A stretch of 64,000 nucleotides of DNA from the NCBI GenBank assembly GCA_039798445.1, contig JBDKFZ010000012.1, forward strand, positions 2,407 to 66,406, written 5' to 3'. Shown here one piece after another: positions 1 to 64,000 of this stretch; within the stretch, counting starts at the first letter, position 1, and the number at the start of each line of letters is the position of its first letter. The notes beneath the pieces were generated by a model. The model saw nothing but the letters and a program-made list of their open reading frames with translations, searched no databases and had not been told where the DNA came from. This stretch comes from Candidatus Parcubacteria bacterium (GTDB lineage Bacteria; Patescibacteriota; Minisyncoccia; Phycocordibacterales; EsbW-18). The translations under genes and the position numbers were made by a program.

Positions 1-552
1 GATGATCGCAAGGTGCTTGCGTGAAAGACCTGAGACGAGCGTCATGCCGAGCCAGATACCAAACGCAACAATGGCACCACCAAAGTCTGGCTGAACAAAC
101 AGAAGAATAAAAAAGATGAATGCATACGCGCCCGAGACAAAAATGTGGCGAGCGTGAGCGATCTCGACGTGCCGACGTGAAAAATATTTGGCCAAGATGA
201 TGACAAGCGCGAGCTTTGCCGGGTCAGACGGCTGAATAAAGAACACGCCAAGGTCAAAGCGCGACATGGCACCCATGGTGATCGTTCCGAGACCAAAGAG
301 AAGCGCGAGCGAGACAACTGATGCGATGAAAATGGTGACGACCACCGGCGTTGTGCGGAGAAATCGCCAGTCGACGAGGCTCGCACCAAAGAACACCGCA
401 ATCGAAACCAAGAACCACACAAGCTGTTGCTGAAAGAAGCTATTCGACGGTCCAAATGAGTTCATCGTCACCAATCCCGCCATGACGAGCAGCCCAGCAG
501 CACCGAGCATGAGCCAGTTCACTGAGCGACTAAAAGATGCGAGCGGAGACAT
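1..552 (-). CDS. FtsW/RodA/SpoVE (SEDS) family cell-wall polymerase, N-terminal 184 aa; gene continues beyond window start
   Basis: Not in the ORF track (no stop in window). Reverse-complement translation from ATG at 552..550 gives MSPLASFSRSVNWLMLGAAGLLVMAGLVTMNSFG...DPAKLALVIILAKYFS...PDFGGAIVAFGIW, a multi-TM pattern typical of SEDS proteins. Confidence 0.6.
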   Translation of the reverse strand, partial: MSPLASFSRSVNWLMLGAAGLLVMAGLVTMNSFGPSNSFFQQQLVWFLVSIAVFFGASLVDWRFLRTTPVVVTIFIASVVSLALLFGLGTITMGAMSRFDLGVFFIQPSDPAKLALVIILAKYFSRRHVEIAHARHIFVSGAYAFIFFILLFVQPDFGGAIVAFGIWLGMTLVSGLSRKHLAII

Positions 553-555
553 GGT

Positions 556-1311
556 CTATCGGTCTGAAAATACAGGAATGATGTCGATCTGTGCCACGGA
601 ATCCGAGAACGGCTGCGGCCAGGTGAATACAACGCGCGTCTCAGCGAGCGCATCGAGTCCGTCGACGATGGTGCGCGATGCGTGGAGTGCATTGCCTTCG
701 ATGTCATAGAGGATCGCGACTGCGGCGAATTCCCCTACCGCATCGGTGGTATCGTTGTGCAAAATAGCAGTAACGGTCGGCTGCGTCGCCTCGTTCTCGA
801 TCTTCTCGTCGCGTACCGAAATATCGTATGGCAACTCATCTTGTCGGACCCATACCGGCTCACCGAGCGTGAATTCAGAACGGGTCGGGATGCGTGAGCC
901 TGTCTGCAAGCCGGTCTCAAAGATTGGTATCACACTCTTCGGTGGCAACGAGATGAGTCCCTTCTTTTCGTACACGAGCACGTTATCGGCTCCACGAAGC
1001 TTGAAGCTGTATGGAACATCAACAGCACCGACGGTGGCGTTTGGATTCTCGACAAGTGCGAGGGTGCTATAAACACCGGGGATCACATTAAAAAGACGGC
1101 TCCACTGTGTAAGTGCATCCGCCGCACTGAAGCTACAGATAATCGGACAGTTACCACCACAATCGACGCCATCCTCGAGCCCGTTCTGGATACCATCGGT
1201 ACACGTCGGTTCTTCATGAAAAAAGAAATACGTCGGCACACCAATGATAATCGCAAAGGCGACGATGAGACCCAAGAGATAGAGTGCGCGACGGCGGGAT
1301 GCCCAAGACAT
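556..1311 (-). CDS. hypothetical membrane-anchored protein, one N-terminal TM and a Cys-rich segment (CTDGIQNGLEDGVDCGGNCPIIC)
   Basis: The ORF track 556..1350 starts with TTG inside a repeat; the first ATG (MSWASRRRALYLLGLIVAFAIIIG) is at 1311. ATGA-type abutment to the downstream SEDS gene. Confidence 0.5.
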   Translation of the reverse strand: MSWASRRRALYLLGLIVAFAIIIGVPTYFFFHEEPTCTDGIQNGLEDGVDCGGNCPIICSFSAADALTQWSRLFNVIPGVYSTLALVENPNATVGAVDVPYSFKLRGADNVLVYEKKGLISLPPKSVIPIFETGLQTGSRIPTRSEFTLGEPVWVRQDELPYDISVRDEKIENEATQPTVTAILHNDTTDAVGEFAAVAILYDIEGNALHASRTIVDGLDALAETRVVFTWPQPFSDSVAQIDIIPVFSDR

Positions 1312-1358
1312 GGGTATAGTATACAGCAAGTAGCAATTGGCAATGAGCAATTAAGAAT

Positions 1359-1467
1359 GCGAAGCGACCTGTCCATCCAAGGAGCCTACGGAGCGCGACT
1401 GGCGCGAGTCGAGCGGCGAGCTAGCAAGCGAGACCGCGTGCTCCTTGGAGGGAACAGGGAGCGGAGC
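1359..1467 (+). repeat. GC-rich ~110-bp palindromic repeat element, copy B1 (second copy at 27681..27789, same orientation)
   Basis: Near-identical to 27681..27789 (differences at about 4 positions). Contains a perfect 10-bp inverted repeat tccaaggagc ... gctccttgga. Confidence 0.8.
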
Positions 1468-1505
1468 AAGAGAGCGAAGGTCAGTTAGATGAGTTTCGGG
1501 ATAAA

Positions 1506-1538
1506 GAAAAACCCCAACGATTTGTTGGGGTTTTTCTG
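1506..1538 (-). terminator. rho-independent terminator of the rRNA operon
   Basis: Hairpin ccccaac-gatttg-ttgggg followed by a T-run on the minus strand, immediately 3' of the 5S rRNA. Confidence 0.7.
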
Positions 1539-1552
1539 TTCAAGCTCCTTAA

Positions 1553-1659
<107 letters not shown>

Positions 1660-1723
1660 TTACGAAGCTCGAAATAATATCAATGAACACCGGAGACTGG
1701 CCATCTCCTAAAAAGAGATGGTG

Positions 1724-1797
1724 TGGTGGACCTAGGAGGATTCGAACCTCCGACCTCGTGAGTATCAGTCACGCGCTCTACGCTGAGCTATAGGTCC
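1724..1797 (-). tRNA. tRNA-Ile (anticodon GAT), CCA encoded
   Basis: Reverse complement GGACCTATAGCTCAGCGTAGAGCGCGTGACTGATACTCACGAGGTCGGAGGTTCGAATCCTCCTAGGTCCACCA folds as a cloverleaf: 7-bp acceptor, short D-loop, anticodon loop CTGATAC, T-loop TTCGAAT. Confidence 0.85.
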
Positions 1798-2110
1798 ACA
1801 TGAAAAACATTGTGAAGAACTACACGCGCGGGCGTCCGGAGGGCACGAAACCCTCTCTGATAAGAACGAGTTGCCTCGCTCCATCAGAACGTCCACCTAA
1901 GCCTTCCGGAGGATCCGGAAGTGTCTGACACTCTCGCGTCATGACTTGCCTTCGGAAACGACGGAGCGACCCGTGCGCAATGACCGGACCGTAGTCCGAC
2001 CAATCTTCGATGTTCATTGAATTGTGAAAGATCGTCCTGTGACGCCATTAACAACTTCATACTGTAGAGAATGAGAGAAACGTGGGGATTTTGTTTTGAT
2101 TTTCAGATTA

Positions 2111-5475
<3,365 letters not shown>

Positions 5476-5649
5476 AGGAAATCTAAAAACCTCTACATTA
5501 TCTTCCTACATTTCTTACCCTCCATAACTTGCGTCATGGAGGACTACAATCCACCCGATGCACTTTCGTACATCAGGCTTACCTGTTTTTCTTAATTCTC
5601 TACAGTATGAAATTGTCAACGTACATCAGCTCTCTCTTAAAAAACAAAT

Positions 5650-5668
5650 TCCGCCTCGCGGGCGGATT
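5650..5668 (-). terminator. hairpin plus T-run on the minus strand upstream of the 23S 5' end (insulator terminator or leader processing stem)
   Basis: tccgcc-tcgcg-ggcgga preceded by aaaacaaa on the plus strand, which is a U-run after the hairpin on the minus strand. Confidence 0.35.
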
Positions 5669-5934
5669 CCTGGGGTCGAGCACTTCCGTGCAAGGCCTTA
5701 GGGCATCCGCTGCGTCTTGGGAAGTGAATTCATAATCGAGAGTGAGGGCATTATATACGGCTCAAAATAAGGTGTCAACTCCGTCCCATGCTTTACCCGC
5801 CTCATATATTGGGTATTGGGGTAGGCTCCAAAAAAGGACAAAATATAAGGCTTTTTTGGAGGGTCAATTTGATAACCTGTGGAAAGCCTGGGGATTCACT
5901 CTATTTTCATTATCTGCCTGTACAATAGGGTCTT

Positions 5935-7389
5935 ATGAACGAAAAAATACCGCCCGTTGAAGCCTCTGTTGAAAGACCACCAAAAGCAAAAGAACTCTGG
6001 ATCTCAGCTTCTGAAACATTCCCCGAAGAAGAGCTTTCTCGCATGGTTCAGGAGCAAGAATTTACAACAACGGTCCGACTCGGTGACAGAACACCCAACA
6101 GTGAAGATCCAAAGGGTGCATATCATCCGGGACACTTTGTCGCCTTCCGCATCAAGCGTCCTGACGGTACATTCGCGCAGGATATACCGGTCGTCATCAC
6201 CGAAACACGACTAGAACAAATTGCCACGATGCCAGAAGAAGCACTTACGAACGATCCAGTTGACGGCGATACAAAAGAAAAACTAATCGTGCGTCTCGAA
6301 GGGGCATACAACAAAACAATCGCTCCCACCGACATCGTAACGATTGTTAATTTTGAAAATGCCGACGGTCTCGCCTCAGTCGAAGATCTTCTGCGTACAC
6401 ACGTACTCGCACGTGCCGAAGCGCCGCTCGACAATCCAAAGGATATAGAATTCGATTGCTACACTGTCCCCCTCATCGAACACGACTACCCAGCAAAAAC
6501 GCCGGTGATGTGGAACGCCGCGTACAAAGCATTCGGTATCGATGCTGGCAACATCATGCTTGTTGGTGATCCAACATCTGGCGAACACATTTTGTCCGCT
6601 CTCAAAAAGGATGAACACTACATCGGTGGAGGCGCGGGTGTCGGCTTCAAAGACGCAGTTGTAGAACACCTTGATGAGCTCGACGAAACAGCAATAGAAG
6701 CCGGCTCGGTCAATTTCATACTAAAAACCGAGGCGGGTCAGCTTCGCGGTTTTAACACAGACGGCCTTGGATTCGCTGAAGGCCTCGAAGATCTCTTCTC
6801 CCAGAACGATGAGTCTCTCACGGGAAAACGGATGATTATTCTTGGTTCCGGTGGGACAGGCAACGCTGTTGCTTCGGCACTCGCCGGCAAAGGCGCTCGA
6901 CTAACCATCATCAACCGCACTGTCGAGAAAGCGCAGCAGTTGGCCAAAAAGATGAACGAACGATATGGAGTAGACACCGCGACCGCAGACAGCGAGGACT
7001 CTATCGCTACGCATGTTCAAACAGCTGACGCCATCATTAACGTCTCAACAAAAGGATCAAAAGGCGCACTTGAGGGATATTCGGCACTTGCTCCCGCCTC
7101 TCTCCCTGCAAACCCAGAGAACCTCGAAGCAAATCTCAAGAGCGCGCAAGAGATTTTCGAGATGATTCCGAAAAATGCGATTGTCGCTGACGTAGTGCTT
7201 GCAGGAAAACCAACCCCCCTCATCGCTGAAGCACATGCACGCGGCCTTCGTACAATGGATGGGATACCGATGGTCATCAACCAAGGGGTCAAAGCTTTCA
7301 TGATCCTACATGGGGACGAGCTCGCCGAAAAAGGCTTCACCGAGGACGACGTAAAGAGAGTTATGAACGAGGCGGCCTCTCGAGCATAG
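5935..7389 (+). CDS. shikimate/quinate 5-dehydrogenase (AroE) family protein with a ~175-aa N-terminal extension of unknown function
   Basis: C-terminal 300 aa matches the AroE fold: substrate domain with GFNTDGLGF and catalytic Lys in GVGFKDAV, then a Rossmann segment ILGSGGTGNAVASALAGKGARLTIINRT. No recognisable domain in residues 1-175. Confidence 0.65.
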   Translation: MNEKIPPVEASVERPPKAKELWISASETFPEEELSRMVQEQEFTTTVRLGDRTPNSEDPKGAYHPGHFVAFRIKRPDGTFAQDIPVVITETRLEQIATMPEEALTNDPVDGDTKEKLIVRLEGAYNKTIAPTDIVTIVNFENADGLASVEDLLRTHVLARAEAPLDNPKDIEFDCYTVPLIEHDYPAKTPVMWNAAYKAFGIDAGNIMLVGDPTSGEHILSALKKDEHYIGGGAGVGFKDAVVEHLDELDETAIEAGSVNFILKTEAGQLRGFNTDGLGFAEGLEDLFSQNDESLTGKRMIILGSGGTGNAVASALAGKGARLTIINRTVEKAQQLAKKMNERYGVDTATADSEDSIATHVQTADAIINVSTKGSKGALEGYSALAPASLPANPENLEANLKSAQEIFEMIPKNAIVADVVLAGKPTPLIAEAHARGLRTMDGIPMVINQGVKAFMILHGDELAEKGFTEDDVKRVMNEAASRA

Positions 7390-7409
7390 GTAAAAATGAT
7401 TTTAGCAAC

Positions 7410-7444
7410 AACGAACTCCGCCCCAGACTGCGAGCGGAGTTCGT
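7410..7444. terminator. GC-rich 12-bp stem hairpin between the aroE-like stop and the convergent small ORF (weak U-run)
   Basis: aacgaactccgc-cccagactgcga-gcggagttcgtt. Confidence 0.4.
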
Positions 7445-7476
7445 TGCGCGCGTCGGTGGCGGAGTGATAGAGAAAG

Positions 7477-7683
7477 TTACATCACCTTGAGGAGGGTGAA
7501 TGCGACCTGTCCAGGCCGCGGTGATGGAGCGACGGAAACGACTCGCGCCACCCCGTAAAACTGAGCGAGCTCCCAGGAGACTTGGTCTCCTTCCTTGAGA
7601 TTCCACTCTTGAGGCACGTGTTCCACCACCTCCTCGTTGTGATCGAACTTCTGAAAATGGAGTAGACCAATTTCGATATTCAT
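7477..7683 (-). CDS. hypothetical small protein (68 aa)
   Basis: A GAGGAG Shine-Dalgarno sits 6 nt upstream of the ATG, and hairpin terminators flank both sides. No recognisable domain. Confidence 0.4.
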   Translation of the reverse strand: MNIEIGLLHFQKFDHNEEVVEHVPQEWNLKEGDQVSWELAQFYGVARVVSVAPSPRPGQVAFTLLKVM

Positions 7684-7752
7684 CGGCTTCTCCTCGGTAG
7701 GGTGTCCGTTGACGAGAGTATTCTCTCTTCAAACCTTTTGCAACTCCAAAAG

Positions 7753-7786
7753 AAAAACCTCCCCGAGATGGGGAGGTTTTTCTGAC
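7753..7786. terminator. bidirectional rho-independent terminator (downstream of the RRM gene)
   Basis: aaacctcccc-gagat-ggggaggttt flanked by A-runs and T-runs. Confidence 0.7.
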
Positions 7787-7804
7787 ACCGAGGTGTCCGG
7801 GATA

Positions 7805-8110
7805 TTACCAGCGGTTGCCGCTGTCGTATCCGCCGTTGTCGCGGCGAGGAGGACGCTCTGCCATTGGGCGAGCGACATTCACCGTGAGAGGACGACCATC
7901 GAAATCCTTCTCGTGGAACATTTCGATTGCCTTCTGTGCGTCTGCTTCAGACGACATCTGGACGAAACCGAAGCCTTTCGAGCGACCGGTCATCTTGTCC
8001 TTAATAATGGTTGCTGATGCAACCGCACCGGCCTGGCTAAAGTGGTCCGTGAGCGTCTGCTCAGTGGTACCGTAGCTCAAGTTTCCGACGTACAATTTTG
8101 CGTTATCCAT
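7805..8110 (-). CDS. RNA-binding protein with one RRM domain and a Gly/Arg-rich tail
   Basis: Contains RNP-2 KLYVGNLSY and RNP-1 RSKGFGFVQM. The first ATG giving MDNAKLYVGNL is at 8110; the ORF-track start at 8161 is probably an upstream extension. Confidence 0.8.
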   Translation of the reverse strand: MDNAKLYVGNLSYGTTEQTLTDHFSQAGAVASATIIKDKMTGRSKGFGFVQMSSEADAQKAIEMFHEKDFDGRPLTVNVARPMAERPPRRDNGGYDSGNRW

Positions 8111-8192
8111 ACTGCTTGTTATGTCCCATCCGCTTATCGCTTCAGGAGACCCTATAAACACTGACCAGAGTACCAGACTCTTGATAAAAAGT

Positions 8193-11100
8193 CTATAAAG
8201 TGCCCGCTTGGGTTTTTATAAGCTCCTGCAAGAGCTGTTTAAGGAGCTCTATGAGCTTGAGCTGGAGCTGTTCAAGTGGCGTCCCCGTGGCTGGTGGCAT
8301 TGTTTCTCCACTCCCACCTCCCCCGCTTCGTCGGTGTGAACCACTACTTCCACCATCATCTTCCTCGTCTTCAGCTGGTGGAGTTTCTTCTTCATTTATT
8401 TCTTCCCAAACAAAAACATCTGCAACCCCATTAGTATCTCCAATTACAAGGTTTGTGTTTGAAGAATAAAAGGAAACAACCGTGCCACCATCAGAAACAT
8501 CTGGATATGAAACAGATGCGCCACCATCCGCAATACCAACACCTTCTGTTATCAATAATTCAACATCCTCTTCTCTGTCGTAACGATATAAATGGAGATC
8601 TTCTCCGCCCTCATCATACGCCGTATAAAAAACATAACGCCCATCTGATGACACGGCCACACGACCGCTCACATATCCATTGCCTGTAACATAGTCATCA
8701 CCAATAAGTTCTGTTGTACCGAGAGTACGGTCTCGAAGAAAGACTGCTCCGCTTCCATTTACTTCATCAGCAGTTAGGTTTGTTGAATCAGACCAAAACA
8801 CAACGTAGCGGCCATCTTCGGAAATAGCTGGGGTTGTCGCCGAAGCGTCACCAGTCACTTCATCACTATCTACATCGACTTGTTCCGTTGTGTCACTTTC
8901 ACGGTCAAACAAAAATACGTTTGTAAGAGAGGTGTCATTATCAAACCGAACATACACAATATATCGGCCGTCGTTAGACAGTATTAGTTCATCCTCATTT
9001 GCATTCAAAAAATACTGATCCTCAGTATCAAAAGCAACTTCTCGGGTAATCGCTTCCATAGTTTGGTCGTAGACAAAAATATCAGTTTTTCCGTTAGTAT
9101 CCCCCACAACAAGATTGGTGGCCTGCGACGTGAACACAATGTAGCGACCATCCTCAGATAGTGCACTTCGTGCAGAATCACTATCTCCCTCTTCGCCTCC
9201 TTCGTTTTTACTTACAAATGTAAGTTCTTCTGTGTCACGATCATAGACAAAAACATTACTTACTCCAACCATATTCTCAGGAAGGAGAAGCCCTGAAGTT
9301 GAAAATAGAACAAAACGTCCATCGCCCGATATCTCTGGCTCCCCTGCATTTTCAACATTTTCTCCTCCCTCCCCATTCAAACTTACGCGCTTAACACTGT
9401 TAGCCTGTCGATCATAGACAAAAATATCGTATGTGCCATTGGTATCATCAGGAACCAAATTTGTTGCGACTGATTCGAAGACAACATAGCGGCCGTCGCT
9501 TGAAATTTTTGGATTTTGCGAAGTTCCGTCTCCCTCTTCTGCCCCATCACTTATACTTACTCGTTCAAAATCAAACGTTATTGCTGGAGCGGCTATGAAG
9601 TTCCATGTTGTTTCGTCTGCAATACCAGCAAAAAGATTTCCGGATTCATCTTCAATCGCAGTTGCGTCTATGTGGAAGTAGTAGTCCGTTTCATTCTCGA
9701 GTGTAACTGTTGGAAAAAGAGATACGAGTGTACTATCAACCGTCACAGCATCTCCATCAGTCACATCGAATGTCTCAACAACACTGTCATCACTTGTCTT
9801 AAATAAAGTGATATTGCCTGTTCCGGCAACGACGGTTTCACTAAAATATAAATCGAACTGAGAAATATCTATTGCGACACCCGTTTCGTCGTCTCCCGGA
9901 GTAAAGCCAACGGATGTTGGCACCGCATCTGACGTGAAATTCCATGTTGTTTCATCAGAGATACCCACAAAACCGTTCCCAACCAAATCTTCAACGGCCC
10001 CTATATCAATAAGGAAATAATACTCTGTTCCCAACTCAAGCGTCACCGATGGATCTATGACAAGCGTGTCTGTTCCCGAAAGAGAAACCAGTCCTCCTGC
10101 AATATCTATTGTCTCCACGACAGAATCATCGGATGCATCGTACAAAACAATATCCCCTGTTGATGTCGCAATGTCTTGTTCAAACGTAATAGAAAATGTC
10201 GCATCAAGACCAATTTCAATAGCACCGTCTGCTGGATCAAATGTCGTAATGTTTGGTATATCAGGATACATATACACGCGACCGTTGTTTACGTTCGCTA
10301 TCATAAAGGAACCATCTGCATCCAGTGCAACTGCGTTCCACCCCTTGTCGGTAGCCCCTGCAGGTTGTTGTTCTGTCCAATTCTCACCACTATCGTCCGA
10401 TGTATAGAGACGACCACTGCTCACAGCGGCTATCAAATGTGAGCCATCAGAATCGGATGCAACAGTGATCCATGACTTATTAACAGCCCCCGCAGGTTGA
10501 CGCTCTGTCCAATCTACCCCTCCGTTACTTGAAGTGTAGAGACGACCATTGCTCACGCTGGCTATCAAATTGGAACCATCGGCATCAGAGGCAACACCCC
10601 ACCACAATGTATCAACATCTCCCGCAGGTTGACGCTCTATCCAATCTACCCCTCCGTTACTTGAAGTGTAGAGACGTCCACCAAGTACGCCGGCTATCAA
10701 GTTAGAACCATCGGCATCAGAATCTACCGATCGCCATTCTCCGTTAACATCTCCCGCAGGTTGACGCTCTATCCAATCTACCCCTCCGTTACTTGAAGTG
10801 TAGAGACGACCATTGGTGGCTATCCCCGCAATAAGATTTGAGCCATCAGCGTCAGAAGCGGCATCCCACCATGATTTTGTGACATCGCCCGCAGGTTGAC
10901 GCTCTGTCCAACTTACCCCTCCGTCATCAGATGTATAGAGACGGCTGTTTTGACCTCCCACAATAAGGTTCGAACCGTCATCATCAGAATCCAAAGCTCT
11001 CCATGAGCCATCAAAATTCCCAATGGGCTGACGTTGCGTCCATGTGATCCCTCCATTACTTGATGTCCAAAGTCTTCCACCACCACCAGAAGCTCCAACA

Positions 11101-11267
11101 AAAAGGTTTGAACCATCGGCGTCTGACGCCGCAGCAGACCATCCGTAATTAGCCGCAAACCCTGTAGGGGTCACCTCCAGCCACGTGTCTGTCGCAAACA
11201 CCAAACTTGGCAATACAAGCGCAAGTATCAAAAAAGAAAAAGTGAGGAAAGAAAGTAGTTTTTTCAT
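8193..11267 (-). CDS. giant secreted surface protein P1 (1024 aa): signal peptide, BNR/Asp-box-like propeller, Big_5-like Ig domains, PD40/TolB-like repeats, shared C-terminal helix module (no peptidoglycan-binding domain)
   Basis: Signal peptide MKKLLSFLTFSFLILALVLPSLVFA. About 8 repeats of S-x-[DN]-G-G-[VI]-[DST]-W-x-ERQPAG, 3 Ig-like units ending ETTWNFT, and about 7 repeats of SxDGRYVVFxSxATNLVxxDTNGxxDIFVYD. Tail reads GSHRRSGGGGSG...LEQLQLKLIELLKQLLQELIKTQAGTL. Confidence 0.8.
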   Translation of the reverse strand: MKKLLSFLTFSFLILALVLPSLVFATDTWLEVTPTGFAANYGWSAAASDADGSNLFVGASGGGGRLWTSSNGGITWTQRQPIGNFDGSWRALDSDDDGSNLIVGGQNSRLYTSDDGGVSWTERQPAGDVTKSWWDAASDADGSNLIAGIATNGRLYTSSNGGVDWIERQPAGDVNGEWRSVDSDADGSNLIAGVLGGRLYTSSNGGVDWIERQPAGDVDTLWWGVASDADGSNLIASVSNGRLYTSSNGGVDWTERQPAGAVNKSWITVASDSDGSHLIAAVSSGRLYTSDDSGENWTEQQPAGATDKGWNAVALDADGSFMIANVNNGRVYMYPDIPNITTFDPADGAIEIGLDATFSITFEQDIATSTGDIVLYDASDDSVVETIDIAGGLVSLSGTDTLVIDPSVTLELGTEYYFLIDIGAVEDLVGNGFVGISDETTWNFTSDAVPTSVGFTPGDDETGVAIDISQFDLYFSETVVAGTGNITLFKTSDDSVVETFDVTDGDAVTVDSTLVSLFPTVTLENETDYYFHIDATAIEDESGNLFAGIADETTWNFIAAPAITFDFERVSISDGAEEGDGTSQNPKISSDGRYVVFESVATNLVPDDTNGTYDIFVYDRQANSVKRVSLNGEGGENVENAGEPEISGDGRFVLFSTSGLLLPENMVGVSNVFVYDRDTEELTFVSKNEGGEEGDSDSARSALSEDGRYIVFTSQATNLVVGDTNGKTDIFVYDQTMEAITREVAFDTEDQYFLNANEDELILSNDGRYIVYVRFDNDTSLTNVFLFDRESDTTEQVDVDSDEVTGDASATTPAISEDGRYVVFWSDSTNLTADEVNGSGAVFLRDRTLGTTELIGDDYVTGNGYVSGRVAVSSDGRYVFYTAYDEGGEDLHLYRYDREEDVELLITEGVGIADGGASVSYPDVSDGGTVVSFYSSNTNLVIGDTNGVADVFVWEEINEEETPPAEDEEDDGGSSGSHRRSGGGGSGETMPPATGTPLEQLQLKLIELLKQLLQELIKTQAGTL

Positions 11268-11299
11268 GCAGAAATTGGTACTGGGGGGGGCAATGAATC

Positions 11300-11310
11300 A
11301 GTATACCAAA
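11300..11310 (-). promoter_or_regulatory. extended -10 box TGGTATACT (minus strand) upstream of P1
   Basis: Plus strand reads agtataccaaa; on the coding strand this is tttGGTATACT, about 35 nt upstream of the ATG and directly downstream of the P2 terminator. Confidence 0.4.
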
Positions 11311-11314
11311 CAAA

Positions 11315-11333
11315 AACCGCCTATTGAGCGGTT
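11315..11333 (-). terminator. rho-independent terminator after P2
   Basis: aaccgc-ctattga-gcggtt followed by tttttgtttgg on the minus strand. Confidence 0.6.
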
Positions 11334-11372
11334 CTTGTGTCTTGGTTGCATCAGCCCCTGATATAGAAAGGC

Positions 11373-14096
11373 TTATCTCTGTGTCATCAATTCCTGCAAG
11401 AGCTGTTTAAGGAGGTCAATCAGCTTAAGTTGAAGCTGGATGAGAACGTTAGTGTCCCCATGGAATGACGGCGGGTTGCTGATAGGCTTCCGGTGGGAAC
11501 CGCTTCCGCTTCCCCCATTGTCATCGTCTTCGCCCTCTTCTTCCTCTTCCACTTCCTCTCCTACTTCAAGATCAAATGTCGCAGTGACACTCTGTGCCGC
11601 ACTCATCGTGACAACACATGTTCCCGTACCTGAACATCCACCTCCTGACCATCCTATGAAATCAGAACCATCTGCAGCAACCGCAGTAAGAGTCACCTCG
11701 GTATCTGCCGCATAGTCTTCTGTACAATCAACACCACAGTTGATACCCGATGGGGCTGACGTCACAGTTCCCGAACCCGTGCCATCTTTTGAGACGGTGA
11801 GCGTTTCGGTGCCACCTACACCAGTGTTAAAAAAGAACAACGTTGAGGTTCCACTGTTAATGTCGTAATTACCGACATACAACTCCGTGTCGTCCGCAGC
11901 CAAACCAAGACCGTACACATTCGCTGTACCCACAGGATCAAACGCCGTTGCCGTACCATCTGTTGTGTCGAACGCAGCGAGATAATCACGCGACGTACCA
12001 CTGTTCACATCCGCAAAATCTCCACCGGCATAGAGGAGCGCATCATCTGAAGAGAGTTCAAGCTTGAAGACTAGAGCGTCGGGAACTGGTATAAATGCTG
12101 TTATGAGTGAATTGTCAGACAAGTCGATTCCCAACAAATACGGTGCACTAATTGCTCCGTAGCTGGAGAATTCTCCTCCGACGTATACATCACCTGTTGA
12201 TGTTGAAACTGCCACCGTGTACGAAATGCCGTCAAAGTTTGGATTAAAACTTGTCGCCAACCCCGTAGTTACGTTGAGTTCTCCAAAATACCCCCGGGCT
12301 TCAGAACCAATGTCTGTGAAGTCTCCTACAACATAGAGTGTTGTCTCATCTGTAGAAAGCGCGGTTGAGTGTACGTGTTGTCCATTTCCAGTTACGGTCG
12401 CATCAAACGCAGAAACGAGGGAGCCGTCCGAGGTATCAAGTTTGGCCAAAGCCGTTCTACTTCCTCCACCAATAGTGGTGAACGAACCTCCGGCGTAGAT
12501 ACTTGTTTCATCCGGAGACAGCACAAACGTTCTTATAGTACCATCAGCGTTGGGATCAAACGCCGTTACGGTACCCGCACCGACAGTGGTAAATGCTCCG
12601 GCATTATTTCTTGCTGTTGCCGTTGCGTCGAACGATGTGAAGTCACCACCCATGTAGAGAGTTCCATCATCATCTGAAAGAGCGAGTGCCCGCACGGTGC
12701 TATCTGCATCTGGGTCAAATGCTGTTACAGTACCCGCACCAACGGTGGTGAATGCCCCCACATAGTTTCTAAATGTTGCTCCACCGTCGAACGTTCCAAA
12801 ATCACCTCCCATGTAGAGAGTTCCTCCGTCCGAGGAAAGTGCGAGTGCGAATACTGTCGCGCCCGCACTAGGATCAAAAGCCGTTACTGAACCGTCTGTT
12901 GTGTCGAATGCCGCCACGTAATCTCTTACTGTCCCGTTTTCAACGGAGTTAAACTGACCACCGGCATAGAGTGTTGATCCATCTGGAGATAGTGCAAGTG
13001 CGAACACTGTTGCGTTATCGATATCAGGGTCAAATGCAGAATCTAAAACACCAGACGACGTGATATGTGCAAGGCGTGGTTGTGTTGTTGTTCCAACGTT
13101 CGTAAAACTTCCACCGATATACCATCCCCCCTCACCATCTGGAACAGATGCGTATATTGTTGCCCCCGGACCTCCTAATGTTGAAACCTTTGGATACGCA
13201 ACTGATGCTTGTGTTACTTCATCAAACGGAACCCCTTCACCAGCAAGTGTTCTGAACTCAAGAAAGTTACCACCTACATACAACGTAGTGCCGTCCGAAG
13301 AGCGCGCAAGAACCTGCCCCGCAGCATCGAGAGCAGCATTAAAATTGGTTATATCACCGGTATCACTATCAAATTCGGCTATGTACTCTTGGGGCAAAAG
13401 CCCATTTACGGTCAAAAAATCCCCAGCAGCATACACCGTTGATTCATCTACTGACAATTTAATACTCCATACCGTACTATCAACATCTGGATTAAAGTCA
13501 GTTGCAACACCATCCACGGTCGTAAACCCGGCAATATAGTTTCGAGCCGTCCCGCTATTTACGTCAGTAAATGAACCCCCAGCAAAAAGCGTTGCGTCAT
13601 CAGAAGAAAGCGCTATCGTGTTTACCTCGCCGTTTGGATTTGGATTAAATGCTGTGGCATTACCTGTTGTTGTATCTATTGCTGCAAGGTTAAATCGCTC
13701 ACTTTCGAGACATGCGGCCTCAAACTCCCCGCCGATACACCAAAATGACCCTCCCATGTACAACGTAGAGCCGTCCGAAGAGAGTGCTAGAGATGTCACA
13801 CCCCCGTTAAGGTTCGGATCAAACCCTCCTATCAATGAACCGTCACTCACATCAAACGCCGCAAGATAGTTTCGTGCGGTTGAAAGAGGTTCCCCAACAG
13901 TCGGCGTGATTTGGGTAAAATTACCACCCACGTAGAGCGTGGTGCCATCAGAAACGACAGCGGCAATAGATCCATCGAATTCATACCTACTTTTCACTGC
14001 GTCCGGAATTGAATCAAGCGCAGGTGCGGCATGTACGAAAGAAGGCACCGATGTGAACACGAAGAGAAGCGCGATGAGAAAGAATAGTTTTTTCAT
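11373..14096 (-). CDS. giant secreted surface protein P2 (about 907 aa): signal peptide, about 16 delta-60-like ~50-aa propeller repeats, shared C-terminal SHRKP/helix module (no peptidoglycan-binding domain)
   Basis: Likely start MKKLFFLIALLFVFTSVPSFVHA at 14096 (ORF track starts at 14135). Repeats follow the pattern LALSxDGxTLYxGGxFTxVNGxxRNYxAAFDTxxGxxTAFxPNxN. Tail reads EEEEEGEDDDNGGSGSGSHRKPISNPPSFHGDTNVLIQLQLKLIDLLKQLLQELMTQR. Confidence 0.8.
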   Translation of the reverse strand: MKKLFFLIALLFVFTSVPSFVHAAPALDSIPDAVKSRYEFDGSIAAVVSDGTTLYVGGNFTQITPTVGEPLSTARNYLAAFDVSDGSLIGGFDPNLNGGVTSLALSSDGSTLYMGGSFWCIGGEFEAACLESERFNLAAIDTTTGNATAFNPNPNGEVNTIALSSDDATLFAGGSFTDVNSGTARNYIAGFTTVDGVATDFNPDVDSTVWSIKLSVDESTVYAAGDFLTVNGLLPQEYIAEFDSDTGDITNFNAALDAAGQVLARSSDGTTLYVGGNFLEFRTLAGEGVPFDEVTQASVAYPKVSTLGGPGATIYASVPDGEGGWYIGGSFTNVGTTTQPRLAHITSSGVLDSAFDPDIDNATVFALALSPDGSTLYAGGQFNSVENGTVRDYVAAFDTTDGSVTAFDPSAGATVFALALSSDGGTLYMGGDFGTFDGGATFRNYVGAFTTVGAGTVTAFDPDADSTVRALALSDDDGTLYMGGDFTSFDATATARNNAGAFTTVGAGTVTAFDPNADGTIRTFVLSPDETSIYAGGSFTTIGGGSRTALAKLDTSDGSLVSAFDATVTGNGQHVHSTALSTDETTLYVVGDFTDIGSEARGYFGELNVTTGLATSFNPNFDGISYTVAVSTSTGDVYVGGEFSSYGAISAPYLLGIDLSDNSLITAFIPVPDALVFKLELSSDDALLYAGGDFADVNSGTSRDYLAAFDTTDGTATAFDPVGTANVYGLGLAADDTELYVGNYDINSGTSTLFFFNTGVGGTETLTVSKDGTGSGTVTSAPSGINCGVDCTEDYAADTEVTLTAVAADGSDFIGWSGGGCSGTGTCVVTMSAAQSVTATFDLEVGEEVEEEEEGEDDDNGGSGSGSHRKPISNPPSFHGDTNVLIQLQLKLIDLLKQLLQELMTQR

Positions 14097-14126
14097 GAGA
14101 ATGATGAAGCTAAAAGAATGCCCAAA

Positions 14127-14138
14127 GTATAGCAAAAG
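14127..14138 (-). promoter_or_regulatory. extended -10-like box TGCTATACT upstream of P2
   Basis: Minus strand reads ttttGCTATACTttggg, about 25 nt upstream of ATG 14096, overlapping the P3 terminator T-run. Confidence 0.35.
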
Positions 14139-14159
14139 CCACGGATTCCCGTGGCTTTT
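14134..14159 (-). terminator. rho-independent terminator after P3
   Basis: aaaagccacgg-attc-ccgtggctttt. Confidence 0.65.
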
Positions 14160-14184
14160 GTGTGAATTGACTAGAATCTAATGT

Positions 14185-17100
14185 CTACAAACCGTTGATA
14201 TACGCCCTCGTCACTGGTCCGAAGTATCCAGCAGCTGGAGTGATACCGACAGATGCTTGGTATTCAGCAAGAGCTGCTTGGGTGAGAGGGCCGAAGAAGC
14301 CTGTTGCTCCAACTGCTGCAAGAGCTTGGGCTTGTGGTCCCTTGTTTTGAGCAATGAGGAAGAGTTGGAGTGCTGTTACGTCTGGTCCCTTACTATTGAG
14401 ATCGAGGTCGCGGGTGTAGATATCTGATGTGGTTGATGGGATGCCGAGAAGTGAAGCCAGTATCGCCTTGAGTTCTTCGATGCGGGCTTGGAGAGACTCG
14501 AGGAGAGTTGTGTCGTCACGGAACGACGGAGGATTGACGAGAGGCTTTCGGTGACTTCCGCTTCTGGTTTCCCCATCATCTTCAACTTCGTCCACGTCTT
14601 CTGAATCATAAATACCAAACCAACCAGACGATCCTCCTACATATAGTTCATCGCCATCAGGGTGAAGGGCCAACGCATACATGTAGTAGGCATCTGTGGG
14701 ATTGAAATCAAGAACACTGGCATTAGACGTCTGAATTGCAGCGAGATAATCACGCAACGCCCCTCCTTCAGAATTAAAACTTCCACCTGCATAGAGGACC
14801 TCATCGTCAGATGTGAGAGCGAGAGAATACACAGCACCGCCTTCCGCGAAATCTGGGTCAAAATCGAGAAGCCCAAGATCGGACGTTGAGAATGCTGCAA
14901 GACCAGCACGTGCACCACCCCCAGTTTCTAACACACGCAACACCCCTCCTCCTGCAAAGATATTTCCATTTACGGGACCACTGATGGTATATACATCGTA
15001 ACCAAAACTAGTATTAAGACGGGCACTGAATTCTGTGAGTGTTGCGTCACTCGTATTGAGTGCTACGAGACCGGCAACATTCTCACCACTTATGTTTGTA
15101 AAACCACCACCCGCATACAGAACGGACTCGTCAGAAGAAAGACTTAATGCATACACCGTAGAGTTGGCGTCGGGGGCAAAAGGCATTGCAAGACCGTCGT
15201 CTGTGTCGATTGCAGCAAGACGATAGCGCTCGCTTCCAAGACACACTTCCTCTTCGTCATCATACCCACCAACACAGTAGAAATCTCCTCCTGCAAACAA
15301 AACACTGTCATCATCCGAGAGTTCCAGTGAGTAGACGCTACTGTTCATATCAGGATTAAACGCAGTTGCAACGCTCGTTGTTTCTGTTGTATCAAGTGCT
15401 GCGAGATAGTTTCTATCCGCATTACATACTTCCAGACCCGAATCATATTCGACACAAGAGAAACTTCCTCCCACATACAATGTCAAATCATCAGAAGAAA
15501 GAGCAAGACTTGTGGCACCGTTATTTAGAGAGGGCGCAAAGTCTGTTGCAACTCCATCTGAGGTGTTGAATCCAGCGACGTGACCGCGATCTGTTGCGCC
15601 ATTAACTACTAGGAAGTTCCCCGCTGCGTAGAGTGTTGCCTCATCTGAACTTAGTTGAAGTGCGTATACGTCGCCATTCATGTCGGGATCAAAATTGGTC
15701 AGTGATCCATCACTCGTATCGAATGCGGCAAGACGATTTCTTGTTGTTGAGTTGATCGTTGTGAATTCTCCACCCGCGTAAAGCGTTTCTCCATCAGAAG
15801 AAAGTGCGAGGGCCCGAACTGTTCCCCCCTCAGAACCGAAGTCCGGCTCGAAGGTAGGATCGATAGTCATATCAGGAAGAATGTGTGCAATGCGCGAGTC
15901 CCATACTCCTCCATCTATACGGTTGAAGGACCCACCAGCATACCAACCACCGTTGCCGTCCGGGATAGATGCGTGGACTGTGCTTGCATTCGTCGAAAAA
16001 ATCGACTGTGAATCAACAAATGATCCTGTTGTGGCGTCAAAAATACCTCCCTCACCGATATTTATAAGGCCTGGTGTAAATTCAGTAAACTCACCTCCCG
16101 CATATAACGTCTCTCCGTCAGAGGAGAGTGTGAGGGCCCGAACCGTATCATCCGCTGGAAATTCTGTAGAAAGAAGGGTGGAACCGTCAGTGGTATCAAG
16201 TGCGACCAGTTTTTCTGTGAAGTCTCCACCAGCGTACAAACTGTTGCCATCAGACGAGAGTTTAAGTGCGCGAACCTCACCATCAAGTGAAGGAGTGAAC
16301 GCAATCTCCGCTCCTGTACCCGCGTCCATTTTTGCTACGTAATAAACGTCCCCGCCTACTCCCCATTCCTCAAAATCTCCACCGGCGTACACCGTTGAAC
16401 CATCAGAAGAGACAACAAGAGAATAAACCGTATATCCACCCCCCATATTGGGATTAAAATCCGTCATGACTCCATCAATTGTAGTGACCGCCGCAAGACT
16501 GTAACGATTACCTCCGATTCCATTTATTCCATTAAAAGCACCTCCAATATAGAGAGTCCCAGCATCTGGTGAGAGAGCGAGAGCATGCACCGACTGATCT
16601 ACTGAGACCACGTTTGGATTAAAATCAGTTAGTTCATACGTAGCAAGATCGATTGCAGCGACTTCACTTCGAGAAACACGATCTGCTTGTGTCATTGAAC
16701 CCCCTGCAAGCAACTGTCCATTCACAGAAGAAAGCGCGTAAACTGTACCATCGTAAAATCCACCACCAAAATCCTCTGCGGTCGCCGTGCCGTCAGAAAC
16801 TGCGAGTGCTGCGATTCTATTGCGTGTCGTTCCTCCATTAACCGCTGTAAATGACCCACCTGCGTAAAGTGTGGTCTCATCAGAAGAAAGTGCGAGTGAA
16901 TACACAAAACCAGCACCCACGTTTGGGTCAAATGCCTCTACAAGTGAGCCGTCGGTCGTATCAACTGCAGCAATTTTGTTACGTGTCGTGCCAGAATTAA
17001 CATCTGTAAACACTCCTCCTATATAGAGTGTCGAATCATCGTCTGAAAGAGCCATCGCAAGAATGTCATCATTAACATTTGGATCAAAGACAAGCTGACT

Positions 17101-17979
17101 TCCATCAGACGTGTCGAATGCAAAAAGCGCGTCATACCCATCACCTATCCCAAATTCCGTAGTACCACCCCCCACATACAATATGTCTCCGCCGGAAGAA
17201 AGGGCTAAAGAATTGGGGCGTGCAGGGAAAGTGATGTCCCCTCCAAAATCAACACCGGGAACAAGGGAGCCGTCTGTTGTATTAAGCGCGGCAAGACCAT
17301 ATGCAGATTGTCCATTAACCGAAACAAATGTTCCACCGACATACAATGTTTCTCCATCCGGAGAAAGCACAATCGCCTTAACAATATTGGTCAAGTTTGG
17401 ATTAAACGCTGTAAGTGTCCCATCTGATGTATTAATCGCTGCAAGACGATTTCGTGTCGTACCATTGATTTCAGAAAAATCACCTCCAACATAAAGTGTT
17501 TCACCGTCTGGTGAAAGAGCCAGGGCTAAAACCATATCTCCAAGAATAAATACGGGATCAAAATCGGTATCAATAGATCCATCAGAAAGCACGTGTGCAA
17601 GGGAGTAAAGGCTCTCTCCGTTTACTGTGTCAAAATCCCCACCGACATACCAGCCCCCAACCCCATCATCTGTAACAGCAAAAACTGTTTCTTCATCGCC
17701 TGGGGTCACTCTTTCAAATCTCGGGAACGTTTCCACTCGTTCTCCTGTTTCCTCAGTAAACAAAACTGCATTACCAACAATCTTCGAAACCTGAGAAAAA
17801 CTTCCGCCGAGATACAATGTGTCGCCATCAGTTACAACCACATTTATCTGATCACTAAACGTATACTTATTCTTTACTGCATCCAATGTTTCGGAGAGTG
17901 TTGGTGCTGCTTGCACAAAAAATGGTGCGATGACAAGCACAGCAAGGAGGGCGAAGATGGAACGATACAATGCCTTCAT
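14185..17979 (-). CDS. giant secreted surface protein P3 (about 1264 aa): signal peptide, about 22 delta-60-like propeller repeats, shared C-terminal linker module, C-terminal peptidoglycan-binding domain (PG_binding_1-like)
   Basis: Likely start MKALYRSIFALLAVLVIAPFFVQA at 17979 (ORF-track TTG at 18000). C-terminus reads DDGETRSGSHRKPLVNPPSFRDDTTLLESLQARIEELKAILASLLG then YTRDLDLNSKGPDVTALQLFLIAQNKGPQAQALAAVGATGFFGPLTQAALAEYQASVGITPAAGYFGPVTRAYINGL. Confidence 0.85.
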   Translation of the reverse strand: MKALYRSIFALLAVLVIAPFFVQAAPTLSETLDAVKNKYTFSDQINVVVTDGDTLYLGGSFSQVSKIVGNAVLFTEETGERVETFPRFERVTPGDEETVFAVTDDGVGGWYVGGDFDTVNGESLYSLAHVLSDGSIDTDFDPVFILGDMVLALALSPDGETLYVGGDFSEINGTTRNRLAAINTSDGTLTAFNPNLTNIVKAIVLSPDGETLYVGGTFVSVNGQSAYGLAALNTTDGSLVPGVDFGGDITFPARPNSLALSSGGDILYVGGGTTEFGIGDGYDALFAFDTSDGSQLVFDPNVNDDILAMALSDDDSTLYIGGVFTDVNSGTTRNKIAAVDTTDGSLVEAFDPNVGAGFVYSLALSSDETTLYAGGSFTAVNGGTTRNRIAALAVSDGTATAEDFGGGFYDGTVYALSSVNGQLLAGGSMTQADRVSRSEVAAIDLATYELTDFNPNVVSVDQSVHALALSPDAGTLYIGGAFNGINGIGGNRYSLAAVTTIDGVMTDFNPNMGGGYTVYSLVVSSDGSTVYAGGDFEEWGVGGDVYYVAKMDAGTGAEIAFTPSLDGEVRALKLSSDGNSLYAGGDFTEKLVALDTTDGSTLLSTEFPADDTVRALTLSSDGETLYAGGEFTEFTPGLINIGEGGIFDATTGSFVDSQSIFSTNASTVHASIPDGNGGWYAGGSFNRIDGGVWDSRIAHILPDMTIDPTFEPDFGSEGGTVRALALSSDGETLYAGGEFTTINSTTRNRLAAFDTSDGSLTNFDPDMNGDVYALQLSSDEATLYAAGNFLVVNGATDRGHVAGFNTSDGVATDFAPSLNNGATSLALSSDDLTLYVGGSFSCVEYDSGLEVCNADRNYLAALDTTETTSVATAFNPDMNSSVYSLELSDDDSVLFAGGDFYCVGGYDDEEEVCLGSERYRLAAIDTDDGLAMPFAPDANSTVYALSLSSDESVLYAGGGFTNISGENVAGLVALNTSDATLTEFSARLNTSFGYDVYTISGPVNGNIFAGGGVLRVLETGGGARAGLAAFSTSDLGLLDFDPDFAEGGAVYSLALTSDDEVLYAGGSFNSEGGALRDYLAAIQTSNASVLDFNPTDAYYMYALALHPDGDELYVGGSSGWFGIYDSEDVDEVEDDGETRSGSHRKPLVNPPSFRDDTTLLESLQARIEELKAILASLLGIPSTTSDIYTRDLDLNSKGPDVTALQLFLIAQNKGPQAQALAAVGATGFFGPLTQAALAEYQASVGITPAAGYFGPVTRAYINGL

Positions 17980-18007
17980 AGTTTCAGATGTTAATTTCAA
18001 TCCTCAA

Positions 18008-18020
18008 AGTATACCAAAAG
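18008..18020 (-). promoter_or_regulatory. extended -10 box TGGTATACT upstream of P3
   Basis: Minus strand reads cttttGGTATACTttgagg, about 30 nt upstream of ATG 17979. Confidence 0.4.
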
Positions 18021-18036
18021 CCACGGATCCCCATAG

Positions 18037-18064
18037 CAAAACCACCCCTGTTGGGGTGGTTTTG
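18037..18064 (-). terminator. rho-independent terminator after fusA
   Basis: aaaaccacccc-tgtt-ggggtggtttt. Confidence 0.7.
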
Positions 18065-18083
18065 GGCATCTTTTGAATTGAGA

Positions 18084-20231
18084 TTACTTTTTCCCTCGGG
18101 CCTCGACGACGGTCTTGGCGACGTTCTCAGGAACCACGGCGTAGTGGTCGAATTCCATGAGCATCGTACCGCGACCTTCGGTCATCGAACGGAGATCAGT
18201 GGTGTAACCAAACATCTCGGAGAGCGGAACCTGGGCCTTAACGACCTTGAGCTGTCCACGGTCTTCCATGCCTTCGATCTGACCACGCTTTCCTGAAAGG
18301 CTTCCGGTGATATCACCCATGAATTTTTCAGGAACGATGACTTCGACTTTCATAACAGGTTCGAGGAGAACAGGACGTGCTTTCTGTGCACCCTCTTGGA
18401 AGGCCATCGATGCAGCAATCTTGAACGCGATTTCAGATGAGTCGACATCGTGGTACGAACCATCGTAGAGCTCGACTGAGATGTTGACCATCTTGAAGCC
18501 GGCAGTAACACCGCGGTCGAGTGACTCGCGGATACCCTTTTCGACTGCAGGGATGAATTCCTGTGGAATGACACCACCCTTGATGTTGTTGATGAACTCG
18601 AATCCACCATCGCGCTTCGTGTTCTTTGGAAGATCTTCTTCGTTGACGGTGAGGTCCATCGGCTTGAGACGGAGTTTGACGTGACCGTACTGTCCCTTAC
18701 CACCAGTCTGCTTGATGTATTTGTTTTCGACTTCGGCAGTTCCCATGATGGTCTCACGGTATGCGACCTGTGGCTTACCGACGTTTGCTTCGACAGCAAA
18801 TTCGCGGCGCATGCGCTCAACGAGAACTTCGAGGTGAAGCTCACCCATGCCGGAGATGATGGTCTCGAGTGTTTCGGGATCACCCATGACGCGGAATGTT
18901 GGGTCTTCATCAGCAAGACGGCGGAGTGCCATACCGAGTTTCTCTTGGTCGGCCTTGGTCTTAGGTTCGATGCGGAGCGAGATGACCGGTTCAGGAACCT
19001 TGATTGGGTCGAGGATGATTGCGTGATCTTCGTCACAGAGTGTGTCAGATGTCTTTGTGTCTTTGAGACCGACGGCTGCCGCGATTTCTCCGGCGAAGAC
19101 CTTCTTCACTTCTTCACGGTCGTTGGCGTGCAAACGAACGATACGGCTCAAGCGCTCTTTGCTCTGTGTGCGGCTGTTGTAGATGTATGAACCTGCCTCA
19201 ACAGTACCTGAGTACACACGGAAGAAGGTGAGCTGTCCGACGAATGGGTCTGTTTGGACCTTGAACGCGAGCGATGCGAATGGCTCGTCGTCAGATGGGT
19301 TGCGGAAGACGTCCTCACCAGTGTTTGGGTCGATACCCTTTGTAGGTGGGATGTCGAGCGGTGATGGGAGGTAGTCGACGACGGCGTCGAGGACCAACTG
19401 AACACCCTTGTTCTTGAGAGCTGAACCAGTGAAGACCGGAACGATCTTGTTGGCGATAACCGCAACGCGGAGCGTTGCTTTGAGCTGTTCAAGAGAAGGT
19501 TCCTTACCATCGAGGTAGTCGCTCATGAGTGCTTCGTCTTCGCCGACAATTTTTTCGATGAGCTCGGCGCGGTACTTCTTTGCATCTGCCACGTACTTCT
19601 CAGGAATCTCTTCCTGGCGGAGCGTGTTACCCATGTTTCCTTCGAAGTAAACCGCCTTCATTGTGAGGAGATCGATGACACCCTCGTGGTTGTCTTCTTC
19701 GCCCATCGGGATCTGCATGCGGACCGCGAACTTTGTGAGACGGTCGAGAATCGATGCGTACGAGCGTTCGAATGATGCACCCGTTCGGTCGAGCTTGTTG
19801 ATGAAACAGATACGAGGAACCTTACCTTCATCGGCGTAGCGCCAGTTGGTTTCTGACTGAGGTTCAACACCGGCAACACCGTCGAAGACGACGACGGCAC
19901 CGTCGAGAACGCGGAGCGATCGCTTCACTTCGATGGTGAAGTCGATGTGTCCAGGGGTGTCGATGATATTGAAACGGTGCATGTGCGACTTGTCGGCACC
20001 TGCATACGTAGGATTCCAAAATGCGGTAACGGCAGCAGCAGTGATTGTGATACCACGCTCACGCTCCTGTTCCATCCAGTCCATGACCGTGTCACCTTCG
20101 TGCACTTCACCGATTTTGTGCGAAACACCGGTGTAGAAGAGGATGCGCTCTGATGTCGTCGTCTTTCCGGCGTCGATGTGCGCGACGATACCGAAGTTTC
20201 TCACCTTCTCCAATGGGTAATCACGGTTCAT
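18084..20231 (-). CDS. fusA: translation elongation factor G
   Basis: N-terminus [35 protein letters not shown]; full-length GTPase and EF-G domains (715 aa). Confidence 0.95.
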
Positions 20232-20284
20232 ATATGACTGGTAGCTAGAAGCTGTTGGCTAATATAGATAAATAGAGAAAAAAT

Positions 20285-20305
20285 GCCCTGTTTGGGCAAG
20301 GGCAC
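20285..20305 (-). terminator. hairpin with U-run in the rpsG-fusA intergenic region (candidate internal attenuator)
   Basis: gccct-gtttgggca-agggc followed on the minus strand by ttttttct. 155-nt spacer between rpsG and fusA. Confidence 0.4.
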
Positions 20306-20387
20306 TATAGCACGTAAGGGTTCTTTGACAATACGACAAACAGAAAAGCCCCTCGCGGGACTTTGATGTATCTCTCTGGAGGAAAGA

Positions 20388-20879
20388 TTATTTCTTCTGC
20401 GTTCGGCTGAAAGCGAAGTGAGCGAATGCCTTGTTGGCTTCTGCCATGCGGTGCACGGTTTCGCGCTTCTTCATTGCCTCCCCTTCTCCCTTGCTTGCAA
20501 GGATGAGCTCGTTGGCGAGACGTGTACCAAATGGAGCGCCTTTCTTTCCGCGAACGCCGCCGAGGATCCAGCGGAGTGAGAGTGCGAGCTGACGTTCAGG
20601 ACGAACTGGGAAAGGAACCTGGTAGTTAGCACCACCGACGCGGCGTGAGCGGACTTCCATAGTAGGAGCGACGTTCTGGATCGCAGTCTCAAGGAGCGCT
20701 GCTGGATCTTCGTTGCCTGCTGCCTTCATTGCTTCGAGCGCATCGTAGACGGCGCGCTGTGCAGTCGACTTCTTTCCGCCGATCATGACGTAGTTAACGA
20801 GCTTCGTAACAGTTACGGAGTCGTACTTGCGATCTTTGATCGCTGGGTGCTTCTGCTTTTCTTTGAGAGGACGTCGCAT
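20388..20879 (-). CDS. rpsG: 30S ribosomal protein S7
   Basis: MRRPLKEKQK...VYDALEAMKAAG...MEVRSRRVGGANYQVP...ANKAFAHF. Confidence 0.95.
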   Translation of the reverse strand: MRRPLKEKQKHPAIKDRKYDSVTVTKLVNYVMIGGKKSTAQRAVYDALEAMKAAGNEDPAALLETAIQNVAPTMEVRSRRVGGANYQVPFPVRPERQLALSLRWILGGVRGKKGAPFGTRLANELILASKGEGEAMKKRETVHRMAEANKAFAHFAFSRTQKK

Positions 20880-20888
20880 GAAAAATTA

Positions 20889-21305
20889 TTATGAAGTTGC
20901 CTTTGGCTTCTTGGTACCGTAGTGGCTGCGACCCTTGCGGCGCTTTTCGACACCTTCTGCGTCGAGACGACCACGAACGATTGTGTAACGAGCACCGATG
21001 TCTTTGACACGACCACCGCGGAGCATGACCACCGAGTGTTCCTGGAGCTTGTGTCCCATTCCTGGGATGTACGCGGTGACTTCGAGACCGTTGGTGAGGC
21101 GAACGCGGGCGATCTTGCGGATAGCCGAGTTAGGCTTCTTAGGAGTTGTTGTTTTGACCTGCGTACAAACACCACGCTTGAAAGGAGATGGGTAGGTCGA
21201 AGGACGGTTCGTGATGGTGTTAAAACCACGACGAAGGGCCGTCGTCTTTGATTTTGCGGCGACTTTCTTGCGGTTGCGGCGTACGAGCTGGTTAACGGTT
21301 GTCAT
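20889..21305 (-). CDS. rpsL: 30S ribosomal protein S12 (with a C-terminal basic extension)
   Basis: [14 protein letters not shown]...[43 protein letters not shown]. Confidence 0.95.
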
Positions 21306-21639
21306 TGGGTCAAAAAATCCGCGATTGCGGATAGAGGGAGAATACTATGAAAGTCGTTGGGATGCAAGACGGATTGGAGCTCCTCCATAAAGAACGGCCA
21401 CATGCGGAGTGCGCAGAGGTGGCCTGTGTGTCCTTTCGGACTGAACCCCGTTGTAGGGCTCTGGGTAAGTATCCTTTGTGATCCGGTACATCTTTGGTCT
21501 ACCGAACATTCGGCTTGGCGTCGCCGGACACGCCTCCGGATCATCTCGGCGCGGACGCAGTCCTCAGCTCTAAACGAGGAGACGCTTCATGTATACCTCA
21601 CCTCCTTCCAGGAGAGAACTTACACCTTGAGCTCCCACT

Positions 21640-22239
21640 CTACAAGTTGATGCCCGTCACGAGACTAAAGAGTCCCCTCACAATCGGACCCAAGACCGGC
21701 GAAAGAAAGATGACAAATATGACGACGAGAAAGAAACCGTACTTCTCGAGAAAGAAGCGTGCCTGCTGAGCTCTATATGGAAGAAGTGCAAAGAGAATCT
21801 TGGAGCCGTCGAGTGGTGGGATTGGCACGAGGTTAAAGACCGCGAGGCTGATGTTAACCAAGACGATAATCGCAAACACATCAAACATCGCCTGTGGCAC
21901 GGCCACAAATCGCATCGCAAGACCAAAGATGAGCATAAGCGCAAAGTTGGATGCGGGACCTGCGAGTGCGACGAGTGCTTCTCCCCAGACACCGTGGCGG
22001 AGATTGTAGGGGTTGTAGGGAACCGGCTTTGCCCATCCAAAGATGAATCCTCCCGAGATACTCGTGATGATTGGCAACAGAACCGAACCGATCGGATCGA
22101 TGTGTGGAATCGGGTTCAAGGTGAGCCGTCCGGCATAGCGGGCAGTCGGGTCACCGAGCCACTCTGCGACATAGCCGTGAGCAACCTCGTGGATGATGAT
22201 GGAGAGTATCAATATGACGATGCCAATGAGGGTTTCCAT
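21640..22239 (-). CDS. site-2 protease family (peptidase M50) small membrane metalloprotease
   Basis: HEVAH (HExxH) in TM1, the LNPIPHIDP motif, and the NLVPIPPLDGSKI motif (199 aa). Confidence 0.8.
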   Translation of the reverse strand: METLIGIVILILSIIIHEVAHGYVAEWLGDPTARYAGRLTLNPIPHIDPIGSVLLPIITSISGGFIFGWAKPVPYNPYNLRHGVWGEALVALAGPASNFALMLIFGLAMRFVAVPQAMFDVFAIIVLVNISLAVFNLVPIPPLDGSKILFALLPYRAQQARFFLEKYGFFLVVIFVIFLSPVLGPIVRGLFSLVTGINL

Positions 22240-22292
22240 GGGTATCTTGCGATATCGTATTCGTATGATATCATCATGGTCTCAATAAATGT

Positions 22293-22550
22293 ATGCCAAA
22301 AGTCTGTGTCGTAACAGGAAAGACGGGAATCATGGGCGGTCGCTACAGCAACCGTGTTCGTGCTACCCAGTTTAACCCCGGCGTAAAGCGCGGTAAGGTT
22401 CGTCGTAAGGCAAACCTCCAGAAGCGCCGTCTTTTCGTCCCTGAAACCGGCAAGACCGTCACGGTCACCATCTCGAACCGCGGCATGAAGACAGTCCGCA
22501 AGAACGGCGTTTACGCCACCCTCAAGAAAGCAGGCGTCATCAAGAAATAA
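22293..22550 (+). CDS. rpmB: 50S ribosomal protein L28
   Basis: MPKVCVVTGKTGIMGGRYSNRVRATQFNPG...RRLFVPETGKTVTVTISNRGMKTVRKNG; L28 family pattern. Confidence 0.8.
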   Translation: MPKVCVVTGKTGIMGGRYSNRVRATQFNPGVKRGKVRRKANLQKRRLFVPETGKTVTVTISNRGMKTVRKNGVYATLKKAGVIKK

Positions 22551-22573
22551 ACTCTCCTCCTCAAGCCCCGCTC

Positions 22574-22600
22574 ACCGCGGGGTTTGTTCTATCTCATAAA
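22574..22600. terminator. rho-independent terminator after rpmB (also downstream of the convergent MBL gene)
   Basis: ccccgc-tcac-cgcgggg followed by tttgttct. Confidence 0.65.
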
Positions 22601-23443
22601 CCGAAGCGTCTTCCCATCACTCTCAAAAACGATAGTCCCCTCTTCAAAGGTAGCGAGTATCGTCGTGCTTGCGGCGACCAGCCGAGCGACAACCTCCTCA
22701 TGCGGATGCCCGTACGAATTATCCTTCCCTGCTGAAATGATTGTGTAGTCGGGATCAACAGCATCAAGGAACTCTTGCGAGGTGGATGTCTTCGAGCCAT
22801 GGTGCCCTGCTTTGAGGATGTCACTCGTAAGATGAGACTCCATCGAGACGAGATGGGTTTCGGTCTCATCGGGCGCGTCGCCGGTAAGCATCACTTCGGT
22901 CTCGCCATAAACAAGTTGAGCGACAATCGATGCGCTGTTGGTCTCCGCTCCATCCATATCTTTGTCGGGATAGAGAATGCGGAGGTACGCTCCCCCACCC
23001 AAATCGATGACCTGACCTCGACGCGCTTCGTGATAGACAACGTCTCTTTCTTGAGCACGCATATCAGCATAGAAATCGTACCCTTCGGTATCGGCTTCAA
23101 GCCCAGGGTCGAGCACCACATCAATATCGTATTGCTCAAACACGTACGGCAATCCGCCAATGTGGTCTTTGTCTGGATGTGTCGCAATCACCACATCAAT
23201 CGAACGATCAAAGAACGGCATGACCGATGCAAGCTGAGCCAAAACATCTCGATCGATACCACCGTCGATGAGCACCTGACGCCCTGTTGGGCTTTGTATA
23301 AAAATAGAATCCCCTTGTCCGATATCAAGAAACGCGACCGTGAGTTTTTTCTCCGGCATGTCATACGCCATCCAAGCGAGTGCAACAGCGCTCGCGACAA
23401 TGAGATAGAGAACGACGAGCCGGAGCCAGTGCTTCATACGCAC
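22589..23443 (-). CDS. ComEC/Rec2-type metallo-beta-lactamase-fold protein (stand-alone MBL domain with N-terminal TM)
   Basis: DIGQGDSIFIQSP...VVIATHPDKDHIGGL...LKAGHHGSKTSTSQEFLDAV...YGHPH: MBL motifs as found in the C-terminal domain of ComEC. Confidence 0.75.
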   Translation of the reverse strand: MRMKHWLRLVVLYLIVASAVALAWMAYDMPEKKLTVAFLDIGQGDSIFIQSPTGRQVLIDGGIDRDVLAQLASVMPFFDRSIDVVIATHPDKDHIGGLPYVFEQYDIDVVLDPGLEADTEGYDFYADMRAQERDVVYHEARRGQVIDLGGGAYLRILYPDKDMDGAETNSASIVAQLVYGETEVMLTGDAPDETETHLVSMESHLTSDILKAGHHGSKTSTSQEFLDAVDPDYTIISAGKDNSYGHPHEEVVARLVAASTTILATFEEGTIVFESDGKTLRFMR

Positions 23444-23577
23444 AGTGTAACGTGGTGGAGATGAGATTGGGGTAAAAGAAAACGGCGCAGACGAGCTTTC
23501 TCAATCCCGAGGGATCGATAGGCTGTCTGCGCCGCAAGGCGTCAATCAGTAGAGAGGGCGGGTCAGTTGTCGGCGGA

Positions 23578-24486
23578 CTACTCCTTGTTCTCGGCAGTCG
23601 TCACCGTGATCTTCGTGGCGCCGGCGCGGGCCACTGAGACCTGCTGACCGAGCGATGCGAGCCCACGCGACTCGTAGACCTTCATGGCGGTCATCATGTC
23701 GATGGCCAATCGGGTCTGATCCTCGGGGGTCGGCACGAAGGACAGGAAGTTCAGGCGGACACCCTTATCCTCGAGACGCTTGTTGACCTCCTCGAGGAGT
23801 CGATCTTCGAACTCGGCTTGCGAGAAGTCGATGATGTCCTCCTTGATGAGCAGGCCGGTAACGACGTCGCGCAAACGCTTGTCGATGACGGTGTTCTCCG
23901 CCGACTCGTAAGCGCTCGACGAGTTGCTCTGATCCTGAGCGTCGCTGTTCTCCTTGCCGAGGTACTTGGCCTCGCCGATGAACTTCATCGCGTCGAAGAT
24001 GATGTACTCGTAGGGAATCTCGACGCCAGCGATGACGCGGTCCTTGAAACTCGTTTTGAACCGCGTCTCACCCTGCATGGGGTAGTCCGGCACCGTGACC
24101 TTGTAGGAACACGGGCCAATCATCGCGGGGAGGACCTTCCCAGGCTGCACGAGCTCCCAATCAACACCGCAGTCGCTGGTGACCAGCGTCTGCACGTTGG
24201 CGTGAGAACGTGCGCATCCGGAGGTACCGATCCCGCAGAGCGCGAGAACTAGGCCGACGCCGAGACCCGCACTTCGGGAAGGAACCTCTGCCCGAAGAAT
24301 GGCGCGGATGAGCTGGTAGCCACCCCACACCAACACGATGGGCCAGACGGCACCGAACAGGATGGTGAGGTAGATCGGCGCCGAGACGTAGTACTGCCCG
24401 ACGAAGAACGTCTGGAACCAGGACATCAGCAGACCGAGATCCCCCAACACCACCAGCGCGATGCTCAACCCTTTGAGAAATTTCAT
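23578..24486 (-). CDS. hypothetical membrane protein (4 TM N-terminal, then soluble domain), GC-rich island of about 67% GC
   Basis: 302-aa ORF. GC is far above neighbours (a sampled 60-nt stretch gave 40 G+C). Several other frames are open in the same region, so the coding frame is a judgement call. Confidence 0.5.
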   Translation of the reverse strand: MKFLKGLSIALVVLGDLGLLMSWFQTFFVGQYYVSAPIYLTILFGAVWPIVLVWGGYQLIRAILRAEVPSRSAGLGVGLVLALCGIGTSGCARSHANVQTLVTSDCGVDWELVQPGKVLPAMIGPCSYKVTVPDYPMQGETRFKTSFKDRVIAGVEIPYEYIIFDAMKFIGEAKYLGKENSDAQDQSNSSSAYESAENTVIDKRLRDVVTGLLIKEDIIDFSQAEFEDRLLEEVNKRLEDKGVRLNFLSFVPTPEDQTRLAIDMMTAMKVYESRGLASLGQQVSVARAGATKITVTTAENKE

Positions 24487-24695
24487 GTCTTCTCTCCCTT
24501 TTTTGACGAAGAACTACTATCGAGCAACAGGCCTGTGAACACATGTCACAAGTCCTATTGTTCTGAAGGTATTATAGCAGTTATAAAACATAAGTCAAGG
24601 TTTACAGGAGTTTTAAAAGTTACATAAAACAAAACACCCCGCACATTTCTGTGCAAGGCATTTTGACTTGTCCTCCGAAGCTCGAGCGAAGAGGA

Positions 24696-25277
24696 TTAGT
24701 TGAGTGCGTAGAAGGCAAATCGGATACGGCTGGTGACAGGGTCAGCGACCGTGTGAGCAGGCTCAAGACCAACTGCCCATGACGGCGTGTTCATGACGGA
24801 GATTGGAGAATAGAAGTGCATCACGTCTGACGAAAGCGGGTTGAGGTCGGCGTCAGCGTAATAGACAGAACGTGCGATTGAAACGGCACTATCCCATGAA
24901 GGGCTCGAGTCCTGGTAGCTCATCGAGACGTTGATCGAGTACTGCTTGTCTGTCGCATGCATACCAGAAAACTGGCCACGGGCGAGGACAACGTCTTCGT
25001 ATGAATCACCGCCGTATGCGCCTGACTCGACGCGGTTACGGATGACCCACGCAACGAGTTCCTGCTCGCTGGCCTTCTTGGTCTCAGAATAGATCGTTCG
25101 GGCGAACCAGAGGATCTCATCATCAACCTTGGAGAAACCGAGGACACTAATCGATGCAGCTTCAGCATGGTTGCTCAAAAGCGTGATGTTCGATGTGAAC
25201 GCAAGGGCTCCGAGGAGGGCACAAACGGCCGTCTTTGCGAAAAGCCTATAAAGGTTCTTGATTTTTGTATTTTGCAT
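24696..25277 (-). CDS. cell-wall hydrolase, SleB/CwlJ-like (Hydrolase_2), secreted
   Basis: WFARTIYSETKKASEQELVAWVIRNRVESGAYGGDSYEDVVLARGQFSG. Likely start at the internal Met (MQNTKIKNLYRLFAKTAVCALLGALAFTS signal peptide); the exact start coordinate is uncertain by a few nt. Confidence 0.7.
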   Translation of the reverse strand: MQNTKIKNLYRLFAKTAVCALLGALAFTSNITLLSNHAEAASISVLGFSKVDDEILWFARTIYSETKKASEQELVAWVIRNRVESGAYGGDSYEDVVLARGQFSGMHATDKQYSINVSMSYQDSSPSWDSAVSIARSVYYADADLNPLSSDVMHFYSPISVMNTPSWAVGLEPAHTVADPVTSRIRFAFYALN

Positions 25278-25486
25278 AGTGCCTTCCTCAACGAAAAAAG
25301 CCGCCCCGGAGGACGGCTCTTTCCGAAAAGAAAGATGCCTTATTATAGCAGGGCTACTTTTTTTGTCAATAGCACCCCACAAGAAGCTATTTTGGTCAAG
25401 TCTTGCAACCACCAGACAGCCTAATGGAGCCGTTTTATGGCCATGTTATACTTATTTTGCTTATAAGCCCCCTAAGACTATCTTTT

Positions 25487-26092
25487 ATGACAGCTACCCC
25501 CTACTCAGCCCGCCAGTTCACCCTTCCGGAGGTTTCCGGTATCTCTCCCAAGACATTTGAGACCCATATCAAGCTCTACGAAGGCTATGTAAAACAGGCC
25601 AATGTCGTTTTGGGCAAGATCGAGGAGTATTCCAAGGATTCTGAGGCAAATGCCTATGCCTTGGGTGAGCTCCAGCGACGCTTTGCCTTCGAATTCGATG
25701 GTATGCGAAACCACGAATACTACTTTGGCGCTCTTGAGGGTGGTCCAAAAGCCCTCCCCACAGACAGTGCTCTCGCCCAAGCAATCACCGAAACTTGGGG
25801 CAGCGTTGATGCCTTCATGGCCCGATTCAAGGCTATCGCCCTTACCCGCGGCATCGGCTGGGCGATGCTCTACCATGATCCAACCGCCAAGCGTCTTTTG
25901 ACCCAGTGGGTCGACGAACAGCACTTGGGCCACCTCACCGGCCTTTCCCCTATCGTCACCTTGGACATGTGGGAACACTCATATCTTTTGGATTACGCTC
26001 CTGCCGACAAGGCTAAATACGCTGCAGCATATCTCGATGCTCTCAACTGGGAGACGGTAGCTCAGTGGTACGAGGAAGCTTCGGCACAATAA
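25487..26092 (+). CDS. superoxide dismutase, Fe/Mn family
   Basis: DMWEHSYLLDY motif, FEFDGMRNHEYYF, GWAMLY. The ATG giving MTATPYSARQF is at 25487; the ORF track begins at an upstream TTG. Confidence 0.9.
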   Translation: MTATPYSARQFTLPEVSGISPKTFETHIKLYEGYVKQANVVLGKIEEYSKDSEANAYALGELQRRFAFEFDGMRNHEYYFGALEGGPKALPTDSALAQAITETWGSVDAFMARFKAIALTRGIGWAMLYHDPTAKRLLTQWVDEQHLGHLTGLSPIVTLDMWEHSYLLDYAPADKAKYAAAYLDALNWETVAQWYEEASAQ

Positions 26093-26201
26093 GTGGTCAC
26101 ACTTTCGCTGCGTGGTCCGTGTTTTGTCCTCGCAAGCTCGGAAAAACCCGGATCCACTTCGCTCTGCGCCATACATTTGGAGTTTTCTAATTGCCAATTG
26201 C
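26093..26201 (+). repeat. ~110-bp repeat element A1 (inverted copy A2 at 39437..39548)
   Basis: The reverse complement of 26093..26201 aligns to 39437..39548 with about 88% identity, including a shared terminal motif gcaattggcaatt. Fills the convergent sod / comEC intergenic region and abuts the comEC stop codon. Confidence 0.85.
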
Positions 26202-27641
26202 TTATTGCTTCTTACTGAATAGTACCCAGCATCCGATTACCACATACAGACCAACAAGCACCCACACGGACATCACTCCCACATCCACCAACATCGACGG
26301 AAAGCTGTCAGCGATTTTGACGATCCAAAAGACGTACGCACCCACTGCTTCGATGAGAATTGAAAATGGTAGAGCGACGAACGCGCCGAAGAATCCTGCA
26401 ACGCCTGCCGCCAATGAACCAATCATAAAAAGCGGCATCGTTGGGAGCACCACGAGATTTGCCGGGAGTGTGAGGAGATTCGTCATTCCCGATTGATATA
26501 AGAGGATAGGAGTCACGGCGGTCTGCGCGCCGAGCGTCGTTCCGAGCGTCTCGCGCAATCCGCCCGTCTCGGGAACCCACGTCAGATGTTTGGCATACAG
26601 CGGCGCGATAGAAACAAGCCCCCATGTGGCCAAGAAAGAGAGTTGGAACGATGGATCGTACAGAAGGATATATGGAACATGAAAAATCATGAGGCACCCC
26701 GCCAACATGAGCGAACGGGTCACGTTGTAGCGCCGCTTCACCACGCGCGCGAGCACAGTGAGCCCGGCCATAATGCCCGCACGGATAGCCGTTGATGAGG
26801 CTCCGGCGATCATGATGTAAACCACAATGCCGACAATGCTCCCCAACGAGCCGACAACTGTTGAAAAGGAGCTGAACATAGTGCGGACAAAGTCTCCCGC
26901 CATGGTGATGTTGTAGCCCGAGACCACGATGATGTGGATCAACCCCGCGATGCGGAATGCCTCCTCGTCATCTTGAGACAAAGCACCTTCAACACCAAGC
27001 ACAACACCCGAAGCTAACCCCGCCGAAGGTTCTGATACGCTTCGCTCGATGCTCTCAACGAACGAATGTTTTACTTTGATAAAGAACGCGCGGATTGGAT
27101 TTCCTTGGTCAGCTTCAATAAGCGTCGCGCTCCCCCGCTTGATCACATGGAATATCCCCTTTCGAGCCAAGAAGCTCGGATAATCGAACGTGCGTCCCAA
27201 ATCGGTTTCGAATGCTTCAGGTAATTCGAGCTTTCCTTCGACCATCACTTTGTCGCCATAGGAGAATATTGGATATGACGGAACAGAAACCGAGATGTCT
27301 TCCCTCCCCACATCAACCAGTATCTTCTGCCCTTTCGGACTCATCTGCGGGTCATCGCTGATGATGCCCTCGAGCGTTATTGACTCGCCGATGCGTTCTA
27401 TCACCATCGGATCGCCTGCAAAAAGCCGCGAATGGTACGAGCGGGCGATGCCAAGTCCAAAGCACATGAGAAATATCGCGATGCAGACGAGCGCTCTTTT
27501 CTCTGACCTGAACATCAAAATGGATGCGATGCCGACAAGCACGGCCTCGGCGCCATATTCCCAACCCACATCCCAAAGAAACTGAAGCGCTACACCCCCA
27601 AGGAATCCCCAGAATCCTGCATGAACAAAAGCAGAGCGCAT
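26202..27641 (-). CDS. comEC: competence protein ComEC/Rec2 membrane channel (N-terminal OB-like domain plus competence domain, no MBL domain)
   Basis: About 480 aa with many TM helices: LIHIIVVSGYNITMAG, FQLSFLATWGLVS. The ATG (MRSAFVHAGFWGFLGG) is at 27641; the ORF-track start 27689 is a TTG inside repeat B2. Confidence 0.8.
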   Translation of the reverse strand: MRSAFVHAGFWGFLGGVALQFLWDVGWEYGAEAVLVGIASILMFRSEKRALVCIAIFLMCFGLGIARSYHSRLFAGDPMVIERIGESITLEGIISDDPQMSPKGQKILVDVGREDISVSVPSYPIFSYGDKVMVEGKLELPEAFETDLGRTFDYPSFLARKGIFHVIKRGSATLIEADQGNPIRAFFIKVKHSFVESIERSVSEPSAGLASGVVLGVEGALSQDDEEAFRIAGLIHIIVVSGYNITMAGDFVRTMFSSFSTVVGSLGSIVGIVVYIMIAGASSTAIRAGIMAGLTVLARVVKRRYNVTRSLMLAGCLMIFHVPYILLYDPSFQLSFLATWGLVSIAPLYAKHLTWVPETGGLRETLGTTLGAQTAVTPILLYQSGMTNLLTLPANLVVLPTMPLFMIGSLAAGVAGFFGAFVALPFSILIEAVGAYVFWIVKIADSFPSMLVDVGVMSVWVLVGLYVVIGCWVLFSKKQ

Positions 27642-27680
27642 GGCATGACCATACGCTCTGACCCATGAAAAGAATTTAAA

Positions 27681-27789
27681 GCGAAGCAACCTGTCCCTCC
27701 AAGGAGCCTACGGAGCGCGACTGGCGCGAGTCGAGCGGCGAGCTAGCAAGCGAGACCGCGTGCTCCTTGGAGGGAGCAGGGAGCGGAGC
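27681..27789 (+). repeat. GC-rich ~110-bp palindromic repeat element, copy B2 (copy B1 at 1359..1467)
   Basis: Near-identical to B1. Lies between the mscL stop and the comEC start. Confidence 0.8.
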
Positions 27790-27790
27790 T

Positions 27791-28084
27791 TTACCCTTCC
27801 TTCTTCATATCCAACCTATCAAGCTTGAGGCCTTTGAAACCAAAGTAGATGACGGCTGCGATGATGAGGAAGTCGATAATCGATGCCACGAAGCTTCCGA
27901 GCAATACCGGTCCAATCATCATGTCCGCAAGTCCGCCGATGTTACCAAACAGCATTCCGATGAGAGGATTGATGACGTCAGTGACGAACGATGTAACGAC
28001 TTTTGATACTGCACCACCGAGGATAAAACCAATTGCCAATCCGATGACTCCCTGCTCTCTCACGAATTGTATGAATCCTGTCAT
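27791..28084 (-). CDS. mscL: large-conductance mechanosensitive channel
   Basis: MTGFIQFVREQGVIGLAIGFILGGAVSKVVTSFVTDVINPLIG... Confidence 0.9.
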   Translation of the reverse strand: MTGFIQFVREQGVIGLAIGFILGGAVSKVVTSFVTDVINPLIGMLFGNIGGLADMMIGPVLLGSFVASIIDFLIIAAVIYFGFKGLKLDRLDMKKEG

Positions 28085-28088
28085 AAAA

Positions 28089-28511
28089 TTATTTATTTAA
28101 ATGTTCATCCATCGCCTCGTTCGCAAGCTCATCGGCCGCACCATTCTCCTCACGCATCACATGAACGAATGAGATGCTTGGGAACTTGGCGATGAGCGTG
28201 CCAACTTTGGCAAATTGGAGTTTGAGTCCAGCGTCTTTTACTTTGTATTCTTTTCGAAGCTGTTTGATTACGAGCTCGCTGTCCATGCGGACTTCAACAT
28301 GATTCTCCTTTCTCCCCTCTTGTGGAGCAAGGGTGTCCAACTCGCCAAGCGCGCGGATGAGCGCTTCGTACTCGGCCTGATTGTTGGTTGTCTCACCGAT
28401 GTACGCTTTGCCCGTCTTGATGACAGCGCCATCCTGCTGAATAACAAAACCGATGCCCGACGGCCCCGGATTACCTCTCGCTCCCCCGTCTGTGTTTACG
28501 ATAAATTTCAT
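28089..28511 (-). CDS. rnhA: ribonuclease HI
   Basis: MKFIVNTDGGARGNPGPSGIGFVI...AEYEALIRAL...VHVMREENGAADELAN. ATG at 28511; the ORF track extends upstream to 28661 through GC-rich DNA. Confidence 0.85.
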   Translation of the reverse strand: MKFIVNTDGGARGNPGPSGIGFVIQQDGAVIKTGKAYIGETTNNQAEYEALIRALGELDTLAPQEGRKENHVEVRMDSELVIKQLRKEYKVKDAGLKLQFAKVGTLIAKFPSISFVHVMREENGAADELANEAMDEHLNK

Positions 28512-28519
28512 GTGCCATG

Positions 28520-28530
28520 AGTATACCAAA
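28520..28530 (-). promoter_or_regulatory. extended -10 box TGGTATACT about 8 nt upstream of the rnhA ATG (possible leaderless transcript)
   Basis: Minus strand reads tttGGTATACTcatggcacATG. Confidence 0.35.
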
Positions 28531-28578
28531 CGAAACCCGCCCGCCAGCCTCAAGTTGAGGGTGGCGGGACGGTGGGGT

Positions 28579-28881
28579 TCACGCGTGAAGCATGAATGTG
28601 TCGGTGGAGATCGACTTCTCCGGCGAAACGTAGTGGTACTGGGACTGCTTGAGCTTCCCACGTTTCACCAGCCGACTGAGCGCAGAATTGACTTCGAACG
28701 CTCTGATGAAATACGGCTTGTGCTCGAGCTCGTCGGGCCAGGAAGAGAACTTGACCCTCCGGACGATGCTGCGCCGATGGGTTCGCGAATCCTCGGCGGG
28801 CAAGTCACGAGGGGCGACGTCCATGACCAGGATCTCGACAGCCTTCCGTCGCTTCTCCAACCAGCGCTTGATGAAGTTCAT
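28579..28881 (-). CDS. hypothetical small basic protein (100 aa) in a GC-rich island
   Basis: ORF in roughly 60% GC DNA between rnhA and recJ. A 14-bp GC palindrome (cccgccagcctcaa g ttgagggtggcggg) lies just downstream. No domain recognised. Confidence 0.35.
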   Translation of the reverse strand: MNFIKRWLEKRRKAVEILVMDVAPRDLPAEDSRTHRRSIVRRVKFSSWPDELEHKPYFIRAFEVNSALSRLVKRGKLKQSQYHYVSPEKSISTDTFMLHA

Positions 28882-28938
28882 TGAAACCTCCGGAACAGGT
28901 GCCGACCATTCGGCGATTCTAGATATTGTATACGCCTT

Positions 28939-30591
28939 CTACGACAAAATATCAACGATACGCAATCTGATGCCTCGACGCTTTCCGAATGCATCTTCTT
29001 CGATATGTGCGAGAAGCGAGACCGTCTCCCCCGCTCTTACGCCCTTGAGCTTCTCCTCAGAAAAGAATTGGATCGCAGAAACAGCGCCATTATCACCCAA
29101 CGTAAGACGTGTGTGCTGTTTTTCTTTACCAAAAGGCTCTGCACCTGATACCAAACAATCTTTGAAAAGGAAGACCGGCTTCTTGTTGCCTGCACCAAAC
29201 GGTGCCATGCGCTGTACATCCATGTGCATCGTGTAATTCACATCAGAGAGTGCGAGTTCGGCATCGTGTTCAGGTATTTCTTCTTGTGCTATCGCAACAG
29301 CACGACCAAGCGCTTCGGAAAGCGATTCTTCGAGACGGACGATGTGCTGGACCGTCGTTGAAAATCCGCCCGAGTGTTTATGTCCGCCGTACTCAACAAA
29401 ACATTCTTTGGCTTCTGTCATGAGGAGCATGATGTCGACACCACCACCCGAACGACATGAGCCTTTGATCATTGTTGATTCGCCTTGGCCCCACACGAAT
29501 GCGGGGCGATTGTATGTTTCGGCGACCTTGGTGGCAGCGAGACCGAGCAGACCAGGACGCCAGTGTGTATTGCCGACGACGACCACTGACGGGATCTCTT
29601 CGCGCGAAGCGAGCATCGCATTAATTTCTTTTGTCATCGATGCAACAGCGCCTTTGCGGCTGTTGTTGACGCCCTCGAGATGTTCGGCAAGTAGGTCTGC
29701 TTCTTGCATCGTTGTTGCAGCAAGGAGTCGGAACGCGGCCTCGGGCTCGTCCATGCGCGATGCAGCGTTGATGCGCGGCGTGATGGTGAAAACCACATCA
29801 TCATCGGTGAGATATCGCTGACGGATTCGAGCACGATCACACAGTGCACGAATACCCGGACGCGGAGATTTGCGCAGCACCATGAGGCCGTAATGCGCGA
29901 GTGCGCGATTCTCACCAGTGAGCGCAACCATGTCGGAGAGCGTTGCAATGCCGACCATATCCAAAAGCCATTTTTCCCATCCAAATGGAATGTCGGCGAC
30001 GCGCGGGTCATTGTCGAAACGAAGCTGTGCGATCACCGCTTGGACGACTTTGTATGCAACACCGGCTCCACACAAAGATTTATTCGGATATTCATCTCCG
30101 ATCTTATTGGGATTCACGACGATACATTTTGGTGCGCCCTCCTCCCCCTCTTGGTGATGATCGATGACGATGACATCGATGCCTGCAGCCATGGCGCGAT
30201 CGATGCGAGTCGCGTCGCCCATTCCACAGTCAATAGTAATGAGAAGTTTCACGCCGTTGTCGATGCATTCGTCGACGACACGCTCGTTGAGACCGAATCC
30301 TTCGGTGTTGCGGTGTGGAATCGAGATGGAAAAATCCTTCGCTCCGAGCTTCGTGAGTGCGTCGTTCATCAAAACAGCTGAGGGGATTCCATCAGCGTCG
30401 AAATCGGTGAAGACTTTGATTTTCTCCCCTTCCCTCAGCGCTGTGATAATGCGCTCGACCACCTTGTCCATGTCAGACAAGAGCATCGGATCAAGGACAT
30501 GCTTTGCATAGTCAGGAAAAAGGAAGGTCTCGATGTCTTCCTCGGTGGTTATGCCCCGCAAAGCAAGGAGTTTTTTGAGCAGTTCGGTCAT
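28939..30591 (-). CDS. recJ: single-stranded-DNA-specific exonuclease RecJ
   Basis: DHH motifs DFDADGI, VIVIDHH, GGHKHSGGF. ATG (MTELLKKLLALRGI) at 30591. Confidence 0.9.
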   Translation of the reverse strand: MTELLKKLLALRGITTEEDIETFLFPDYAKHVLDPMLLSDMDKVVERIITALREGEKIKVFTDFDADGIPSAVLMNDALTKLGAKDFSISIPHRNTEGFGLNERVVDECIDNGVKLLITIDCGMGDATRIDRAMAAGIDVIVIDHHQEGEEGAPKCIVVNPNKIGDEYPNKSLCGAGVAYKVVQAVIAQLRFDNDPRVADIPFGWEKWLLDMVGIATLSDMVALTGENRALAHYGLMVLRKSPRPGIRALCDRARIRQRYLTDDDVVFTITPRINAASRMDEPEAAFRLLAATTMQEADLLAEHLEGVNNSRKGAVASMTKEINAMLASREEIPSVVVVGNTHWRPGLLGLAATKVAETYNRPAFVWGQGESTMIKGSCRSGGGVDIMLLMTEAKECFVEYGGHKHSGGFSTTVQHIVRLEESLSEALGRAVAIAQEEIPEHDAELALSDVNYTMHMDVQRMAPFGAGNKKPVFLFKDCLVSGAEPFGKEKQHTRLTLGDNGAVSAIQFFSEEKLKGVRAGETVSLLAHIEEDAFGKRRGIRLRIVDILS

Positions 30592-30620
30592 TGGGGTAGC
30601 GATACTATATACTATCAGCC

Positions 30621-31016
30621 ATGAATGACTGTATCTTCTGCAAAATAGCCTCAAAAGAGATCCCTGTTGACCTCGTCTATGAAGATGAACGTATTATCGC
30701 TTTTCTTGATATGAAGCCGATAAACCCCGGCCACACCCTCATTGTTCCCCGGGAGCACGTCGACCACTTCTTCGATATGTCATTACCTGTCTACCAGCAC
30801 GTATTTGATATGGCAAAAAAGATTGCTCCCAAACTAAAGGATGCCATGGGCTCAGCCCGAATAGGGGTTCTCATAGAAGGTCTTGATGTCCCACACGCCC
30901 ACGTGCATCTTATTCCGATAAATGGTGGAAGGGAGATAGACCACGAGCGGGCACGGATGGCCACACCCGAGGAGTTGAAAGAGACGACAGAGAAAATCAA
31001 ATCCGCTCTCCTATAA
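30621..31016 (+). CDS. HIT-family (histidine triad) protein
   Basis: CIFCKI..., VPHAHVHLIP histidine triad. Confidence 0.9.
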   Translation: MNDCIFCKIASKEIPVDLVYEDERIIAFLDMKPINPGHTLIVPREHVDHFFDMSLPVYQHVFDMAKKIAPKLKDAMGSARIGVLIEGLDVPHAHVHLIPINGGREIDHERARMATPEELKETTEKIKSALL

Positions 31017-31022
31017 AAACTA

Positions 31023-31052
31023 CGCCCCGCACGAATGTGCGGGGTTTGCTTC
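31023..31052 (+). terminator. rho-independent terminator after the HIT gene
   Basis: ccccgcacgaatgtgcgggg followed by tttgctt. Confidence 0.75.
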
Positions 31053-31068
31053 AGGGGAGCTGCGGAAA

Positions 31069-31407
31069 TCAGAGTCCTCCTTCGGCGTACGTGGAATCGT
31101 GAGTAGGAACCAGCTCGCAGAACATCTTCCCGAAGATCAGGATGCTGGTAGGAGGGAGCTCATCGCTCCACCACTCTGCCGCTTCCGTCTTCCCGACAGC
31201 ACGCAGAGCTTCCACCGCATCTCGGAGAAGAACACCGTAACCGTTCTGATTCTCCGGGGCGGGCTCACCACCGAACACCCCGAACTGAGGAGTAGTGGGG
31301 CCAGACTCCCCTACAGTGGGAAGAACGACACCGACCCAAGCCCTTCGGATCTCTTCCGGCGCTTGTCCAGCAGGCACTGAGATGATTTTAATCGCCATAG
31401 CGATCAC
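31069..31407 (-). CDS. hypothetical protein (112 aa) in a GC-rich island
   Basis: About 60% GC ORF between the HIT terminator and pgk. No recognisable domain. Confidence 0.4.
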   Translation of the reverse strand: MIAMAIKIISVPAGQAPEEIRRAWVGVVLPTVGESGPTTPQFGVFGGEPAPENQNGYGVLLRDAVEALRAVGKTEAAEWWSDELPPTSILIFGKMFCELVPTHDSTYAEGGL

Positions 31408-31448
31408 CTCCTTTCCGAGGTATTTCTAACACACCCATTGGTCAAACA

Positions 31449-32552
31449 CTAGGCTTCAAGCGCCGCCACCGCAGGAAGCGTTCCGTATGCAAAAAGATGG
31501 AGCATCGCACCACCGGCTTCTGAAACGAACGCAAATGCGCCGGTGGTGTCGATATCTTTGATGGATGCGAGTGTATCTCCCCCACCGATCACAACCTGCG
31601 CCTCACAATCCATGAGCATGTGCGCGAGCAGATGTGTTGATTCTCCGTATCCGCGTTCGTAATCGCCGAGCGGTCCGTTCCAGATGACTGTTTGTGCCTG
31701 CGCGATGAGCGCGCTGAGCTCGGCGAGGCTCTCAGTACCTGCGTCAACGATTGATTCATCTTTTTTCACCTCGGTGATGGGACCGACGCGCATGATGCCG
31801 TCGGGACCGATGATGCGTGCGTCGATTGGAAGTTTGATGCGCGCGTCGGCAGTGATGGCGTCCAAATCAGGGATGTTCTTCGATGCACTCACCGAGACAC
31901 CAATCTCCTCCCCTTTGTCTTCGAGCAACACGTTCGCAGAAACACCACCGGCGTACACGGTGTCGAATCGGTCAGTCATCTTGGCAATGAGTGGAAGCTT
32001 GGTCTCAGGCTTTGCTCCGCCGATGATTGCGAGTGACGGCGATGTAGGAGATGCAAACTTCGACAATCCCTCGTATTCGCGCTGGAACGAAAGACCCATA
32101 ACACTAGGCATAAGCTTGGGAACGCTCACGACTGAGGCATGTTCACGGTGAGCCGCCGTAAAATCATCATTCACATAGATATCTGCGAGCTCGGCGAGCT
32201 GTGCAGCAAATGCAGGATCGTTCTTCTCTTCTCCGGGATAACGACGGAGGTTTTCGGCAAGAACAACTTTGTCATTTCCTGTATATGAAAAAATGTCTTC
32301 GACAAAAACGACCGGTAGGTGTTTTGAAAGATAATCAGCGACCGGTTTGAGAGACGTGTCAGCGCCGTCCGAGTGGTGGCTCACCAAGATAATGCGTGCT
32401 CCGGCATTGATGAGAAAATCGATTGTCGAGACGCAGTCATCGATACGAACCGTATCGCGAATCGTTTCACCATCCATTGGCACGTTAAAAGGTGCTCGCA
32501 CGAGAACGCGCTTTCCTTTGATGTCACCAAGTGATGAGAGTCCTGAAGGCAT
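31449..32552 (-). CDS. pgk: phosphoglycerate kinase
   Basis: RAPFNVP, NLRRYPGEEKND, YVNDDFTAAHREHAS, and the C-terminal GGGD hinge. Confidence 0.9.
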   Translation of the reverse strand: MPSGLSSLGDIKGKRVLVRAPFNVPMDGETIRDTVRIDDCVSTIDFLINAGARIILVSHHSDGADTSLKPVADYLSKHLPVVFVEDIFSYTGNDKVVLAENLRRYPGEEKNDPAFAAQLAELADIYVNDDFTAAHREHASVVSVPKLMPSVMGLSFQREYEGLSKFASPTSPSLAIIGGAKPETKLPLIAKMTDRFDTVYAGGVSANVLLEDKGEEIGVSVSASKNIPDLDAITADARIKLPIDARIIGPDGIMRVGPITEVKKDESIVDAGTESLAELSALIAQAQTVIWNGPLGDYERGYGESTHLLAHMLMDCEAQVVIGGGDTLASIKDIDTTGAFAFVSEAGGAMLHLFAYGTLPAVAALEA

Positions 32553-32554
32553 AC

Positions 32555-33322
32555 CTATGCTTTATCGACTGACGCGATTATTGCCTTGAATTCTTTTGCA
32601 TCGACGCTCGCATGACCGACGAGGAATCCGTCGACGGTCCCCTCTTGCAAAAGCGACGCCGCGTTCTTTGATTCGACCGAACCGCCATAGAGCACACGGA
32701 CCGCTGTGCCCGGCTTTCGTCCGTACATGCTCACCAAGATTTTTTTAATAAAGAGCGTCGTCTCGTGAAGCGTCGACGGCGTCATCGCCTGATCGGCAGA
32801 CTTTCCGATTGCCCACACCGGCTCGTATGCAATAACGACCGACGCAAGCTTGGGACGCGTGATGCCTGTAAGCGATTCTCTAATCTGACTCTCAAGCGTC
32901 GTGAGGTAACCACCGCGCATGTCACGTTCGTTCTCACCAACGCAAACAACTGCGGTCAAACCGTGTTTGATGACGGTCTGCGCTTTGAGCGACACCAAGT
33001 GGCTCGTCTCCCCCGCTGCGCGCATCTCAGAGTGTCCGAGGATTACGTGCGACACACCAAGACTGCGGAGCGCGTACACGCTCGATGCACCGGTATGCTT
33101 TGGTTCTACATCCCAAAAAGCATCTTGTGCTCCAAGACGGATCGACGAAGAAACGTTTGATGCAAAAAGTCCGAGGAGAGGTGTTTGAGGACAAACAACA
33201 ACGTGCGTACGTCGTGCAGTACGAGCGGCGTTCTGACTGGCGCGGTAGAGTTCTTTCGCCTCTTTTGGAGAATCGATGTAAAGCTTCCAGTTACCGATGA
33301 CGAGTTTTTTGTTTTGGGCCAT
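32555..33322 (-). CDS. tpiA: triosephosphate isomerase
   Basis: MAQNKKLVIGNWKL, ILGHSEMR, AYEPVWAIGKS, YGGSV. ATG at 33322. Confidence 0.9.
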   Translation of the reverse strand: MAQNKKLVIGNWKLYIDSPKEAKELYRASQNAARTARRTHVVVCPQTPLLGLFASNVSSSIRLGAQDAFWDVEPKHTGASSVYALRSLGVSHVILGHSEMRAAGETSHLVSLKAQTVIKHGLTAVVCVGENERDMRGGYLTTLESQIRESLTGITRPKLASVVIAYEPVWAIGKSADQAMTPSTLHETTLFIKKILVSMYGRKPGTAVRVLYGGSVESKNAASLLQEGTVDGFLVGHASVDAKEFKAIIASVDKA

Positions 33323-33512
33323 ATAAAGAAAAGAGATGTCCCAATTGTAGCATGTGGCAACTTTCAACTTATTCCTTTTAAAATAAGGCTGGAGTGACTT
33401 TTAAGGGATGAAAAAACCTCGCATCCGCCGGTATGGCGAAGCGAGGCTCCCATCGAGACACCGATGGATGTGTTGGGCGGTATGCCCTCTGCAGACAGAG
33501 AACGTTTGGGCT

Positions 33513-34187
33513 TTAGAAGTGAGGGTCCATGTTGACCGGCAGGGTCCCGACGAAGCGCCACTCCTCTCCCCAAGATTCAGGGGAGCGACCCATATGAACG
33601 TACCAGTCATCCTTGTGGCAACAGCCGGCGAGGAAGCAGAAAACGCCCCCAACCTGCCACTGCGTGGCGTAATGTCGACCATCCCGGAAGAGAGGCTGGG
33701 ACGAAAATGCCTCCGCCAGGGCACGAGGATCGGGCGTGAGGCGGTTGGCACCATAAAGCTCGGCCACCTGAAGGGAACTGATGCGACCCTCCTGATAGTA
33801 CCCCGAGCTCGGCTCGATGATGCCGAGATCAACTTCTTCACCAAGACCCGTCGGAACGGCTTGGAGAACCTCGGGGTCGATGTGCTGGTGTCCCCCGATG
33901 GACTCGATGACTTCCCACGGAGCGAGACCACGATTGACCTGGATGTGCGATACGGTGGTGATGTCGCCACCCTCCACGTGCTTACGGACCACTGCCAGAA
34001 GCTCCGGAGTCAGGAGATCGGGTTGATGGTTCATAGCGTCCCGCAGTAAATCTGCGGGGAACCGCTCCGCCCGAACTGCAAGGTCAAGCCTTTCGAAGAG
34101 CTTCGCGATTTGAAAGCCACTTGCAATTTGAATACTCGGGGTCATCATCGTTCTCCTTTTGAGTGCTGTACCCAATATGGGATTCAT
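33513..34187 (-). CDS. hypothetical protein (224 aa) in a GC-rich island of about 58% GC
   Basis: Three long ORFs overlap here in different frames. The minus-strand frame has GC3-rich codons and a normal amino-acid composition, while the plus-strand ORF is Arg-rich like an antisense artifact. Confidence 0.45.
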   Translation of the reverse strand: MNPILGTALKRRTMMTPSIQIASGFQIAKLFERLDLAVRAERFPADLLRDAMNHQPDLLTPELLAVVRKHVEGGDITTVSHIQVNRGLAPWEVIESIGGHQHIDPEVLQAVPTGLGEEVDLGIIEPSSGYYQEGRISSLQVAELYGANRLTPDPRALAEAFSSQPLFRDGRHYATQWQVGGVFCFLAGCCHKDDWYVHMGRSPESWGEEWRFVGTLPVNMDPHF

Positions 34188-34293
34188 AGCTTCACCAGAA
34201 TGGTGAGTTGCTACTACGTAGTGCTCTTAAGATACATCCGCGTGCACTATGACAATTCTAGATGAATCTGTCAACAGATGATTTGATTCCCTC

Positions 34294-35709
34294 TTACTCA
34301 ACCTCTTCCCATTCAAGGAATGTAAACTCGTCCGATATTGTTGGTGTGAGTGGCGGTGGTGATGTAACAAGATCCGAGTCATAAATATTCACGCGGTTCT
34401 GGTATCCCGACACAACGTTCGAGCCCGATGTCCATTTGGTACCTTCACGCGCATTGGAGACGATCGTACCGTTCACGGTAAGCAAGGTGCGAAGATAGTT
34501 TGCACCTTCTGATGATGGATAGTAATTACGTCCGAAGTAACCATTTTGTGCGATGAAGATACCACTGAGGCTCATCGTGCTCGGAGAATTGAACGGAATG
34601 AGGATGGAACGGTCTGCAATGACGGTGAGACCATCGGCGCCGGTGTCGTCAGCATAGGTTATATTGCCGTTCAGGATGACGTCAGCGCGTGCGGAAGGGC
34701 TTATAATTTCATCTGCAGCGATAATCACTTTTTGATCGACGACTCCCTCAATCCACGTCTTTGCTTCGACAAAGATAACCGGACAATCCTCTGGAATAGT
34801 CACTGTCGTCTGACTTTGTGTGCTTGTAATCGTGTGATAGTCGCTGTGCCACTGTGTGCCAGTATCAACGTGCTGTGCATCCACAGCAGACGTGCCGGTT
34901 ACTCGCCATCGTGTGATGGTACCGTTGCCATTGAACCGTATACGCATACCGCGCTGGTCAGAATTGCTCGTCTCGTTGATATATAAACCTTGTGAGACAG
35001 CGAGTGCTTTGATCTGAGCAAGATCCGTCGTGATACCGGCAAAATCCACCTGCGGAAGCGGATACTGCCACAATGCACTCCCCGACCCTGAACCAAAGAC
35101 TCCCGTTGTCGTGGCGGTCGGACTGCACCCAAACGAACTTGTACATGACCATGTTGAGACAGCGCTCGTCACAAGCGAATCGTTGGTACCGTCCATACGA
35201 ATACCGCCGTTACTATGATAATTACCACTGATTTGACGATCGGAACCCGCCCACACGTTGCTGTTGATGATGTATGCATACGATGCAACCGACGGCCGTG
35301 CGTAGCGGGCATACACCGTCCGGCGCAGTGTTGGATCCTCATCCGTCCATCCTGTTGATGTGATTGAGATAGTGCTCGTCTGTCCACAGAATTCCTCACT
35401 ATCAACGTTGAGCTCAAACGTACCCACAACCCCGCTCTCCGGATCGCTATACGGAACCTGCTGTGGTCCGGGTTGTCCGGTTCCATTCGTAAGATCGTTC
35501 GGAAAATGCGCGAGACGCCATTTATAGTAATCAACACCCGCCTCTGCAATCTGAAGTGCACGCTCGCGAGTTTCTTTTTTTACTTGGCTCTTGGTCTGAA
35601 GAAAAACAAATCCCACAAGCCCACCAAGAATCGTGAGGAACACGGTGCCGAACACGACAACCGAGATAACGATGTATCCTCGATGCTTGGAGTGATCGGT
35701 CATACTCAC
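34294..35709 (-). CDS. PilX-like pilus assembly / minor pilin-associated protein (N-terminal hydrophobic anchor, Ser/Thr-rich ectodomain)
   Basis: N-terminus HRGYIVISVVVFGTVFLTILGGLVGFVF resembles PilX_N. ATGA overlap with the upstream prepilin gene suggests translational coupling within the pilus cluster. Confidence 0.5.
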   Translation of the reverse strand: MSMTDHSKHRGYIVISVVVFGTVFLTILGGLVGFVFLQTKSQVKKETRERALQIAEAGVDYYKWRLAHFPNDLTNGTGQPGPQQVPYSDPESGVVGTFELNVDSEEFCGQTSTISITSTGWTDEDPTLRRTVYARYARPSVASYAYIINSNVWAGSDRQISGNYHSNGGIRMDGTNDSLVTSAVSTWSCTSSFGCSPTATTTGVFGSGSGSALWQYPLPQVDFAGITTDLAQIKALAVSQGLYINETSNSDQRGMRIRFNGNGTITRWRVTGTSAVDAQHVDTGTQWHSDYHTITSTQSQTTVTIPEDCPVIFVEAKTWIEGVVDQKVIIAADEIISPSARADVILNGNITYADDTGADGLTVIADRSILIPFNSPSTMSLSGIFIAQNGYFGRNYYPSSEGANYLRTLLTVNGTIVSNAREGTKWTSGSNVVSGYQNRVNIYDSDLVTSPPPLTPTISDEFTFLEWEEVE

Positions 35710-36314
35710 AGATTGATTTTAAGGTTACGAATTGCAGCGCTCGAACGGAGCACATATTCGTTCGGCAACGTCTCAGGGTTCACATTGACGACGAGACTCA
35801 CCTTCACAAAGACCGCAGGAGTAACGTTCGTATACGACGTGAGTTCTGCACCCGCACTATTAAAGTATTCAAAAATGGGAACGTTCTGCTCGACATTGCG
35901 CACATTCTCCGAAACAACACTCACTATCCCATTCGCCTCATTGTAGACTGCAGGCGAACCAACAGGATTAGTGATGCTTTTCATAAACGATGTCCCGTCG
36001 AGATAGAAGCGAACAAGCTCGGCATCGTTATCCCTATCAAGGTCAGTATAGATTGCAACAGTTGTCGATCCGATTGTAATGATGGGATAGGCACCCGTCT
36101 CCGAATACCGCGCTTCGCGGATATCGCGAACCATCTGCTCGACACCACGACGTGCATTCTCGACTGCGATTGCTTGCTCCATCGCATATCTATTTCCGCG
36201 GTACAACATGACAATCGAGCTCACAACCGCCGTGCTGATAATCATGAAGATAGCGAGCGTGGTAATCGCCTCAATAAGCGTGAAGCCTCGACGATTGTTC
36301 GTTGTGAAATACAT
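35706..36314 (-). CDS. type IV prepilin-like protein (minor pilin / pseudopilin)
   Basis: Class III signal MYFTTNNRRG|FTLIEAITTLAIFMIISTAVV, with the conserved Gly, Phe+1 and Glu+5. Confidence 0.85.
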   Translation of the reverse strand: MYFTTNNRRGFTLIEAITTLAIFMIISTAVVSSIVMLYRGNRYAMEQAIAVENARRGVEQMVRDIREARYSETGAYPIITIGSTTVAIYTDLDRDNDAELVRFYLDGTSFMKSITNPVGSPAVYNEANGIVSVVSENVRNVEQNVPIFEYFNSAGAELTSYTNVTPAVFVKVSLVVNVNPETLPNEYVLRSSAAIRNLKINL

Positions 36315-36317
36315 ATT

Positions 36318-38141
36318 CTAAGGATTGAGGAGGACCGAATACGTTGTTGCTCCCGAAACCGAGAGCCCCGTGATGTTTTGTGTCGTAAATCCACTTGCCG
36401 ATACATCCAATGTGTATGAAGTTGCAGATAGACCACGGAAGAACGACTGTCCACATGCCGATGAGTCTATGGTTTCATCATACCCCGTTCTACTGAGACG
36501 CACTGATGCGTTTTCGAGCGGGACATTCTGGTCATTCGTGACATACACAAGAAGCGAGTGCGCAGTCGCAGGTGCAAAGATGAAATCAACAATCTGTGAG
36601 ATTGCTGGATTGAGCCCAAATGGCTGGAACGGACAAGCCTCAACAACCGAAAGGCTGCTTTCAGCGGATCCTTTGGTGATGAGGTAGGTGTCCCACTCGA
36701 CGTCTTCAATCGCAAGCGTTCCATCAACTCCGGTAGTGTGTGAATCGGTATATTTGTAGATAGGTGCACCTCCACCATCGGTGCCGATTGTCTTTGCTCC
36801 CTGCATCGTAAAGGTGGTTGTTGGACGTGGAATCGGACCCTCATCATAGGTAATCGTCCACGAACGAAGCGTTGGCGTAACCCATGGGTCACTGCTCTGC
36901 ACATCGCCGACCAGCGCAAGACTGGGATACTCAATAACCGACAAACCAGAAAGATCGACCGGTGATGAACTGAATCCCGAAGAATTGCCGGGAAGATCGC
37001 TGTCAGAAACCAGCACTGATGACGTCGCCGTTGTAGCGAGTAGCGAAACACGCACAGTCGTGCTTGCCATGGCAATCGCATCAAATGCCAACTCATGCCA
37101 TGTATTCAGATATACAGGAGCAACCGATGTGGCAGTCACAGAACCAGTAGAAAAATATGTTCCTGGGGCTCCCGCGAGCGTCACCTCCCCTCCCGACACA
37201 ACAACATCCTCTGCCTCCGCAACCAACGATGAATCAGCAAATGAGTCTGTCCACGTTGCGGAACGAGTCTCGTCAAATGAACGCAATGTGATGTCAGAAA
37301 GCTCGTCGATACGGAACGTTGAAGATGTGATGGTGTCCCCAATAACAGTGAGCGTCCCGGGCATAGGGTTCGGATTCGACGGCGAGGCCAGATAGGTGCG
37401 GTCTGTGCTGTGTCCGGCTTTCGTCGTTTCAATCTGATACGCAGTCGATGTTGGTGCACCAGGAAAATAAGCGACGCCGTCATTGCTCGAAAACGTGGAG
37501 ATGCTGATGTTCGGCGACACGACGGTATTCGTTATTGTTATCTCCGCATTGGATACCGGTGCACCTCCGGCATCAACAACATTCACCACAAGTGTTCCTC
37601 CCCCATCCAAAGTCTCAATGCCTTTTGGAACGACGTTAGTTATGAGCGACACATCGCGGTCGGTGCCACGGAATTGCCATGAGACGCTTACCTTGGCGAT
37701 TTTAAAATCTGCCTGAATCCCATTGGTATCAGAGGGCCCTGTACCGTCCGCAGCATGATCGATGAACTGAACAAATGTACGACGCGTGTAAACAATATTA
37801 TTGAGAGAAATGCTTTCTTCGGGTGGAATAGAACCTGCGGGAATGCCACCCAACACCGCGACGCTGTTGTACGGGAGACTTCGTATATATTCAATCTGTT
37901 CATTGGCGAGCGCAATCGCACCAGTCTTTGCCTTTCCCAATCCCACTGACACCACCGCAAGCCGGATGACACCAAAAAGACCGATGAAAATGAGCAACAT
38001 GAGCGCCGTACCGACCACTGCATCAATCAGAGTAGCCCCGCGCTGGGGCGTAGAAGCACGAAATCCGAATCTCGAAATCCGAAACAAATTCAAAGCTCGA
38101 AATCCTAAATCCAAAACAGGTTGTAAGTTCGTTTTGAACAT
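36318..38141 (-). CDS. large pilin-like protein (607 aa) with prepilin-type N-terminus and a Thr/Ser-rich ectodomain; candidate tip adhesin or major subunit
   Basis: ...QRG|ATLIDAVVGTALMLLIFIGLFGVI prepilin-like segment. The annotated ATG (38141) lies in the loop of a large palindromic repeat cluster, so the true start is uncertain. Confidence 0.65.
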   Translation of the reverse strand: MFKTNLQPVLDLGFRALNLFRISRFGFRASTPQRGATLIDAVVGTALMLLIFIGLFGVIRLAVVSVGLGKAKTGAIALANEQIEYIRSLPYNSVAVLGGIPAGSIPPEESISLNNIVYTRRTFVQFIDHAADGTGPSDTNGIQADFKIAKVSVSWQFRGTDRDVSLITNVVPKGIETLDGGGTLVVNVVDAGGAPVSNAEITITNTVVSPNISISTFSSNDGVAYFPGAPTSTAYQIETTKAGHSTDRTYLASPSNPNPMPGTLTVIGDTITSSTFRIDELSDITLRSFDETRSATWTDSFADSSLVAEAEDVVVSGGEVTLAGAPGTYFSTGSVTATSVAPVYLNTWHELAFDAIAMASTTVRVSLLATTATSSVLVSDSDLPGNSSGFSSSPVDLSGLSVIEYPSLALVGDVQSSDPWVTPTLRSWTITYDEGPIPRPTTTFTMQGAKTIGTDGGGAPIYKYTDSHTTGVDGTLAIEDVEWDTYLITKGSAESSLSVVEACPFQPFGLNPAISQIVDFIFAPATAHSLLVYVTNDQNVPLENASVRLSRTGYDETIDSSACGQSFFRGLSATSYTLDVSASGFTTQNITGLSVSGATTYSVLLNP

Positions 38142-38200
38142 TTGGATTTAGGGTTTAGTGCTTCTTTCGGATTTCGTGCTTCGTGCTTCGGATTTCATCC
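38037..38200. repeat. palindromic repeat cluster (direct and inverted copies of cgaaatccgaa, tandem cgtgctt x2) spanning the pilin start and the pilC stop
   Basis: gaagcacgaaatccgaatctcgaaatccgaaac ... ttggatttagggtttagtgcttctttcggatttcgtgcttcgtgcttcggatttc. Two ~55-nt arms, imperfectly complementary, around a ~26-nt loop that contains the pilin ATG. Confidence 0.7.
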
Positions 38201-38201
38201 C

Positions 38202-39410
38202 CTAGATACCGCTTGAGAGCGAATAAATCGGCGTAATCATGGAGACGGCAAAGAACCCGACCGCAGCACCAATGATGACCATGAGGAATGGTTCGATGAT
38301 CGTCGACATATCTTTTGTCTTCTGATCGACCTCACTCTCGAAGAAGACCGCAATTTGGAGAAGCATCGCCGGGAGCTTTCCAGTCTCTTCACCCACCGCT
38401 ATCATCTCGTTCACCATCGGTGGAAAGAGGCGCTCGTAGCGTGAAAAAACGGCTGAGACCGCTGCACCTTTCTGGATTTCTTGTTCGGCCTCAACAAATG
38501 CTTCTTTGTAATACGAGTTCTGGAGGACATCCCCCGTGATCGATATCGCAGCAACCATGTCGACTCCTGATGAAAGAAGTGACGAGAACGTGCGCGACAT
38601 ACGTGCCGCATTGGTTTCTTTAACCAAGTTGCCGATGATTGGCATGCGGAGCATGACGAACTCGAATCCCCGTTTGCCCCTGCGCGTACGCGAAAGCATG
38701 ATGGCCCCAACGACAAGAAGGATAAGCCCTGCGATAACCGCAATCGGATTTGCAGTGAGCAAATCACTCGATGAGATAACGAGCTGTGTCGTTGCGGGAA
38801 GTTTGACGTTGAGTTCAACGAACGTCGCAGTGAGCGTCGGAACGACGAACATAAGCATGAGGATACCAATGATAATCATCACCGAAAGGATGATGATTGG
38901 ATACATCATCGCGCCACGTATCTTCCGGCGCAGTGCGTAACTGCGATCCATTTGTTCGGCGACGATACGGAGCGAGTCACCGAGCTTACCAGATTCTTCA
39001 CCAGCACGGACCATCGATACAAAGAGCGGCGAGAAAGTCTCTGGAAACTTGGCAAGGGCTTCTGAAAGCGCCGAACCTTTTTCGACATATGCGCTCAGGG
39101 CAACGAGAATCTTCTTGAATTTCTTGCTCTTCGTCTGACGCTCCATAACGGTGAGCGCGCGAGAGAGTGCAAGGCCCGCGTCGACCATCGCCCCAAGGTT
39201 CTTGGCAAAAGTGATCTTGTCGGCGAGCTTTACACCACCAAATGAGATATTGAAACGCGAACCCACGCTTTCCTTATTAGACTCTTCAGCAGTGATGAGC
39301 GTCTTCCCTTCTGTTTTGAGATCGCGCGCAAGCGCGAATTGATCATCCGCTTCGCGGATCCCCTCTTCAACTTCGCCGCTTGATGCGACTGATTTATACG
39401 AGAACTTCAT
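38202..39410 (-). CDS. pilC: type IV pilus assembly platform protein PilC (GspF family, two T2SSF repeats)
   Basis: Three TM segments, duplicated F-domain signatures. ATG MKFSYKSVASSG at 39410; the ORF track starts at 39464. Confidence 0.9.
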   Translation of the reverse strand: MKFSYKSVASSGEVEEGIREADDQFALARDLKTEGKTLITAEESNKESVGSRFNISFGGVKLADKITFAKNLGAMVDAGLALSRALTVMERQTKSKKFKKILVALSAYVEKGSALSEALAKFPETFSPLFVSMVRAGEESGKLGDSLRIVAEQMDRSYALRRKIRGAMMYPIIILSVMIIIGILMLMFVVPTLTATFVELNVKLPATTQLVISSSDLLTANPIAVIAGLILLVVGAIMLSRTRRGKRGFEFVMLRMPIIGNLVKETNAARMSRTFSSLLSSGVDMVAAISITGDVLQNSYYKEAFVEAEQEIQKGAAVSAVFSRYERLFPPMVNEMIAVGEETGKLPAMLLQIAVFFESEVDQKTKDMSTIIEPFLMVIIGAAVGFFAVSMITPIYSLSSGI

Positions 39411-39436
39411 TACGAAAATTGTAGCACGAGAAGCTA

Positions 39437-39548
39437 TTAGCAATTGGCAATTAAAAAACTCCAAATGTATGGCGCAGAGCGGAGTGGATCCGGGTTTTTC
39501 CGAGCCTGCGAGGACAAAACGCGGACCACGCAGCGAAGGTCATACCGC
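39437..39548 (-). repeat. repeat element A2 (inverted copy of A1) in the pilB-pilC intergenic region
   Basis: Aligns to the reverse complement of 26093..26201. Begins with gcaattggcaatt and ends near ggaccacgcagcgaagg. Confidence 0.85.
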
Positions 39549-39555
39549 GAGGTCC

Positions 39556-41310
39556 TTATTCCGTAACCACACGCAATACCTCTTCGAGCGTTGTGATGCC
39601 TTGTGCTGCTTTGAACACGCCGTCTTCGAGCATCGTCATCATGCCTTCGCTCTTTCCCTGTGCTTCGATAGCATCTCCAGTCGCACCTTTCATAATGAGC
39701 TCTTTGATCGTTGGTGTGATGCGCAACACTTCGTGAATACCAATGCGCCCCTTGTACCCATCTTCAACATCAGAACCTCCCTTTGGGCGATAGAAAGTGA
39801 CATCATCCCATTTCGCTCCCGTCTTGATGATCTTTTCAGACACGAGAAAACCGAGCATGCGGTCGAGATCGACACTCTTCCCGAGCGTCGCAAGCTCCGC
39901 TTTTGAAAGCGTGTATTCTTCTTTCTTCTCTTTTGCGAGAACGCGCACAAGTCGCTGACCGATTATCACCTTGATCGTCGAGACCAAGAGGAAGGGTTCA
40001 ACGCTCATGTCGAGCATACGAGGAATGGCACCAGAAGCCGAGTTCGTGTGAAGCGTCGAGAGCACCAAGTGACCAGTGAGCGATGCGTTCACCGCGAGTG
40101 ATGCGGTCTCGGTGTCACGAATTTCACCCACCATGATGATGTCTGGGTCTTGGCGGACGAGCGAACGAAGACCATTGCCGAACGTCATCCCAATCTCGGG
40201 CTTCACCTGTGTCTGATTGATGCGTGGCATCTGATACTCAACCGGATCTTCAATGGTCGAGATGTTAACGTCCGGCGTGTTGAGGATATCGAGCACGGTG
40301 TAGAGCGTTGTTGTTTTACCCGAACCAGTTGGTCCTGTCGTGAGAATCATTCCTGTCGACTGTTTCGTCGCCCAGTGAATCGCCTCGAGGCCTTCGCCAT
40401 GAAAACCAAGTGATTCCAGTGTGTATCCTCCCCCACCTTCACGAAGCACACGCATAACGGTTTTCTCACCGTAGTATGTCGGCAATGTCGACACACGGAA
40501 GCTCACTTTCTCACCGTCGAGATCAATCTTGAATCGACCGTCTTGTGGTAAGCGCTTCTCATCAAGCTTGAGGCTCGAAAGCACTTTGATGCGCGCAACA
40601 ATGCCCGGCGCCGCCTGCTTGGGCAATGTCATCGCGTCGTGCAACAGACCGTCGATACGATAACGGACCAAAAGCTCGCGCTCCATCGGTTCGATGTGAA
40701 TGTCAGATGCACCTTGGACAACGGCGTGTTTGATAAGCGTGTCGACGATGCGGACAATCGGGAGATCCTCGGCCATCTTCTTGAGATCCTCACTCGACGC
40801 TTCGGAGCCATCACCTTCGGTAATTGCAACAAGCGATGCCGCCTCGGTGCTAATAATATCGCCGAATTCTGCCTTGAGGCTCTTTTGATATTGAAGAAGG
40901 GCACGCTTCACCGACTCGGCATCAGTAAGTCGCGGAAGGATCGAAAGACCAGTCTTCTTTTTGACGAAGTCGATTGCCTGCAAGTCGCCAACATCGAGCA
41001 TCGCGACTTCAAGGCCGTGCGAACTCTTGCCGTAGGCGACGATATTGTGCGTGCGAGCGATCGGTTCAGGGATGAGCGAGAGGACCGCGAACTCAACCTT
41101 CTGCTCTTTGAGATCGACGAATGGAATACCGATGACGTGTGCCTTGGCACGACGGACATCGTCTTCGGACAGCGCACCTTCGGAAACGAGCGCTTCTTCG
41201 AGCGTTGTGTCGTTTTTCTCCGCAGCTTTCTCGATATCAGCGAGCTTCGCTTCGGTTACGAGGCGTGCATCGATGAGAAATTGTTTGAACTGTTCGGTAT
41301 CAACGCGCAT
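39556..41310 (-). CDS. pilB: type IV pilus assembly ATPase PilB (GspE family)
   Basis: Walker A GPTGSGKTTT, Asp box, His box, and N-terminal GSPII-like domain. ATG MRVDTEQFKQF at 41310. Confidence 0.9.
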   Translation of the reverse strand: MRVDTEQFKQFLIDARLVTEAKLADIEKAAEKNDTTLEEALVSEGALSEDDVRRAKAHVIGIPFVDLKEQKVEFAVLSLIPEPIARTHNIVAYGKSSHGLEVAMLDVGDLQAIDFVKKKTGLSILPRLTDAESVKRALLQYQKSLKAEFGDIISTEAASLVAITEGDGSEASSEDLKKMAEDLPIVRIVDTLIKHAVVQGASDIHIEPMERELLVRYRIDGLLHDAMTLPKQAAPGIVARIKVLSSLKLDEKRLPQDGRFKIDLDGEKVSFRVSTLPTYYGEKTVMRVLREGGGGYTLESLGFHGEGLEAIHWATKQSTGMILTTGPTGSGKTTTLYTVLDILNTPDVNISTIEDPVEYQMPRINQTQVKPEIGMTFGNGLRSLVRQDPDIIMVGEIRDTETASLAVNASLTGHLVLSTLHTNSASGAIPRMLDMSVEPFLLVSTIKVIIGQRLVRVLAKEKKEEYTLSKAELATLGKSVDLDRMLGFLVSEKIIKTGAKWDDVTFYRPKGGSDVEDGYKGRIGIHEVLRITPTIKELIMKGATGDAIEAQGKSEGMMTMLEDGVFKAAQGITTLEEVLRVVTE

Positions 41311-41376
41311 ATCTTTGCGCTTTATTGTATCAGTTCTACAAAAAAGAGAACGTGAATAAAAACGAGATATGAAAAA

Positions 41377-41406
41377 GGCCTGTGCACCGTAGTGGTACAC
41401 AGAGCC
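41377..41406 (-). terminator. rho-independent terminator after the GC-rich hypothetical gene, upstream of pilB
   Basis: ggcctgtgcacc-gtagt-ggtacacagagcc followed by tttttcat on the minus strand. Confidence 0.55.
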
Positions 41407-41494
41407 TCCATCGTACAACCGATGGTGTGTTGGGCAGTAGTGCCCGAAACAAAGCGAGAACGTTCACGCGGGATGCAAGGGTCGGAGCCTCGTA

Positions 41495-41995
41495 CTACTC
41501 CGCGAGCACGCCGATCACCTCGTAGTCCAGGGACCAGCGGTGGCTGGGGTGTGCGTACCGAGCGCTCATCCGGCACACACCGGCAGCGGTCTTTCTGATC
41601 GTGAGCATCTGCGGTGCGTCATGTCTGTCGGGAATCGTCGGCATGACCACAGACGCGCAGTCCTCGCGATCGTCGCCAACGAGGGCTTCCTGTCCATGCG
41701 GGGCCGTTTCCGGCGGACAAATCGCCCGCCACCGTTCGAACATCTTCAGCAGTTCCGTCGTGGTCGGCCGCTCGGTGAAACCGAAGTCCTTGACCTGACA
41801 CCTTCCGAAAGTGACGAAACGCTTTGGCCCGGGGACGTACTGTCGGCTGCAGAGGACCTCCCTTGTGGTACGGTCGAGACGAACCCCCTTTGCTTCGAGA
41901 CGCGTGATGTGGTCAACGGGGTCAACCCCGCCGATTCTGAGCGTCATCCAGAAGACCAGCGGGTTCGCTACGTGTTGCGGTGCGGCGGTGCTCAT
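41495..41995 (-). CDS. hypothetical protein (166 aa) in a GC-rich island of about 60% GC
   Basis: ATG MSTAAPQHV at 41995 with AAGGAG 7 nt upstream. The plus-strand 351-aa ORF over the same DNA is antisense of this gene and of the neighbouring one, and is rejected. Confidence 0.5.
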   Translation of the reverse strand: MSTAAPQHVANPLVFWMTLRIGGVDPVDHITRLEAKGVRLDRTTREVLCSRQYVPGPKRFVTFGRCQVKDFGFTERPTTTELLKMFERWRAICPPETAPHGQEALVGDDREDCASVVMPTIPDRHDAPQMLTIRKTAAGVCRMSARYAHPSHRWSLDYEVIGVLAE

Positions 41996-42169
41996 GTGGC
42001 AATCTCCTTTTCCTACAGCGATAAAGTGGGTGGAATTCTCTACACGAGAATCACAGTCCACAGGGTACTTCTGTCAGCACAATGCTTTCTTGAAGCCCTT
42101 TTGTCAATCATTGTGATAAAAAAGAAAACCCGCCTCTTTCGAAGCGGGTTTCCCTATTCATCATCCTGT

Positions 42170-43036
42170 TTATCGAATCTCGTAGGTGATTGTCACCGAT
42201 GCCGAAATGCGATTCTCACCAGGAGTGATGGTTGGAGCGACCGGAGCAGCACCGTCGCTGTCCATCGCCATTTCCATCTTGGCGTACATCGGGTAGTAGC
42301 CACCACCGTTTTCGTTAAACGAAACGATACGGACCAAACGGACATCGAGATCATCGGCGAGCTGTTCTGCCTTCTCGCGTGCGTCTTCGATAGCTTCGTG
42401 GCGTGCGTCGCGCTGGAGTTCGTCTTCGTCATCAATCGTAAAGTTTGGACCGTAGATATCAGTGATGCCCTTTGCTGTAACACCAGCGATGAGCTCACCT
42501 GCCTTATCGGTGTCACGAATCTTTACCGAAATTGTCTGGTAAACGTCATAGCCAACCAAGACGCGGGTGTCACCACCGTCCCAAACTGGGTATGACACTG
42601 CCCTCATAGGCTCTGCCGAACCAGTAGAAGTTTCTCCTTCGTACATGACCGGCATGTCATAGACCGGCATGATACCTGCGTCACGATATTCATAACGAGG
42701 GTTTGCGCTGTAGTTTGTGGTTTTGATGTCCTTCTCATCAATTCCCTGTGCCTTGAGGTATTCGATTGCCGCATTCATTTTGATTGCTGCTGCTTCTTGA
42801 GCCTCAGGAAGCGTTGCCGCTTCTTCGTTGACGCTGAAGCTGATCTCGGCGATATCAGGAACAGCAAATACTTCGCCTTCACCGGTGACCGTGATGACGT
42901 TTCCACTCGGATACTGTGAGCCGATATACGGGTACTCGCGGAGCTTGCCGATGGCAAGAATACCAACGTAAACCGTGAGCACGATACCGAGCACATAGAG
43001 AGCTTTCATCGCTCGTTCTTTCATAAGTTGATCCAT
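42170..43036 (-). CDS. SIMPL-domain (DUF541) periplasmic/secreted protein
   Basis: N-terminal TM, then ITVTGEGEVFAVPDIAEISFSV and other SIMPL signature blocks. Confidence 0.75.
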   Translation of the reverse strand: MDQLMKERAMKALYVLGIVLTVYVGILAIGKLREYPYIGSQYPSGNVITVTGEGEVFAVPDIAEISFSVNEEAATLPEAQEAAAIKMNAAIEYLKAQGIDEKDIKTTNYSANPRYEYRDAGIMPVYDMPVMYEGETSTGSAEPMRAVSYPVWDGGDTRVLVGYDVYQTISVKIRDTDKAGELIAGVTAKGITDIYGPNFTIDDEDELQRDARHEAIEDAREKAEQLADDLDVRLVRIVSFNENGGGYYPMYAKMEMAMDSDGAAPVAPTITPGENRISASVTITYEIR

Positions 43037-43098
43037 ACAATAAATACTAAGTGATAATGGTAAGTTCGTTACCGCCCATTATATACCCCTGTGGATGT

Positions 43099-43131
43099 GT
43101 TTCGTTACAGTCGTGTATCATGTAACGAAAC
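43099..43131. promoter_or_regulatory. perfect 11-bp inverted repeat gtttcgttaca-N11-tgtaacgaaac upstream of the ECF sigma gene (candidate operator); a second small palindrome ggtaa-gttcg-ttacc lies at 43058..43072
   Basis: Seen directly in the sequence 19-50 nt upstream of the sigma-factor ATG. Confidence 0.45.
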
Positions 43132-43149
43132 AGGACCCCGACCATATAT

Positions 43150-43692
43150 ATGAGCCAGGACACAGAACGATTCCGCAGCCTCGTCGAACGCCTCAAAAAC
43201 GGCGACGAAGCTGCATTCAAAGAACTCTATGAAAGCCTCTCCGGTCGCGTGTTCTCATATATCATCCCGCGCGTCGGTGGACGCGACGAAGCACTCGATC
43301 TGCTCCAAGATGTCTTTCTCGATCTGTGGTCAGCACGTTTGCGGTTTTCATATGTAAACGACGCTTCGGTCTGGGGGTTCATCTTCTTGATTGCACGACG
43401 TAAACTCGCAGAGCACTACGGCAAGCGCCGTAGAGATTCCGAAATCAGTGAGCTCCCTCAAGAAGACCGCTACGACATGGATATCAATGCTCTCGGTGAT
43501 GTCCATGCAATCGAGCTCGGCATGAAAGATCTTTCAGAGAAAGACCGCGATGTGCTGACACTGCGATACTGGAGTGGGCTCTCATTTGCAGAGATTGCTG
43601 AAGCGAACGGAAAAACAGAGACTGCGGTACGAGTCCACCACCACCGAGCGCTCGCCAAGCTGGAAGCTATCCTCAAAAACCATGGAAACTAA
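43150..43692 (+). CDS. RNA polymerase sigma factor, ECF subfamily (sigma-70 regions 2 and 4)
   Basis: Region 2: RVFSYIIPRVGGRDEALDLLQDVFLDLW. Region 4: LTLRYWSGLSFAEIAEANGKTETAVRVHHHRALAKL. Confidence 0.85.
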   Translation: MSQDTERFRSLVERLKNGDEAAFKELYESLSGRVFSYIIPRVGGRDEALDLLQDVFLDLWSARLRFSYVNDASVWGFIFLIARRKLAEHYGKRRRDSEISELPQEDRYDMDINALGDVHAIELGMKDLSEKDRDVLTLRYWSGLSFAEIAEANGKTETAVRVHHHRALAKLEAILKNHGN

Positions 43693-44344
43693 CGACATGA
43701 AAAAGCTCGAGAATATCCGCATCCGCCCTCTCTCGAACGAGGAGCGTTCACGCGCGTGGAACAGCATTGCATCACGGCTTCCTTCGACACCGGTGCTCTC
43801 ACCTTTTGTATTCCCTATTCACAAAGTGGTCTCATTCGCAGCCGTTTTCATATTCCTCATCGGCACCGTCAGCGCCTCAGATAGCGCTCGCCCCGGACAA
43901 CTTCTTTTCCCTGTCGATATCGCCGTCGAACGAATTGAGTCGTCGCTCGACTCTTCATCTCAAGCAGATCATGCGCAAGAACGTCTCGCTGAATTCGATC
44001 AAACCGTGACAGTAAAGACTGATGACCAGGAAGTGCCGACAGCCGCACGAATGGAAAAGGCGGCGGCACCAATGGCGCCCATTAACCCTCGACCGTCGGA
44101 TGTTTTCTTAGAAGGAGAGCCTGCAAGTGAAGCGACAGATATGATGATGTTCTCAGTGGTACGTGATGGACCAGCACCGACTCCCCTTTCGGCTGAAACA
44201 GAGCAAACAATCACGACGACACGAGCAGCTCTCGAAGAGATTCTCAACAAAGCACTGATGAGTGATGACACCGAGACAGTCGTGGAGATTATGGCAACGA
44301 TTGATGAATTCGAAGCAAAGGTCCGAGTGATGCGCGGACAATAA
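43682..44344 (+). CDS. putative anti-sigma factor (single-TM membrane protein co-transcribed with the ECF sigma)
   Basis: Overlaps the sigma-gene stop. One TM (VVSFAAVFIFLIGTVSA). Start at 43682 (METND) or 43697 (MKKLEN); the ORF-track start 43574 is inside the sigma gene. Confidence 0.55.
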   Translation: METNDMKKLENIRIRPLSNEERSRAWNSIASRLPSTPVLSPFVFPIHKVVSFAAVFIFLIGTVSASDSARPGQLLFPVDIAVERIESSLDSSSQADHAQERLAEFDQTVTVKTDDQEVPTAARMEKAAAPMAPINPRPSDVFLEGEPASEATDMMMFSVVRDGPAPTPLSAETEQTITTTRAALEEILNKALMSDDTETVVEIMATIDEFEAKVRVMRGQ

Positions 44345-44351
44345 ACACTAC

Positions 44352-44440
44352 GCGGCCATCCTTCCTTGTTCCGCTGCGGAACTCGTCGCGCCCTTCGGCG
44401 ACTCCTCGGCAGTCCTCGCTCCACAGGAAGGACGGACCGC
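44352..44440 (+). other. GC-rich nested-hairpin element in the 3' region after the anti-sigma gene (candidate structured RNA)
   Basis: Outer inverted repeat gcggccatccttcc ... ggaaggacggaccgc encloses gttccgc/gcggaac and gtcgcgcc/ggcgac sub-hairpins. It is followed by a canonical terminator. Confidence 0.4.
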
Positions 44441-44458
44441 TTCGTTTATATCAAAAAC

Positions 44459-44480
44459 AAAACACCCTTTCGGGTGTTTT
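44459..44480. terminator. bidirectional rho-independent terminator
   Basis: aaaacaccc-tttc-gggtgtttt. Confidence 0.75.
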
Positions 44481-44503
44481 GCCTAATAGCCAATAGCTTC
44501 TAG

Positions 44504-45232
44504 CTATTTTGTAGCGACGAGGTGGAGCGTGATAGCAATCTTGTCATCGATGATTTTGTCACCGAGGTCTTCGAAGAAACTACCAGAACCGTAGCGGATA
44601 TCCCAGTTTGCACGGTTAAGGATGACTGATGCGTCGGCAATGATTCGCGTATCTGTCTCTGATTCGATCTTTGCAGGGAACGTGATGGTCTTCGTAATAC
44701 CTTTGATCGTGAGATCACCAGTAACCGTTCCGTTCGTTACGTTTTTGATAACGAAGTGAGCTGTTGGGTGTGCCTCGATTGAGAAGAAGTCTTCGGAACG
44801 AAGGTGGCCTTCGAGCTTGTCGACGCCAACCTTTGTGTTGCTCGACGTCATGACCTTCAACGAATTCATGTCGATAGTGAAATCACCCGATGTGATGTTG
44901 CCATTTGCAACCGTAAGGCTGCTGTCACCATTGAGCTTGAGTATGCCGGTGTCGACGTAACCCGGAACAAGTGGCTTGCTGCCCGTCCATGAAATGAGGC
45001 TCTCATCGGCTGAGAGTTTGTAGCTACCATTAACGAGATTACCTTGTGATGGACCAACTGCCGGAGTTGCAGGTGTCACCGCTGTCGTAATTGTTGTTTC
45101 CGTCGTAGTCGTCGCCGGAGTCGTCGTCGAAGTCTCAGTTGGAGCATCAACCTGGTTTGCTTTGAAGGCCCAGAGACCGAGCAGAATGACCACAACGGCA
45201 ATAAGGATGCCGTAAAGCGCCTTTTGATTCAT
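44504..45232 (-). CDS. YceI-like domain protein with N-terminal TM and Thr-rich linker
   Basis: LEGHLRSEDFFSIEAHPTAHFVIKNV and TGDLTIKGITKTITF match the YceI family pattern. Confidence 0.75.
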   Translation of the reverse strand: MNQKALYGILIAVVVILLGLWAFKANQVDAPTETSTTTPATTTTETTITTAVTPATPAVGPSQGNLVNGSYKLSADESLISWTGSKPLVPGYVDTGILKLNGDSSLTVANGNITSGDFTIDMNSLKVMTSSNTKVGVDKLEGHLRSEDFFSIEAHPTAHFVIKNVTNGTVTGDLTIKGITKTITFPAKIESETDTRIIADASVILNRANWDIRYGSGSFFEDLGDKIIDDKIAITLHLVATK

Positions 45233-45262
45233 ACAGATTTAAGTTAAAAACCTAGGAAAAGC

Positions 45263-45817
45263 TTACTTGATAACGTTTTCTACTATACCACCTTTTGAAA
45301 CACGCATTCCATAAGCCCACAATACAATGAGAAAGGCAAAAAGCGTCAGCGACATGACTGGGATGGTTATATACCCAAAGCCACTGACATACCCCTCGAG
45401 ACATGAAACCGCTCCCGGGGCACAGATATACGAGGAAGCCTGGATGGGAAGAATGACGACGTGGTAGATGGCGATAAGGAACCCAAAAATAGAGAGCCCA
45501 CCAACATAGGGAAAGACACCGCGGTCATTGCGGGCGACTGCAATAGTGAGAACAATGAGTTGAGCGATGATGAGCCAACGTTGATAGATACAAAGAACGC
45601 ACGGGGCGAATCCGAGGATCATCGAATAGAAGTAGCTTCCAAGAATAGAAGCGAGCACAACAACAAACATAGTGGCGAGCGCATGCCGACCAACCAAAAC
45701 TACCCATCGGTTGTCGCGTCGAAGAAAGAGACCAACGATTCCGACGATGACGGCGAGTTGCATGAGAAGAACTCCCCATATAATCAAACTACCGACAATG
45801 TTGGGTACTGCTTCCAT
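45263..45817 (-). CDS. disulfide bond formation protein B-like (DsbB/BdbC family)
   Basis: Four TM segments with Cys pairs APCVLCIYQRW and CAPGAVSC. Confidence 0.75.
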   Translation of the reverse strand: MEAVPNIVGSLIIWGVLLMQLAVIVGIVGLFLRRDNRWVVLVGRHALATMFVVVLASILGSYFYSMILGFAPCVLCIYQRWLIIAQLIVLTIAVARNDRGVFPYVGGLSIFGFLIAIYHVVILPIQASSYICAPGAVSCLEGYVSGFGYITIPVMSLTLFAFLIVLWAYGMRVSKGGIVENVIK

Positions 45818-45826
45818 GATGATTGG

Positions 45827-46564
45827 TTAGAAATAGTTTGGTGAGAGAATATCGCCGAATTCTGAAAGCGGGATGTTCGTCTTGAGGATACCAGCCGCAT
45901 ACGGAGCAACTTGATACTGATTGAAGTAGAACGTAATAGATGCGTCCCCGAGCGAGAATACCATATAGTTGCCCTCGTCTGCCTTGGTTCCAGCCTCGAA
46001 CATTTCTTGATTAAAAATCTGATTCGTTTCGAGGTCAGCTTTGAGACGTGGAACCACTGCCTGTGCAATACGCTCGAGATACGGTGCATCATCGATAAAC
46101 AAATCTTTGAGACGGAGGTCCTTGCCGGCATCGTCGTACATAAACGGTACAAGCGACGTGCCGCCGTGCGCTCCCCCAGTGAAGTTGTATTCCTGAACAA
46201 TCATGCCGGCGAGCGTTCCGGACGACCACACTTCCCCACTGATGAATTGCTCGTAGCGCATGTCGCGAGTGGTGAACCCAAGCATATCGAGGTCCTCGGC
46301 TGAAAAAGCGTCGGGGCCATACATCTCATCAAATTCGGCAATGCGCGCCTCTGTGTGTGCACGGACAGATTCGTTGAGAGTCACGTTTGGAGTAGCAGGA
46401 AGATCAACAACCACATGGTATGTCGTTGTCGTTGCTTCGTGTGTGAATGGAAGCGACTCCTCCTCAGGAGGTACGGCAACACCAGATCCTGCGAACTGAC
46501 TGTAGAGAAACCACGCAATTGCCCCCAAAACAAGCGCAAAGAAGATGTTTTTGAAAAAGCTCAT
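45827..46564 (-). CDS. DUF3298/DUF4163-domain (RsiV-like) secreted protein
   Basis: N-terminal TM. C-terminal ITFYFNQYQVAPYAAGILKTNIPL is typical of DUF3298. Confidence 0.65.
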   Translation of the reverse strand: MSFFKNIFFALVLGAIAWFLYSQFAGSGVAVPPEEESLPFTHEATTTTYHVVVDLPATPNVTLNESVRAHTEARIAEFDEMYGPDAFSAEDLDMLGFTTRDMRYEQFISGEVWSSGTLAGMIVQEYNFTGGAHGGTSLVPFMYDDAGKDLRLKDLFIDDAPYLERIAQAVVPRLKADLETNQIFNQEMFEAGTKADEGNYMVFSLGDASITFYFNQYQVAPYAAGILKTNIPLSEFGDILSPNYF

Positions 46565-46587
46565 GTGGTCTATTTTACCATAACAAG

Positions 46588-46609
46588 AACGCCCCTTTTG
46601 GGGGCGTTC
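46588..46609 (-). terminator. hairpin terminator after P4
   Basis: gaacgcccc-ttttg-ggggcgttc. Confidence 0.5.
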
Positions 46610-46637
46610 AAAAACGTATGGAATTCGTCTGATGTGA

Positions 46638-49600
46638 CTAAAGACTATTTACGTATGCCCTCGTTACCGGCCCAAAGAATCCTACAGCAGGAGTGATACC
46701 GACAGGTGCTTGGTATTCAGCCAAAGCTGCTTGTGTAAGAGGTCCAAAGAAGCCTGTGGCTCCGTTTGAGGCGAGCGATTGTGCTGCGGGTCCCTTGTTC
46801 TGTGTCATGAGGAAGAGCTGGAGCTGGAGGACATCGTCCCCTTGTGCACCGAGATCGAGGTCACGGGTGTAGAGGTTGGATGTTGTCGTTGGAGTGCCGA
46901 GGAATGCGAGCATTGCTGGTGACGGGGTGCCGCCTTGTGCGATGAATTGGGTAATGAGGGTGCGGAGAAGGGTGAGAAGGTCGGAGCTTCCGCCTGTTGT
47001 TCCTGAACCACCGCCGCGACGATGAGATGAGCTTCCTCCCCCGTCTTCTTCCTCTTCATCATCGGCTGGCGGGGTTTCTTCTTCAACAACCTCTTCCCAA
47101 ACGAAGACGTCCGTCGAACTATTTGTATCACCCGTAACAAGGTTTGTTGCGTCAGAAACAAAACCTATGATTAAACCGTCATTTGAAATTGCTGGGCTGT
47201 CTGAATATCCACTCCCATCAGAGTTCGACGAGCCCTCAGTTATGTACAGCAATGTGTCTGTTGTACGGTCATATCGATAGACACCCGCATAGTCCCCCTC
47301 TCCATCATCCGTAGTTTGACCGAACGCAACATAGCGACCATCGGCAGAAATGACAGGTGCGTAAGAGGAGTCAGCGTCATCATTTGTAATACGTTCCATC
47401 ACTCCTGTCTCCCTATCAAGCACGAATACATCTTGAACGCCCTCTGTATCATCAGAAACTAGATTGTCTGCGTTGGATGAAAACGCAACATAGCGACCAT
47501 CGGCAGAAATTGCCACACCTCCTCCCGCGATATCACTATTTCCCTCCTCGTCCAAGTCATTTTTATCAACCATCTCCACAGTATCCGCATCTCTGTCATA
47601 CACATACAGGTGGTTATATCCTTCAATGGCTTCCGGCACAAGCAGACCACTCGTACTAAAGGTCACAAAGTTCCCGTTGCCTGATATTCGGACGGCACCT
47701 TGAACGTTTTCTGTGTTTTCTCCTCCTTCATCATCAAGACTCACCCGTTCAATAGTATCGGTGTCACGATCGTAGACAAAAGCATCACTTCTGCTATTTG
47801 TATCATCCGTAACAAGGTTTGTCGCATCGGAGTAAAAAGCGACATAACGACCATCGTTAGAAAGAATAGGATCATATGAAGCCCCATCCCCTTCCTGACC
47901 AAGGTCATTGAGACTTACGCGCTCAACCGTATCAGTGTCACGATCGTACACAAAAACATCGAAGGTATCATTGGTGTCATCGGGGATAAGGTTCGTCGTA
48001 GCTGAACGAAAAGCTACATACCTACCGTCAGATGAGATGCTCGGGGTCTGTGAATTACTGTCTCCTTCCTCACCAAGGTCGCTCACACTTACCCGTTCAA
48101 TGGTGTCTAAATCACGATCGTAGACAAAGACATCGTCCCATCCGTTTGTGTCATCCGAAACAAGATTGGTTGCTCCTGAACTAAAGACGACATACCTGCC
48201 ATCTGTCGAAAGGGAAACATTGAATCCTGTGGAATCGCCCTCTTCACCTTCGTTGTTTACGTTCACACGTTCAAAATCAAGTGCGGGTGGTGCTGGAACA
48301 TCTTGTACCGTAAAGTTCCATGTTGTTTCGTCCGCAATTCCAACATACGAGTTACCAGTACCATCCACAAAAGCTCCCTCGTCAATTAGCAGGTAATACG
48401 CCGTGGCATATTCAAGATCGACGTCTTGATATATGTAGACGTTTTCATCCTCGGCCTCAAGAGCATCGGCATCCGTCACGTCAAAAGTGGCGACAGTGCT
48501 GTCATCAGAAACTTTTTTAAGGGTTATGTTTCCTGTTCCAACAACGACATCTTGATCAAAAACAATCGTTGGGGTACCTCCCGAAAAAACAGTTATCGAA
48601 ACGTCTTCAGCATCATCTGCGGGTGAAAACGTTTCGACCACAGGAGGTGCATCTGTCGTAAAACTCCACTGTGTTTCATCCGAAATCCCAACAAACGGAG
48701 CGCCCCCATCATCTTCGATTGCTCCTGTATCAATGAGCACGTAATATTCTGTTGCCTCTTCGAGATCCGCATCTAAATCAATCTCCAACGTTGTAGTATC
48801 GGAGAGCGTAGCTTTTGGACCGGCAACATCTACTGTTTCGACCAGACTATCGTCGCTTGCTTTGTGAATTGTTATATTTCCCGTTGTTGTCGCAATGTCT
48901 TTATTAAAAACAAGAGTGAGGTTTGTGCCTACAACAACCTCTCTGGCGTTGTCTGAAGGTGTAAAACTGTCTAATACAATTGGCTCTGGTGTTACATACA
49001 ACCCACCCTCGACAGTAGCAACAATAAGATTCGAGCCGTCGGCGTCTGAAGCAACAGCCTGCCAAGCATAGCTATTGACACCTCCCGGCTGTTCTTCAAA
49101 CCACGTATCTCCACCGTCGTCAGAAGAATGTAGACTTCCTCCATTTACCCCCGCAAGCAAATTTGTACCAGTATCATCGGAAGCAACTGACCCCCAACCT
49201 TCAGTCGGAAAACCTGTGGGTTGACGCTCCATCCAGTTTGCACCACCATCACTTGATGTATATACAAGAGTGTTTCCTCCGGCAACGATGAGATTCGAAC
49301 CATCGGCGTCGGAGGCAACCTTGTCCCAGTTTTTTTCGGTGTCACCGGCAGGTCGACGCTCTACCCATGTATCTCCTCCATCGTCGGAGACATAAATAAA
49401 CCCATTAAACGTACCGATAATGAGCACAGAACCATCCGCATCTGAATCAACAGATATGATATTTATCTGTGTCGAAGTTGCAGTATGTTCTTCCCATGTA
49501 TCTCCGCCGTCGAAAGACGTATAGATAGTACTAGTTGCGCTTGTAACAGCGGCGAGATTCGAGCCATCGGCGTCTGAAGCAATACCCGTCCAATATTCAA

Positions 49601-49970
49601 CTGCACCACTGCTTGGATCAAGTGCGCTCCACGTCTCTCCACTATCCTCTGATCTATAGAGAAGGCCTGAGGCCCCGCCCCCTACAAGTAAGTTGGTTCC
49701 AGTAGAGTCTGATTTGACACTACGTGCTCCGTTCCCTGATGGACCCACAAGGTGTTCGGCCCATATTCCCCCAAAGTCGTGTGAAATGAAAATACTATTT
49801 GTTGAATTTCCTGCAATAAGATTTGAACCGTCGGCGTCTGAGGCAACAGCTCTCCATGCAGTTGAGGCATCTGTAGTAAACCATTCGTGAGATGCAGCAA
49901 ACACCGGCGTCACTTGGAGGAGAAGTGCGACGGTTGCGAGAGTTGCAGCGAATTTGCGGAGTAGTTTCAT
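46638..49970 (-). CDS. giant secreted surface protein P4 (about 1110 aa): signal peptide, BNR/Asp-box-like propeller, Big_5-like Ig domains, PD40-like repeats, shared C-terminal module, peptidoglycan-binding domain
   Basis: Likely start MKLLRKFAATLATVALLLQVTPVFA at 49970. Tail EEEEDGGGSSSHRRGGGSG...LLTLLRTLITQFIAQGGTPSPAMLAFLG...YTRDLDLGAQGDDVLQLQLFLMTQNKGPAAQSLASNGATGFFGPLTQAALAEYQAPVGITPAVGFFGPVTRAYVNSL. Confidence 0.85.
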   Translation of the reverse strand: MKLLRKFAATLATVALLLQVTPVFAASHEWFTTDASTAWRAVASDADGSNLIAGNSTNSIFISHDFGGIWAEHLVGPSGNGARSVKSDSTGTNLLVGGGASGLLYRSEDSGETWSALDPSSGAVEYWTGIASDADGSNLAAVTSATSTIYTSFDGGDTWEEHTATSTQINIISVDSDADGSVLIIGTFNGFIYVSDDGGDTWVERRPAGDTEKNWDKVASDADGSNLIVAGGNTLVYTSSDGGANWMERQPTGFPTEGWGSVASDDTGTNLLAGVNGGSLHSSDDGGDTWFEEQPGGVNSYAWQAVASDADGSNLIVATVEGGLYVTPEPIVLDSFTPSDNAREVVVGTNLTLVFNKDIATTTGNITIHKASDDSLVETVDVAGPKATLSDTTTLEIDLDADLEEATEYYVLIDTGAIEDDGGAPFVGISDETQWSFTTDAPPVVETFSPADDAEDVSITVFSGGTPTIVFDQDVVVGTGNITLKKVSDDSTVATFDVTDADALEAEDENVYIYQDVDLEYATAYYLLIDEGAFVDGTGNSYVGIADETTWNFTVQDVPAPPALDFERVNVNNEGEEGDSTGFNVSLSTDGRYVVFSSGATNLVSDDTNGWDDVFVYDRDLDTIERVSVSDLGEEGDSNSQTPSISSDGRYVAFRSATTNLIPDDTNDTFDVFVYDRDTDTVERVSLNDLGQEGDGASYDPILSNDGRYVAFYSDATNLVTDDTNSRSDAFVYDRDTDTIERVSLDDEGGENTENVQGAVRISGNGNFVTFSTSGLLVPEAIEGYNHLYVYDRDADTVEMVDKNDLDEEGNSDIAGGGVAISADGRYVAFSSNADNLVSDDTEGVQDVFVLDRETGVMERITNDDADSSYAPVISADGRYVAFGQTTDDGEGDYAGVYRYDRTTDTLLYITEGSSNSDGSGYSDSPAISNDGLIIGFVSDATNLVTGDTNSSTDVFVWEEVVEEETPPADDEEEEDGGGSSSHRRGGGSGTTGGSSDLLTLLRTLITQFIAQGGTPSPAMLAFLGTPTTTSNLYTRDLDLGAQGDDVLQLQLFLMTQNKGPAAQSLASNGATGFFGPLTQAALAEYQAPVGITPAVGFFGPVTRAYVNSL

Positions 49971-49998
49971 GTAATGGGAGCTAAAAACAATATCAAAA

Positions 49999-50010
49999 GT
50001 ATACCAAAAA
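49999..50010 (-). promoter_or_regulatory. extended -10 box TGGTATACT upstream of P4
   Basis: Minus strand reads gggtttttGGTATACTtttgatatt, about 30 nt upstream of ATG 49970. Confidence 0.4.
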
Positions 50011-50043
50011 CCCCTCAACTCTTTGGTTTTTGGGGATTACTCT

Positions 50044-53000
50044 CTAGAGTCCATTAATATGCGCCCTCGTCACTGGTCCAAAGTACCCTGCTGCTGGGGT
50101 GATGCCGACAGATAGCTGGTATTCAGCAAGAGCCGCTTGGGTGAGAGGTCCAAAAAGGCCTGTGGCTCCAACGACTGCAAGTGCTTGAGCCTGTGGTCCT
50201 TTGTTTTGAGCGATGAGGAAGAGTTGGAGTGCTGTTACGTCAGAGCCTTCGCTGTTGATGTCGAGATCGCGGGTGTATGTGCCTCCTGTAGTTGCTGGAG
50301 CACCAAGGAATGCGAGCATCGCTGGTGATGGGGTGCCACCTTGTGCGATGAATTGGGTGATGAGGGAGCGGAGGAGAGCAAGAAGATCTTGTGATGTGCC
50401 GCCTGAAGCAGGAGCAACTCCACGTCCTCGGTGAGAAGAGCTGCTGCCTCCCCCACTGTCGCCGTTGTCGTCATCATCGTCATCGTCACCAGAAGGAATC
50501 TCGTCTTCAATCAGTGTGTAGATAGCCAGTCCACCCGTGAAGGCTCCGCCGGCATAGAGTTCAGACTGGTCTGGCGAAAGAATGAGAGTGTTAACAGAAC
50601 TATCGATATCATCCACAGAAGGGCTGAAATCGCTTACCTCACCCGTCGCACTATTTACACTAGCGATTCTGAGTCGATCCAAACCATCGATTTGAGTGAA
50701 GTCACCACCAACGTAAAGAGTTGATCCATCGGAACTCAAATCGAGCCCTCGCACAGTGCTGTCGGGGTTAGGAGCAAAAGCGGTGGCAATACTATCGGCA
50801 ATGGTAAACTCTGCGAGATAATTACGTGTGGCATCTCCCCCGTTTACATCTCCAAAGTCTCCACCGGCAAAAACGGTTGATTCATCAAGAGAGAGCTTGA
50901 GAGCCCTCACTGTGCCATCAACATCCGGATTGAATGCTGTTACTGCACCATCTGCAGTTGTAAATGATGCAAGACGGCTGCGAGAGGCGGCACCGTTGTT
51001 GACTGTCGTGAACGCTCCTCCGGCATAGAGAACTGATTCGTCTGCAGAAAGCTCGAGAGAATTCACTGTCGAGCTCATATTCGGGTTGAATGCCGTCACA
51101 ACACCGTCCACCGTTGTGAATGCAGCGATACGCCTGCGCGATGTGCCTCCATTCACCGTCTGGAAGCTTCCTCCTGCATAGAGGATGCTGTCATCAGAAG
51201 AGAGCTTGAGGGCGTTCACCGTGCTGGCCATATTCGGATTAAACGCTGTTACAACTCCGTCCACGGTCGTAAACGCAGCAAGACGGTTTCGAGTTGTTCC
51301 AAGACACCCCCCTTCACCATCAAATATCCCATTTACACAGATAAACGTCCCGCCAACATAGAGCGTTAGTCCATCAGAAGAGAGTGCCAGCGCATTAACG
51401 GTATTGTTTATATCTGGATCAAAAGGCAAAAGAGTGTACGACGAGAGATCAATTGCGGCTACGTTATGACGAGTAGAAGCACCCGCCGCGGTGAAACTAC
51501 CACCGATATAAACGACACCATCCGCGACATCCGCCGCAGCCACACCTCCGTTCAGAGCAGGATCAAAATCTGTAACATTACTTGTAGCTAAATCAAACTC
51601 AGCAAATCCAGCTCGAGGTATATCACCATTCACCGTAGTCAGCTCTCCTACCGCATACAGCGTCAAACCATCCGAAGAAAAATCCATTCCACTTACTCTC
51701 CCTCCAGTAATATCAGGATCGAAATCAGTAGCGATACTAGTTGTTACATCAACAGCCGCAACTCCATTTCGGATTGTCCCCCCATTCACATCTCCAAACG
51801 TACCTCCAACATAAAGCGTCTCTCCATCAGGAGAAAGGAGAAGAGAGTACACACTGCCGTTAACGTTGGGGTCAAAATCAGTAGCGATACCCGTTGTAGC
51901 ATCAACAGCTGCGACACCGTTCCGCTCGACATATTCTGAAAGACTAAATGATCCACCGATATACAGTGCTGTACCATCTACGGCAATCTCAGAAATTCCT
52001 GAGTTTGAACCTGTAAAACCCGGGTCAAAATCAGTGACTAACGATGTTGTCGTATCAAACGCCGCGATACCAAGTCGCTCAACGTCATCATTTACCATGC
52101 TTATATTTCCTCCGACATACACCAGAGAACCGTCTTCCGAAAGGGCAATACTTGTTACAGAGTCGAACTCACTAATACCGGCGTCAAAACTCGTTACCGT
52201 TCCTGTCGTTGCATCGAATGCAGCAAGACGATTGCGTGTAGTTCCGCCATTCACTGTACTGAAATACCCTCCCGCATACACCACCGATCCATCTACGGCT
52301 ATTTCGTTAATCGTATCATTAACATTGGGGTTGAAAGCAGTTACCTCTCCTGTCGTTGCATCAAACGATGCAAATCTGTTGCGTGTTGTGTCTCCATTCA
52401 CTTCAGTAAAATCTCCGCTGATGTATACGACTGAACCTGCGAGCACCATACTACTACCAGCTTGGAATGAGTCTCCAAGATCTGGATCAAAAGAAGTCGC
52501 AACGCTGGTATCTGTGTCAAAAGCCGCTGCTCCATGTCGAGTCGTTGCTCCGTTTACCGTCTGGAAGTTTCCTGTCACGTACAAAGTTCCATCATCGGGA
52601 GAAAGTGCAATAGCATTAGCGCCCCCTTCTATGTTTGGATCAAAGTCTGTAGCAACACCTGTTTCTGTGTAGAAAGCGGCAACTTTATTTCGAGTGGTTG
52701 CGCCCCCGTTAACCGTAGAGAAGTATCCTCCCGCGTACAAAATCTCTCCATCCGAAGAAAGCGCCAATGAAATCACTGAGCTATCCAAATCTGGATCAAA
52801 GTTGGGGTCGACAGTGCCATCTGCGAGTATGTGGGCTAGACGATTACGCGCGGTGTTTTGAGCGGTCAAATTTGTAAAGTTTCCTCCGACATACCAACCG
52901 CCGTCTCCATCAGAAACAGCGACCGCCGGGTTGCCCCCATTGACTGTCGGCAACAAACTTTTTTGTTCGGCAGTCGTATCAAAAATGAATTCTTGAGCAT

Positions 53001-55470
53001 ACGTATAATTGTTTACTGAGGTCATGTTTGGTCCTCCCATGTACACCACACCATCGTCATACGCCAATGCCACACCGGCACTTGAATTAGGTGCTGGGTC
53101 AAAATCCAAGACCTCCGAGGTATCAGTATCAAATGCGGCAACGCGTCTACGTGGATACGCCCCGACATTACTGATGGAGCCAGAGATAAAGAGGATTGTA
53201 TCGTCTGGTGACAATACTAAGGCACGCACGGCACCGTCTGGGTCAGGTATGTCAAAATCTGTTGCCACGCCCGTCTCTGTGTCAAACGCGGCGACACCGC
53301 CACGCGAGACTTCTTCATTGTTTACATAACTAAAACCTCCACCTGCATAGAGAATAGAACCATCAGAAGAAAGAACGAGAGATTCAACGGTGGCATTTAC
53401 ATTCGGGTCAAAACCTTCATCAACAGTTCCCAGGCTCGTGATATGCGCAATATTATTGCGATCTGTTCCTCCAACAGATGTAAACGTTCCTCCGATATAC
53501 CAACCACCATCTCCATCAGAAACAACTACTGAAACTTGTCCTTCTACTTCGGGAAAAGTACTAACCGCTGCCTGTGTTGTTTCGTCAAATGGTATACCAC
53601 CACCCGTTGTGCCTCCACCCACAGCAAAGTCAAAGTTTCCACCAACGTAGAGTGTTGTGCCGTCAGTAACAACGGCGTTTATTGGTCCGTCAAATGAAAC
53701 TCGATTCTTAAGTTCATCAAGAACAGCATCTGGTGGTGGTGCAGCTTGGGTCGTAAAATTCCACGTTGTTTCATCTGCAATTCCTCCATACGCGTTTCCG
53801 TTTTCATCTTCGAGCGCTCCCGCATCGATGGTGAAGTAATACTCCGTTCCATATTCAAGGGCTCCCGTTTCCGGATATAGGTAGACAGTACTACCCCCAG
53901 CCTCTACAGCATCTCCGTCCGTAACATCAAAGGTTTCAACCGTACTATCATCAGAAACCTTTTTAAGAGTTATGTTTCCACTTCCTACAACCATGCTCTG
54001 ATTAAACTCGATAGTAACGTTCTCCTCTGCAAGAAATTCTATTGCAATATTTTCTGCATCATTTGCAGGTGAAAAACTGACAACAACAGGGGCTGTGTCG
54101 GTCGTAAAACTCCATGCCGTTGGATCAGAAATACCTGCAAATGCGTTACCGACAAGGTCTTCAATCGCACCTGCATCTATAAGAACGTAATACCCAGTCG
54201 CTACGTCTAATATCGTAGTGGGATCAATCGTGAGATCTGTACCAGAAACCGTTACCTTGGGACCAGCTACATCTATTGTTTCAATAAGCGAATCATCGCT
54301 TGTTTTATATAGCTCAATAGAACCCGTTGAAGTGGCAATGTCTTCGTTAAAAGTAATCGAGAAGGTTCCATCAACGGCAACTTCTGTTGCTTCGTCTGTG
54401 GGGTCAAACGATAGAACAAAAGGGCCCGTGTTGTCAGGAGCTAAAAAGAAAGCACCGTAACTAGCAAAAGCGATATGGGTTCCATCGGCGTCGGAAGCAG
54501 CGAAGCTTGCTGAGACTTGTCTGTTTCCTCCAGGATTCTCTTCTAACCACGTTTCACCGCTATCCTCGGAAGAAAAAAATCTTGGGGAACCACCATCGTT
54601 GCCGTATACAAACAAATTTGATCCACTTGCATCTGATGTGCCCGCTCCCCAATATACGCCAACATCCCCTGCTGGCTGACGTTCTGTCCAATCCACCCCT
54701 CCGTTTGAAGATGTATAAATACGTCCACTACCACCTGCACCCACAATAAGATTAGATCCATCGGCGTCTGAGGCAGCTATGTTCCATGCTTTACCAACAT
54801 CTCCCGCCGGCTGACGTTCTGTCCAATTGGCACCGCTGTCGCTTGATGTATATACACGACCAGAACCAATATAAGCATCAGCAAAAGTATCAACAACAAG
54901 AAGATTTGAACCATCTGCGTCCGAGGCAACAACATTCCAATCCCTATCAACATCCCCTGCTGGCTGACGTTCTGTCCAATCAACTCCTCCGTTTGAAGAT
55001 GTATAAAGACGTCTACCGCCCGCAGCTACAATAAGATTAGAGCCATCCGCATCTGAGGCAGCAGCGCGCCAGTAGTTGTCAATATCACCCGCTGGCTGAC
55101 GTTCTGTCCAATCAACTCCTCCGTTTGAAGATGTATAAAGACGACCAGAGTACACGCCCGCAACTAAATTGGAACCGTCGGCATCTGATGCTACCGGCCT
55201 CCATTGCTGGTCCTGAGCCCCACCCGGCTGACGTGCTGTCCAATTGGCACCGCTGTCGTCTGATACGTAGATATATCCCGAGCCATCAGCAAGAATGAGA
55301 TTCGATCCGTCGGCGTCTAATGCAACACCGTTAAAAGCGATCTGGTCGTTAGTAGCCGCGCCTGTCGGTCGAGGCTCACCCCACGTGTGTTCTGCAGCAA
55401 ACACTGGCGTCACCTGAAAGACCAGGCTGAGAATTGCGAAGGCGGCGACGCATTTGCGTAGGAGTTTCAT
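50044..55470 (-). CDS. giant secreted surface protein P5 (1808 aa): signal peptide, BNR-like propeller, Big_5-like Ig domains, about 25 delta-60-like repeats, shared C-terminal module, peptidoglycan-binding domain (mosaic of both subfamilies)
   Basis: MKLLRKCVAAFAILSLVFQVTPVFA signal. N-terminus like P4, central repeats like P2/P3. Tail DDDDDDDNGDSGGGSSSSHRGRG...LLALLRSLITQFIAQGGTPSPAMLAFLG...PGBD. Confidence 0.85.
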   Translation of the reverse strand: MKLLRKCVAAFAILSLVFQVTPVFAAEHTWGEPRPTGAATNDQIAFNGVALDADGSNLILADGSGYIYVSDDSGANWTARQPGGAQDQQWRPVASDADGSNLVAGVYSGRLYTSSNGGVDWTERQPAGDIDNYWRAAASDADGSNLIVAAGGRRLYTSSNGGVDWTERQPAGDVDRDWNVVASDADGSNLLVVDTFADAYIGSGRVYTSSDSGANWTERQPAGDVGKAWNIAASDADGSNLIVGAGGSGRIYTSSNGGVDWTERQPAGDVGVYWGAGTSDASGSNLFVYGNDGGSPRFFSSEDSGETWLEENPGGNRQVSASFAASDADGTHIAFASYGAFFLAPDNTGPFVLSFDPTDEATEVAVDGTFSITFNEDIATSTGSIELYKTSDDSLIETIDVAGPKVTVSGTDLTIDPTTILDVATGYYVLIDAGAIEDLVGNAFAGISDPTAWSFTTDTAPVVVSFSPANDAENIAIEFLAEENVTIEFNQSMVVGSGNITLKKVSDDSTVETFDVTDGDAVEAGGSTVYLYPETGALEYGTEYYFTIDAGALEDENGNAYGGIADETTWNFTTQAAPPPDAVLDELKNRVSFDGPINAVVTDGTTLYVGGNFDFAVGGGTTGGGIPFDETTQAAVSTFPEVEGQVSVVVSDGDGGWYIGGTFTSVGGTDRNNIAHITSLGTVDEGFDPNVNATVESLVLSSDGSILYAGGGFSYVNNEEVSRGGVAAFDTETGVATDFDIPDPDGAVRALVLSPDDTILFISGSISNVGAYPRRRVAAFDTDTSEVLDFDPAPNSSAGVALAYDDGVVYMGGPNMTSVNNYTYAQEFIFDTTAEQKSLLPTVNGGNPAVAVSDGDGGWYVGGNFTNLTAQNTARNRLAHILADGTVDPNFDPDLDSSVISLALSSDGEILYAGGYFSTVNGGATTRNKVAAFYTETGVATDFDPNIEGGANAIALSPDDGTLYVTGNFQTVNGATTRHGAAAFDTDTSVATSFDPDLGDSFQAGSSMVLAGSVVYISGDFTEVNGDTTRNRFASFDATTGEVTAFNPNVNDTINEIAVDGSVVYAGGYFSTVNGGTTRNRLAAFDATTGTVTSFDAGISEFDSVTSIALSEDGSLVYVGGNISMVNDDVERLGIAAFDTTTSLVTDFDPGFTGSNSGISEIAVDGTALYIGGSFSLSEYVERNGVAAVDATTGIATDFDPNVNGSVYSLLLSPDGETLYVGGTFGDVNGGTIRNGVAAVDVTTSIATDFDPDITGGRVSGMDFSSDGLTLYAVGELTTVNGDIPRAGFAEFDLATSNVTDFDPALNGGVAAADVADGVVYIGGSFTAAGASTRHNVAAIDLSSYTLLPFDPDINNTVNALALSSDGLTLYVGGTFICVNGIFDGEGGCLGTTRNRLAAFTTVDGVVTAFNPNMASTVNALKLSSDDSILYAGGSFQTVNGGTSRRRIAAFTTVDGVVTAFNPNMSSTVNSLELSADESVLYAGGAFTTVNNGAASRSRLASFTTADGAVTAFNPDVDGTVRALKLSLDESTVFAGGDFGDVNGGDATRNYLAEFTIADSIATAFAPNPDSTVRGLDLSSDGSTLYVGGDFTQIDGLDRLRIASVNSATGEVSDFSPSVDDIDSSVNTLILSPDQSELYAGGAFTGGLAIYTLIEDEIPSGDDDDDDDNGDSGGGSSSSHRGRGVAPASGGTSQDLLALLRSLITQFIAQGGTPSPAMLAFLGAPATTGGTYTRDLDINSEGSDVTALQLFLIAQNKGPQAQALAVVGATGLFGPLTQAALAEYQLSVGITPAAGYFGPVTRAHINGL

Positions 55471-55501
55471 AAAATAAATGGAGGTTAATTACAATATCAA
55501 A

Positions 55502-55515
55502 AGTATACCAAAAAA
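55502..55515 (-). promoter_or_regulatory. extended -10 box TGGTATACT upstream of P5
   Basis: Minus strand reads gggttttttGGTATACTtttgatattg, about 32 nt upstream of ATG 55470. Confidence 0.4.
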
Positions 55516-55547
55516 CCCTCGACTGTCTGAGTTTTTTGGGGATTCTG

Positions 55548-57587
55548 TTAGAGAGTATTGAAATGCCCTCGTGTTACTGGTCCAAAATAGCCTGTTGCTG
55601 GGAAAATACCCACAGATGCTTGGAATTCAGCAAGAGCTGCTTGTGTAAGAGATCCAAAGAAGCCTGTTGCTCCGTTTGCTGCCAGTGCTTGAGCCTGCGG
55701 GCCCTTCTTTTGCTGTATAAGAGCTGCTTGAAGAGCGGTAACGTCTGAACCTGAAGAACCAATATCAAGATCACGGGTATATGTACCTGTTGTTGGTGTA
55801 GTCGTAGGAAGTGTCGATACATCGAGTGCAAGAACAGTGAGCATACCCTGCGAAGGCACCCCGCCGAGGAGGATGTACTGCGAAATAAGATCTTTGAGCT
55901 TGATGATAATCGTTTGATATGTGCTTCCTCCAATGTGAGGCGGCGCTGTCTGACCGTCTTCAGACGAGGTATCGCTTTTTCTACTGCTACTTCCTCCACC
56001 ACCACCGCCACCTCCCCCACCACTATCTTCTTCCTCTTCTTCCTCACAGGCTGAAGTCGTCACTGTTCGGTGGGAACCATATGAAAGCCCTCCTAGCACA
56101 TTCGATGCCCACGCCTTGAAGTGGTACGTCGTCTCACACTCAAGAGAAGAGAGCGTCGTAGAAAAGGTTCCCGTCGAAAAAGTGCCTTCTTCGGTCGTCG
56201 TCGCCCCATACGAGACCGACAGACCATAGGCAAATCCACGGAGGTTCGGATCTTGGCCACCCGTCGTAGCGATATTGCCGTTGAGCGTCACTTCGGTCTG
56301 TCCGATCCCCGATGCGGGGACCGTTATCACACCGGGAGCATCGGCTTCGGGCACATCTTCGAGTTCGACGGTAATGGTTCCCGTACCCGCAGTAGAAAGC
56401 CACCAATCATCCATCACCTCAATCACAAGCTCGAATGATGGGTTCGTTTCAAAATCGATGGCTTCTTCAGTGTTGACGCTAATGGCCCCCGTGTCCGCAT
56501 CGATTGCGAATGCACTATCTGTGTTACCCGAGAGAATGGAGTACGTTAGGGTGTTCCCGCCCAATGCGTCAGTTGCTGTTGTTGTCCCCACAAATGTTCC
56601 ATTGGCACTGTTCTCCATGAGGGAGAACGTCTCATCGGTAACTTCTGGTGTCTCGTTGAACACATCAAAACAGGAAAGATCATACGTAGACATCTGATAC
56701 CCGCCATCATTACCAAGCGTGGCAATTGAGCTGTTGATCGCATCTATATACGCTCCGTAGAAAGGACCGTAGCCAACTCCTGTTACCGTGAGCGCGAGAA
56801 TCGGCTGATTATTGATGAAGAAAAAACCCGGCTGTCCGGAATCCCCGTTGACTTGCGCTTCATAGAAATCAAAGCGGGTCGACGGTGCGTCGGGAGTAAA
56901 GTGATTAAAGTACACATGCTCATTAGCTAAACCTATTGCATAATTAATTTCCTGAATGCTTGCTTTTGCCTCCTGATCAAACAAGAGGAATGGGAACTGT
57001 GGTTCTGAAAGATAACGATCCAACTCCAATTTCGAAATCGCAGGATAAAAAGCTATCGAAGGTGGGACGTCAGAATCAAGCACACCGAGCTGTACATCTT
57101 CTCCTGCATCGGGCTGAAACACCACTGACATCTGCGCTTGAAGCGTACGCGTTGCAACAGAGTTATCATCCGCAACAAAAACAACGGTTGATCCGTTAGT
57201 TATTGGAAAATGTTTTGCAAAAACAATGTGACGAGGAGAAATAAGAACCCCAGCACGTCTAAAGTCCAAGTTGGAGTTCCATGGAGACGCACCTGACAAA
57301 TCCAGTGGAGCATCTCCCTCCGTTATCCATGCCGTTGAGCTTCGTGTCCACGGGTCTGTCGCATTTCCTCTGGTTGAGAAGATTTTCTTGGTGCTGTCGT
57401 TGGCTGTCAGACCATCAATACGATAATCGACCTCATGGTTCAGTTCTGCGACAAGATCCGTCGAAAAAAGATCTTCACAACTTGAAGGCACAAATACCTC
57501 AGCAAAAATGACATGTGGAACAAGGAAACCACTCAGCGCGATCGTGCCCACAAGGAGTCTTTGTGCCTTTAAAAAGAAGGTGGGCAT
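55548..57587 (-). CDS. secreted surface protein P6 (679 aa): signal peptide, trypsin-like serine-peptidase domain, cadherin-like/Ig-like region, poly-Gly linker, peptidoglycan-binding domain
   Basis: His in VLISPRHIVFAKHF, Asp in DVQLGVLDSDV, Ser in VNGDSGQPGF (a GDSGxP motif). Tail EEEEEDSGGGGGGGGGGSSSRKSD...IIIKLKDLISQYILLGGVPSQGMLTVLA...YTRDLDIGSSGSDVTALQAALIQQKKGPQAQALAANGATGFFGSLTQAALAEFQASVGIFPATGYFGPVTRGHFNTL. Confidence 0.7.
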   Translation of the reverse strand: MPTFFLKAQRLLVGTIALSGFLVPHVIFAEVFVPSSCEDLFSTDLVAELNHEVDYRIDGLTANDSTKKIFSTRGNATDPWTRSSTAWITEGDAPLDLSGASPWNSNLDFRRAGVLISPRHIVFAKHFPITNGSTVVFVADDNSVATRTLQAQMSVVFQPDAGEDVQLGVLDSDVPPSIAFYPAISKLELDRYLSEPQFPFLLFDQEAKASIQEINYAIGLANEHVYFNHFTPDAPSTRFDFYEAQVNGDSGQPGFFFINNQPILALTVTGVGYGPFYGAYIDAINSSIATLGNDGGYQMSTYDLSCFDVFNETPEVTDETFSLMENSANGTFVGTTTATDALGGNTLTYSILSGNTDSAFAIDADTGAISVNTEEAIDFETNPSFELVIEVMDDWWLSTAGTGTITVELEDVPEADAPGVITVPASGIGQTEVTLNGNIATTGGQDPNLRGFAYGLSVSYGATTTEEGTFSTGTFSTTLSSLECETTYHFKAWASNVLGGLSYGSHRTVTTSACEEEEEEDSGGGGGGGGGGSSSRKSDTSSEDGQTAPPHIGGSTYQTIIIKLKDLISQYILLGGVPSQGMLTVLALDVSTLPTTTPTTGTYTRDLDIGSSGSDVTALQAALIQQKKGPQAQALAANGATGFFGSLTQAALAEFQASVGIFPATGYFGPVTRGHFNTL

Positions 57588-57602
57588 GACTTCAGAGCCC
57601 TC

Positions 57603-57614
57603 AGTATAGCAAAA
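57603..57614 (-). promoter_or_regulatory. extended -10-like box TGCTATACT upstream of P6
   Basis: Minus strand reads ggttttGCTATACTgagggc, 18 nt upstream of ATG 57587, directly after the P7 terminator hairpin. Confidence 0.35.
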
Positions 57615-57634
57615 CCACGGATTTCCGTGGTTTT
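57611..57634 (-). terminator. rho-independent terminator after P7
   Basis: aaaaccacgg-atttc-cgtggtttt. Confidence 0.65.
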
Positions 57635-57658
57635 GTGAGGATTGGTCGAAGCCAACGT

Positions 57659-60310
57659 CTACAACCCGTTCACGTACGCTCTCGTTACCGGCCCAAAGAA
57701 TCCTACGGCAGGTGTGATGCCGACAGATGCTTGGTATTCAACCAAAGCTGCTTGTGTCAGTGGTCCAAAAAAGCCCGTGGCACCGTTTGCTGCGAGTGAT
57801 TGTGCTGCAGGGCCTTTGTTTTGTGCGATGAGGAAGAGTTGGAGTTGGAGGACGTCGTCACCTTGTGAGCCAATGTCGAGATCACGGGTGTAAAGGTTAG
57901 ATGTTGTTGGAGTGCCGAGGAATGCGAGCATCGCTGGTGACGGGGTGCCGCCTTGTGCGATGAACTCTACAATTAAACTCCTCAATGTTTCAAAGAGATC
58001 GGTGTCCTCGCGGAATGACGGCGGGTTACTGATGGGTTTTCGATGGGTGCTACCTCCCCCACCACCGCCGCCGCTGTTATCGTCATCTGGCTCTTCCTCA
58101 TCTTCAACACCTTCGTCCCACACAAACACATCACGATCATCATTTGTATCGCTTTCAACAAGATCAGTTGCGTCTGAAGCAAAGGCGACAACATGACCGT
58201 CTCCTGAAACAGAACCTCCATTTCCACCGACGAGTGAATTCTCTGTTATGTGAAGAAGTGTATCTGATTCTCTATCGTAACGGAAAATGTTGTTCGTCTG
58301 TCCCTCTCCACCATCTGTAGATCTTGTAAAAACAACATACCGCCCATCTGAAGAAATGCTCGGTTTACCGGTGCTCTCCTCATCATCGTCAATCAATCGA
58401 TCAATAGTGTCGGTGTCGCGATCATAGACAAAAACTCCCCATTTGGTACTGGTGTCTCCTGAAACAAGATTTGTGGCATCAGAGGCAAAAGCTATATAAC
58501 GCCCATCAGATGAGAGAGCAATTTCCTGTCTCGCGTCGTTGTTTCCTTCCACCCCTTCGTCTGACACGCTCACACGTTCGATGGTTTCTCCCACACGATC
58601 GTACACAAACACATCATTCCTACCGTTCGTGTCGTCCACAACAAGGTCCGTAGAAGCTGAGACAAGAACGACATGTGTGCCATCTTTCGAGATTACCCCG
58701 AGGCGAGATTGCCCATCAGATCCCGACGTGATGTTGGTTTCTGTGTCGAGCTCTCGATCGTGGAGAATGATGTCATATCTCCCATCGCTATCTAGGCGTT
58801 GCGTATAGACCACATAGCGTCCATCATCAGAAATAGATGGCGACTCAAAGGAGTCTCCAGACACCCCATCTGTATTTACCTGTTCAATACTACCGAGCGT
58901 CCTGTCATAGAGAAAAATGTCGACTGAACCAGATATGTTGTCCGTTAAGTTCTCCGCAGCTGACGAAAAAACAACATACCTACCGTCTGAAGAAATATAC
59001 GGACTGATCGAGTGTCCATCCCCTTCTTCTCCTGCTATATTCGCACTCGCGAGTTCGATGGTATCCGTATCGCGATCGTAGACGAAGATATCCCGGCTGT
59101 CATTGGTATCTTCCAAAACAAGATTCGTAGCGTCTGACTCAAAGACGATATACCTACCATCTTCAGAAAGCTGTGGGGGTAGGTTCGCCGAGTCACCGTC
59201 CGCCTCCTCCCCCTCATCGTTTACACTCACGCGCTCAAATTCAAACGTTGGGGGTGGTAGCGTTGTAAAATTCCATGTCGTTTCGTCAGCGATACCCGTA
59301 AATCCAACGATTGCTGTGCTATCGATGGTAAAATAATAATCCGTACTCCTCTCCAAATCGACTGCTGGATGCAATGTCAACGTAGCGTTAGAAATAGTGA
59401 CCTCCTCTTCGACGCTCACATCAAACGTATCTACAACGCTGTCATCACTCGCTTTGTAGAGAGTTATATTCCCTGTTCCACCATAAATATTCTTATCAAA
59501 TTCTATTGTATAACTATCTAAAACAATCGAGACACCTGTTTCACCATCGGCAGGATTAAGCGTCACAATCGCTGGGGCGGCCTCCGTGGTGAAATTCCAT
59601 GTTGTTTCGTCAGTGATGCCGGCGAAAGGAACTATCGCACCCACATCAATGAGAATGTAGTATTCCGTTGCTGGTTCAAAGAGATCTAGGCGTGAAAAAT
59701 ACACTCCTTGATTTTCTACTGTCACCTCTTCGTCATTAGTTATGTCCCACGTTTCAACAATACTGTCATCGCTCGCTTTATAAAGCGTTATATTGCCCGT
59801 GTCCGTGTAAACCAGCCCATCAAAATAAATAGAAACGGGATCCTCCGGATTCAAGGAAGCATCTATCGCATCGTCCCCTGGTGAAAGTGAGTCGATTCCG
59901 CGTGGTGTATCATATGCATCTGTTGTAAAGCTCCAAGTCGTTTCGTCAGAAATACCTGCAAAGTCAACTATTGCCCCTGCGTCGATTTGAAAATAATATT
60001 CTGTACTCGTTGCAAGATCAGTATCGATGAGTACATAGACAACCACTCCAGAAAAATTTGCCTCCTCAGGGTCAGTGACATCGAGCGTCTCGACTACGCT
60101 ATCATCGCTCGCTTTGTAGAGCGTTATGTTTCCTGTTCCCGCAACTATTGCTTCATCAAAAATAAGATAATATGCCTGTTGGTCATTGAATATTGTCGTA
60201 TTAACTGCATCATCTTCAGGAGACAGGTTTGTTACTACGGCCGCCTGCGCAAAAAGGGGCAGGCAAGCCGAAATAAGAAAAAGAAACGACGCTAGGAGGA
60301 ATCTCCTCAT
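57659..60310 (-). CDS. giant secreted surface protein P7 (883 aa): signal peptide, about 4 Big_5-like Ig domains, about 7 PD40-like repeats, shared C-terminal module, peptidoglycan-binding domain
   Basis: MRRFLLASFLFLISACLPLFAQA signal, Ig units ending ETTWSFTT / ETTWNFTT. Tail GGGGGGGSTHRKPISNPPSFREDTDLFETLRSLIVEFIAQGGTPSPAMLAFLG...YTRDLDIGSQGDDVLQLQLFLIAQNKGPAAQSLAANGATGFFGPLTQAALVEYQASVGITPAVGFFGPVTRAYVNGL. Confidence 0.85.
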   Translation of the reverse strand: MRRFLLASFLFLISACLPLFAQAAVVTNLSPEDDAVNTTIFNDQQAYYLIFDEAIVAGTGNITLYKASDDSVVETLDVTDPEEANFSGVVVYVLIDTDLATSTEYYFQIDAGAIVDFAGISDETTWSFTTDAYDTPRGIDSLSPGDDAIDASLNPEDPVSIYFDGLVYTDTGNITLYKASDDSIVETWDITNDEEVTVENQGVYFSRLDLFEPATEYYILIDVGAIVPFAGITDETTWNFTTEAAPAIVTLNPADGETGVSIVLDSYTIEFDKNIYGGTGNITLYKASDDSVVDTFDVSVEEEVTISNATLTLHPAVDLERSTDYYFTIDSTAIVGFTGIADETTWNFTTLPPPTFEFERVSVNDEGEEADGDSANLPPQLSEDGRYIVFESDATNLVLEDTNDSRDIFVYDRDTDTIELASANIAGEEGDGHSISPYISSDGRYVVFSSAAENLTDNISGSVDIFLYDRTLGSIEQVNTDGVSGDSFESPSISDDGRYVVYTQRLDSDGRYDIILHDRELDTETNITSGSDGQSRLGVISKDGTHVVLVSASTDLVVDDTNGRNDVFVYDRVGETIERVSVSDEGVEGNNDARQEIALSSDGRYIAFASDATNLVSGDTSTKWGVFVYDRDTDTIDRLIDDDEESTGKPSISSDGRYVVFTRSTDGGEGQTNNIFRYDRESDTLLHITENSLVGGNGGSVSGDGHVVAFASDATDLVESDTNDDRDVFVWDEGVEDEEEPDDDNSGGGGGGGSTHRKPISNPPSFREDTDLFETLRSLIVEFIAQGGTPSPAMLAFLGTPTTSNLYTRDLDIGSQGDDVLQLQLFLIAQNKGPAAQSLAANGATGFFGPLTQAALVEYQASVGITPAVGFFGPVTRAYVNGL

Positions 60311-60317
60311 GATTTTA

Positions 60318-60325
60318 GTATATCA
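60318..60325 (-). promoter_or_regulatory. -10 box TATACT 6 nt upstream of the P7 ATG (possible leaderless mRNA)
   Basis: Minus strand reads ctgaTATACTaaaatcATG. Confidence 0.3.
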
Positions 60326-60389
60326 GACCCGCTATTTGGGGCGATTACATTGCCCCCAATCATAATACCGGCACCATTGCTGTAGCTTT

Positions 60390-60698
60390 TTGAGGGGCAT
60401 ATACTTGGTTCATATGGATCAGAAGAAAGCTCTAACAATGGATGTGCTCAAAGCCCTGGTTGTAGTTATATCCGGAGCCGCACTCGTCTCGCACTACAGC
60501 GCTTCAAATCCTTCGAGCGCGTTATCAAACGAGCCGCGCCCCGAAATCGTTCGTCAGGGCGAACAACTCGGTACGCCCCGATCTTTTGTCTGTGCGAAAG
60601 ATTCTTTGGCTCAGGACGAGAATGATGTTTTGGCGATGGAATACAGCAATACAAAAACAGTGGACTGCATGTTCGTAGGCTGTGGAGGTATCTTCTAG
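60390..60698 (+). CDS. hypothetical small secreted Cys-containing protein (low confidence)
   Basis: 102-aa ORF with a signal-like segment MDVLKALVVVISGAALVSHYSA. Converges on and overlaps the next gene by 4 nt. No domain. Confidence 0.3.
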   Translation: MRGIYLVHMDQKKALTMDVLKALVVVISGAALVSHYSASNPSSALSNEPRPEIVRQGEQLGTPRSFVCAKDSLAQDENDVLAMEYSNTKTVDCMFVGCGGIF

Positions 60699-62089
60699 TT
60701 AACAATAGACTCTAAGAACTCTTTTTGATTTATAAAAGAGTCTTTTATCTCTTTTTCTGAGTACCCCGCCTTCTGCAATTCACTCAATCGTAGAAACGGG
60801 AATCGTACCTGCATCGCCATCAGTTCTTTCTCCGTCATCATGTAGGTGAGTGTGTCGTCTATCCTCCAAACAGACTGCGCATACGGCATGTAGAGCAACG
60901 AATACGCAGACCTCGTTGTGTGTAAGAATCCCGGAGAGATGACGAAATTGCTCTCTACTCGTTGAGACATCTCTAAGATGTCAGTGAACAGAGCCACGGA
61001 ATTGAGCGCCGGAGCGATTACACCAAACTGATTTTCCATGAGGCTTTCATATTCTGCGGATGTCGTAGCGATGTCGTGTGTATCGAGAAAATCAAGGGTC
61101 ATTATCCTGGGATAAAACGTCAGGTTGGTGCATTCATACGTAACGGCCTCTGGCTGACTATAAAAAGGAAGTCCCCTTTCCCTCAATCGCACACTGATGA
61201 GATCCCTGTCTGTTGGTGACAAAATACGAAAATAGCTTTCATCAACCAACTTCGGGATGAATACTCTTTTATCATCAATGGAGCCGTAAACGGCATAGAG
61301 CGAATGTGGCGAACCTCTCCAACAGGAAGAGGGAGCGAGATACGGCCCACTCACCTCTTGTTCTATTCGTATAAAAGGTAGATTCTCTCGAATCGTTTTA
61401 CTATTCGTATCTGTATCGTCTACTTTCTGGACTTCGCGCGATAGATCATCGCGATTTCGAACAATCTCTCGAATATCACAACCTCTATTCTCCAGGAGAC
61501 ACTTTTTACGTCGTGCTATCTCCTCTTTGAGTGTGAGGCCGTTCTTATATATCTTCTCGAAATCTTTTTGGACGATCTCCTCGGATGTCCCGCTCTCGAT
61601 GAAGAAATAATAGCGAGGATCCGCTGTTGGGGCTTGCGCTTCTATCTTTGCAAATGCATCCAAGGTCGAAGAAGCTGATTCGATGTAGGCATCTGCGGCT
61701 TCTTCATATGTATCCAAGAGCCCTTTTGCCTTGTTTGAGTCCGGGTCATGAAAAAAATCTTCCGTCAGCACAGCTATCTCCGGAAGTGCGCTCAAGAATC
61801 TGCTTGGAAAAAGTTCGTACTCTCTGAGAATTCCCACGTACTCAGAGAACCTTTTGTCTTTTCTGTTCTCTATAGTCCCAATGACGGTGTCGCGTAGTCT
61901 CTTTTCTGAAAAAGCTATCTCGTCTACAGCACCTCCGAAATCATCGTCCATGAAGGGCGAATACAGGAGCGGGTCTTCTTTGGTTATTTTCTCAAAAGCT
62001 TCCAGCCCTGGAGCGGTTTTGTGAGCAGATGAGAACCAGACTACGCCACCGACGATTACAAGAAATGCGACGATGATGGTATTTCTCAT
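60695..62089 (-). CDS. hypothetical protein with N-terminal TM anchor (464 aa)
   Basis: MRNTIIVAFLVIVGGVVWFSS anchor, then a large soluble domain with no recognisable motif. ATGA overlap with the upstream ligase gene. Confidence 0.6.
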   Translation of the reverse strand: MRNTIIVAFLVIVGGVVWFSSAHKTAPGLEAFEKITKEDPLLYSPFMDDDFGGAVDEIAFSEKRLRDTVIGTIENRKDKRFSEYVGILREYELFPSRFLSALPEIAVLTEDFFHDPDSNKAKGLLDTYEEAADAYIESASSTLDAFAKIEAQAPTADPRYYFFIESGTSEEIVQKDFEKIYKNGLTLKEEIARRKKCLLENRGCDIREIVRNRDDLSREVQKVDDTDTNSKTIRENLPFIRIEQEVSGPYLAPSSCWRGSPHSLYAVYGSIDDKRVFIPKLVDESYFRILSPTDRDLISVRLRERGLPFYSQPEAVTYECTNLTFYPRIMTLDFLDTHDIATTSAEYESLMENQFGVIAPALNSVALFTDILEMSQRVESNFVISPGFLHTTRSAYSLLYMPYAQSVWRIDDTLTYMMTEKELMAMQVRFPFLRLSELQKAGYSEKEIKDSFINQKEFLESIVN

Positions 62090-63387
62090 ATCTCTGCGAG
62101 CATTATCTTGGCGACCGCTTTTCCCGAAACCGAAGAAAGCTCCGCAAAACGTACTTCGAGCGGATTAAAGAGCCCTGTCAGAACAGCTTCTTTGAGATTC
62201 ATAGATGGGGACACTCTAAAGTACTCCATGAATTCGGACCGTATCTTTTCTTTGAGGCTCTCAGTTGCTTGGACATTCTGATTTACCATGACCGTAAGCT
62301 CCATAGAGATTTTCGGTTTGTTGTCGAGATATTCTTCTTTCATCCTGACCTCGAAATGCGGCGTAAGGAACTCCTTGAGCCTCAGTAAAGGGGTTTCTAT
62401 CATGTCTCTCCTGATCTCAAAGCCGCCAGCTTTGACGAAATCATTGAACATCCTTCCCTTTACCAAAAGCAGTGGCTCTTTGTTGTCACACTCACACTGT
62501 TTATCCACAAAACATGCGCGGTCTCCCGTTCTATATCGAATCAGGGGTGTGGCGAGATTTGTAAAATCCGTGACCACCAATTCGCCATCCTGACCGTCTG
62601 GCACGTGCTTCCCTGTCTCTGGATCCAATATCTCAAGAAAGAAATGCTCGTTCATCGGATGAAGAAGAATCTCATCATGCGCACGGGCCAACATAGGACA
62701 TTGAATAGCGCACTTCCCTATCTCACCTGAACCGTAGAGCGTAAAGACTTCTTGGTCCGGATAGAGCGACTGTATGTATTCTTTCTTCGAAGGTGTGACG
62801 AGCTCTCCGGTTAATCTGATGTATTTCAACGTAGCGAGAAGCGAAGGATCATTCTCCAGATATTTTTTAAGCACAATCATCATCGTGGGGGTGCTGAGAA
62901 TCGTCCGTATCTTCGCTCGCGCGGCCAGCGAGATGGTGGCGGGTAGATTATGTATGTCACCGATCATCGACATGCGGTTTATCAAAAAGGTGTAGTACAT
63001 GATTGAGCTCGCTCGTAGCGGGCCAAAGAGGATGAGCATCCTTCCAAAATCTCCCGTCTCTAAATCTTTCCTTACCGCTTTCGAGGATGGTGTGTTGTAT
63101 GTCACCATCGGCTTGTTCGAGGTGGTGCCCGAAGTCGCCGACATCGTGACAACATCTTCTTCTGGCACAAAAAGGAGATTCTCATGCCCAAAATCTAAAA
63201 GCTCCTCTTTTGTTGTTAGGGGAATCTTTTCGATATCCTCGAACGAATTAAAGCCGGCGCTGGGGTCGAACCCTGCCGCGGTGAACTTGTCGAGATAAAA
63301 ACTGCTGTGTTTATTCTCAAAAACAAACTTCAACAACTCCTTCCAATCCCCTATACCCAGTGTCTTTTTCATACTGTATAAAAACAC
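62086..63387 (-). CDS. adenylate-forming enzyme of the phenylacetate-CoA ligase / coenzyme F390 synthetase (PaaK/CapK-like) family
   Basis: SATSGTTSNKP (AMP-binding P-loop-like motif) and RYRTGD near the C-terminal domain; 433 aa. Confidence 0.7.
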   Translation of the reverse strand: MFLYSMKKTLGIGDWKELLKFVFENKHSSFYLDKFTAAGFDPSAGFNSFEDIEKIPLTTKEELLDFGHENLLFVPEEDVVTMSATSGTTSNKPMVTYNTPSSKAVRKDLETGDFGRMLILFGPLRASSIMYYTFLINRMSMIGDIHNLPATISLAARAKIRTILSTPTMMIVLKKYLENDPSLLATLKYIRLTGELVTPSKKEYIQSLYPDQEVFTLYGSGEIGKCAIQCPMLARAHDEILLHPMNEHFFLEILDPETGKHVPDGQDGELVVTDFTNLATPLIRYRTGDRACFVDKQCECDNKEPLLLVKGRMFNDFVKAGGFEIRRDMIETPLLRLKEFLTPHFEVRMKEEYLDNKPKISMELTVMVNQNVQATESLKEKIRSEFMEYFRVSPSMNLKEAVLTGLFNPLEVRFAELSSVSGKAVAKIMLAEI

Positions 63388-63441
63388 CTTATCACACCGT
63401 TGCGGTGACTGCTTGTCCGCCTATCGGCTCCTCCTAATATA

Positions 63442-63472
63442 AAACAACCCCGCATAATGCGGGGTTGTTTTA
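63442..63472. terminator. bidirectional rho-independent terminator
   Basis: aaaacaaccccgcat-aatgcggggttgtttt. Confidence 0.75.
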
Positions 63473-63484
63473 TAACCAGAAGTC

Positions 63485-64000
63485 CTAGTCGAGCTCGCTA
63501 TCGATATCATCCAAAACATCATTGAGTTCATCGATGATGTCGATGACTTCATCCCAATCTTCGTCGTCGAAAGCATCTTCTGCGTCGTCGAGAAGGTCGT
63601 TCGCTTCATCGAGAAGGTCTTCTGCGTCGTCGACATTGTCTCCATCATCTTCAGCTTCGCTAATGTCATCTTCCGCGCTATTGATATCGTCCTCTGCCTC
63701 ATCGATTGCATCTTGAGCATCTTCTTCGTCTGCATCACTGCTGTCATTACTGTCACCGTCAACCTCATCTTGAGCATCGTCGGCGCTATTGCGAGCCTCG
63801 TCTGCATAATCAGTAGCCTCGGCATAATCACCATTGAGGAATGCACGGAATGCATCAAAGATGCTTTCGTTTGCCTCATCGATCATGTCTTCTGCATCAC
63901 CGGTATCTTCATCGTCATCTTCAGCACTATTGAACTCCTTCTCGGCATCTTCAATCGATTCAATAGCGGCCTTGAGACGAGTGCGGGCGTCCTTCTCCGC
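63485..64000 (-). CDS. extremely acidic repeat protein (C-terminal 171 aa in window; gene continues beyond window end)
   Basis: ...DEANESIFDAFRAFLNGDYAEATDYADEARNSADDAQDEVDGDSNDSSDADEEDAQDAIDEAEDDINSAEDDISEAEDDGDNVDDAEDLL...IDSELD*. The frame stays open upstream of the first Met to position 64000. The alternative M/T/K-rich frame (63421..63879) is rejected. Confidence 0.6.
   Translation of the reverse strand, partial: AEKDARTRLKAAIESIEDAEKEFNSAEDDDEDTGDAEDMIDEANESIFDAFRAFLNGDYAEATDYADEARNSADDAQDEVDGDSNDSSDADEEDAQDAIDEAEDDINSAEDDISEAEDDGDNVDDAEDLLDEANDLLDDAEDAFDDEDWDEVIDIIDELNDVLDDIDSELD

Follow-up and report, generated by a model that had tools for sequence, protein, structure and literature searches.

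A heptamer-built palindromic repeat between pilC and a pilin-like gene of a CPR genome, probably one copy of a dispersed and translated repeat family

The closest described systems to the repeat analysed here are small elements found at, or inside, bacterial genes. MIRUs are small repeats located at start codons and cistron junctions in operons, where an internal open reading frame (ORF) is coupled to its neighbours and downstream expression survives the insertion (PMC12548453). RPEs are palindromic repeats of ~100-150 bp which lie in frame in protein-coding genes and are translated, while the Correia (CREE/nemis) and ERIC elements are co-transcribed hairpins which are cut by RNase III, or which expose RNase E sites, altering the expression of neighbouring genes (PMC10969869). 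Repeats built from 7-nt units have also been described: the heptameric SSR arrays (GGGAATC in Xanthomonas, GGGGATT in Nostoc, the cyanobacterial STRR and those of Geobacter) are intergenic, sometimes lie inside operons (pecE-pecF, proB-proA), often form inverted pairs capable of stem-loop folding and have no assigned function (PMC4692102, PMC2700814).

The present repeat was found in a 64-kb stretch of CPR DNA (hereafter the window, meaning the whole stretch that was analysed), at the junction between pilC and the first of three pilin-like genes in an operon, with all genes and features of the locus on the minus strand. The pilC gene (T2SSF; Pfam E=1e-55) is called at 38202-39464, although its true start is likely the ATG at 39410, which has a TACAAT box before it, and it ends in a TAG stop codon at 38204-38202. 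Gene 1 (36318-38141) encodes a 607-aa prepilin-like protein with C-terminal CarboxypepD_reg domains, and its annotated start codon (ATG2, 38139-38141) has neither a Shine-Dalgarno (SD) sequence nor a -10 box upstream. Another ATG (ATG1, 38196-38198) lies 3 nt past the pilC stop codon (TAG-GGG-ATG), in the frame that pilC and the pilin ORF have in common, and therefore in frame with ATG2. It opens a bridging upstream ORF of 16 codons (MKSEARSTKSERSTKP, 38148-38198), which spans the 5' arm of the repeat and ends in a TAA at 38150-38148, 6 nt upstream of ATG2. A first-pass annotation of the locus, which described the repeat cluster, missed ATG1 and the bridging ORF, the membership of the cluster in a dispersed family and the fact that the genome is essentially SD-less.

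Positions 38053-38196 form a long imperfect palindrome of 7-nt units. Its A-rich 5' arm (38141-38196) consists of GAAATCC and GAAGCAC units, as seen in the repeats themselves, in TRF and in lag-7 periodicity, and its T-rich 3' arm (38053-38115), with GGATTTC, GAGATTC and GTGCTTC units, supplies leader codons ~10-30 of gene 1 (…LDLGFRALNLFRISRFGFRAS). The minimum free energy (MFE) structures place between them an apical region (38116-38140), formed by the final two bases (tg) of ATG2, a GUUC...GAAC mini-hairpin and an unpaired stretch. The inverted arms (38059-38108 and 38141-38190) are 50 nt long, 72% complementary and 32 nt apart, with a perfect inverted pair of 17 nt at 38053-38069 and 38166-38182, and the palindrome heads the list of inverted repeats found in the window with arms within 200 nt. 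The direct repeat families are spaced 7, 14 and 25 nt; period-7 arrays were detected by TRF at 38059-38084 (80% matches, 19% indels) and 38173-38190, the latter holding the longest perfect tandem run (TTCGTGC, 2.6 copies), and the lag-7 self-match is 0.66 in the 5' arm (z=5.6) and 0.53 in the 3' arm (z=4.1). The motif GAAATCCGAA has four exact copies in the window, two on each strand and all inside 38060-38196; allowing one mismatch it occurs 8 times in the whole 64 kb, which is not above chance, the signal being the clustering.

When folded as RNA, the minus strand of 38030-38205 reaches -66.5 kcal/mol (z=-7.25), a value equalled by 0/200 shuffles; as DNA it reaches -42.5 kcal/mol (z=-8.27). 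The hairpin reported by the first-pass annotation is thus real: the direct and inverted motif copies that it listed are all in place, its tandem cgtgctt-cgtgctt is the 38173-38190 array, and of its two ~55-nt arms flanking a loop with the start codon, the arms stand (at 50 nt) and the ATG is indeed at the apex, but it does not lie in an open loop, since in the MFE structure the A of ATG2 closes a 12-bp apical stem and its G opens a 4-bp mini-hairpin. Sense and antisense MFE show no consistent bias (in the window, in loci L072, L073 and L052 and at gene 1 of L002, antisense gives the stronger fold), so selection at the RNA level and at the DNA level are both compatible with the folding. No promoter-like or terminator-like site was found in the element. 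Its anatomy can be summarized as ~140 nt with two heptamer arms, a conserved core TTTGAATTTGTTTCGGATTTCGAnATTCGGATTTCG(TGCTTC) with its complement, a GC content of ~0.3-0.4 and few stop codons in every frame.

The 3' arm is part of a 35-aa leader (MFKTNLQPVLDLGFRALNLFRISRFGFRASTPQRG), which is followed by ATLIDAVVG, as had been recognized from the translation. The features of a type IV prepilin leader are present in RG/ATLIDAVVGTALMLLIF (the slash marks the predicted cut), with a G at -1, a hydrophobic N-terminal segment of alpha-1 and an acidic residue at +5, and neither G35 nor D40 varies when the protein is aligned with its 18 closest homologues. From the translation and this alignment, the leader is predicted to be cut off at G35 (codon 38037-38039). 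A G/x[ST][LIVM][LIVMP][EDQ]-like pattern is found near the N terminus in ~81 of 120 homologues, mostly after leaders of ~5-15 aa; the Pfam N_methyl family was not detected in gene 1, though it was detected in gene 2.

The conservation of the element was analysed in a sample formed by the window and 76 CPR loci, in which every profile match falls at the prepilin-leader position of one of the three pilin-like genes; as all these loci were fetched via the pilin gene, the lack of copies elsewhere in CPR genomes is only weakly tested by this result. The spacer between pilC and the pilin is 97% identical to the window in L072 and 91% in L004, compared with 53-63% and 40-43%, respectively, for the third codon positions of the flanks, and in the comparisons with L072, L004 and L076 conservation along the locus peaks at the element, with the non-coding 5' arm as strongly conserved as the coding 3' arm. 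An independent assembly (L071, pilin 97% identical) has base-for-base the same spacer as the window, and three samples from another lineage (L073, L074 and L075) have spacers identical to each other. Nevertheless, one of the closest relatives sampled (L001, with a pilin 89% identical and a pilC 3' end 91% identical at the nucleotide level) has no repeats, its spacer being an ordinary one of 24 nt and its leader 9 aa long (MSIAHSRRG), and the close homologues P0006, P0007 and P0016 have short leaders without the element. Repeat-free homologues of this kind, which in the first-pass annotation would have marked the repeat as strain-specific noise, do therefore exist, yet the conservation peak shows that the repeat is not strain noise.

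The element also occurs in the leader of gene 3, in L002 and in L073-75, with clean alignments between filled and empty sites. There is one copy in the window, two in L073-75 (genes 1 and 3) and two in each of the loci L079 and L081. Moreover, many lineages carry a heptamer palindrome of unrelated sequence at the same position, be it at gene 1, 2 or 3; the heptamer at the same site differs completely between the window, L029 and L002. Strong folds (z<-3) upstream of the cleavage codon were found at 10 of 51 gene-1 sites against 3 of 137 control windows, and the 43 consensus pairs contain one compensatory change (C-G to U-A) and five wobble-compatible one-sided changes. The contrast between 97% and ~58% silent-site identity, together with the exclusive association with pilin genes, is at least as compatible with a host function under selection as with a passive passenger.

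Family membership beyond the CPR was examined with an nhmmer profile for which non-CPR copies alone supplied the 16 arms (from Thermoguttaceae and Aminicenantes MAGs and a 4.6-Mb contig). This profile matches the window at 38094-38055 (E=2.2e-10) and, on the opposite strand, the other arm at 38165-38195 (E=1e-4); the window arm and the copy in a Thermoguttaceae MAG (L078) are identical at 40 of 43 nt. The cluster in the window thus belongs to a cross-phylum family of heptamer palindromes, unnamed and defined here. Such an identity (~93% over an arm core of ~43 nt, between CPR and Planctomycetota-type DNA) would mean either that the family has spread horizontally over a very broad range or that a universal factor recognizes it. 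It is unlikely that the non-CPR copies are mis-binned CPR DNA, given that their flanks have 47-66% GC and that one contig is 4.6 Mb long. Peptide profiles of the translated element match 3,887 representatives at E<=1e-3 (381 at <=1e-10), and nearly all of the 150 matches listed are ORFans of ~50-280 aa.

The non-CPR copies lie between co-directional, unrelated genes (MFS/ROK, eCIS genes, LexA/ImuB-like). In L078, L080, L081 and L082 the ORF of the element begins on or beside the upstream stop codon (ATGA, TAATG, +5 nt) and either stops 6-8 nt short of the following start or overlaps with it, and the window copy shares this type of junction (TAG-GGG-ATG1); these copies were found only where an ORF had been called, so the sample favours ORF-bearing ones. 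Stop codons are depleted in all frames of the element, and its GC content is 0.30-0.40 regardless of that of the host (0.40-0.66).

The reading frames around the element have to be seen against the translation style of this genome. SD-like motifs are present in 4 of 35 genes, and many genes have -10-like boxes directly upstream of the ATG, which makes ATG2, with none, unlike most. The cistrons of the operon are chained stop-to-start (TAG-AAT-ATG at gene 2, a GTGA overlap at gene 3). With SD sites nearly absent and internal starts 0-3 nt past the previous stop, an insert of ~140 nt at a cistron junction should be tolerable only if ribosomes translate through it. The frames are consistent with this: ATG1 is kept in L071, L072, L073, L004 and L076; in L073, L076 and L002 the equivalent bridging frame has no stop and continues into the mature pilin; the 8 distinct spacer lengths of the close clade (24-177 nt) are all multiples of 3; and the lineage-to-lineage indels, of 18 and 21 nt, keep the frame. 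A TTG at 38093 (with AGGA 9 nt upstream) was set aside as an alternative start, as SD sites are not in use in this genome.

On these grounds, our preferred reading, which we hold to be probable though far from certain, is that the cluster represents a single copy of an imperfect palindromic repeat of ~140 nt, dispersed and spread horizontally, which is similar to MIRU and RPE and lodged in a translational safe harbour. The element fills the stretch that separates the pilC stop codon from the predicted prepilin cleavage site. Ribosomes ending pilC would re-initiate at ATG1 (38198), translate the bridging ORF while melting the 5' arm, stop at the TAA (38150) and re-initiate again 6 nt further on, at ATG2 (38141), and the 3' arm would be translated as a lengthened prepilin leader. 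The prepilin peptidase would then remove this leader at G35, leaving the mature pilin unchanged, and in sister lineages the frame open from ATG1 into the pilin would give leaders of 46-60 aa. A cleavable leader would thus be a safe harbour for the repeat, comparable to the way in which MIRU and RPE persist. Such a relay is not universal, since L029, L043, L040 and L010 have related heptamer palindromes without ATG1 and a gap of 30-75 nt without a bridging ORF.

As a widespread repeat, in frame and in the part of the protein that is predicted to be cut off, the element looks like a tolerated or co-opted passenger and not like a dedicated pilin switch. The sequestration of the start codon by the hairpin, as proposed earlier, is partly upheld: the hairpin is conserved well beyond neutral expectation at several homologous loci and engulfs ATG2, making an effect on translation plausible, but in an essentially SD-less genome sequestering a start codon takes on a different meaning. 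Because of the hairpin, the pilin can probably be translated only if pilC is translated, and the hairpin may also act as a site of RNA processing or stability; we infer that such effects would be a by-product or a secondary co-option.

The alternative that the hairpin (as RNA or as ssDNA) is a dedicated cis-regulatory device, selected for minor-pilin dosage through occlusion of ATG2, an RNase III-type processing or stability site, or attenuation of pilC read-through, and recruited repeatedly because it is useful, deserves weight even if we judge it unlikely. It would account for the conservation peak, for the compensatory and wobble-compatible changes, for the excess of strong folds at gene-1 sites, for the unrelated palindromes recurring at the same position and for the restriction of CPR matches to pilin leaders, and Correia and ERIC are known substrates of RNase III and RNase E (PMC10969869). 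It sits badly, however, with the relatives that do without the element (L001, P0006, P0007 and P0016), with an identical core between unrelated genes of other phyla, with folding that does not favour the sense RNA and with the lack of any terminator-like or promoter-like site in the element. The absence of strand preference in folding, together with primary sequence conserved beyond pairing in both arms and across phyla, could instead suggest an array of DNA sites for a nucleoid-associated (IHF/HU-like) or other protein. Three 7-bp units make two helical turns, and the paired heptanucleotide arrays of Geobacter offer a precedent, such a role having been proposed in Geobacter metallireducens (PMC2700814). 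We regard this as improbable: the analysis turned up neither a candidate protein nor a match to a known consensus, and, as the heptamers at the same site differ completely between neighbouring lineages, fast co-evolution of the binder would be needed. The array of sites for a pilin-specific regulator put forward in the first-pass annotation, in particular, is not supported, given the presence of the same sequence between the unrelated genes of other phyla.

That annotation had also raised phase variation. A unit which is not a multiple of 3 (7 mod 3 = 1), placed between the start codon and the mature sequence, could by slippage shift the frame and turn the pilin on or off; perfect arrays of 4-5 heptamers do exist in other pilin leaders (CTGGAAG x4 in L043, ACTTCAG x4 in L062, AAAGTCA x4 and AATTCGA x5 in L061), and heptameric SSRs are over-represented in bacteria, possibly by polymerase slippage (PMC4692102). 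We consider such a switch very improbable in the window, given the degenerate units there and no perfect run of more than 2.6 copies. Copy number shows no polymorphism between assemblies (the window equals L071, and L073 equals L074 and L075), the P0008 protein is identical in nine contigs, the indels between lineages keep the frame, all leaders examined are in the 'on' frame, and the complementary upstream arm would be left unexplained. The contingency locus opa of Neisseria, with CTCTT repeats in its leader, is the obvious comparison, in that short repeats not multiple of 3 lie in the leader-coding part of a surface-protein gene; the opa repeats are perfect, long and length-polymorphic, whereas those of the window are degenerate and palindromic, and do not vary from one independent assembly to another. 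It is more improbable still, to the point of being barely credible, that the extended pro-peptide itself (MFKT…LNLFRISxFGFRAS) is what is selected, for instance for targeting or delayed processing of the pilin. The peptide is basic and hydrophobic, as suits a cytoplasmic N-region, and genes 1 and 3, in different genomes, use the same frame (GGA TTT CGT GCT TCT, GFRAS), but the equal conservation of the non-coding arm, the same peptide words in thousands of ORFans between unrelated genes and the dissimilar 5-15-aa leaders of most homologues all argue against it.

Turning back to the reading of the cluster as a dispersed repeat, its likeness to MIRU lies in the junctions, at the sequence level only: TAG plus 3 nt to ATG1 and TAA plus 6 nt to ATG2 in the window, ATGA and TGA plus 6 nt to ATG in L078, and similarly in L080 and L081; mycobacteria, as this genome, also often start translation leaderless or without an SD site. 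In sequence the two are not similar, and MIRUs are mycobacterial direct tandem units of 40-100 bp without heptamers, unlike this heptamer palindrome of CPR. The likeness to RPE, drawn by description between unrelated organisms, is that the 3' arm here, and both arms in L073, L076 and L002, are translated as an N-terminal extension; RPEs, however, lie at many internal positions, are retained in the mature protein and are restricted to a genus, whereas this element crosses phyla and sits in a leader predicted to be removed. Correia and ERIC resemble it as imperfect, MITE-like palindromes of 100-200 bp at gene boundaries which form long hairpins, and by analogy with them an RNase-type effect on the neighbouring gene would be the most likely kind of side effect of the window hairpin. 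Correia elements have defined 26-bp terminal inverted repeats and a TA target duplication, and they carry an IHF site as well as promoters; the present element showed none of these features, and both Correia and ERIC are restricted to a genus or family. The heptameric SSR arrays, of which the STRR of Calothrix are an example, are G-rich or confined to one species, and translation has not been reported for them, in contrast with the A/T-rich core common to several phyla and the ORF-compatible design of the present element.

Terminal inverted repeats can be recognized in the window, L078 and L080-82 (arm ends of the type AAATCCGAAGCAC… / …GTGCTTCGGATTT), and the empty target AAGCAYCGA is similar to the element's own GAAGCACGAA end. 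The alignments of filled and empty sites at gene 3 and gene 1 contain no target-site duplication, and no related transposase or parent (autonomous) IS was identified, so mobility is suggested by the distribution alone. An IS200/RAYT-like Y1_Tnp was considered as mobiliser and rejected: it is present only in L073 and L074, with its own, different flanking palindrome, and the tblastn search gave no match in the window or the other loci. A REP/REPIN mobilised by RAYT was likewise discarded, as the L073 protein query found no Y1_Tnp homologue in the window (tblastn) and there is one copy per 64 kb, and so was a genome-wide uptake-sequence or REP-like motif, with GAAATCCGAA restricted to a single site in 64 kb.

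The family is absent from Rfam: the scan of the whole window against Rfam 15 returned nothing at the gathering threshold, and an E-value scan of 37950-38300 gave sub-threshold matches only, nearly all to models of eukaryotic miRNA-precursor hairpins. The element has no blastn match in PLSDB plasmids or INPHARED phages, the exact core pattern has 0 matches in IMG/VR, and literature searches found neither its arm DNA nor its peptide words.

We tentatively propose, as a generalization which may well need revision, that these copies form a new cross-phylum family of 'translation-transparent' palindromic repeats (7-nt units, few stops, an apical ATG) that colonise operon junctions via termination-reinitiation and that, in the SD-less CPR, persist only in cleavable prepilin leaders, giving leaders of 35-60 aa on three pilin-like genes. 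A stronger version, offered as an idea, is that the host co-opted the hairpins and the accompanying heptamer arrays for tuning or switching the expression of minor pilus subunits. If the proposal is true, a class of odd, long and repetitive prepilin leaders in Patescibacteria would be embedded repeats and not functional pro-peptides, and thousands of metagenome 'hypothetical proteins' (the ...NPKSEIRNPKQIQ...MFKT...LNLFRISDFGFRI ORFans) would be translated palindromes. It would also be a concrete case of expression surviving insertions under leaderless or coupled translation, with a bearing on the annotation of CPR start codons.

After the element, a small GC hairpin (GCCCC-AGCGC-GGGGC, 38035-38049) overlaps the Q33-R34-G35 codons and appears in every RNA and DNA fold. 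L072 and L073, as well as gene 3 of L002 and of L073, have comparable GC mini-palindromes behind the element.

A minus-strand type IV pilus operon encodes PilB (T2SSE, 41418-39556), PilC (T2SSF, 39464-38202) and three consecutive pilin-like proteins: a 607-aa prepilin-like protein with CarboxypepD_reg domains (gene 1, 38141-36318), a 202-aa pilin with an N_methyl motif (gene 2, 36314-35706) and a 471-aa protein with the N terminus KHRG/YIVIS, the slash marking the end of the leader (gene 3, 35709-34294). The palindromic repeat cluster which the first-pass annotation had placed at the start of the large pilin ORF is real and non-random. In particular, GAAATCCGAA occurs four times, twice per strand and always within 38060-38196, while the arms (38059-38108 and 38141-38190) are 72% complementary, including a perfect 17-nt pair, and both carry period-7 arrays (TRF) with significant lag-7 autocorrelation (z=5.6 and 4.1). 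The RNA fold which that annotation had proposed gave, for a 176-nt stretch, -66.5 kcal/mol (z=-7.25), and the DNA fold -42.5 kcal/mol (z=-8.27). The consensus structure comprises an outer, a middle and an apical stem, and a separate 5-bp GC hairpin covers the Q-R-G codons. The two arms suggested earlier are thus present, but they do not flank an open loop holding the start codon, since the annotated ATG (38141, hereafter ATG2) is at the tip of the apical stem. The leader was correctly recognized as preceding a prepilin-like ATLIDAVVG; it is 35 aa long and ends RG/ATLIDAVVG, whereas in most homologues whose cleavage motif can be recognised the leader spans ~5-15 aa.

The window looks Patescibacteria (CPR)-like: its 23S rRNA (2112-5475) measures 3,364 nt where the model has 2,925, an insertion of ~440 nt, and its relatives are labelled as Patescibacteria, Saccharibacteria or Kaiserbacteria MAGs. 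A 27-nt inverted repeat (4695-4752) lies inside this rRNA, and 23S_rRNA_IVP-type genes occur in two related loci (L072, 1266-1646; L082, 15576-15986). For the comparison of the gene-1 spacer (pilC stop to R-G codons), 70 loci were fetched via the pilin gene and further ones via exact-protein look-ups. The window element (type A, a ~140-nt imperfect palindrome of 7-nt units) is present in L071, L072, L073-75, L004 and L076, in lineages whose pilins are from 97% down to 61% identical to that of the window. Its spacer is 97% identical to that of L072 and 91% to that of L004, against 53-63% and 40-43%, respectively, at third codon positions of the flanks, and a sliding comparison places the conservation peak of the locus on the element. 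Ordinary repeat-free homologues, which the earlier annotation had named as evidence against its reading, do exist: L001 has a spacer of only 24 nt and the leader MSIAHSRRG, despite being no more distant from the window than L072 is (pilin 89% identical, pilC 3' end 91% at the nucleotide level), and short leaders are likewise seen in several other close homologues. The accompanying idea of strain-specific noise is contradicted by the L072 and L004 identities. Other lineages carry, in the same place, palindromes of quite different 7-nt units (TTCCAAn/TTGGAAT in L029; CCAAAnT/CTTGGAA in L002; a perfect CTGGAAG x4 in L043; CCCTTAY x5 in L052; TAGNNNN x5 in L041). Folding of 175-nt windows placed at a fixed position ahead of the cleavage codon gave z<-3 at 10 of 51 gene-1 sites, against only 3 of 137 control windows. 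Within the 3' arm of the element, L004 (~3076-3094) and L076 (~271-289) contain an inserted 18-nt GC-rich mini-palindrome, GCCYGCCTGCGCAGGCAG, which keeps the frame and adds ARLRRQ or ACLRRQ to the leader.

Sequence similarity places the element in a family that is very large and spans phyla. When the type-A leader peptides were used as a profile, ~200 tiny 'hypothetical proteins' reading …NPKSEIRNPKQIQ…MFKT…LNLFRISDFGFRI were matched, and an exhaustive HMMER search yielded 3,887 representatives at E<=1e-3 (381 at <=1e-10), with named sources including Thermoguttaceae, Deltaproteobacteria and Aminicenantes MAGs; a 4.6-Mb contig carries one of the copies. The DNA of six such places (L077-L082) contains hairpins with the same core, the window arm being identical to a Thermoguttaceae copy at 40 of 43 nt, and an nhmmer profile built from the non-CPR arms alone matches the window arms (E=2.2e-10 and E=1e-4). 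The element has a GC content of 0.30-0.40 (hosts, 0.40-0.66), and L079 and L081 hold a second copy within a few kb. No match was found in Rfam, PLSDB, INPHARED or IMG/VR, nor for the sequence strings in a literature text search. Two proteins from other phyla (P0251 and P0275) have the translated element fused ahead of a hydrophobic, signal-like stretch, and the host proteins of such fusions are apparently real (e.g. a CxxCH cytochrome); either gene calling extended these ORFs too far, or secretion leaders can accommodate the element as well.

The gene-3 leader-coding region of L073-75 and of L002 (L002 leader MFKNFKNMNPFRISDFGFRASTTMSGLRRG/YIVIS) likewise contains type-A units; L002 has a palindrome of another type at gene 1. 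L029 has its own type at both genes 1 and 2, in L051 genes 2 and 3 share a type, and L001 has a palindrome at gene 3. When filled gene-3 sites are aligned with empty ones, a clean insert of ~150-190 nt separates the start region from the (H)RG codons, with no target duplication. The empty leader sites compared (window gene 3, L072 and L001) hold AGCAYCG (gene 3, AAGCATCGA; gene 1 of L001, AGCATCGCT), which resembles the terminal unit of the element, GAAGCACGAA; the likeness may mark a microhomology target or be coincidental. Searches of the window and comparison loci found no enzyme mobilising the element. Between pilB and pilC, L073 (996-1631, minus strand) and L074 carry a 211-aa Y1/HUH transposase-like gene (PNHFHFL motif, weak Pfam Y1_Tnp match), absent from the window and adjoined by a near-perfect palindrome, GTGAGGTGAAACCTCAC…GTGAGGTTTCACCTCAC (1660-1710 in L073, the same in L074).

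Outside the CPR, the element lies between co-directional genes in L078, L080, L081 and L082. Its ORF starts on or beside the upstream stop (ATGA in L078 and L080, TAATG in L081, +5 nt in L082) and, at its other end, stops 6-8 nt short of the next start or overlaps it. All three frames are poor in stop codons (1-3 in non-CPR copies, 9-14 expected). The window junction is of the same design: TAG-GGG-ATG1 (a start 3 nt past the pilC stop), a 16-codon ORF, TAA, 6 nt and ATG2. In L073, L076 and L002 the ATG1 frame runs without break into the pilin, and the spacers of the close clade come in eight distinct lengths, every one divisible by three. In the window, SD-like motifs are found at only 4 of the 35 long ORFs, and many genes have a TAnnnT/TAYAMT-type -10 box, often ~5-15 nt upstream of the ATG (e.g. 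39418-39423, 1318-1323), which suggests leaderless transcripts; operon-internal cistrons begin 0-3 nt after the preceding stop, a rule which ATG1 obeys. Since neither a -10 box nor an SD lies upstream of ATG2, gene 1 must, judging from these signals, be translated by ribosomes leaving pilC. Translational coupling drops quickly with distance (PMC12548453), so that an untranslated 140-nt insert would be costly; an insert read through by ribosomes, whose product is a cleavable leader, would have a low cost. The heptamer AATTGC[CT] (TRF consensus AGCAATT, + strand) is repeated 3-4 times at 39432-39453 and at 1325-1353, just ahead of the -10-like box of pilC and that of an unrelated gene (~1311), respectively; it could be a shared promoter-proximal element.

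The element is best read as a palindromic repeat resembling MITEs, mycobacterial interspersed repetitive units (MIRUs) or Rickettsia palindromic elements (RPEs), with an unusually broad distribution and lodged in frame in the prepilin leader. MIRUs follow the same logic of a tolerated insert translated through at a junction (PMC12548453), and RPEs share the habit of in-frame insertion (PMC10969869). Beyond mere tolerance, the element could have been co-opted for pilin dosage, in line with its strong conservation and with the location of every CPR match to its profile in a pilin leader, an exclusivity weakly tested by a sample centred on the pilus operon. The regulatory ideas of the first-pass annotation are only partly supported. 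Pairing is favoured by one compensatory and five wobble-compatible changes, yet the antisense RNA often folds better than the sense RNA, and the palindrome may act at the RNA or the DNA level. Phase variation by heptamer slippage is unsupported in the window copy, whose units are degenerate and whose spacers are identical in independent assemblies; it is conceivable in other lineages, where perfect 4-5x arrays lie within pilin-leader coding regions. The arrays of L061 (5020-5060, AAAGTCA x4 and AATTCGA x5), L062 (~5030-5075, ACTTCAG x4), L043 (~455-490, CTGGAAG x4) and L051 (~4795-4830, GATTCAC-type x4 with one variant unit) are, unlike the window copy, plausibly slippage-prone. Heptamer arrays of unknown function are known in Xanthomonas, Nostoc and Geobacter (PMC4692102, PMC2700814).

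Elsewhere in the window, long tandem repeats with periods of 132 and 159 nt (10405-10924, 12551-12848 and 54947-55244) fall within ORFs of very large size (1,025-1,809 aa), as would be expected if these encoded giant surface proteins with repeated domains. Additionally, a perfect 18-nt palindrome with a 1-nt centre, TATAAAACAACCCCGCAT/ATGCGGGGTTGTTTTATA (63438-63474), lies between two genes and looks like a bidirectional terminator.

Follow-up and report, generated by a model that had tools for sequence, protein, structure and literature searches.

Extracellular proteins with peptidoglycan (PG)-binding domains are highly expressed in methanogen-attached Ca. Paceibacteria (Yanofskyibacteriaceae and Minisyncoccaceae) (Kuroda et al. 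2024, PMC10936435). The core genes of Parcubacteria include those for peptidoglycan synthesis and type IV pili (PMC4508563), and adhesins are essential for the epibiotic growth of the Saccharibacteria member Southlakia epibionticum (PMC10633639). Large surface proteins are also found in Vampirococcus lugosii, a CPR predator. In Clostridioides difficile, the clustered paralogs of the Cwp family combine a common non-covalent wall-binding module with a functional region that varies. Cwp84, a protease, belongs to this family, and strains exchange the locus by recombination.

Here we analysed a 64 kb stretch of DNA (the window) from a Candidatus Parcubacteria MAG; an earlier, sequence-only reading had placed it in a reduced, probably episymbiotic genome, and the Parcubacteria (CPR) origin was supported. 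It carries two arrays of genes for large secreted proteins, P1-P3 (array 1) and P4-P7 (array 2). Proteins of the P4-P7 kind have previously been reported in Paceibacteria; the striking part here is the fast change of the gene set among close relatives. Compared by description, the Paceibacteria proteins of Kuroda et al. (PMC10936435) belong to the same class and share signal peptides, Ig-like folds, a PG-binding domain and a suggested function in contact with the host, but no tandem arrays, propeller, Big_5 or trypsin-fold domains, or strain turnover were reported for them. The proteins of V. lugosii and S. epibionticum are likewise large, secreted or envelope-associated, and encoded by reduced CPR genomes with type IV pili, and a need for them in host attachment was proposed or shown there. 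They differ, however, in lineage (Absconditabacteria and Saccharibacteria) and domain set (WD40/propeller, PKD, fibronectin or lectin domains), are mostly membrane-anchored, and have no reported shared PG_binding_1 tail. The Cwp family also has clustered paralogs, a shared non-covalent anchor, a variable part and one protease, whereas its anchor consists of three CWB2 repeats (PG_binding_1 here), its protease is a cysteine protease, it belongs to another phylum and an S-layer role would be only putative for P1-P7.

Array 2 (46638-60310, minus strand) consists of four intact genes (Table 1). The open reading frames given by the sequence-only reading were correct in position and strand, with the start of P4 alone amended. 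Opened from a TTG, this frame spans 46638-50018 (1126 aa); translation almost certainly begins instead at the ATG at 49970 (MKLLRK...), because the TTG at 50018 lies upstream of the promoter-like box (49998-50006) and the paralog P5 opens with the same MKLLRK. The products are large, although the earlier word 'giant' was generous for 679-1808 aa. The mosaic, paralogous and signal-peptide-bearing architecture proposed earlier was borne out. A Sec-type signal peptide-like N-terminus is present in all seven family proteins (P1-P7), with LISAC of P7 as a possible lipobox, and all are very acidic (pI 4.05-4.17 over the seven; about 4.05-4.2 for P4-P7). No internal TM segment, and no LPxTG-like motif or C-terminal hydrophobic segment, was found in any of the seven. 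Equally, Pfam and NCBIfam gave no match to SLH, CWB2 or any further family of S-layer proteins. Sortase/LPXTG, SLH and membrane anchoring of the family were therefore ruled out.

Table 1 Coordinates of the genes, domains and intergenic signals in the window.
Feature	Position	Strand	Details
Array 1 (same family)	8193..17979	-	P1 8193-11267, P2 11373-14096, P3 14185-17979
SleB-like wall hydrolase gene	24696-25412		
Pilin-like gene	35706-36314		
PilC gene	38202-39464		
PilB gene	39556-41418		
Hairpin after P4	46587..46609	-	Intrinsic-terminator-like; z -4.0
P4 gene	46638..49970	-	1110 aa; 100% identical to NCBI RLY47_356; signal peptide, BNR/sortilin-like propeller, 2 Big_5, 7-blade PD40 propeller, acidic linker, helix, PG_binding_1
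P4 PG_binding_1 domain	46641..46871	-	77 aa; profile and fold
Box upstream of P4	49998..50006	-	TGGTATACT; extended -10-like
Hairpin P5/P4	50004..50033	-	Weak, A/U-rich; -13.9 kcal/mol, z -2.2
P5 gene	50044..55470	-	1808 aa; architecture matched by 1703-aa homolog P0123; signal peptide, BNR propeller, 2 Big_5, ~20 DUF5122/Rax2-type 51-aa blades, acidic linker, helix, PG_binding_1
P5 PG_binding_1 domain	50047..50277	-	Pfam below cut-off; profile and fold
Box upstream of P5	55502..55510	-	TGGTATACT
Hairpin P6/P5	55508..55539	-	Weak, A/U-rich; -12.1 kcal/mol, z -2.2
P6 gene	55548..57587	-	679 aa; signal peptide, trypsin-fold domain, cadherin domain, beta-rich segment, Gly/acidic linker, helix, PG_binding_1
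P6 PG_binding_1 domain	55551..55781	-	Pfam 28 vs 23; PHROG endolysin wall-binding region 7.6e-9
P6 cadherin domain	56361..56630	-	Residues 320-409; Pfam 51.2 vs 28.8 bits
P6 trypsin-fold (PA-clan-like) domain	56658..57500	-	Residues about 30-310; AF2 and Foldseek (PDB, E 2e-8)
Box upstream of P6	57603..57611	-	TGCTATACT
Hairpin P7/P6	57611..57634	-	Terminator-like, AAAACCACGG-AAAU-CCGUGGUUUU; -21.7 kcal/mol, z -4.7; abuts box
P7 gene	57659..60310	-	883 aa; signal peptide, 3 Big_5, 7-blade PD40 propeller, acidic linker, helix, PG_binding_1
P7 PG_binding_1 domain	57662..57892	-	Pfam below cut-off; profile
Box upstream of P7	60317..60325	-	TGATATACT; 6 nt upstream of ATG

Together the seven paralogs occupy 23.5 of the 64 kb (37%), as expected from the claim that they use more than a third of the window. 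In array 1, PG_binding_1 is kept by P3 only; P1 and P2 stop after the linker helix without a PG-binding domain, and anchoring is therefore not universal in the family. The common anchor claimed earlier thus held for P4-P7 but not as a family-wide trait that includes array 1. A type IV pilus cluster does lie nearby (Table 1), although at about 5 kb it is not adjacent to array 2 as had been stated. No diversity-generating retroelement was seen in the window, the sole RT-like match (RVT_3/RNase H, 28089-28661) being an RNase H-type protein.

The motif TGnTATACT occurs nine times in the window against 0.77 copies expected, and seven of the nine immediately precede the seven family genes. A terminator-like hairpin ending the upstream gene comes directly before six of these seven boxes, and each of the three genes of array 1 has its own hairpin and box. 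A generic sigma-70 scan found fewer sites than in shuffles (12 vs 18.7) and a terminator scan flagged the hairpin after P4 only; the other intergenic signals were found by direct reading and folding. Folding of the intergenic DNA upstream of P7 gave no hairpin. With its box 6 nt upstream of the ATG, the P7 transcript is possibly leaderless. Of the separate transcription units proposed earlier, the promoter-like box per gene was therefore recovered, whereas the hairpins are strong between P7 and P6 and after P4, weak at P6/P5 and P5/P4, and missing before P7.

The tails of P4-P7 are alike: an acidic Gly/Ser linker with a conserved S-H-R-[RK] motif leads through an amphipathic helix into a PG_binding_1 domain. 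Against Pfam PG_binding_1 (PF01471, cut-off 23), P6 scored above the cut-off (28.0) and P5 (21.0) and P7 (18.6) below it, and P4 gave no match at E ≤ 0.01. The four domains are mutually 66-78% identical, so their assignments stand or fall as one. A shallow profile built from the five window sequences only gave a borderline match in the PDB (1lbu, E 0.021) and a deeper alignment was required; the 19-sequence profile matched the solved structures 5nm7 (2.2e-7), 1lbu (9.4e-7) and SleB 6tci (1.3e-6), as well as endolysins and L,D-transpeptidases. The AF2 model of the module has a pLDDT of at least 90 over residues 61-137, and its top Foldseek matches are all PG-binding domains (5tv7, SleB 6tci, CtpB and SleC; probability 0.98-1.0), with E-values that are weak because the domain is so small (TM 0.82 and rmsd 1.9 Å against SleB 6tci). 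The PG_binding_1-like end claimed for P4-P7 is thus confirmed by the deeper profile and the predicted fold, with the Pfam cut-off passed by P6 only. The module is widespread and mostly C-terminal in very different proteins, with 12,370 representatives at E ≤ 1e-3 and 3,618 at E ≤ 1e-10.

We put the probability at about 60% that P1-P7 are a fast-evolving, non-covalently wall-bound family of seven surface proteins in Parcubacteria (Paceibacteria-class), probably adhesins together with one protease. Each protein, transcribed from its own putative extended -10-type promoter box, would be exported by Sec, as the signal peptides suggest, and the C-terminal PG_binding_1 domain identified above would hold it non-covalently on the peptidoglycan of its own cell. 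The linker, together with the S-H-R-[RK] motif and the amphipathic helix, would bridge the wall as a spacer. Propellers and Ig-like domains at the N-terminal end would then face outward and bind a partner cell or substrate, and the serine-protease-fold domain of P6 would probably act on a foreign cell surface or on other family members. That the four genes of array 2 make up a dedicated attachment system, as the sequence-only reading had it, is putative.

The same PG_binding_1 anchor could hold structural envelope or S-layer components on the wall, with the paralogs as alternative or mixed lattice subunits of the regular outer layer seen on CPR cells and not as adhesins. The common wall-binding module, strong acidity and strong-looking promoter of each gene fit such a layer, and the conserved pre-anchor helix could mediate oligomerisation. 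S-layer loci, among them that of the C. difficile Cwp/SlpA family, typically hold paralogs that have their anchor in common and cassettes that can be exchanged. We nevertheless consider an S-layer unlikely: no S-layer family was matched in Pfam or NCBIfam, the seven architectures are very different and one includes a protease, arrays of beta-propellers and Ig domains occur more typically in proteins that bind a ligand, and there is no sign of one dominant subunit.

The trypsin-like domain that the sequence-only reading had placed in P6 only gave no match in Pfam, even at E ≤ 10, nor in NCBIfam or PHROG, and its homolog P0044 scored 15.9 against a cut-off of 20.6 in the Pfam trypsin test. It was resolved only by structure prediction on a 29-sequence alignment. 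The resulting AF2 model (pLDDT 90.8, pTM 0.88) has the double beta-barrel chymotrypsin fold, with 532 Foldseek matches in the PDB at E ≤ 1e-3, the best of which are plasminogen, factor D and trypsin (E about 1e-8, probability 1.0). In the alignment, the putative catalytic residues H97 (..AKH), D135 and S221 (GDSG; domain numbering) are invariant in the 29 homologs and follow the His-Asp-Ser order. The domain is therefore confirmed, at the level of predicted fold, as a divergent relative of PA clan serine proteases, and is treated as an uncurated family since none of the three databases matches it. Its homologs are mostly phage tail-module proteins, whose genes neighbour Mtd_N tail-fibre genes within the structural modules of phages. 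Such proteins of about 405 aa (UOF78081.1 of podovirus MW202510.1; BFVD A0A6J7XEP5) share the SPWNS, LISPRH, LDSDV and GDSG motifs with the P6 domain; unlike P6, they have no signal peptide, cadherin domain or PG-binding tail, and are located after Mtd_N tail-fibre-like genes. The S-H-R-[RK] linker motif was considered as a P6 cleavage site, but Ala or Ser stands where trypsin has residue 189, which gives no ground for claiming basic specificity, and the idea was left as speculation. Two further segments of P6 were absent from the earlier reading: the cadherin domain, the profile of which matches solved cadherins down to E 1e-22, and the beta-rich segment that follows it.

The PG_binding_1 domain could also bind the wall of another cell and not that of its producer. 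If the tail targeted the peptidoglycan of a host bacterium, the proteins would be released or delivered by contact, and P6 would serve feeding or entry by digesting that wall or the proteins in it. Endolysins, spore cortex lytic enzymes and L,D-transpeptidases typically carry PG_binding_1, relatives of the P6 protease domain are associated with phage tails, and a host-attachment role was proposed for PG-binding-domain proteins of Paceibacteria (Kuroda et al., PMC10936435). However, P6 alone has a catalytic-looking domain, no muralytic domain was found in P1-P7 with Pfam or NCBIfam, and the C-terminal position of the module after a long linker resembles that of wall-retention modules. The Paceibacteria reported with such proteins, moreover, parasitise methanogenic archaea. 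These archaea are not known to have bacterial-type (murein) peptidoglycan, which favours self-anchoring, and targeting of a host wall is likewise unlikely.

Repeats of the BNR, Big_5, PD40 and DUF5122 types named in the sequence-only reading each gave a family match above cut-off in at least one protein, and the repeat motifs that it quoted are visible in the translations and recur at the expected periods. Big_5 (cut-off 23.6) scored 74.3, 105.2 and 88.3 bits in P4, P5 and P7, respectively, and PD40 (cut-off 20.9) 56.8 and 63.2 bits in P4 and P7, each with seven blades at ~55-aa spacing; these propellers are not TolB itself (TIGR02800, 19-45 vs 343). The BNR propeller of P4 matched Sortilin-Vps10 (47.7 vs 33) and PSII_BNR (31.6 vs 27) and that of P5, at 28.8, fell below its Pfam cut-off, with five (P4) and six (P5) S-x-D-x-G-x-x-W boxes at ~44-aa spacing. 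P5 further contains about 20 (at least 17) DUF5122/Rax2-type blades at ~51-aa spacing (Rax2 110.8 vs 28.8; DUF5122 32.2 vs 27), for which no match to the NCBIfam delta-60 model was reported.

Such propellers might belong to nutrient-scavenging exoenzymes merely retained on the wall, with BNR as a sialidase or glycosidase and PD40 as the N-domain of a peptidase S9, and there is weak likeness to the F510_1955 glycosylhydrolase (55 bits), DPPIV_N and Dpp5. These scores lie far under the cut-offs (49-55 vs 175 for glycosylhydrolase NF045728 of the F510_1955 family; 36 vs 900), as does that of the catalytic BNR_2 (21.4 vs 31.4). The best BNR matches are the non-catalytic sortilin and Ycf48 propellers, and Pfam and NCBIfam found no peptidase S9 catalytic domain after the PD40 propellers. 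With sub-cut-off scores and missing catalytic domains, the sialidase, glycosidase and peptidase S9 identities were rejected, and an exoenzyme role is quite improbable.

An assembly or annotation artefact, or decaying pseudogenes, could be suspected in a MAG, where genes rich in repeats are easily misassembled, and a relative's contig breaks within a C-terminal module. We regard this as very improbable: the reading frames run unbroken over 2-5.4 kb, the DNA repeats among paralogs are only 60-85% identical, which excludes assembly collapse of the array, and full-length orthologs, or proteins built in the same way, occur in independent assemblies (P6 79%, P3 90%, P0133, P0272, P0123).

Compared with GCA_030917725.1, EF-G is 100% identical in amino acids and the array-1 flanks are 96-99% identical in nucleotides. 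Between the same two genomes, P3 is 90% and P6 79% identical, P1, P4, P5 and P7 only 40-50%, and whole genes are inserted, absent or replaced. A very close relative has no P7 and carries other genes where P5 and P4 would be; of the array, a Campbellbacteria relative has just an ortholog of P6. Conservation as a unit of the array that the sequence-only reading proposed to look for in related genomes was thus not supported. The array-2 flanks are only ~82% identical in nucleotides to the compared relative, which suggests a mixed or mosaic relationship, and because that relative is a MAG, errors of binning or assembly could account for some of the rearrangements. Judged from these alignments, the gene set of the family turns over fast among close relatives, probably by recombination among the intergenic cassettes and the conserved 3' modules. 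Proteins under diversifying selection where the cell meets a host, a phage or the environment would be expected to behave in this way.

A broader joint reading, which we offer tentatively and regard as possible though doubtful, takes both arrays as surface-variation loci with a repeated cassette as the recombination substrate, P6 as domesticated from phage, and P1 and P2 as riding on their paralogs. The cassette of ~0.3-0.4 kb, made up of PG-binding module, terminator hairpin and TGnTATACT promoter, may end every gene, and may allow whole surface-protein genes to be inserted, deleted or swapped between strains with nearly identical flanks. P6 may be related to a phage tail-module protease and have been domesticated by an episymbiont for use against the partner's surface, and the anchor-less P1 and P2 might ride on anchored paralogs via the shared helix.

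Knowledge of how ultrasmall CPR/Patescibacteria recognise and hold partner cells comes largely from a few cultured Saccharibacteria. The value of this locus is incremental and not conceptual, because large secreted PG-binding attachment factors in Paceibacteria are already in the literature. It nevertheless provides testable candidates, a wall-anchoring module and display domains, in the larger, uncultured Parcubacteria, together with an uncurated serine-protease family common to phage tail modules. The two loci differ sharply in gene content between near-identical genomes, a turnover by which selection on host range or by phages could usefully be tracked.

The minus strand carries four unbroken, contiguous ORFs of 1126 (TTG start), 1808, 679 and 883 aa (P4, P5, P6 and P7, respectively), as the sequence-only reading had described, and their products are identical to 'hypothetical proteins' RLY47_356 to RLY47_359 of a Candidatus Parcubacteria MAG. 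Together with their paralogs P1-P3 (array 1) they occupy 23.5 of the 64 kb, in keeping with the earlier estimate of more than a third of the window. For P4 the likeliest start is the ATG at 49970, which yields a product of 1110 aa, because a TGGTATACT box lies 3' of the TTG, between it and this ATG, and because P5 also begins with MKLLRK, the N-terminus that P4 has from this ATG.

Where 0.77 copies of the motif TGnTATACT would be expected, the window contains nine, seven of them 6-40 nt 5' of the seven family genes. A hairpin with a U-tract immediately precedes the box of every family gene except P7, which has no hairpin 5' of it. Strong hairpins (z -3.9 to -6.1) are present between P7 and P6, after P4 and at all three array 1 junctions. 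The boxes reported between P4-P7 were recovered and the hairpin terminator stands for P7 to P6, whereas the P6 to P5 and P5 to P4 junctions hold only weak A/U-rich stems (z -2.2). The box is also found 5' of family members in relatives. From these signals together it is plausible that P4-P7 are separate transcription units. The P7 box ends 6 nt before the ATG, so the P7 transcript may be leaderless.

Locations of the features discussed (window positions unless a locus is named)
Feature	Location	Strand
P1	8193-11267	
P2	11373-14096	
P3	14185-17979	
P4-P7 (array 2)	46638-60310	-
Box 5' of P4 ATG	49998-50006	
Box 5' of P7	within 60311-60325	
P6 N-terminal domain	56658-57500	
28-nt promoter cassette	17998-18025	
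28-nt promoter cassette, relative (L005)	~1895-1922; 5721-5748	
P6-domain homolog, L032	8001-9230	
P6-domain homolog, L033	8001-9212	
P6-domain homolog, L035	5437-6672	
Type IV pilus genes	34.3-41.4 kb	
ECF-type sigma factor gene	43150-43692	+
ECF gene and 256-aa ORF	43150-44344	+
102-aa ORF	60390-60698	+
464-aa and 433-aa protein genes	60695-63387	-
112-nt repeat	1356-1467; 27678-27789	
ORF beside repeat	556-1350	-
ComEC	26202-27689	-
23S rRNA	2112-5475	-
5S rRNA	1552-1659	
tRNA-Ile	1724-1797	

The tail common to P1-P7 comprises an acidic run, a Gly/Ser stretch bearing the conserved motif S-H-R-[RK], and an amphipathic helix; in P3-P7 it continues into a C-terminal 77-aa domain (pairwise 66-78% identical). 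Only P6 exceeded the PG_binding_1 cut-off in single-sequence Pfam searches; the question was settled by deeper evidence. A 19-sequence tail profile matched solved PG-binding domains (5nm7, 2e-7; 1lbu, 9e-7; SleB, endolysins and L,D-transpeptidases), and the predicted fold superposed on the SleB N-domain (TM 0.82, rmsd 1.9 A). On this profile and model evidence the domain is PG_binding_1, upholding the claim that P4-P7 all end in one. The module is widespread (12,370 cluster representatives at E<=1e-3, 3,618 at E<=1e-10) and mostly C-terminal, in proteins of 160-3800 aa. P1 and P2 keep the linker, motif and helix and stop without the PG-binding domain, which a close relative retains in its P1-like protein; the space 3' of either gene is too small for a frameshifted remnant. 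P1-P7 (pI 4.05-4.17) have basic-hydrophobic N-termini ending in a small-residue motif, no further hydrophobic segment and no LPxTG motif, and thus look like Sec-exported soluble proteins held non-covalently at the wall. The P7 signal peptide contains a lipobox-like LISAC, so P7 could be both wall-bound and a lipoprotein.

Pfam searches confirmed most of the repeat kinds read by eye: Big_5 (74-105 bits), PD40 (57-63 bits), an Asp-box (BNR) propeller matched by Sortilin-Vps10 and PSII_BNR, and 51-aa delta-60-type blades in P5 matched by Rax2 (111 bits) and DUF5122. By motif count, P4 and P5 have 5-6 Asp-box blades, P4 and P7 seven PD40 blades each, and P5 at least 17 blades of the DUF5122 type; Big_5 domains number 2-3. 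P6 is built differently: it has a cadherin domain (51 bits) overlooked previously, followed by a segment without family match.

The N-terminal 280 residues of P6 gave no matches in Pfam, NCBIfam or PHROG. A 29-sequence alignment yielded an AF2 model (pLDDT 90.8) with a chymotrypsin fold, matching plasminogen, trypsin and factor D (Foldseek E ~1e-8, probability 1.0), and homologs invariably carry the motifs ..AKH.., D(V/I)xxGVL and GDSG. The trypsin-like domain assigned to P6 alone is therefore right at the level of fold, although not as a member of Pfam Trypsin, the family being uncurated. Most of its relatives are ~405-aa proteins, and their genes were seen in phage-like contexts: directly 3' of an Mtd_N tail-fibre-like gene in two of three metagenomic contigs, on a 362-kb, possibly jumbo-phage contig without an Mtd_N neighbour, and within the structural module of the podovirus MW202510.1. 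An uncultured Caudovirales phage protein is the best viral fold match (E 4e-18). These contexts suggest that the predicted protease acts on a foreign cell surface. The family also matches proteins annotated in the mollusc genomes of Babylonia areolata and Saccostrea echinata (P0097, with a weak Kazal-like N-terminus, and P0119), which could reflect horizontal transfer or contamination.

We compared both arrays with GCA_030917725.1, the nearest genome among the species representatives. At array 1, EF-G is 100% identical in protein, the flanking DNA 96-99% and P3 90%; the relative has a further family gene, 3.8 kb long, between EF-G and P3. The same 28-nt promoter-cassette sequence stands on both sides of this gene, an arrangement consistent with its having been gained or lost through recombination of repeated cassettes. 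P2 and P1 are replaced by one 1480-aa protein (43% identical to P1). At array 2, P6 is 79% identical, P7 and two genes 5' of it are missing from the syntenic locus, a P3-like protein of 1318 aa occupies the P5 position, and the protein at the P4 position is only 49% identical. When P4's own assembly is set aside, its best full-length match in a search of 5.8 billion proteins is also 49% identical, and in a Campbellbacteria relative the P6 ortholog stands alone, flanked by housekeeping genes. Since members are diverged, inserted, absent or replaced while EF-G and the array 1 flanks are near-identical, the family is by comparison a fast-turnover component in otherwise conserved surroundings, with the caveat that the comparison genome is a MAG whose array 2 flanks are only ~82% identical.

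Consistent with a reduced CPR genome, the neighbourhood includes rpsL-rpsG-fusA, 23S and 5S rRNA, tRNA-Ile, PGK, TIM, RecJ, ComEC and type IV pilus genes (PilB, PilC and one for a pilin-like protein). An ECF-type sigma factor gene lies between these pilus genes and array 2; its 3' end is overlapped by a 256-aa ORF without family match, possibly an anti-sigma factor. The 384-nt gap 5' of P7 contains an ORF, unannotated here, of 102 aa with a hydrophobic N-terminal segment; beyond it are the two genes that, like P7, the close relative lacks, for a 464-aa protein without family match and a 433-aa AMP-binding-like protein. A GC-rich 112-nt repeat with long inverted ends (two copies, 96% identical, no Rfam matches) lies immediately 5' of two minus-strand gene starts. 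The 23S rRNA gene, with 5S rRNA and tRNA-Ile downstream, measures 3364 nt against a 2925-position model and so carries ~440 nt of inserted sequence, possibly an intron; introns in 23S rRNA genes are common in CPR.

We propose that the P4-P7 family would serve as exported, wall-retained display proteins. The tail would anchor each protein to the producer's own murein; Parcubacteria count peptidoglycan synthesis among their core-genome functions (PMC4508563). The wall itself would be crossed by the acidic Gly/Ser linker and helix, with the propellers and Ig domains pointing outward as binding surfaces, and P6 would contribute a protease directed at a foreign cell surface. Less likely alternatives are an S-layer or envelope role, a PG-binding domain directed at a host wall, and scavenging enzymes; an artefact is very unlikely.

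By analogy, the organisation of P4-P7 is similar to that of the Clostridioides difficile Cwp family, which combines a common wall-binding module with variable heads, includes one protease and has cassettes that recombine. Secreted PG-binding-domain proteins that contain Ig-like folds and are highly expressed have been reported in host-attached Paceibacteria, and an attachment role has been proposed for them (PMC10936435). Large surface proteins and essential adhesins have been described in other CPR lineages. This kind of protein is therefore already known in Paceibacteria and CPR, and P4-P7 add a further example. Three details may merit follow-up: junctions that resemble cassettes, gene turnover between near-identical genomes, and a protease family with phage relatives.

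What the first reader, a model, noticed from the sequence alone, without database searches (positions are those of the whole stretch)
50044..55470. P5 is a 1808-aa chimera of the two paralog subfamilies
Its signal peptide and N-terminal part are BNR-like blades plus two Big_5-like Ig domains. These are close to P4 (MKLLRKFAATLATVALLLQVTPVFAASHEW versus MKLLRKCVAAFAILSLVFQVTPVFAAEHTW). Residues from about 560 onward are about 25 delta-60-like blades of the P2/P3 type, with a C-terminus of the P4/P7 type. This points to recombination or domain shuffling among the paralogs, which is a mechanism for surface variation.
Basis: seen in the sequence. Interest (0 to 1): 0.5.

Follow-up and report, generated by a model that had tools for sequence, protein, structure and literature searches.

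The report
Mosaic cell-surface protein of a Parcubacterium
This gene encodes an intact 1808-residue secreted, cell-wall-anchored surface protein of an uncultured Parcubacteria bacterium that joins the front half of one paralog type to the propeller array of another, but the join is evolutionarily old, so it is ordinary domain shuffling and shows no sign of an active surface-variation switch.

Summary
It has a signal peptide, a six-Asp-box BNR propeller, two Big_5 Ig domains (to residue 575), 21 Rax2/DUF5122-type blades of the P2/P3 kind, an acidic/Gly-Ser linker, a helix and a PG_binding_1 domain.

Three details need correcting:
- There are 21 blades, not about 25, and they do not match the delta-60 model TIGR02608.
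- The N-terminal body is closer to P1 (56% identity) than to P4 (50%; 996 of 1000 bootstraps). Only the promoter/5'UTR, the signal peptide, Big_5 no. 2 and the C-terminal helix lean towards P4.
- The closest C-terminal cassette (88%) sits on a blade-type protein in another Parcubacteria assembly.

The join falls exactly where mature P2/P3-type proteins begin, just after their signal peptide. One in-frame fusion is therefore enough to explain it.

Nothing points to recent exchange. dS is above 1.5 in the N-terminal module and at least about 0.7 everywhere else. The longest exact match to the rest of the window is 29 nt. No recombinase or diversity-generating reverse transcriptase (DGR RT) lies in the window. 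Two assemblies give the identical protein.

Related MAGs carry the same N-terminal module and C-terminal cassette around a true delta-60 propeller, so this family swaps modules over evolutionary time. Interest is modest.

The parts
55502..55529 (-). Promoter-like site upstream of P5 (CAGACA, 16 nt, TATACT, with a TG-extended -10). It sits just after a hairpin and T-run.
   Evidence: consensus scan. One search shows the 'TTTTGGTATACT' box conserved upstream of six paralog genes. The P5 and P4 upstream regions are the most alike.
55393..55470 (-). Signal peptide, residues 1-26 (MKLLRKCVAAFAILSLVFQVTPVFAA|EH). It is the only hydrophobic segment in the protein.
   Evidence: It is 19/30 identical to the P4 signal peptide and 70% identical at nucleotide level. 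The signal peptides of P1 and P0004 are a different subtype (52% and 51% nucleotide identity to P5; sequences).
54436..55392 (-). BNR/Asp-box beta-propeller, residues 27-345, with six S-x-D-x-G-x-x-W boxes at a 44-51 residue period.
   Evidence: motifs. Sortilin-Vps10 at 28.8 bits, below the cut-off of 33; 54% identity to P1, 43% to P4, 58% to P0004; a 132-nt tandem repeat at 54947-55244.
54100..54435 (-). Big_5 Ig-like domain 1, residues 346-457.
   Evidence: PF13205, 105 bits, two stretches; 62% identity to P1, 57% to P4, 71% to P0009.
53746..54099 (-). Big_5 Ig-like domain 2, residues 458-575. It ends in 'TTWNFTTQ' and is the last part of the P1/P4-type module.
   Evidence: 62% identity to P4, 55% to P1. 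P4 is closer in 906 of 1000 bootstraps.
53689..53745 (-). Fusion junction, residues 576-594 (AAPPPDAVLDELKNRVSFDG...). It equals the mature N-terminus of blade-type proteins and is modelled as a short helix.
   Evidence: P2 has HA|APALDSIPDAVKSRYEFDG and P3 has QA|APTLSETLDAVKNKYTF. P0172 has HAAAPELVSIPDAVKGRYAFDG; many blade-type hits start at their residues 25-50; helix at model residues 5-15.
50521..53688 (-). Array of 21 Rax2/DUF5122-type beta-propeller blades, residues 595-1650, about 51 residues each.
   Evidence: 21 'LY.GG' motifs, spacing 49-60. (Rax2 at 110.8 bits, DUF5122 at 32.2 bits). (only P2 and P3 match). (all-beta model, pLDDT 71). (tandem-propeller folds).
50389..50520 (-). 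Acidic run, Gly/Ser run and the 'SSSSHRGRG' motif, residues 1651-1694.
   Evidence: The acidic/Gly-Ser/S-H-R-[KR] pattern is shared by the paralogs (G has SSRK) and by most outside homologs aligned; in P0004 and X610 it is only approximate (GGHRS, NHSRS).
50299..50388 (-). C-terminal helix, variant 1 (DLLALLRSLITQFIAQGGTPSPAMLAFLG), residues 1695-1724.
   Evidence: family D19 shows 84% nucleotide identity to P4 over 102 nt; dS 0.67 against P4.
50047..50298 (-). PG_binding_1 domain, residues 1725-1808, a non-covalent cell-wall anchor.
   Evidence: PF01471 at 26.5 bits against a cut-off of 23, and all 12 aligned members match; the profile hits PDB 5nm7 'Peptidoglycan-binding domain 1' at E 0.0035; 82.7% nucleotide identity to the 3' end of P3.
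46638..49970 (-). Paralog P4 (true start is the ATG at 49970; 1110 residues): BNR, two Big_5, PD40 propeller, variant-1 helix, PG_binding_1.
   Evidence: It is identical to P0011, 'RLY47_356 Candidatus Parcubacteria bacterium'.
8193..11267 (-). Paralog P1 (1024 residues): BNR, two Big_5, PD40, variant-3 helix, no PG_binding_1. It is the closest in-genome relative of the P5 BNR domain.
11373..18000 (-). Paralogs P2 (11373-14135) and P3 (14185-18000). Both have a signal peptide followed directly by Rax2/DUF5122 blades (13-14 and 20-21 blades).

Best explanation
P5 is an intact gene with its own promoter-like site. It encodes a giant secreted surface protein of a Candidatus Parcubacteria (Patescibacteria/CPR) bacterium.

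Shown:
- The order of parts is signal peptide, six-Asp-box BNR propeller, two Big_5 Ig domains, 21 Rax2/DUF5122-type blades, an acidic/Gly-Ser linker with an S-H-R motif, a helix, and a C-terminal PG_binding_1 domain.
- The first 575 residues belong to the P1/P4 type and the blades to the P2/P3 type.
- The switch lies exactly where mature blade-type proteins begin, just after their signal peptide.
- The whole stretch after the switch (blades, linker, helix variant 1, PG-binding domain) occurs together in a blade-type protein of another Parcubacteria assembly, X610 on locus L002.

Inferred, origin: one old in-frame fusion, most simply a deletion between two same-strand neighbouring genes. It would have placed the 5' part of a P1/P4-type gene (promoter, signal peptide, BNR, two Big_5) in front of a complete mature blade-type gene, replacing that gene's signal peptide. 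Later patchy exchange with the tandem neighbour P4, or a common origin of their 5' ends, would explain the P4-like promoter, signal peptide, Big_5 no. 2 and helix.

Inferred, function: the protein is exported by Sec. It is held on the cell's own peptidoglycan by the C-terminal domain, with the linker as a spacer, and presents the propellers and Ig domains outward as binding surfaces for a host cell or a polymer. The family diversifies by module exchange over evolutionary time, not by an on-going switch in this genome.
For: - Architecture and boundaries.
- Junction equals the mature N-terminus of blade-type proteins.
- The stretch after the junction is collinear with blade-type proteins. P5 645-1808 aligns with P3 51-1271 in one HSP. 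P5 1206-1808 aligns with X610 22-610 in one HSP at 45.7%. The last 114 residues are 88% identical to X610, against 75% for P4 and 77% for P7.
- Age: dS is 1.6 to unbounded in the N-terminal module. The C-terminal domain gives dS 0.77 against P3 in this genome and 0.76 against P0004 in another genome. The longest exact match to the rest of the window is 29 nt, and there is none near either junction.
- Same N-terminal module and C-terminal cassette with another central propeller in other MAGs: P0004 and P0006.
- Mosaic signal.
- Organism and gene reality: the window is JGI contig Ga0485267_0000068. The identical 1808-residue protein is NCBI MEN9405398.1, RLY47_357.
- Context for function: Paceibacteria highly express extracellular proteins with PG-binding and Ig-like domains, which the authors propose act in host attachment (PMC10936435).
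Against: - The N-terminus of X610 is cut by the contig end in both assemblies. It is therefore unknown whether X610 already carries the N-terminal module, and hence how old the fusion is.
- The N-terminal module and the PG-binding domain of P5 are also very close to those of P0004. That fits a two-break swap of the central propeller about as well.
- No expression, localisation or binding data exist.
- Searches for other proteins with the same Big_5-to-blade junction had limited sensitivity, so the apparent uniqueness is weak evidence.
- The AlphaFold model is only moderate (pLDDT 71, pTM 0.42), and the number of propellers was not resolved.
Confidence: 0.7

Rival explanations
1. One reading: the paralogs in this genome recombine with each other (gene conversion or cassette exchange) recently or continuously. 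P5 would be a current product of that process, which would generate surface (antigenic or host-range) variation.
For: - P5 and its tandem neighbour P4 share the promoter/5'UTR, the signal-peptide subtype, Big_5 no. 2 and the helix segment more closely than other pairs do (family D19).
- The MaxChi-type scan is significant.
- A sharp tract of high identity between two family members elsewhere shows that the family can exchange pieces.
Against: - The best in-genome tracts are 82.7% over 248 nt and 84% over 102 nt.
- dS is at least 0.67 everywhere and saturated in the N-terminal module.
- In-genome similarity of the C-terminal domain equals the between-genome similarity.
- The longest shared exact stretch is 29 nt.
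- No recombinase or DGR RT lies in the window.
- Two assemblies give the identical protein.
- The BNR domain is closer to P1 and to proteins of other genomes than to P4.
Confidence: 0.08
2. Two-break cassette swap. An ancestral gene already had the conserved N-terminal module and C-terminal cassette (signal peptide, BNR, two Big_5, a central propeller, linker, helix variant 1, PG_binding_1), as in P4 or P0004. Its central propeller alone was replaced by a blade array copied from a P2/P3-type gene.
For: - P0004 and P0006 show the same N-terminal module and C-terminal cassette around a delta-60 propeller, and P1 and P4 show the same N-terminal module around PD40.
- The BNR domain of P5 is closest to P0004 in 753 of 1000 bootstraps.
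- The C-terminal cassette of P5 is 83% identical to that of P0004.
- The linker 'IEDEIPSG(D)n' resembles the 'EEETPPA(D/E)n' of the P1/P4 type.
Against: - It needs two in-frame breaks where one is enough.
- The first break coincides with the exact mature N-terminus of blade-type proteins, including their N-terminal helix. A whole-gene fusion predicts this; a swap of an internal segment does not.
- The closest C-terminal cassette (88%) is attached to blades in X610.
Confidence: 0.2
3. Assembly chimera: the metagenome assembler joined the 5' half of a P1/P4-type gene to the 3' part of a P3-type gene across repeated sequence.
For: The region is repeat-rich, and related contigs break inside such genes (L002 and L011 both end inside X610).
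Against: - No exact repeat of 30 nt or more links P5 to any other gene in the window, and none lies near the junctions.
- The frame is open for 5427 nt, and the join sits on a domain boundary.
- JGI and NCBI contigs of different lengths (76.6 and 85.2 kb) encode the same protein, although they may derive from the same reads.
Confidence: 0.02

Closest known systems
P0004 and P0006 (unnamed proteins of Parcubacteria-like assemblies GCA_020047435.1 and GCA_020050275.1, 1075 and 1074 residues)
   Same: They share the signal peptide, BNR propeller, two Big_5 domains, acidic/Gly-Ser linker, helix variant 1 and PG_binding_1. The N-terminal module is 57% and 51% identical to P5, and the last 114 residues are 83% and 79% identical.
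   Different: The central part is a single propeller of true delta-60 repeats (TIGR02608, 201 bits), not 21 Rax2-like blades. The proteins are about 730 residues shorter, and their signal peptide is a different subtype.
Blade-type Patescibacteria surface proteins: P2 and P3 in this window, X610 on L002, P0172, P0238 and about 100 hits, some named 'peptidoglycan-binding protein' (Candidatus Taylorbacteria, Campbellbacteria)
   Same: They have the same Rax2/DUF5122 blades, the same mature N-terminal 'AAP..DAVK.RY.F' segment, and often the same linker and PG_binding_1 end. X610 has the identical order of parts after the blades.
   Different: Their blades follow the signal peptide directly. None of the hits listed has a BNR-plus-Big_5 module in front of this blade type. 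Most are 750-1050 residues, with about 14 blades.
Highly expressed extracellular proteins with peptidoglycan-binding and Ig-like domains in archaea-parasitising Paceibacteria (PMC10936435)
   Same: They come from the same bacterial class, are secreted, and have a PG-binding domain and Ig-like folds. Host attachment is the proposed role.
   Different: No sequence comparison was made here. Propeller arrays are not mentioned in that paper (the term 'propeller' occurs 0 times).
Mosaic surface-protein gene families shaped by recombination, and dedicated variation systems such as silent-cassette gene conversion or diversity-generating retroelements (my own knowledge, not tested against specific families)
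   Same: It is a family of tandem paralogous surface genes built from shared modules with incongruent module histories.
   Different: This window has no near-identical donor cassettes, no recombinase or reverse transcriptase, and no recent tracts.

Membership tests
PG_binding_1 (Pfam PF01471) | Match to the family profile above its gathering score | tested here: met
   The whole protein scores 21.0 bits, below the cut-off of 23. The isolated last 88 residues score 26.5 bits, and all 12 aligned C-termini match, with a best E of 3e-10. The profile hits PDB 5nm7 'Peptidoglycan-binding domain 1' at E 0.0035.
PG_binding_1 (Pfam PF01471) | Actual binding to peptidoglycan | not testable with these tools
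   This needs a pull-down of the purified C-terminal 84-114 residues with sacculi.
Big_5 bacterial Ig-like domain (PF13205) | Profile match above the gathering score | tested here: met
   105.2 bits against a cut-off of 23.6, in two stretches; the best is 346-457.
BNR/Asp-box (sialidase/sortilin-type) beta-propeller | Repeated S-x-D-x-G-x-x-W Asp-boxes at blade spacing, and a profile match | tested here: inconclusive
   Six Asp-boxes occur at a 44-51 residue period. Sortilin-Vps10 scores 28.8 bits, below its cut-off of 33. PDB 6p2l, a BNR glycosyl hydrolase, is hit only at E 8.5e-4.
DUF5122 (PF17164) and Rax2 C-terminal propeller (PF12768) | Profile match above the gathering score | tested here: met
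   DUF5122 scores 32.2 against 27, and Rax2 scores 110.8 against 28.8. The model is all-beta and matches tandem propellers.
delta-60 repeat domain (NCBIfam TIGR02608) | Match to the repeat model | tested here: not met
   P5, P2 and P3 give no hit at E <= 0.01. P0004 scores 201 bits in the same call.
Programmed surface-variation systems (silent-cassette gene conversion, invertible elements, DGRs) | Near-identical donor or recipient tracts in the genome | tested here: not met
   The longest exact match is 29 nt. The best tracts are 82.7% over 248 nt and 84% over 102 nt. Only this 64-kb window was examined.
Programmed surface-variation systems (silent-cassette gene conversion, invertible elements, DGRs) | Adjacent site-specific recombinase or reverse transcriptase | tested here: not met
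   Pfam scans of the neighbouring ORFs found housekeeping, competence and type IV pilus genes. The only RVT_3 hit is an RNase H-type protein.
Programmed surface-variation systems (silent-cassette gene conversion, invertible elements, DGRs) | Variants of the locus within a population | not testable with these tools
   No reads are available. Two assemblies give the identical protein but may share reads.

The most novel reading that the evidence does not exclude
Parcubacteria may carry a family of wall-anchored surface proteins built on a standard set of outer parts: promoter, signal peptide, BNR propeller, one to several Big_5 domains, then a linker and PG-binding end. The central beta-propeller (PD40, delta-60 or Rax2-like) would be exchangeable. 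Exchange of these modules between tandem paralogs and between lineages would then set which host or ligand the epibiont can bind. P5, with three propellers' worth of blades, would be the largest such recombinant and a lineage-specific host-range determinant.
Probability: 0.25. Interest if true: 0.5.

Novelty: new variant of a known kind. Interest (0 to 1): 0.3.

Why it matters
Patescibacteria depend on attaching to other cells, and their attachment proteins are almost unknown. This window shows a family of large wall-anchored proteins in which whole propeller modules have been re-assorted. P5 is the clearest case: its fusion point can be located to within a few residues. That gives a concrete set of candidate adhesins and a testable idea, that the central propeller sets binding specificity. 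The evidence does not show a new mechanism of variation, and the protein is already deposited as a hypothetical protein. The value is descriptive.

Tried and rejected
- Scan of species-representative genomes with full-length P5.
- Metagenome scan with residues 1-1640. It returned three loci: a syntenic P1 orthologue (L008) and two distant blade-type genes. There was no P5 orthologue, and the source contig itself is not in that collection.
- Junction-centred 161-residue protein search. It returned nothing, not even the protein itself, so it is uninformative.
- Full HMMER scan of 1.84 billion representatives with residues 441-850. Giant repeat proteins dominated the top 150. Of the listed hits whose best stretch crossed the junction, three (P0255, P0214, P0188) were checked with Pfam and none had a Big_5 followed by Rax2-type blades. 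This is a weak negative.
- Search with X610. It gave about 120 blade-type proteins, none with Big_5, but P5 and P3 themselves were missing from the list, so candidate selection is incomplete.
- Blade-by-blade score matrices of P5 against P3 and P2. There was no clean diagonal, so blade orthology and propeller boundaries could not be assigned.
- AlphaFold model of the blade array and Foldseek against the PDB. These gave only generic tandem-propeller similarity at about 11% identity, and the number of propellers stayed unresolved.
- Assembly chimera: considered and rejected.
- An ancestral P5-type from which the blade-type arose by loss of the N-terminal module: considered unlikely, because blade-type proteins with the same mature N-terminus are widespread across Patescibacteria.
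Full report
**Names.** All seven paralogs lie on the minus strand.
- P1 = 8193-11267
- P2 = 11373-14135
- P3 = 14185-18000
- P4 = 46638-50018 (true start is the ATG at 49970)
- P5 = 50044-55470
- P6 = 55548-57587
- P7 = 57659-60310

**Source.** The window is part of JGI metagenome contig Ga0485267_0000068 (76.6 kb, sample 3300046786). The same organism is in NCBI as a 'Candidatus Parcubacteria bacterium' MAG:
- P1 is RLY47_322.
- P4 is RLY47_356.
- P5 is MEN9405398.1 / RLY47_357, 1808 of 1808 residues identical.

The JGI gene call for P5 is 105 residues short and lacks the signal peptide.

The ORF is open for 1808 codons. Pfam finds two Big_5 domains (346-457 and about 458-575), Rax2 and DUF5122 propeller repeats, and a C-terminal PG_binding_1. 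PG_binding_1 is confirmed on the isolated domain at 26.5 bits against a cut-off of 23. Six Asp-boxes at a 44-51 residue period mark a BNR-type propeller in residues 27-345.

A sliding 80-residue BLASTP against the other paralogs gives a clean three-part picture:
- Residues 1-560 match only P1 and P4.
- Residues about 570-1640 match only P2 and P3.
- Residues 1640-1808 match P3, P4, P6 and P7.

The quoted signal peptides are present and 19/30 identical.

**Corrections to the observation.**

First, the blade array has 21 blades of about 51 residues, not about 25. The blades pass the Pfam DUF5122 and Rax2 thresholds but do not match NCBIfam's delta-60 model TIGR02608. A related protein, P0004, hits that model at 1e-60 in the same call.

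Second, the N-terminal module is not specifically P4-like. In a ten-sequence alignment its identity is 56% to P1 and 50% to P4, and 56-57% to three proteins of other genomes (P0004, P0008, P0009). Bootstrapping gave the following:
- P1 is closer than P4 in 996 of 1000 replicates overall.
- P1 is closer in 1000 of 1000 replicates for the BNR domain.
- P4 is the closest of all ten sequences in only 1 of 1000 replicates.
- Only Big_5 no. 2 leans to P4 (906 of 1000).

The signal peptide and the region upstream of the start codon are clearly P4-like.

Third, the C-terminus is itself mosaic. The helix at 1695-1724 is the variant found in P4, P6 and P7 (84% nucleotide identity to P4 over 102 nt, family D19). 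The final 84 residues are closest to P3 (82.7% nucleotide identity over 248 nt) and equally close to P0004 of another genome.

**Where the joins are.**

The first join is at residue 575/576. The sequence up to 'TTWNFTTQ' is the end of Big_5 no. 2, as in P1 and P4. From 'AAPPPDAVLDELKNRVSFDGPINAVVTDG' onward it reproduces the mature N-terminus of blade-type proteins, which in them follows the signal-peptide cleavage site directly:
- P2: ...VHA|APALDSIPDAVKSRYEFDG
- P3: ...VQA|APTLSETLDAVKNKYTF
- P0172: ...LHA|AAPELVSIPDAVKGRYAFDG

In the full HMMER scan, many blade-type hits align from query position about 146-155 to their own residues 25-50.

So P5 is an N-terminal module placed in front of a complete mature blade-type protein. 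Everything after the join is collinear with such proteins. P5 645-1808 aligns with P3 51-1271 in one HSP. P5 1206-1808 aligns at 45.7% with X610, the 3' part of a gene cut by the contig end in L002.

X610 has the same order of parts as P5: blades, acidic run, Gly/Ser run, helix variant 1, PG_binding_1. Its last 114 residues are 88% identical to P5, more than any in-genome paralog (P7 77%, P4 75%). The 'P4/P7-type' C-terminus therefore does not need a second recombination event. That cassette already travels with blade arrays elsewhere.

**How old is it?**

Nei-Gojobori estimates give dS of 1.6 to unbounded for the BNR domain and both Big_5 domains against P1, P4 and P0004. dS is 0.94 for the 30-codon signal peptide against P4 and 0.67 for the helix against P4.

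For the PG-binding domain, the in-genome pair P5-P3 has dS 0.77 and dN 0.08. The between-genome pair P5-P0004 has dS 0.76 and dN 0.09. The high C-terminal similarity among paralogs therefore reflects purifying selection on a conserved anchor, not recent concerted evolution.

The longest exact nucleotide match between P5 and the rest of the window is 29 nt, in the 3' end shared with P3. There is nothing of 30 nt or more, and nothing near either join. This argues against an assembly chimera. It also argues against present-day homologous exchange, which needs longer identical tracts (established knowledge, not tested here).

The 64 kb contains ribosomal protein S7, EF-G, PGK, TIM, RecJ, ComEC, an RNase H, type IV pilus genes and a sigma factor. 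It contains no invertase, integrase or DGR reverse transcriptase.

**Is the family modular?** Yes.
- P0004 and P0006, from two other Parcubacteria-like assemblies, have the same signal peptide-BNR-two Big_5 front and the same linker-helix-PG_binding_1 end as P5. Their centre is a single propeller of true delta-60 repeats.
- P1, P4 and many outside proteins have PD40 blades in that position.
- The number of Big_5 domains ranges from one (L008) to five (P0014) in the sequences read.
- There are three C-terminal cassette variants, one of which lacks the PG-binding domain.
- Module histories disagree. P5 groups with P1, P0004 and P0008 in the BNR domain but with P4 in Big_5 no. 2 (MaxChi-type p about 0.0005).
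- P0006 (delta-60 centre) and P0021 (PD40 centre), from different metagenomes, are 87-100% identical over residues 411-560 and 20-60% identical elsewhere. The shared tract is 605 nt at 82.5%.
- Gene order also differs. L002 and L011 read X610 - P0004 - P2 orthologue (70%) - RRM protein. The window reads P3 - P2 - P1 - RRM protein, and the two RRM proteins are 100% identical.

**Is the P5 architecture found elsewhere?** Not in what I could search.

Among the best 120 hits to full-length P5, only P5 itself, P0004 and P0006 combine a BNR/sortilin domain, Big_5 and a DUF5122-like domain. Of the listed top-150 hits in the 1.84-billion-representative scan whose best stretch crossed the junction, the three checked with Pfam did not have a Big_5 followed by Rax2-type blades. 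None of the 120 listed relatives of X610 has Big_5.

These negatives are weak. The word-indexed searches miss known relatives: P5 and P3 were absent, and one search did not even find the query's own protein. Ranking also favours giant repeat proteins.

**Most likely origin and function.**

I favour a single old in-frame fusion. Most simply, a deletion between two adjacent same-strand genes removed the central propeller, the C-terminal cassette and the terminator/promoter spacer of an upstream P1/P4-type gene, together with the signal peptide of a downstream blade-type gene. An arrangement of this kind, an N-terminal-module gene 88 nt upstream of a blade-type gene, exists in L002.

The P4-like 5' end and helix fit either a tandem-duplication origin of the P4 and P5 5' regions or old patchy conversion between neighbours. 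The main rival is a two-break swap of the central propeller within an existing gene that already had the shared N-terminal module and C-terminal cassette. It is not excluded, because the N-terminal module and the anchor of P5 are also very close to those of P0004.

Function is inferred from the parts:
- Sec export. The only hydrophobic segment is the signal peptide.
- Non-covalent attachment to the cell's own wall by PG_binding_1.
- An acidic/Gly-Ser spacer.
- Outward display of propellers and Ig domains as binding surfaces.

The blade array models as all-beta (pLDDT 71) and matches tandem-propeller structures only generically. Highly expressed extracellular proteins with PG-binding and Ig-like domains have been reported in host-attached Paceibacteria and proposed to act in attachment (PMC10936435).

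**Verdict.** The mosaic is real and the boundaries can now be stated precisely. It is an old gene fusion in a modular surface-protein family, not evidence of an active variation mechanism. The claim that the N-terminal part is specifically close to P4 fails except at the 5' end and in Big_5 no. 2. Novelty is a new domain combination within a known kind of protein. Interest is modest.

Noticed in passing
window 55471-55560, 49971-50060, 11268-11380, 14136-14195, 18001-18090 and 57588-57670 (minus strand): Six of the seven paralog genes are preceded by a hairpin and T-run that runs straight into a conserved 'TTTTGGTATACT' box (a TG-extended -10-like element). Each gene therefore appears to have its own terminator/promoter unit. 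P7 lacks the box.
   Followed up: partly
window 50389-50520 (P5 residues 1651-1694), and the equivalent positions in P1-P4, P6 and P7: The paralogs and most of the outside homologs aligned share an acidic run, then a Gly/Ser run, then an 'S-H-R-[K/R]' motif (often 'SHRKPISNPPSF'; only approximate in G, P0004 and X610) just before the C-terminal helix. No Pfam or NCBIfam hit fell on this segment in the whole-protein scans. It may be a processing or recognition site.
   Followed up: no
C-termini of P1-P7 (for example window 8193-8330, 11373-11500, 14188-14451): There are three C-terminal cassette variants: helix 'LLxLLRSLIxQFIAQGGTPSPAMLAFLG' plus PG_binding_1 (P4-P7); helix 'LLESLQARIEELKAILAxLLG' plus PG_binding_1 (P3); and helix 'LQLKLIELLKQLLQELIK' ending the protein with no PG-binding domain (P1, P2). 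How P1 and P2 stay on the cell is unclear.
   Followed up: partly
L003 1319-1923 and L012 1946-2550: P0006 (delta-60 centre) and P0021 (PD40 centre), from different metagenomes, share a 605-nt tract at 82.5% identity (residues 411-560, 87-100% identical). The proteins are otherwise 20-60% identical. This is a clear mosaic tract in the family.
   Followed up: partly
L002 1-8433 and L011 1-8123, compared with window 7808-18000: The cluster is rearranged in a related organism: X610 - P0004 - P2 orthologue (70%) - RRM protein, against P3 - P2 - P1 - RRM protein here. The 101-residue RRM protein is 100% identical. Both related contigs break at the same point inside X610.
   Followed up: partly
window 54947-55244, and P5 residues 1358-1520 (window 50911-51399): There are signs of blade duplication within the gene. 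A 132-nt tandem repeat (76-81% matches) lies in the BNR propeller. Array blades 16-18 are each other's best matches and share 'AAFTTVDGVVTAFNPNM'.
   Followed up: partly
window 55156-55470 (L001 10001): The JGI gene call for P5 starts at an internal GTG (1703 residues) and omits the signal peptide and first blades. The NCBI call is the full 1808 residues. Likewise, the longest ORF of P4 starts at a TTG at 50018, but the real start is the ATG at 49970.
   Followed up: yes
window 26202-41418: Between the two surface-protein clusters lie ComEC, RecJ, an RNase H/RVT_3 protein, a cell-wall hydrolase and a type IV pilus block (PilB-like ATPase, PilC-like T2SSF, a pilin-like protein with an N_methyl motif, and a 607-residue CarboxypepD_reg protein). 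This is typical Patescibacteria equipment for DNA uptake and attachment.
   Followed up: no
L008 46-2586: A syntenic orthologue of P1 in another metagenome (followed by the same 484-residue shikimate-dehydrogenase-like gene) has only one Big_5 domain. Other family members have up to five. Ig-domain copy number therefore varies within the family.
   Followed up: no

Follow-up and report, generated by a model that had tools for sequence, protein, structure and literature searches.

The cell-envelope proteinases of Gram-positive bacteria, such as lactococcal PrtP and streptococcal C5a peptidase, are wall-attached multidomain serine proteases that carry fn3/Ig-like spacers and target extracellular or host proteins. 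Their protease domain has the subtilisin fold (S8), and they are attached covalently through LPXTG and sortase. The SPATE/Hap autotransporters of Gram-negative bacteria (Hbp, 3ak5; Pet, 4om9; Hap, 3syj) combine a beta-helix stalk with an outer-membrane beta-barrel anchor. In Ca. Paceibacteria, extracellular proteins with PGBD, Ig-like and PKD domains are highly expressed, and a role at the host interface has been proposed for them (Kuroda et al., 2024, PMC10936435).

We analysed a window of 64,000 nucleotides (the whole stretch of DNA under study), in which one gene encodes a protein, here called P6, that was compared with these systems. P6 shares with PrtP and C5a peptidase the plan of a wall-attached multidomain serine protease with fn3/Ig-like spacers, but its head has the chymotrypsin fold and its attachment is predicted to be non-covalent, through a PGBD. 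Compared with the SPATE/Hap proteins, the stalk of P6 consists of cadherin and Ig-like modules, the predicted anchor is a non-covalent PG_binding_1 domain, and the bacterium belongs to the CPR. The Paceibacteria proteins, likened to P6 by their description only, have PGBD and Ig-like modules as P6 does, but no protease domain has been reported for them. We infer, with a probability of about 0.7, that P6 is an active serine endopeptidase displayed on the cell surface; its activity, its anchoring on its own wall, its topology and its substrate are all predicted.

The domain order of P6, with the coordinates of each feature, is given in Table 1. The first ~46 residues of the peptidase domain are a family-specific N-terminal extension. 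Both the Cadherin and the PG_binding_1 matches exceeded the Pfam gathering cut-offs, and in a PDB sequence search the cadherin segment matched repeats of CELSR1, FAT4 and cadherin-23; the stretch DFETNPSFELVIEVMDD, which the first-pass annotation had called cadherin/Ig-like, was located at aa 378-394 within this repeat. The sandwich segment that follows matched the NCBIfam BT0360 N-terminal region at E 7.8e-4 and fn3/Ig chains of the PDB at E 0.2-0.6, and one homologue (P0139) had an fn3 match at the equivalent position. The tail of poly-Gly, SSSRK, helix and PGBD was found as annotated, as was its likeness to the tails of adhesin-like paralogs. An acidic / poly-Gly / S[ST]HR[KR] / helix / PGBD tail ends the three genes flanking P6 (46638-50018, 50044-55470 and 57659-60310), which form with it a four-gene co-directional array with this common motif, and it also ends a fifth carrier at 14185-18000. 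The bodies of these paralogs are Big_5, PD40, BNR/Sortilin and DUF5122/Rax2 propeller modules.

Table 1. Features of the P6 gene and protein, with positions in the window.
Feature	Residues (aa)	Position	Strand	Basis
P6 coding sequence, 679 aa + stop	1-679	55548..57587	-	ORF list; single ORF, ATG start
Intergenic hairpin AAAACCACGG-AAAT-CCGTGGTTTT, then TATACT -10-like box, upstream of P6		57603..57634	-	read from sequence; function putative
Putative GAGGG RBS of P6		57598-57602	-	read from sequence
Predicted Sec-type signal peptide, MPTFFLKAQRLLVGTIALSGFLVPHVIFA before EV	1-29	57501..57587	-	reading of the sequence: basic n-region, hydrophobic core, A-x-A-like cleavage site
Predicted serine peptidase domain with chymotrypsin fold (clan PA, S1-like)	30-310	56658..57500	-	
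Predicted catalytic His126 (CAT), = His57	126	57210..57212	-	42/42; 105/106, exception cut by contig end
Predicted catalytic Asp164 (GAT), = Asp102	164	57096..57098	-	42/42; 106/106; hhalign DIMLIKL vs DVQLGVL
Predicted catalytic Ser250 (TCC) in GDSGQP, = Ser195	250	56838..56840	-	42/42; 104/106, two exceptions cut by contig ends
Cadherin repeat	320-409	56361..56630	-	Pfam PF00028, E 1.7e-13, 51.2 bits vs cut-off 28.8
Possible Ig/fn3-like beta-sandwich	~420-514	56046..56330	-	weak matches
Acidic run EEEEEED + Gly10 + SSSRK linker	515-537	55977..56045	-	read from sequence
Helix-like segment of common tail	556-588	55824..55922	-	conservation with paralog tails; secondary structure predicted
PG_binding_1	602-679 (Pfam match 612-673)	55551..55784	-	PF01471, E 2.5e-6, 28.0 bits vs cut-off 23

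The first-pass annotation had proposed that the head is a trypsin-like serine protease and had named the lack of a peptidase-family match as a ground for giving the proposal up, and at the Pfam stage this was the result obtained: neither Trypsin (PF00089) nor Trypsin_2 (PF13365) matched P6 at E<=1. Over aa 1-310 there was likewise no Pfam, NCBIfam or PDB sequence match, even at E<=1-10. When the 42 homologues were compared with Pfam, Trypsin matched one at E 0.074 and DUF316 matched two at E 0.005. The family HMM searched against PDB sequences gave a best E of ~1; 23 of the 24 sub-threshold matches were S1 proteases, aligned on the TAAH and GDSGGP segments. The proposal was thus upheld by fold, profile and conservation, and not by the sequence searches of Pfam, NCBIfam and the PDB.

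The structure prediction that the annotation had called for gave a chymotrypsin fold. With the 42-sequence alignment as input, the AlphaFold2 model of aa 30-310 reached a mean pLDDT of 94.1 and a pTM of 0.92, and a Foldseek search of the PDB with it returned 1028 matches at E<=1e-3, with trypsin, factor Xa/IXa, complement factor D and granzyme among the best. In the model, the two six-stranded beta-barrels expected of clan PA / S1 are present. The best match in BFVD was an uncharacterised protein of an uncultured Caudovirales phage (A0A6J7XEP5; E 3.9e-19, TMq 0.77); viral trypsin-like and 3C-like proteases came next. Profile-profile alignment by hhalign of family positions 47-262 with trypsin 1-223 gave E 5.5e-6, and E 5.7e-7 with the 106-sequence profile, compared with 0.64-0.95 for reversed-sequence decoys; four reference S1 sequences served as alignment targets only. 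The secondary structure of the model agreed with the triad placement in these alignments, as the His follows strand 91-94, the Asp stands just before strand 137-141 and GDSG precedes strand 224-229 (model numbering). S74, subtilisin and SGNH-type phage enzymes were also considered and were rejected, because the fold of the model is unambiguously chymotrypsin-like.

The three motifs proposed to hold a triad in S1-like order were all located: VLISPRHIVFAKHF at aa 114-127, DVQLGVLDSDV at aa 164-174 and VNGDSGQPGF at aa 246-255. Each of the first two contains several candidate residues, and the catalytic equivalents were found to be the second His (H126) and the first Asp (D164). By hhalign, H126, D164 and S250 fall on His57, Asp102 and Ser195, the catalytic positions. 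His126 was placed on His57 by hhalign and also by HMMER, with uPA, chymotrypsinogen C and plasminogen as the aligned proteins, and the Ser250 segment was aligned with GDSGGP by both programs, which sets Asp249 on Asp194 and Gly248 on Gly193.

The conservation of these positions was assessed in the 42 homologues and in a second set of 106 unique domain sequences, drawn from 35 genomic and 70 viral loci; three of the 106 sequences are incomplete at contig ends. The only invariant columns among the 42 homologues were L115, S117, H126, D164, L170, D249 and S250, lying in the family motifs LISPRHIVFAxH, DIxVGVLDSDVP and GDSGNP. All three triad residues were kept in every complete domain (42 + 103 sequences). 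The GDSGGP-type oxyanion-hole motif of clan PA / S1 is present in P6 as NGDSGQP, and across the 106 sequences G248 was found in 91, D249 in 99, S250 in 104, G251 in 98 and P253 in 102. The alignments therefore identify the predicted triad residues as invariant equivalents of the S1 catalytic residues. A chance pattern of motifs was rejected because the triad is invariant throughout the family and the reversed decoys did not match. Specificity positions were less constant. In a region of low hhalign confidence, the Asp189 equivalent is Ala244 in P6 and Thr, Glu or Asp across the family, position 226 is a conserved Gly274 and position 216 is a Thr; a family-conserved Glu (E243, 82/106) lies close to the S1-pocket position in the alignment.

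Given the family, its invariant residues, the model, the profile alignment and the evidence of the 106 sequences, the N-terminal domain is identified as a chymotrypsin-fold domain of clan PA that has been selected for an intact triad. Judged by the features of clan PA family S1 (chymotrypsin/trypsin) in MEROPS, P6 has the structure and the catalytic residues but lacks the sequence similarity. The nearest solved structures to the head are earthworm fibrinolytic enzyme (1ym0), thrombin, activated protein C and elastase, along with the Streptomyces trypsins 2fmj and 5dj7 and the V8/Glu endopeptidases 1qy6 and 6q12, and identity to the nearest S1 structures is only 13-17%. S1 enzymes have an activation N-terminus at Ile16; this is absent from the P6 family, which instead carries the ~46-residue conserved extension with its SPWNS motif. 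Arg119, His120 and the LDSDVP motif are nearly invariant in the family and have no S1 counterpart, and disulfides of the S1 type are absent.

A phmmer search of 5.8 billion proteins returned 50 homologues of the domain, with E values down to 1e-77; all were unnamed and none had a Pfam domain on the homologous region. An exhaustive search of 1.84 billion cluster representatives with the family HMM yielded 4807 clusters (50% identity) at E<=1e-3 and 1735 at E<=1e-30. P6 is a full-length member by its match to the family motifs LISPRH..AxH, DIxVGxLDSDVP, GDSGNP and SPWNS. Pfam, NCBIfam and PHROGs contain no model for the family of the P6 head, and the literature search found no description of it, the sole relevant paper being that on the Paceibacteria PGBD proteins (PMC10936435). 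Because Trypsin and Trypsin_2 did not match and the similarity appears only between profiles, the head is classified, on sequence comparison, as a previously unmodelled clan-PA family that is separate at the sequence level, and not as categorically new. If active, it would represent a large clan-PA serine-peptidase family, with no fewer than 4800 clusters (50% identity), which Pfam, NCBIfam and PHROGs have missed and whose members genome pipelines name merely 'cadherin domain-containing' or 'peptidoglycan-binding protein'. The family HMM would better annotate thousands of metagenomic proteins.

The architecture of protease domain, cadherin and PG_binding_1 recurs in CPR bacteria, and P6 is an architecturally typical member. 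Its closest relative is an ortholog in a Patescibacteria MAG (locus L002) with 84% identity and identical architecture, and on this ground the window is assigned to a CPR bacterium. Ten long homologues that have the S1-like domain at the N-terminus were sampled: all ten ended in PG_binding_1, and in nine of them cadherin repeats directly followed the protease domain; between cadherin and PG_binding_1 lay Calx-beta, PKD, fn3, SWM or DUF5122 propeller modules. The source names of such proteins, 'cadherin domain-containing protein [Candidatus Paceibacterota]' and 'peptidoglycan-binding protein', include no peptidase. Fusion of the protease domain to a PGBD was also seen in Parcubacteria (L005), in Nomurabacteria (L003, apparently frameshifted) and in Saccharibacteria (L033, with the PGBD N-terminal), and the flanking genes of these three loci differ, those of L005 being housekeeping genes. 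A poly-Gly and Ser/Arg/Lys-rich stretch ahead of the PGBD is general in the P6-type CPR proteins, and a Cys37/Cys306 pair linking the domain termini co-occurs in the CPR subgroup only. In one homologue, a transmembrane anchor stands in place of the PGBD.

Members also occurred outside the CPR. By tblastn, 95 family matches were confirmed on viral contigs from IMG/VR, some as long as 340 kb, and many others came from MAGs of Verrucomicrobiota, Kiritimatiellia, Lentisphaerales and Planctomycetota. The phage members (A0A6J7XEP5 and IMG/VR loci L038-L116) belong to the same domain family as P6: the identity is 28-41%, the invariant triad is present in them too, and their domain is likewise extracellular and distal in the protein. 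Unlike P6, the phage/PVC proteins usually have ~400 aa, with the domain C-terminal behind a Big_2-like part; they lack the Cys pair, the cadherin and the PGBD, and their genes lie among tail-fibre genes. On a Phycisphaerae contig, the family gene stands between tape-measure and tail-fibre-like genes. When 106 co-directional neighbouring genes at 18 viral loci were scanned, nearly all recurrent PHROGs were of tail fibre/assembly, minor tail and collagen-like tail type, and Pfam Mtd_N (major tropism determinant) was matched in 10 of the 106. PHROGs had no family for the phage homologues themselves, and cultured and GenBank phages contained essentially none, with one weak match to a hypothetical protein of an uncultured phage.

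For P6 as a displayed endopeptidase, these observations suggest the following arrangement. The signal peptide would export the protein via Sec. The head would form a very divergent double beta-barrel with the His126-Asp164-Ser250 triad and the GDSG oxyanion-hole motif, the cadherin and the Ig/fn3-like sandwich may act as a rigid spacer in the stalk, and the acidic/poly-Gly linker may be its flexible, possibly wall-spanning, part. The helix and PG_binding_1 would hold P6 non-covalently on its own peptidoglycan, as is presumed for the beta-propeller 'adhesin-like' paralogs. Since the stalk ends in a C-terminal wall anchor, the head would be presented distally, where it would cut extracellular proteins; for a CPR cell living as an episymbiont, its likeliest substrates may be surface proteins of a partner or host cell, or proteins in the surroundings. 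The host-interaction machinery of CPR/Patescibacteria is mostly obscure, and P6, if active, would be a concrete and testable surface enzyme beside adhesin-like proteins.

Bacteriolytic enzymes with the S1 fold provide a different model, as the alpha-lytic-type S1 enzymes of Lysobacter lyse cell walls. P6 could in the same way be an endopeptidase of peptidoglycan peptides, with the PGBD directing it to its own or the host wall and the phage members serving as virion-associated lysins. In four CPR lineages the domain is consistently fused to PG_binding_1, which may stand at either terminus; this fits the model, as do the family's presence in phage tail regions and the name of one homologue in its source, 'peptidoglycan hydrolase-like protein with peptidoglycan-binding domain'. 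However, the same tail is carried by non-enzymatic beta-propeller/Big_5 paralogs and a transmembrane anchor can substitute for it, so that a generic anchor fits better and the PGBD is judged less likely to be a substrate-targeting module. Further, the phage homologues have no PGBD and lie among tail-fibre/Mtd-type receptor-binding genes rather than at tape-measure/hub lysin positions, and a long stalk would keep the head off its own wall. We therefore consider wall lysis unlikely. It is most improbable that the head is a catalytically dead binding module, an adhesin head or receptor-binding tip comparable to HGF, haptoglobin or, in umbrella toxin particles, the trypsin-like domain of UmbA, because strict conservation of His/Asp/Ser, Asp194 and GDSG-P down to ~28% identity to P6 would not be expected without catalytic selection.

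The substrate could also lie closer to home. The first-pass annotation had suggested processing of the neighbouring proteins, and P6 could mature or shed the co-encoded PGBD-tailed proteins, perhaps including itself, by cutting at S[ST]HR[KR] after the poly-Gly. Its position inside the array with the common motif is consistent with this role, the L002 ortholog likewise adjoins a PGBD-tailed propeller protein, two homologues (P0145 and P0151) are 'Rosetta-stone' fusions that combine the protease domain with the type of DUF5122 propeller seen in the neighbours, and the conserved E243 lies near the predicted S1 pocket. Nevertheless, the neighbourhood is not conserved in the other CPR loci, the exact SHR[KR] is specific to the organism of P6, with other CPR tails having only poly-Gly and Ser/Arg, and phage members have no such substrates. 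The Ala aligned with Asp189 and the variability of that position in the family also argue against it, and we regard such processing as quite unlikely. Endopeptidase activity on proteins beyond the cell's own wall is thus the reading that we prefer.

The phage fibres parallel the CPR surface stalks, which suggests a common mode of attack on proteinaceous cell surfaces: in phages the domain would be the head at the far end of a short tail fibre, and in CPR bacteria the head at the far end of a wall-anchored stalk. By this analogy, the family may be a 'surface-breaching' protease common to tailed phages and episymbiotic CPR bacteria that degrades protein surface layers or receptors on the cell under attack, an idea that we advance tentatively and with considerable doubt. 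If true, it would be a protein-directed counterpart to the glycan depolymerase tailspikes, and an active domain would be a possible virion-associated protease in phage receptor-binding modules. To our knowledge, proteolytic virion-associated enzymes have rarely been described, and a protein-directed counterpart of the tailspikes hardly at all for phages.

The P6 protein was also called on the 76.6-kb JGI contig Ga0485267_0000068 of metagenome 3300046786, and type IV pilus genes lie near its gene in the window. Downstream of P6, at 55471-55547, there is a hairpin with a TATACT sequence comparable to the one upstream, with a likewise putative function.

Every spacer in the surface-protein array, which consists of P6 and its co-directional paralogs, contained a hairpin and, after it, a -10-like box (TATACT) located just upstream of the next gene. 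Ahead of P6, the order on the minus strand was the hairpin AAAACCACGG-AAAT-CCGTGGTTTT, TATACT, a GAGGG RBS and then P6. As the hairpin and the box recur in each spacer, this reading of the sequence suggests that the array genes are transcription units which would be individually terminated and re-initiated. The locations of these and the other features are shown in the table.

Features discussed in the text, with positions in the window unless a locus is named
Feature	Position	Strand	Remark
Array spacer	57603-57634	minus	hairpin + TATACT, read from sequence
Array spacer	55501-55540	minus	hairpin + TATACT, read from sequence
Array spacer	~60318-60325	minus	hairpin + TATACT, read from sequence
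Large paralog	8193-11267	minus	truncated anchor
Large paralog	11373-14135	minus	truncated anchor; sub-motif in tail
Paralog	14185-18000		sub-motif in tail
Array paralog	57659-60310		sub-motif in tail
Protein of a related Patescibacteria MAG	L002:7993-11907		sub-motif in tail
S1-like ORF, Nomurabacteria MAG	L003:5908-6864		S1-like domain
Anchor ORF, Nomurabacteria MAG	L003:6810-7802		cadherin x2 + PGBD
Type IV pilus/T2SS genes	36318-41418	minus	T2SSE ATPase, T2SSF platform; CarboxypepD_reg-domain protein
464-aa ORF	60695-62089	minus	directly upstream of array

Two more large paralogs carried the acidic, Gly, SHR[KR] and helix elements of the tail (…LQLKLIELLKQLLQELI…) and ended right after the helix, without PG_binding_1; these are truncated-anchor variants. 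In some of the paralogs, and also in a related MAG, the poly-Gly run was directly followed by a conserved sub-motif, [ST]H[RQ]KP[IL]xxxPxF[HR]xDT. It was matched by no Pfam model and could be a recognition, processing or modification site.

Among homologues of the P6 S1-like domain, two proteins from other organisms (P0145 and P0151) combined this domain with a DUF5122 beta-propeller and SWM repeats in a single polypeptide, and the propeller and repeats were also present in genes neighbouring P6. These fusions hint that the protease and the propeller proteins may be functionally linked. Some family members contained two S1-like domains in tandem, namely P0051, a 901-aa ORF of viral locus L066, and P0052, a giant of 4782 aa.

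Viral contigs were rich in the S1-like domain family, with 95 confirmed matches (IMG/VR loci L038-L116; also L012:5596-6765, Phycisphaerae), and the surrounding genes encoded tail-fibre, minor-tail and Mtd_N (tropism-determinant) proteins. No PHROGs model covered the family, which was essentially absent from GenBank phages.

In the Nomurabacteria MAG, the S1-like domain and the cadherin-PGBD portion were encoded by separate ORFs that overlap and differ in reading frame; these two ORFs probably represent a P6-type gene split by a frameshift or an assembly error. In the window, the 464-aa ORF bordering the array gave no match at all in the Pfam search. The type IV pilus/T2SS genes and the CarboxypepD_reg-domain protein were located ∼15 kb away from the array, and this arrangement fits a CPR episymbiont lifestyle.
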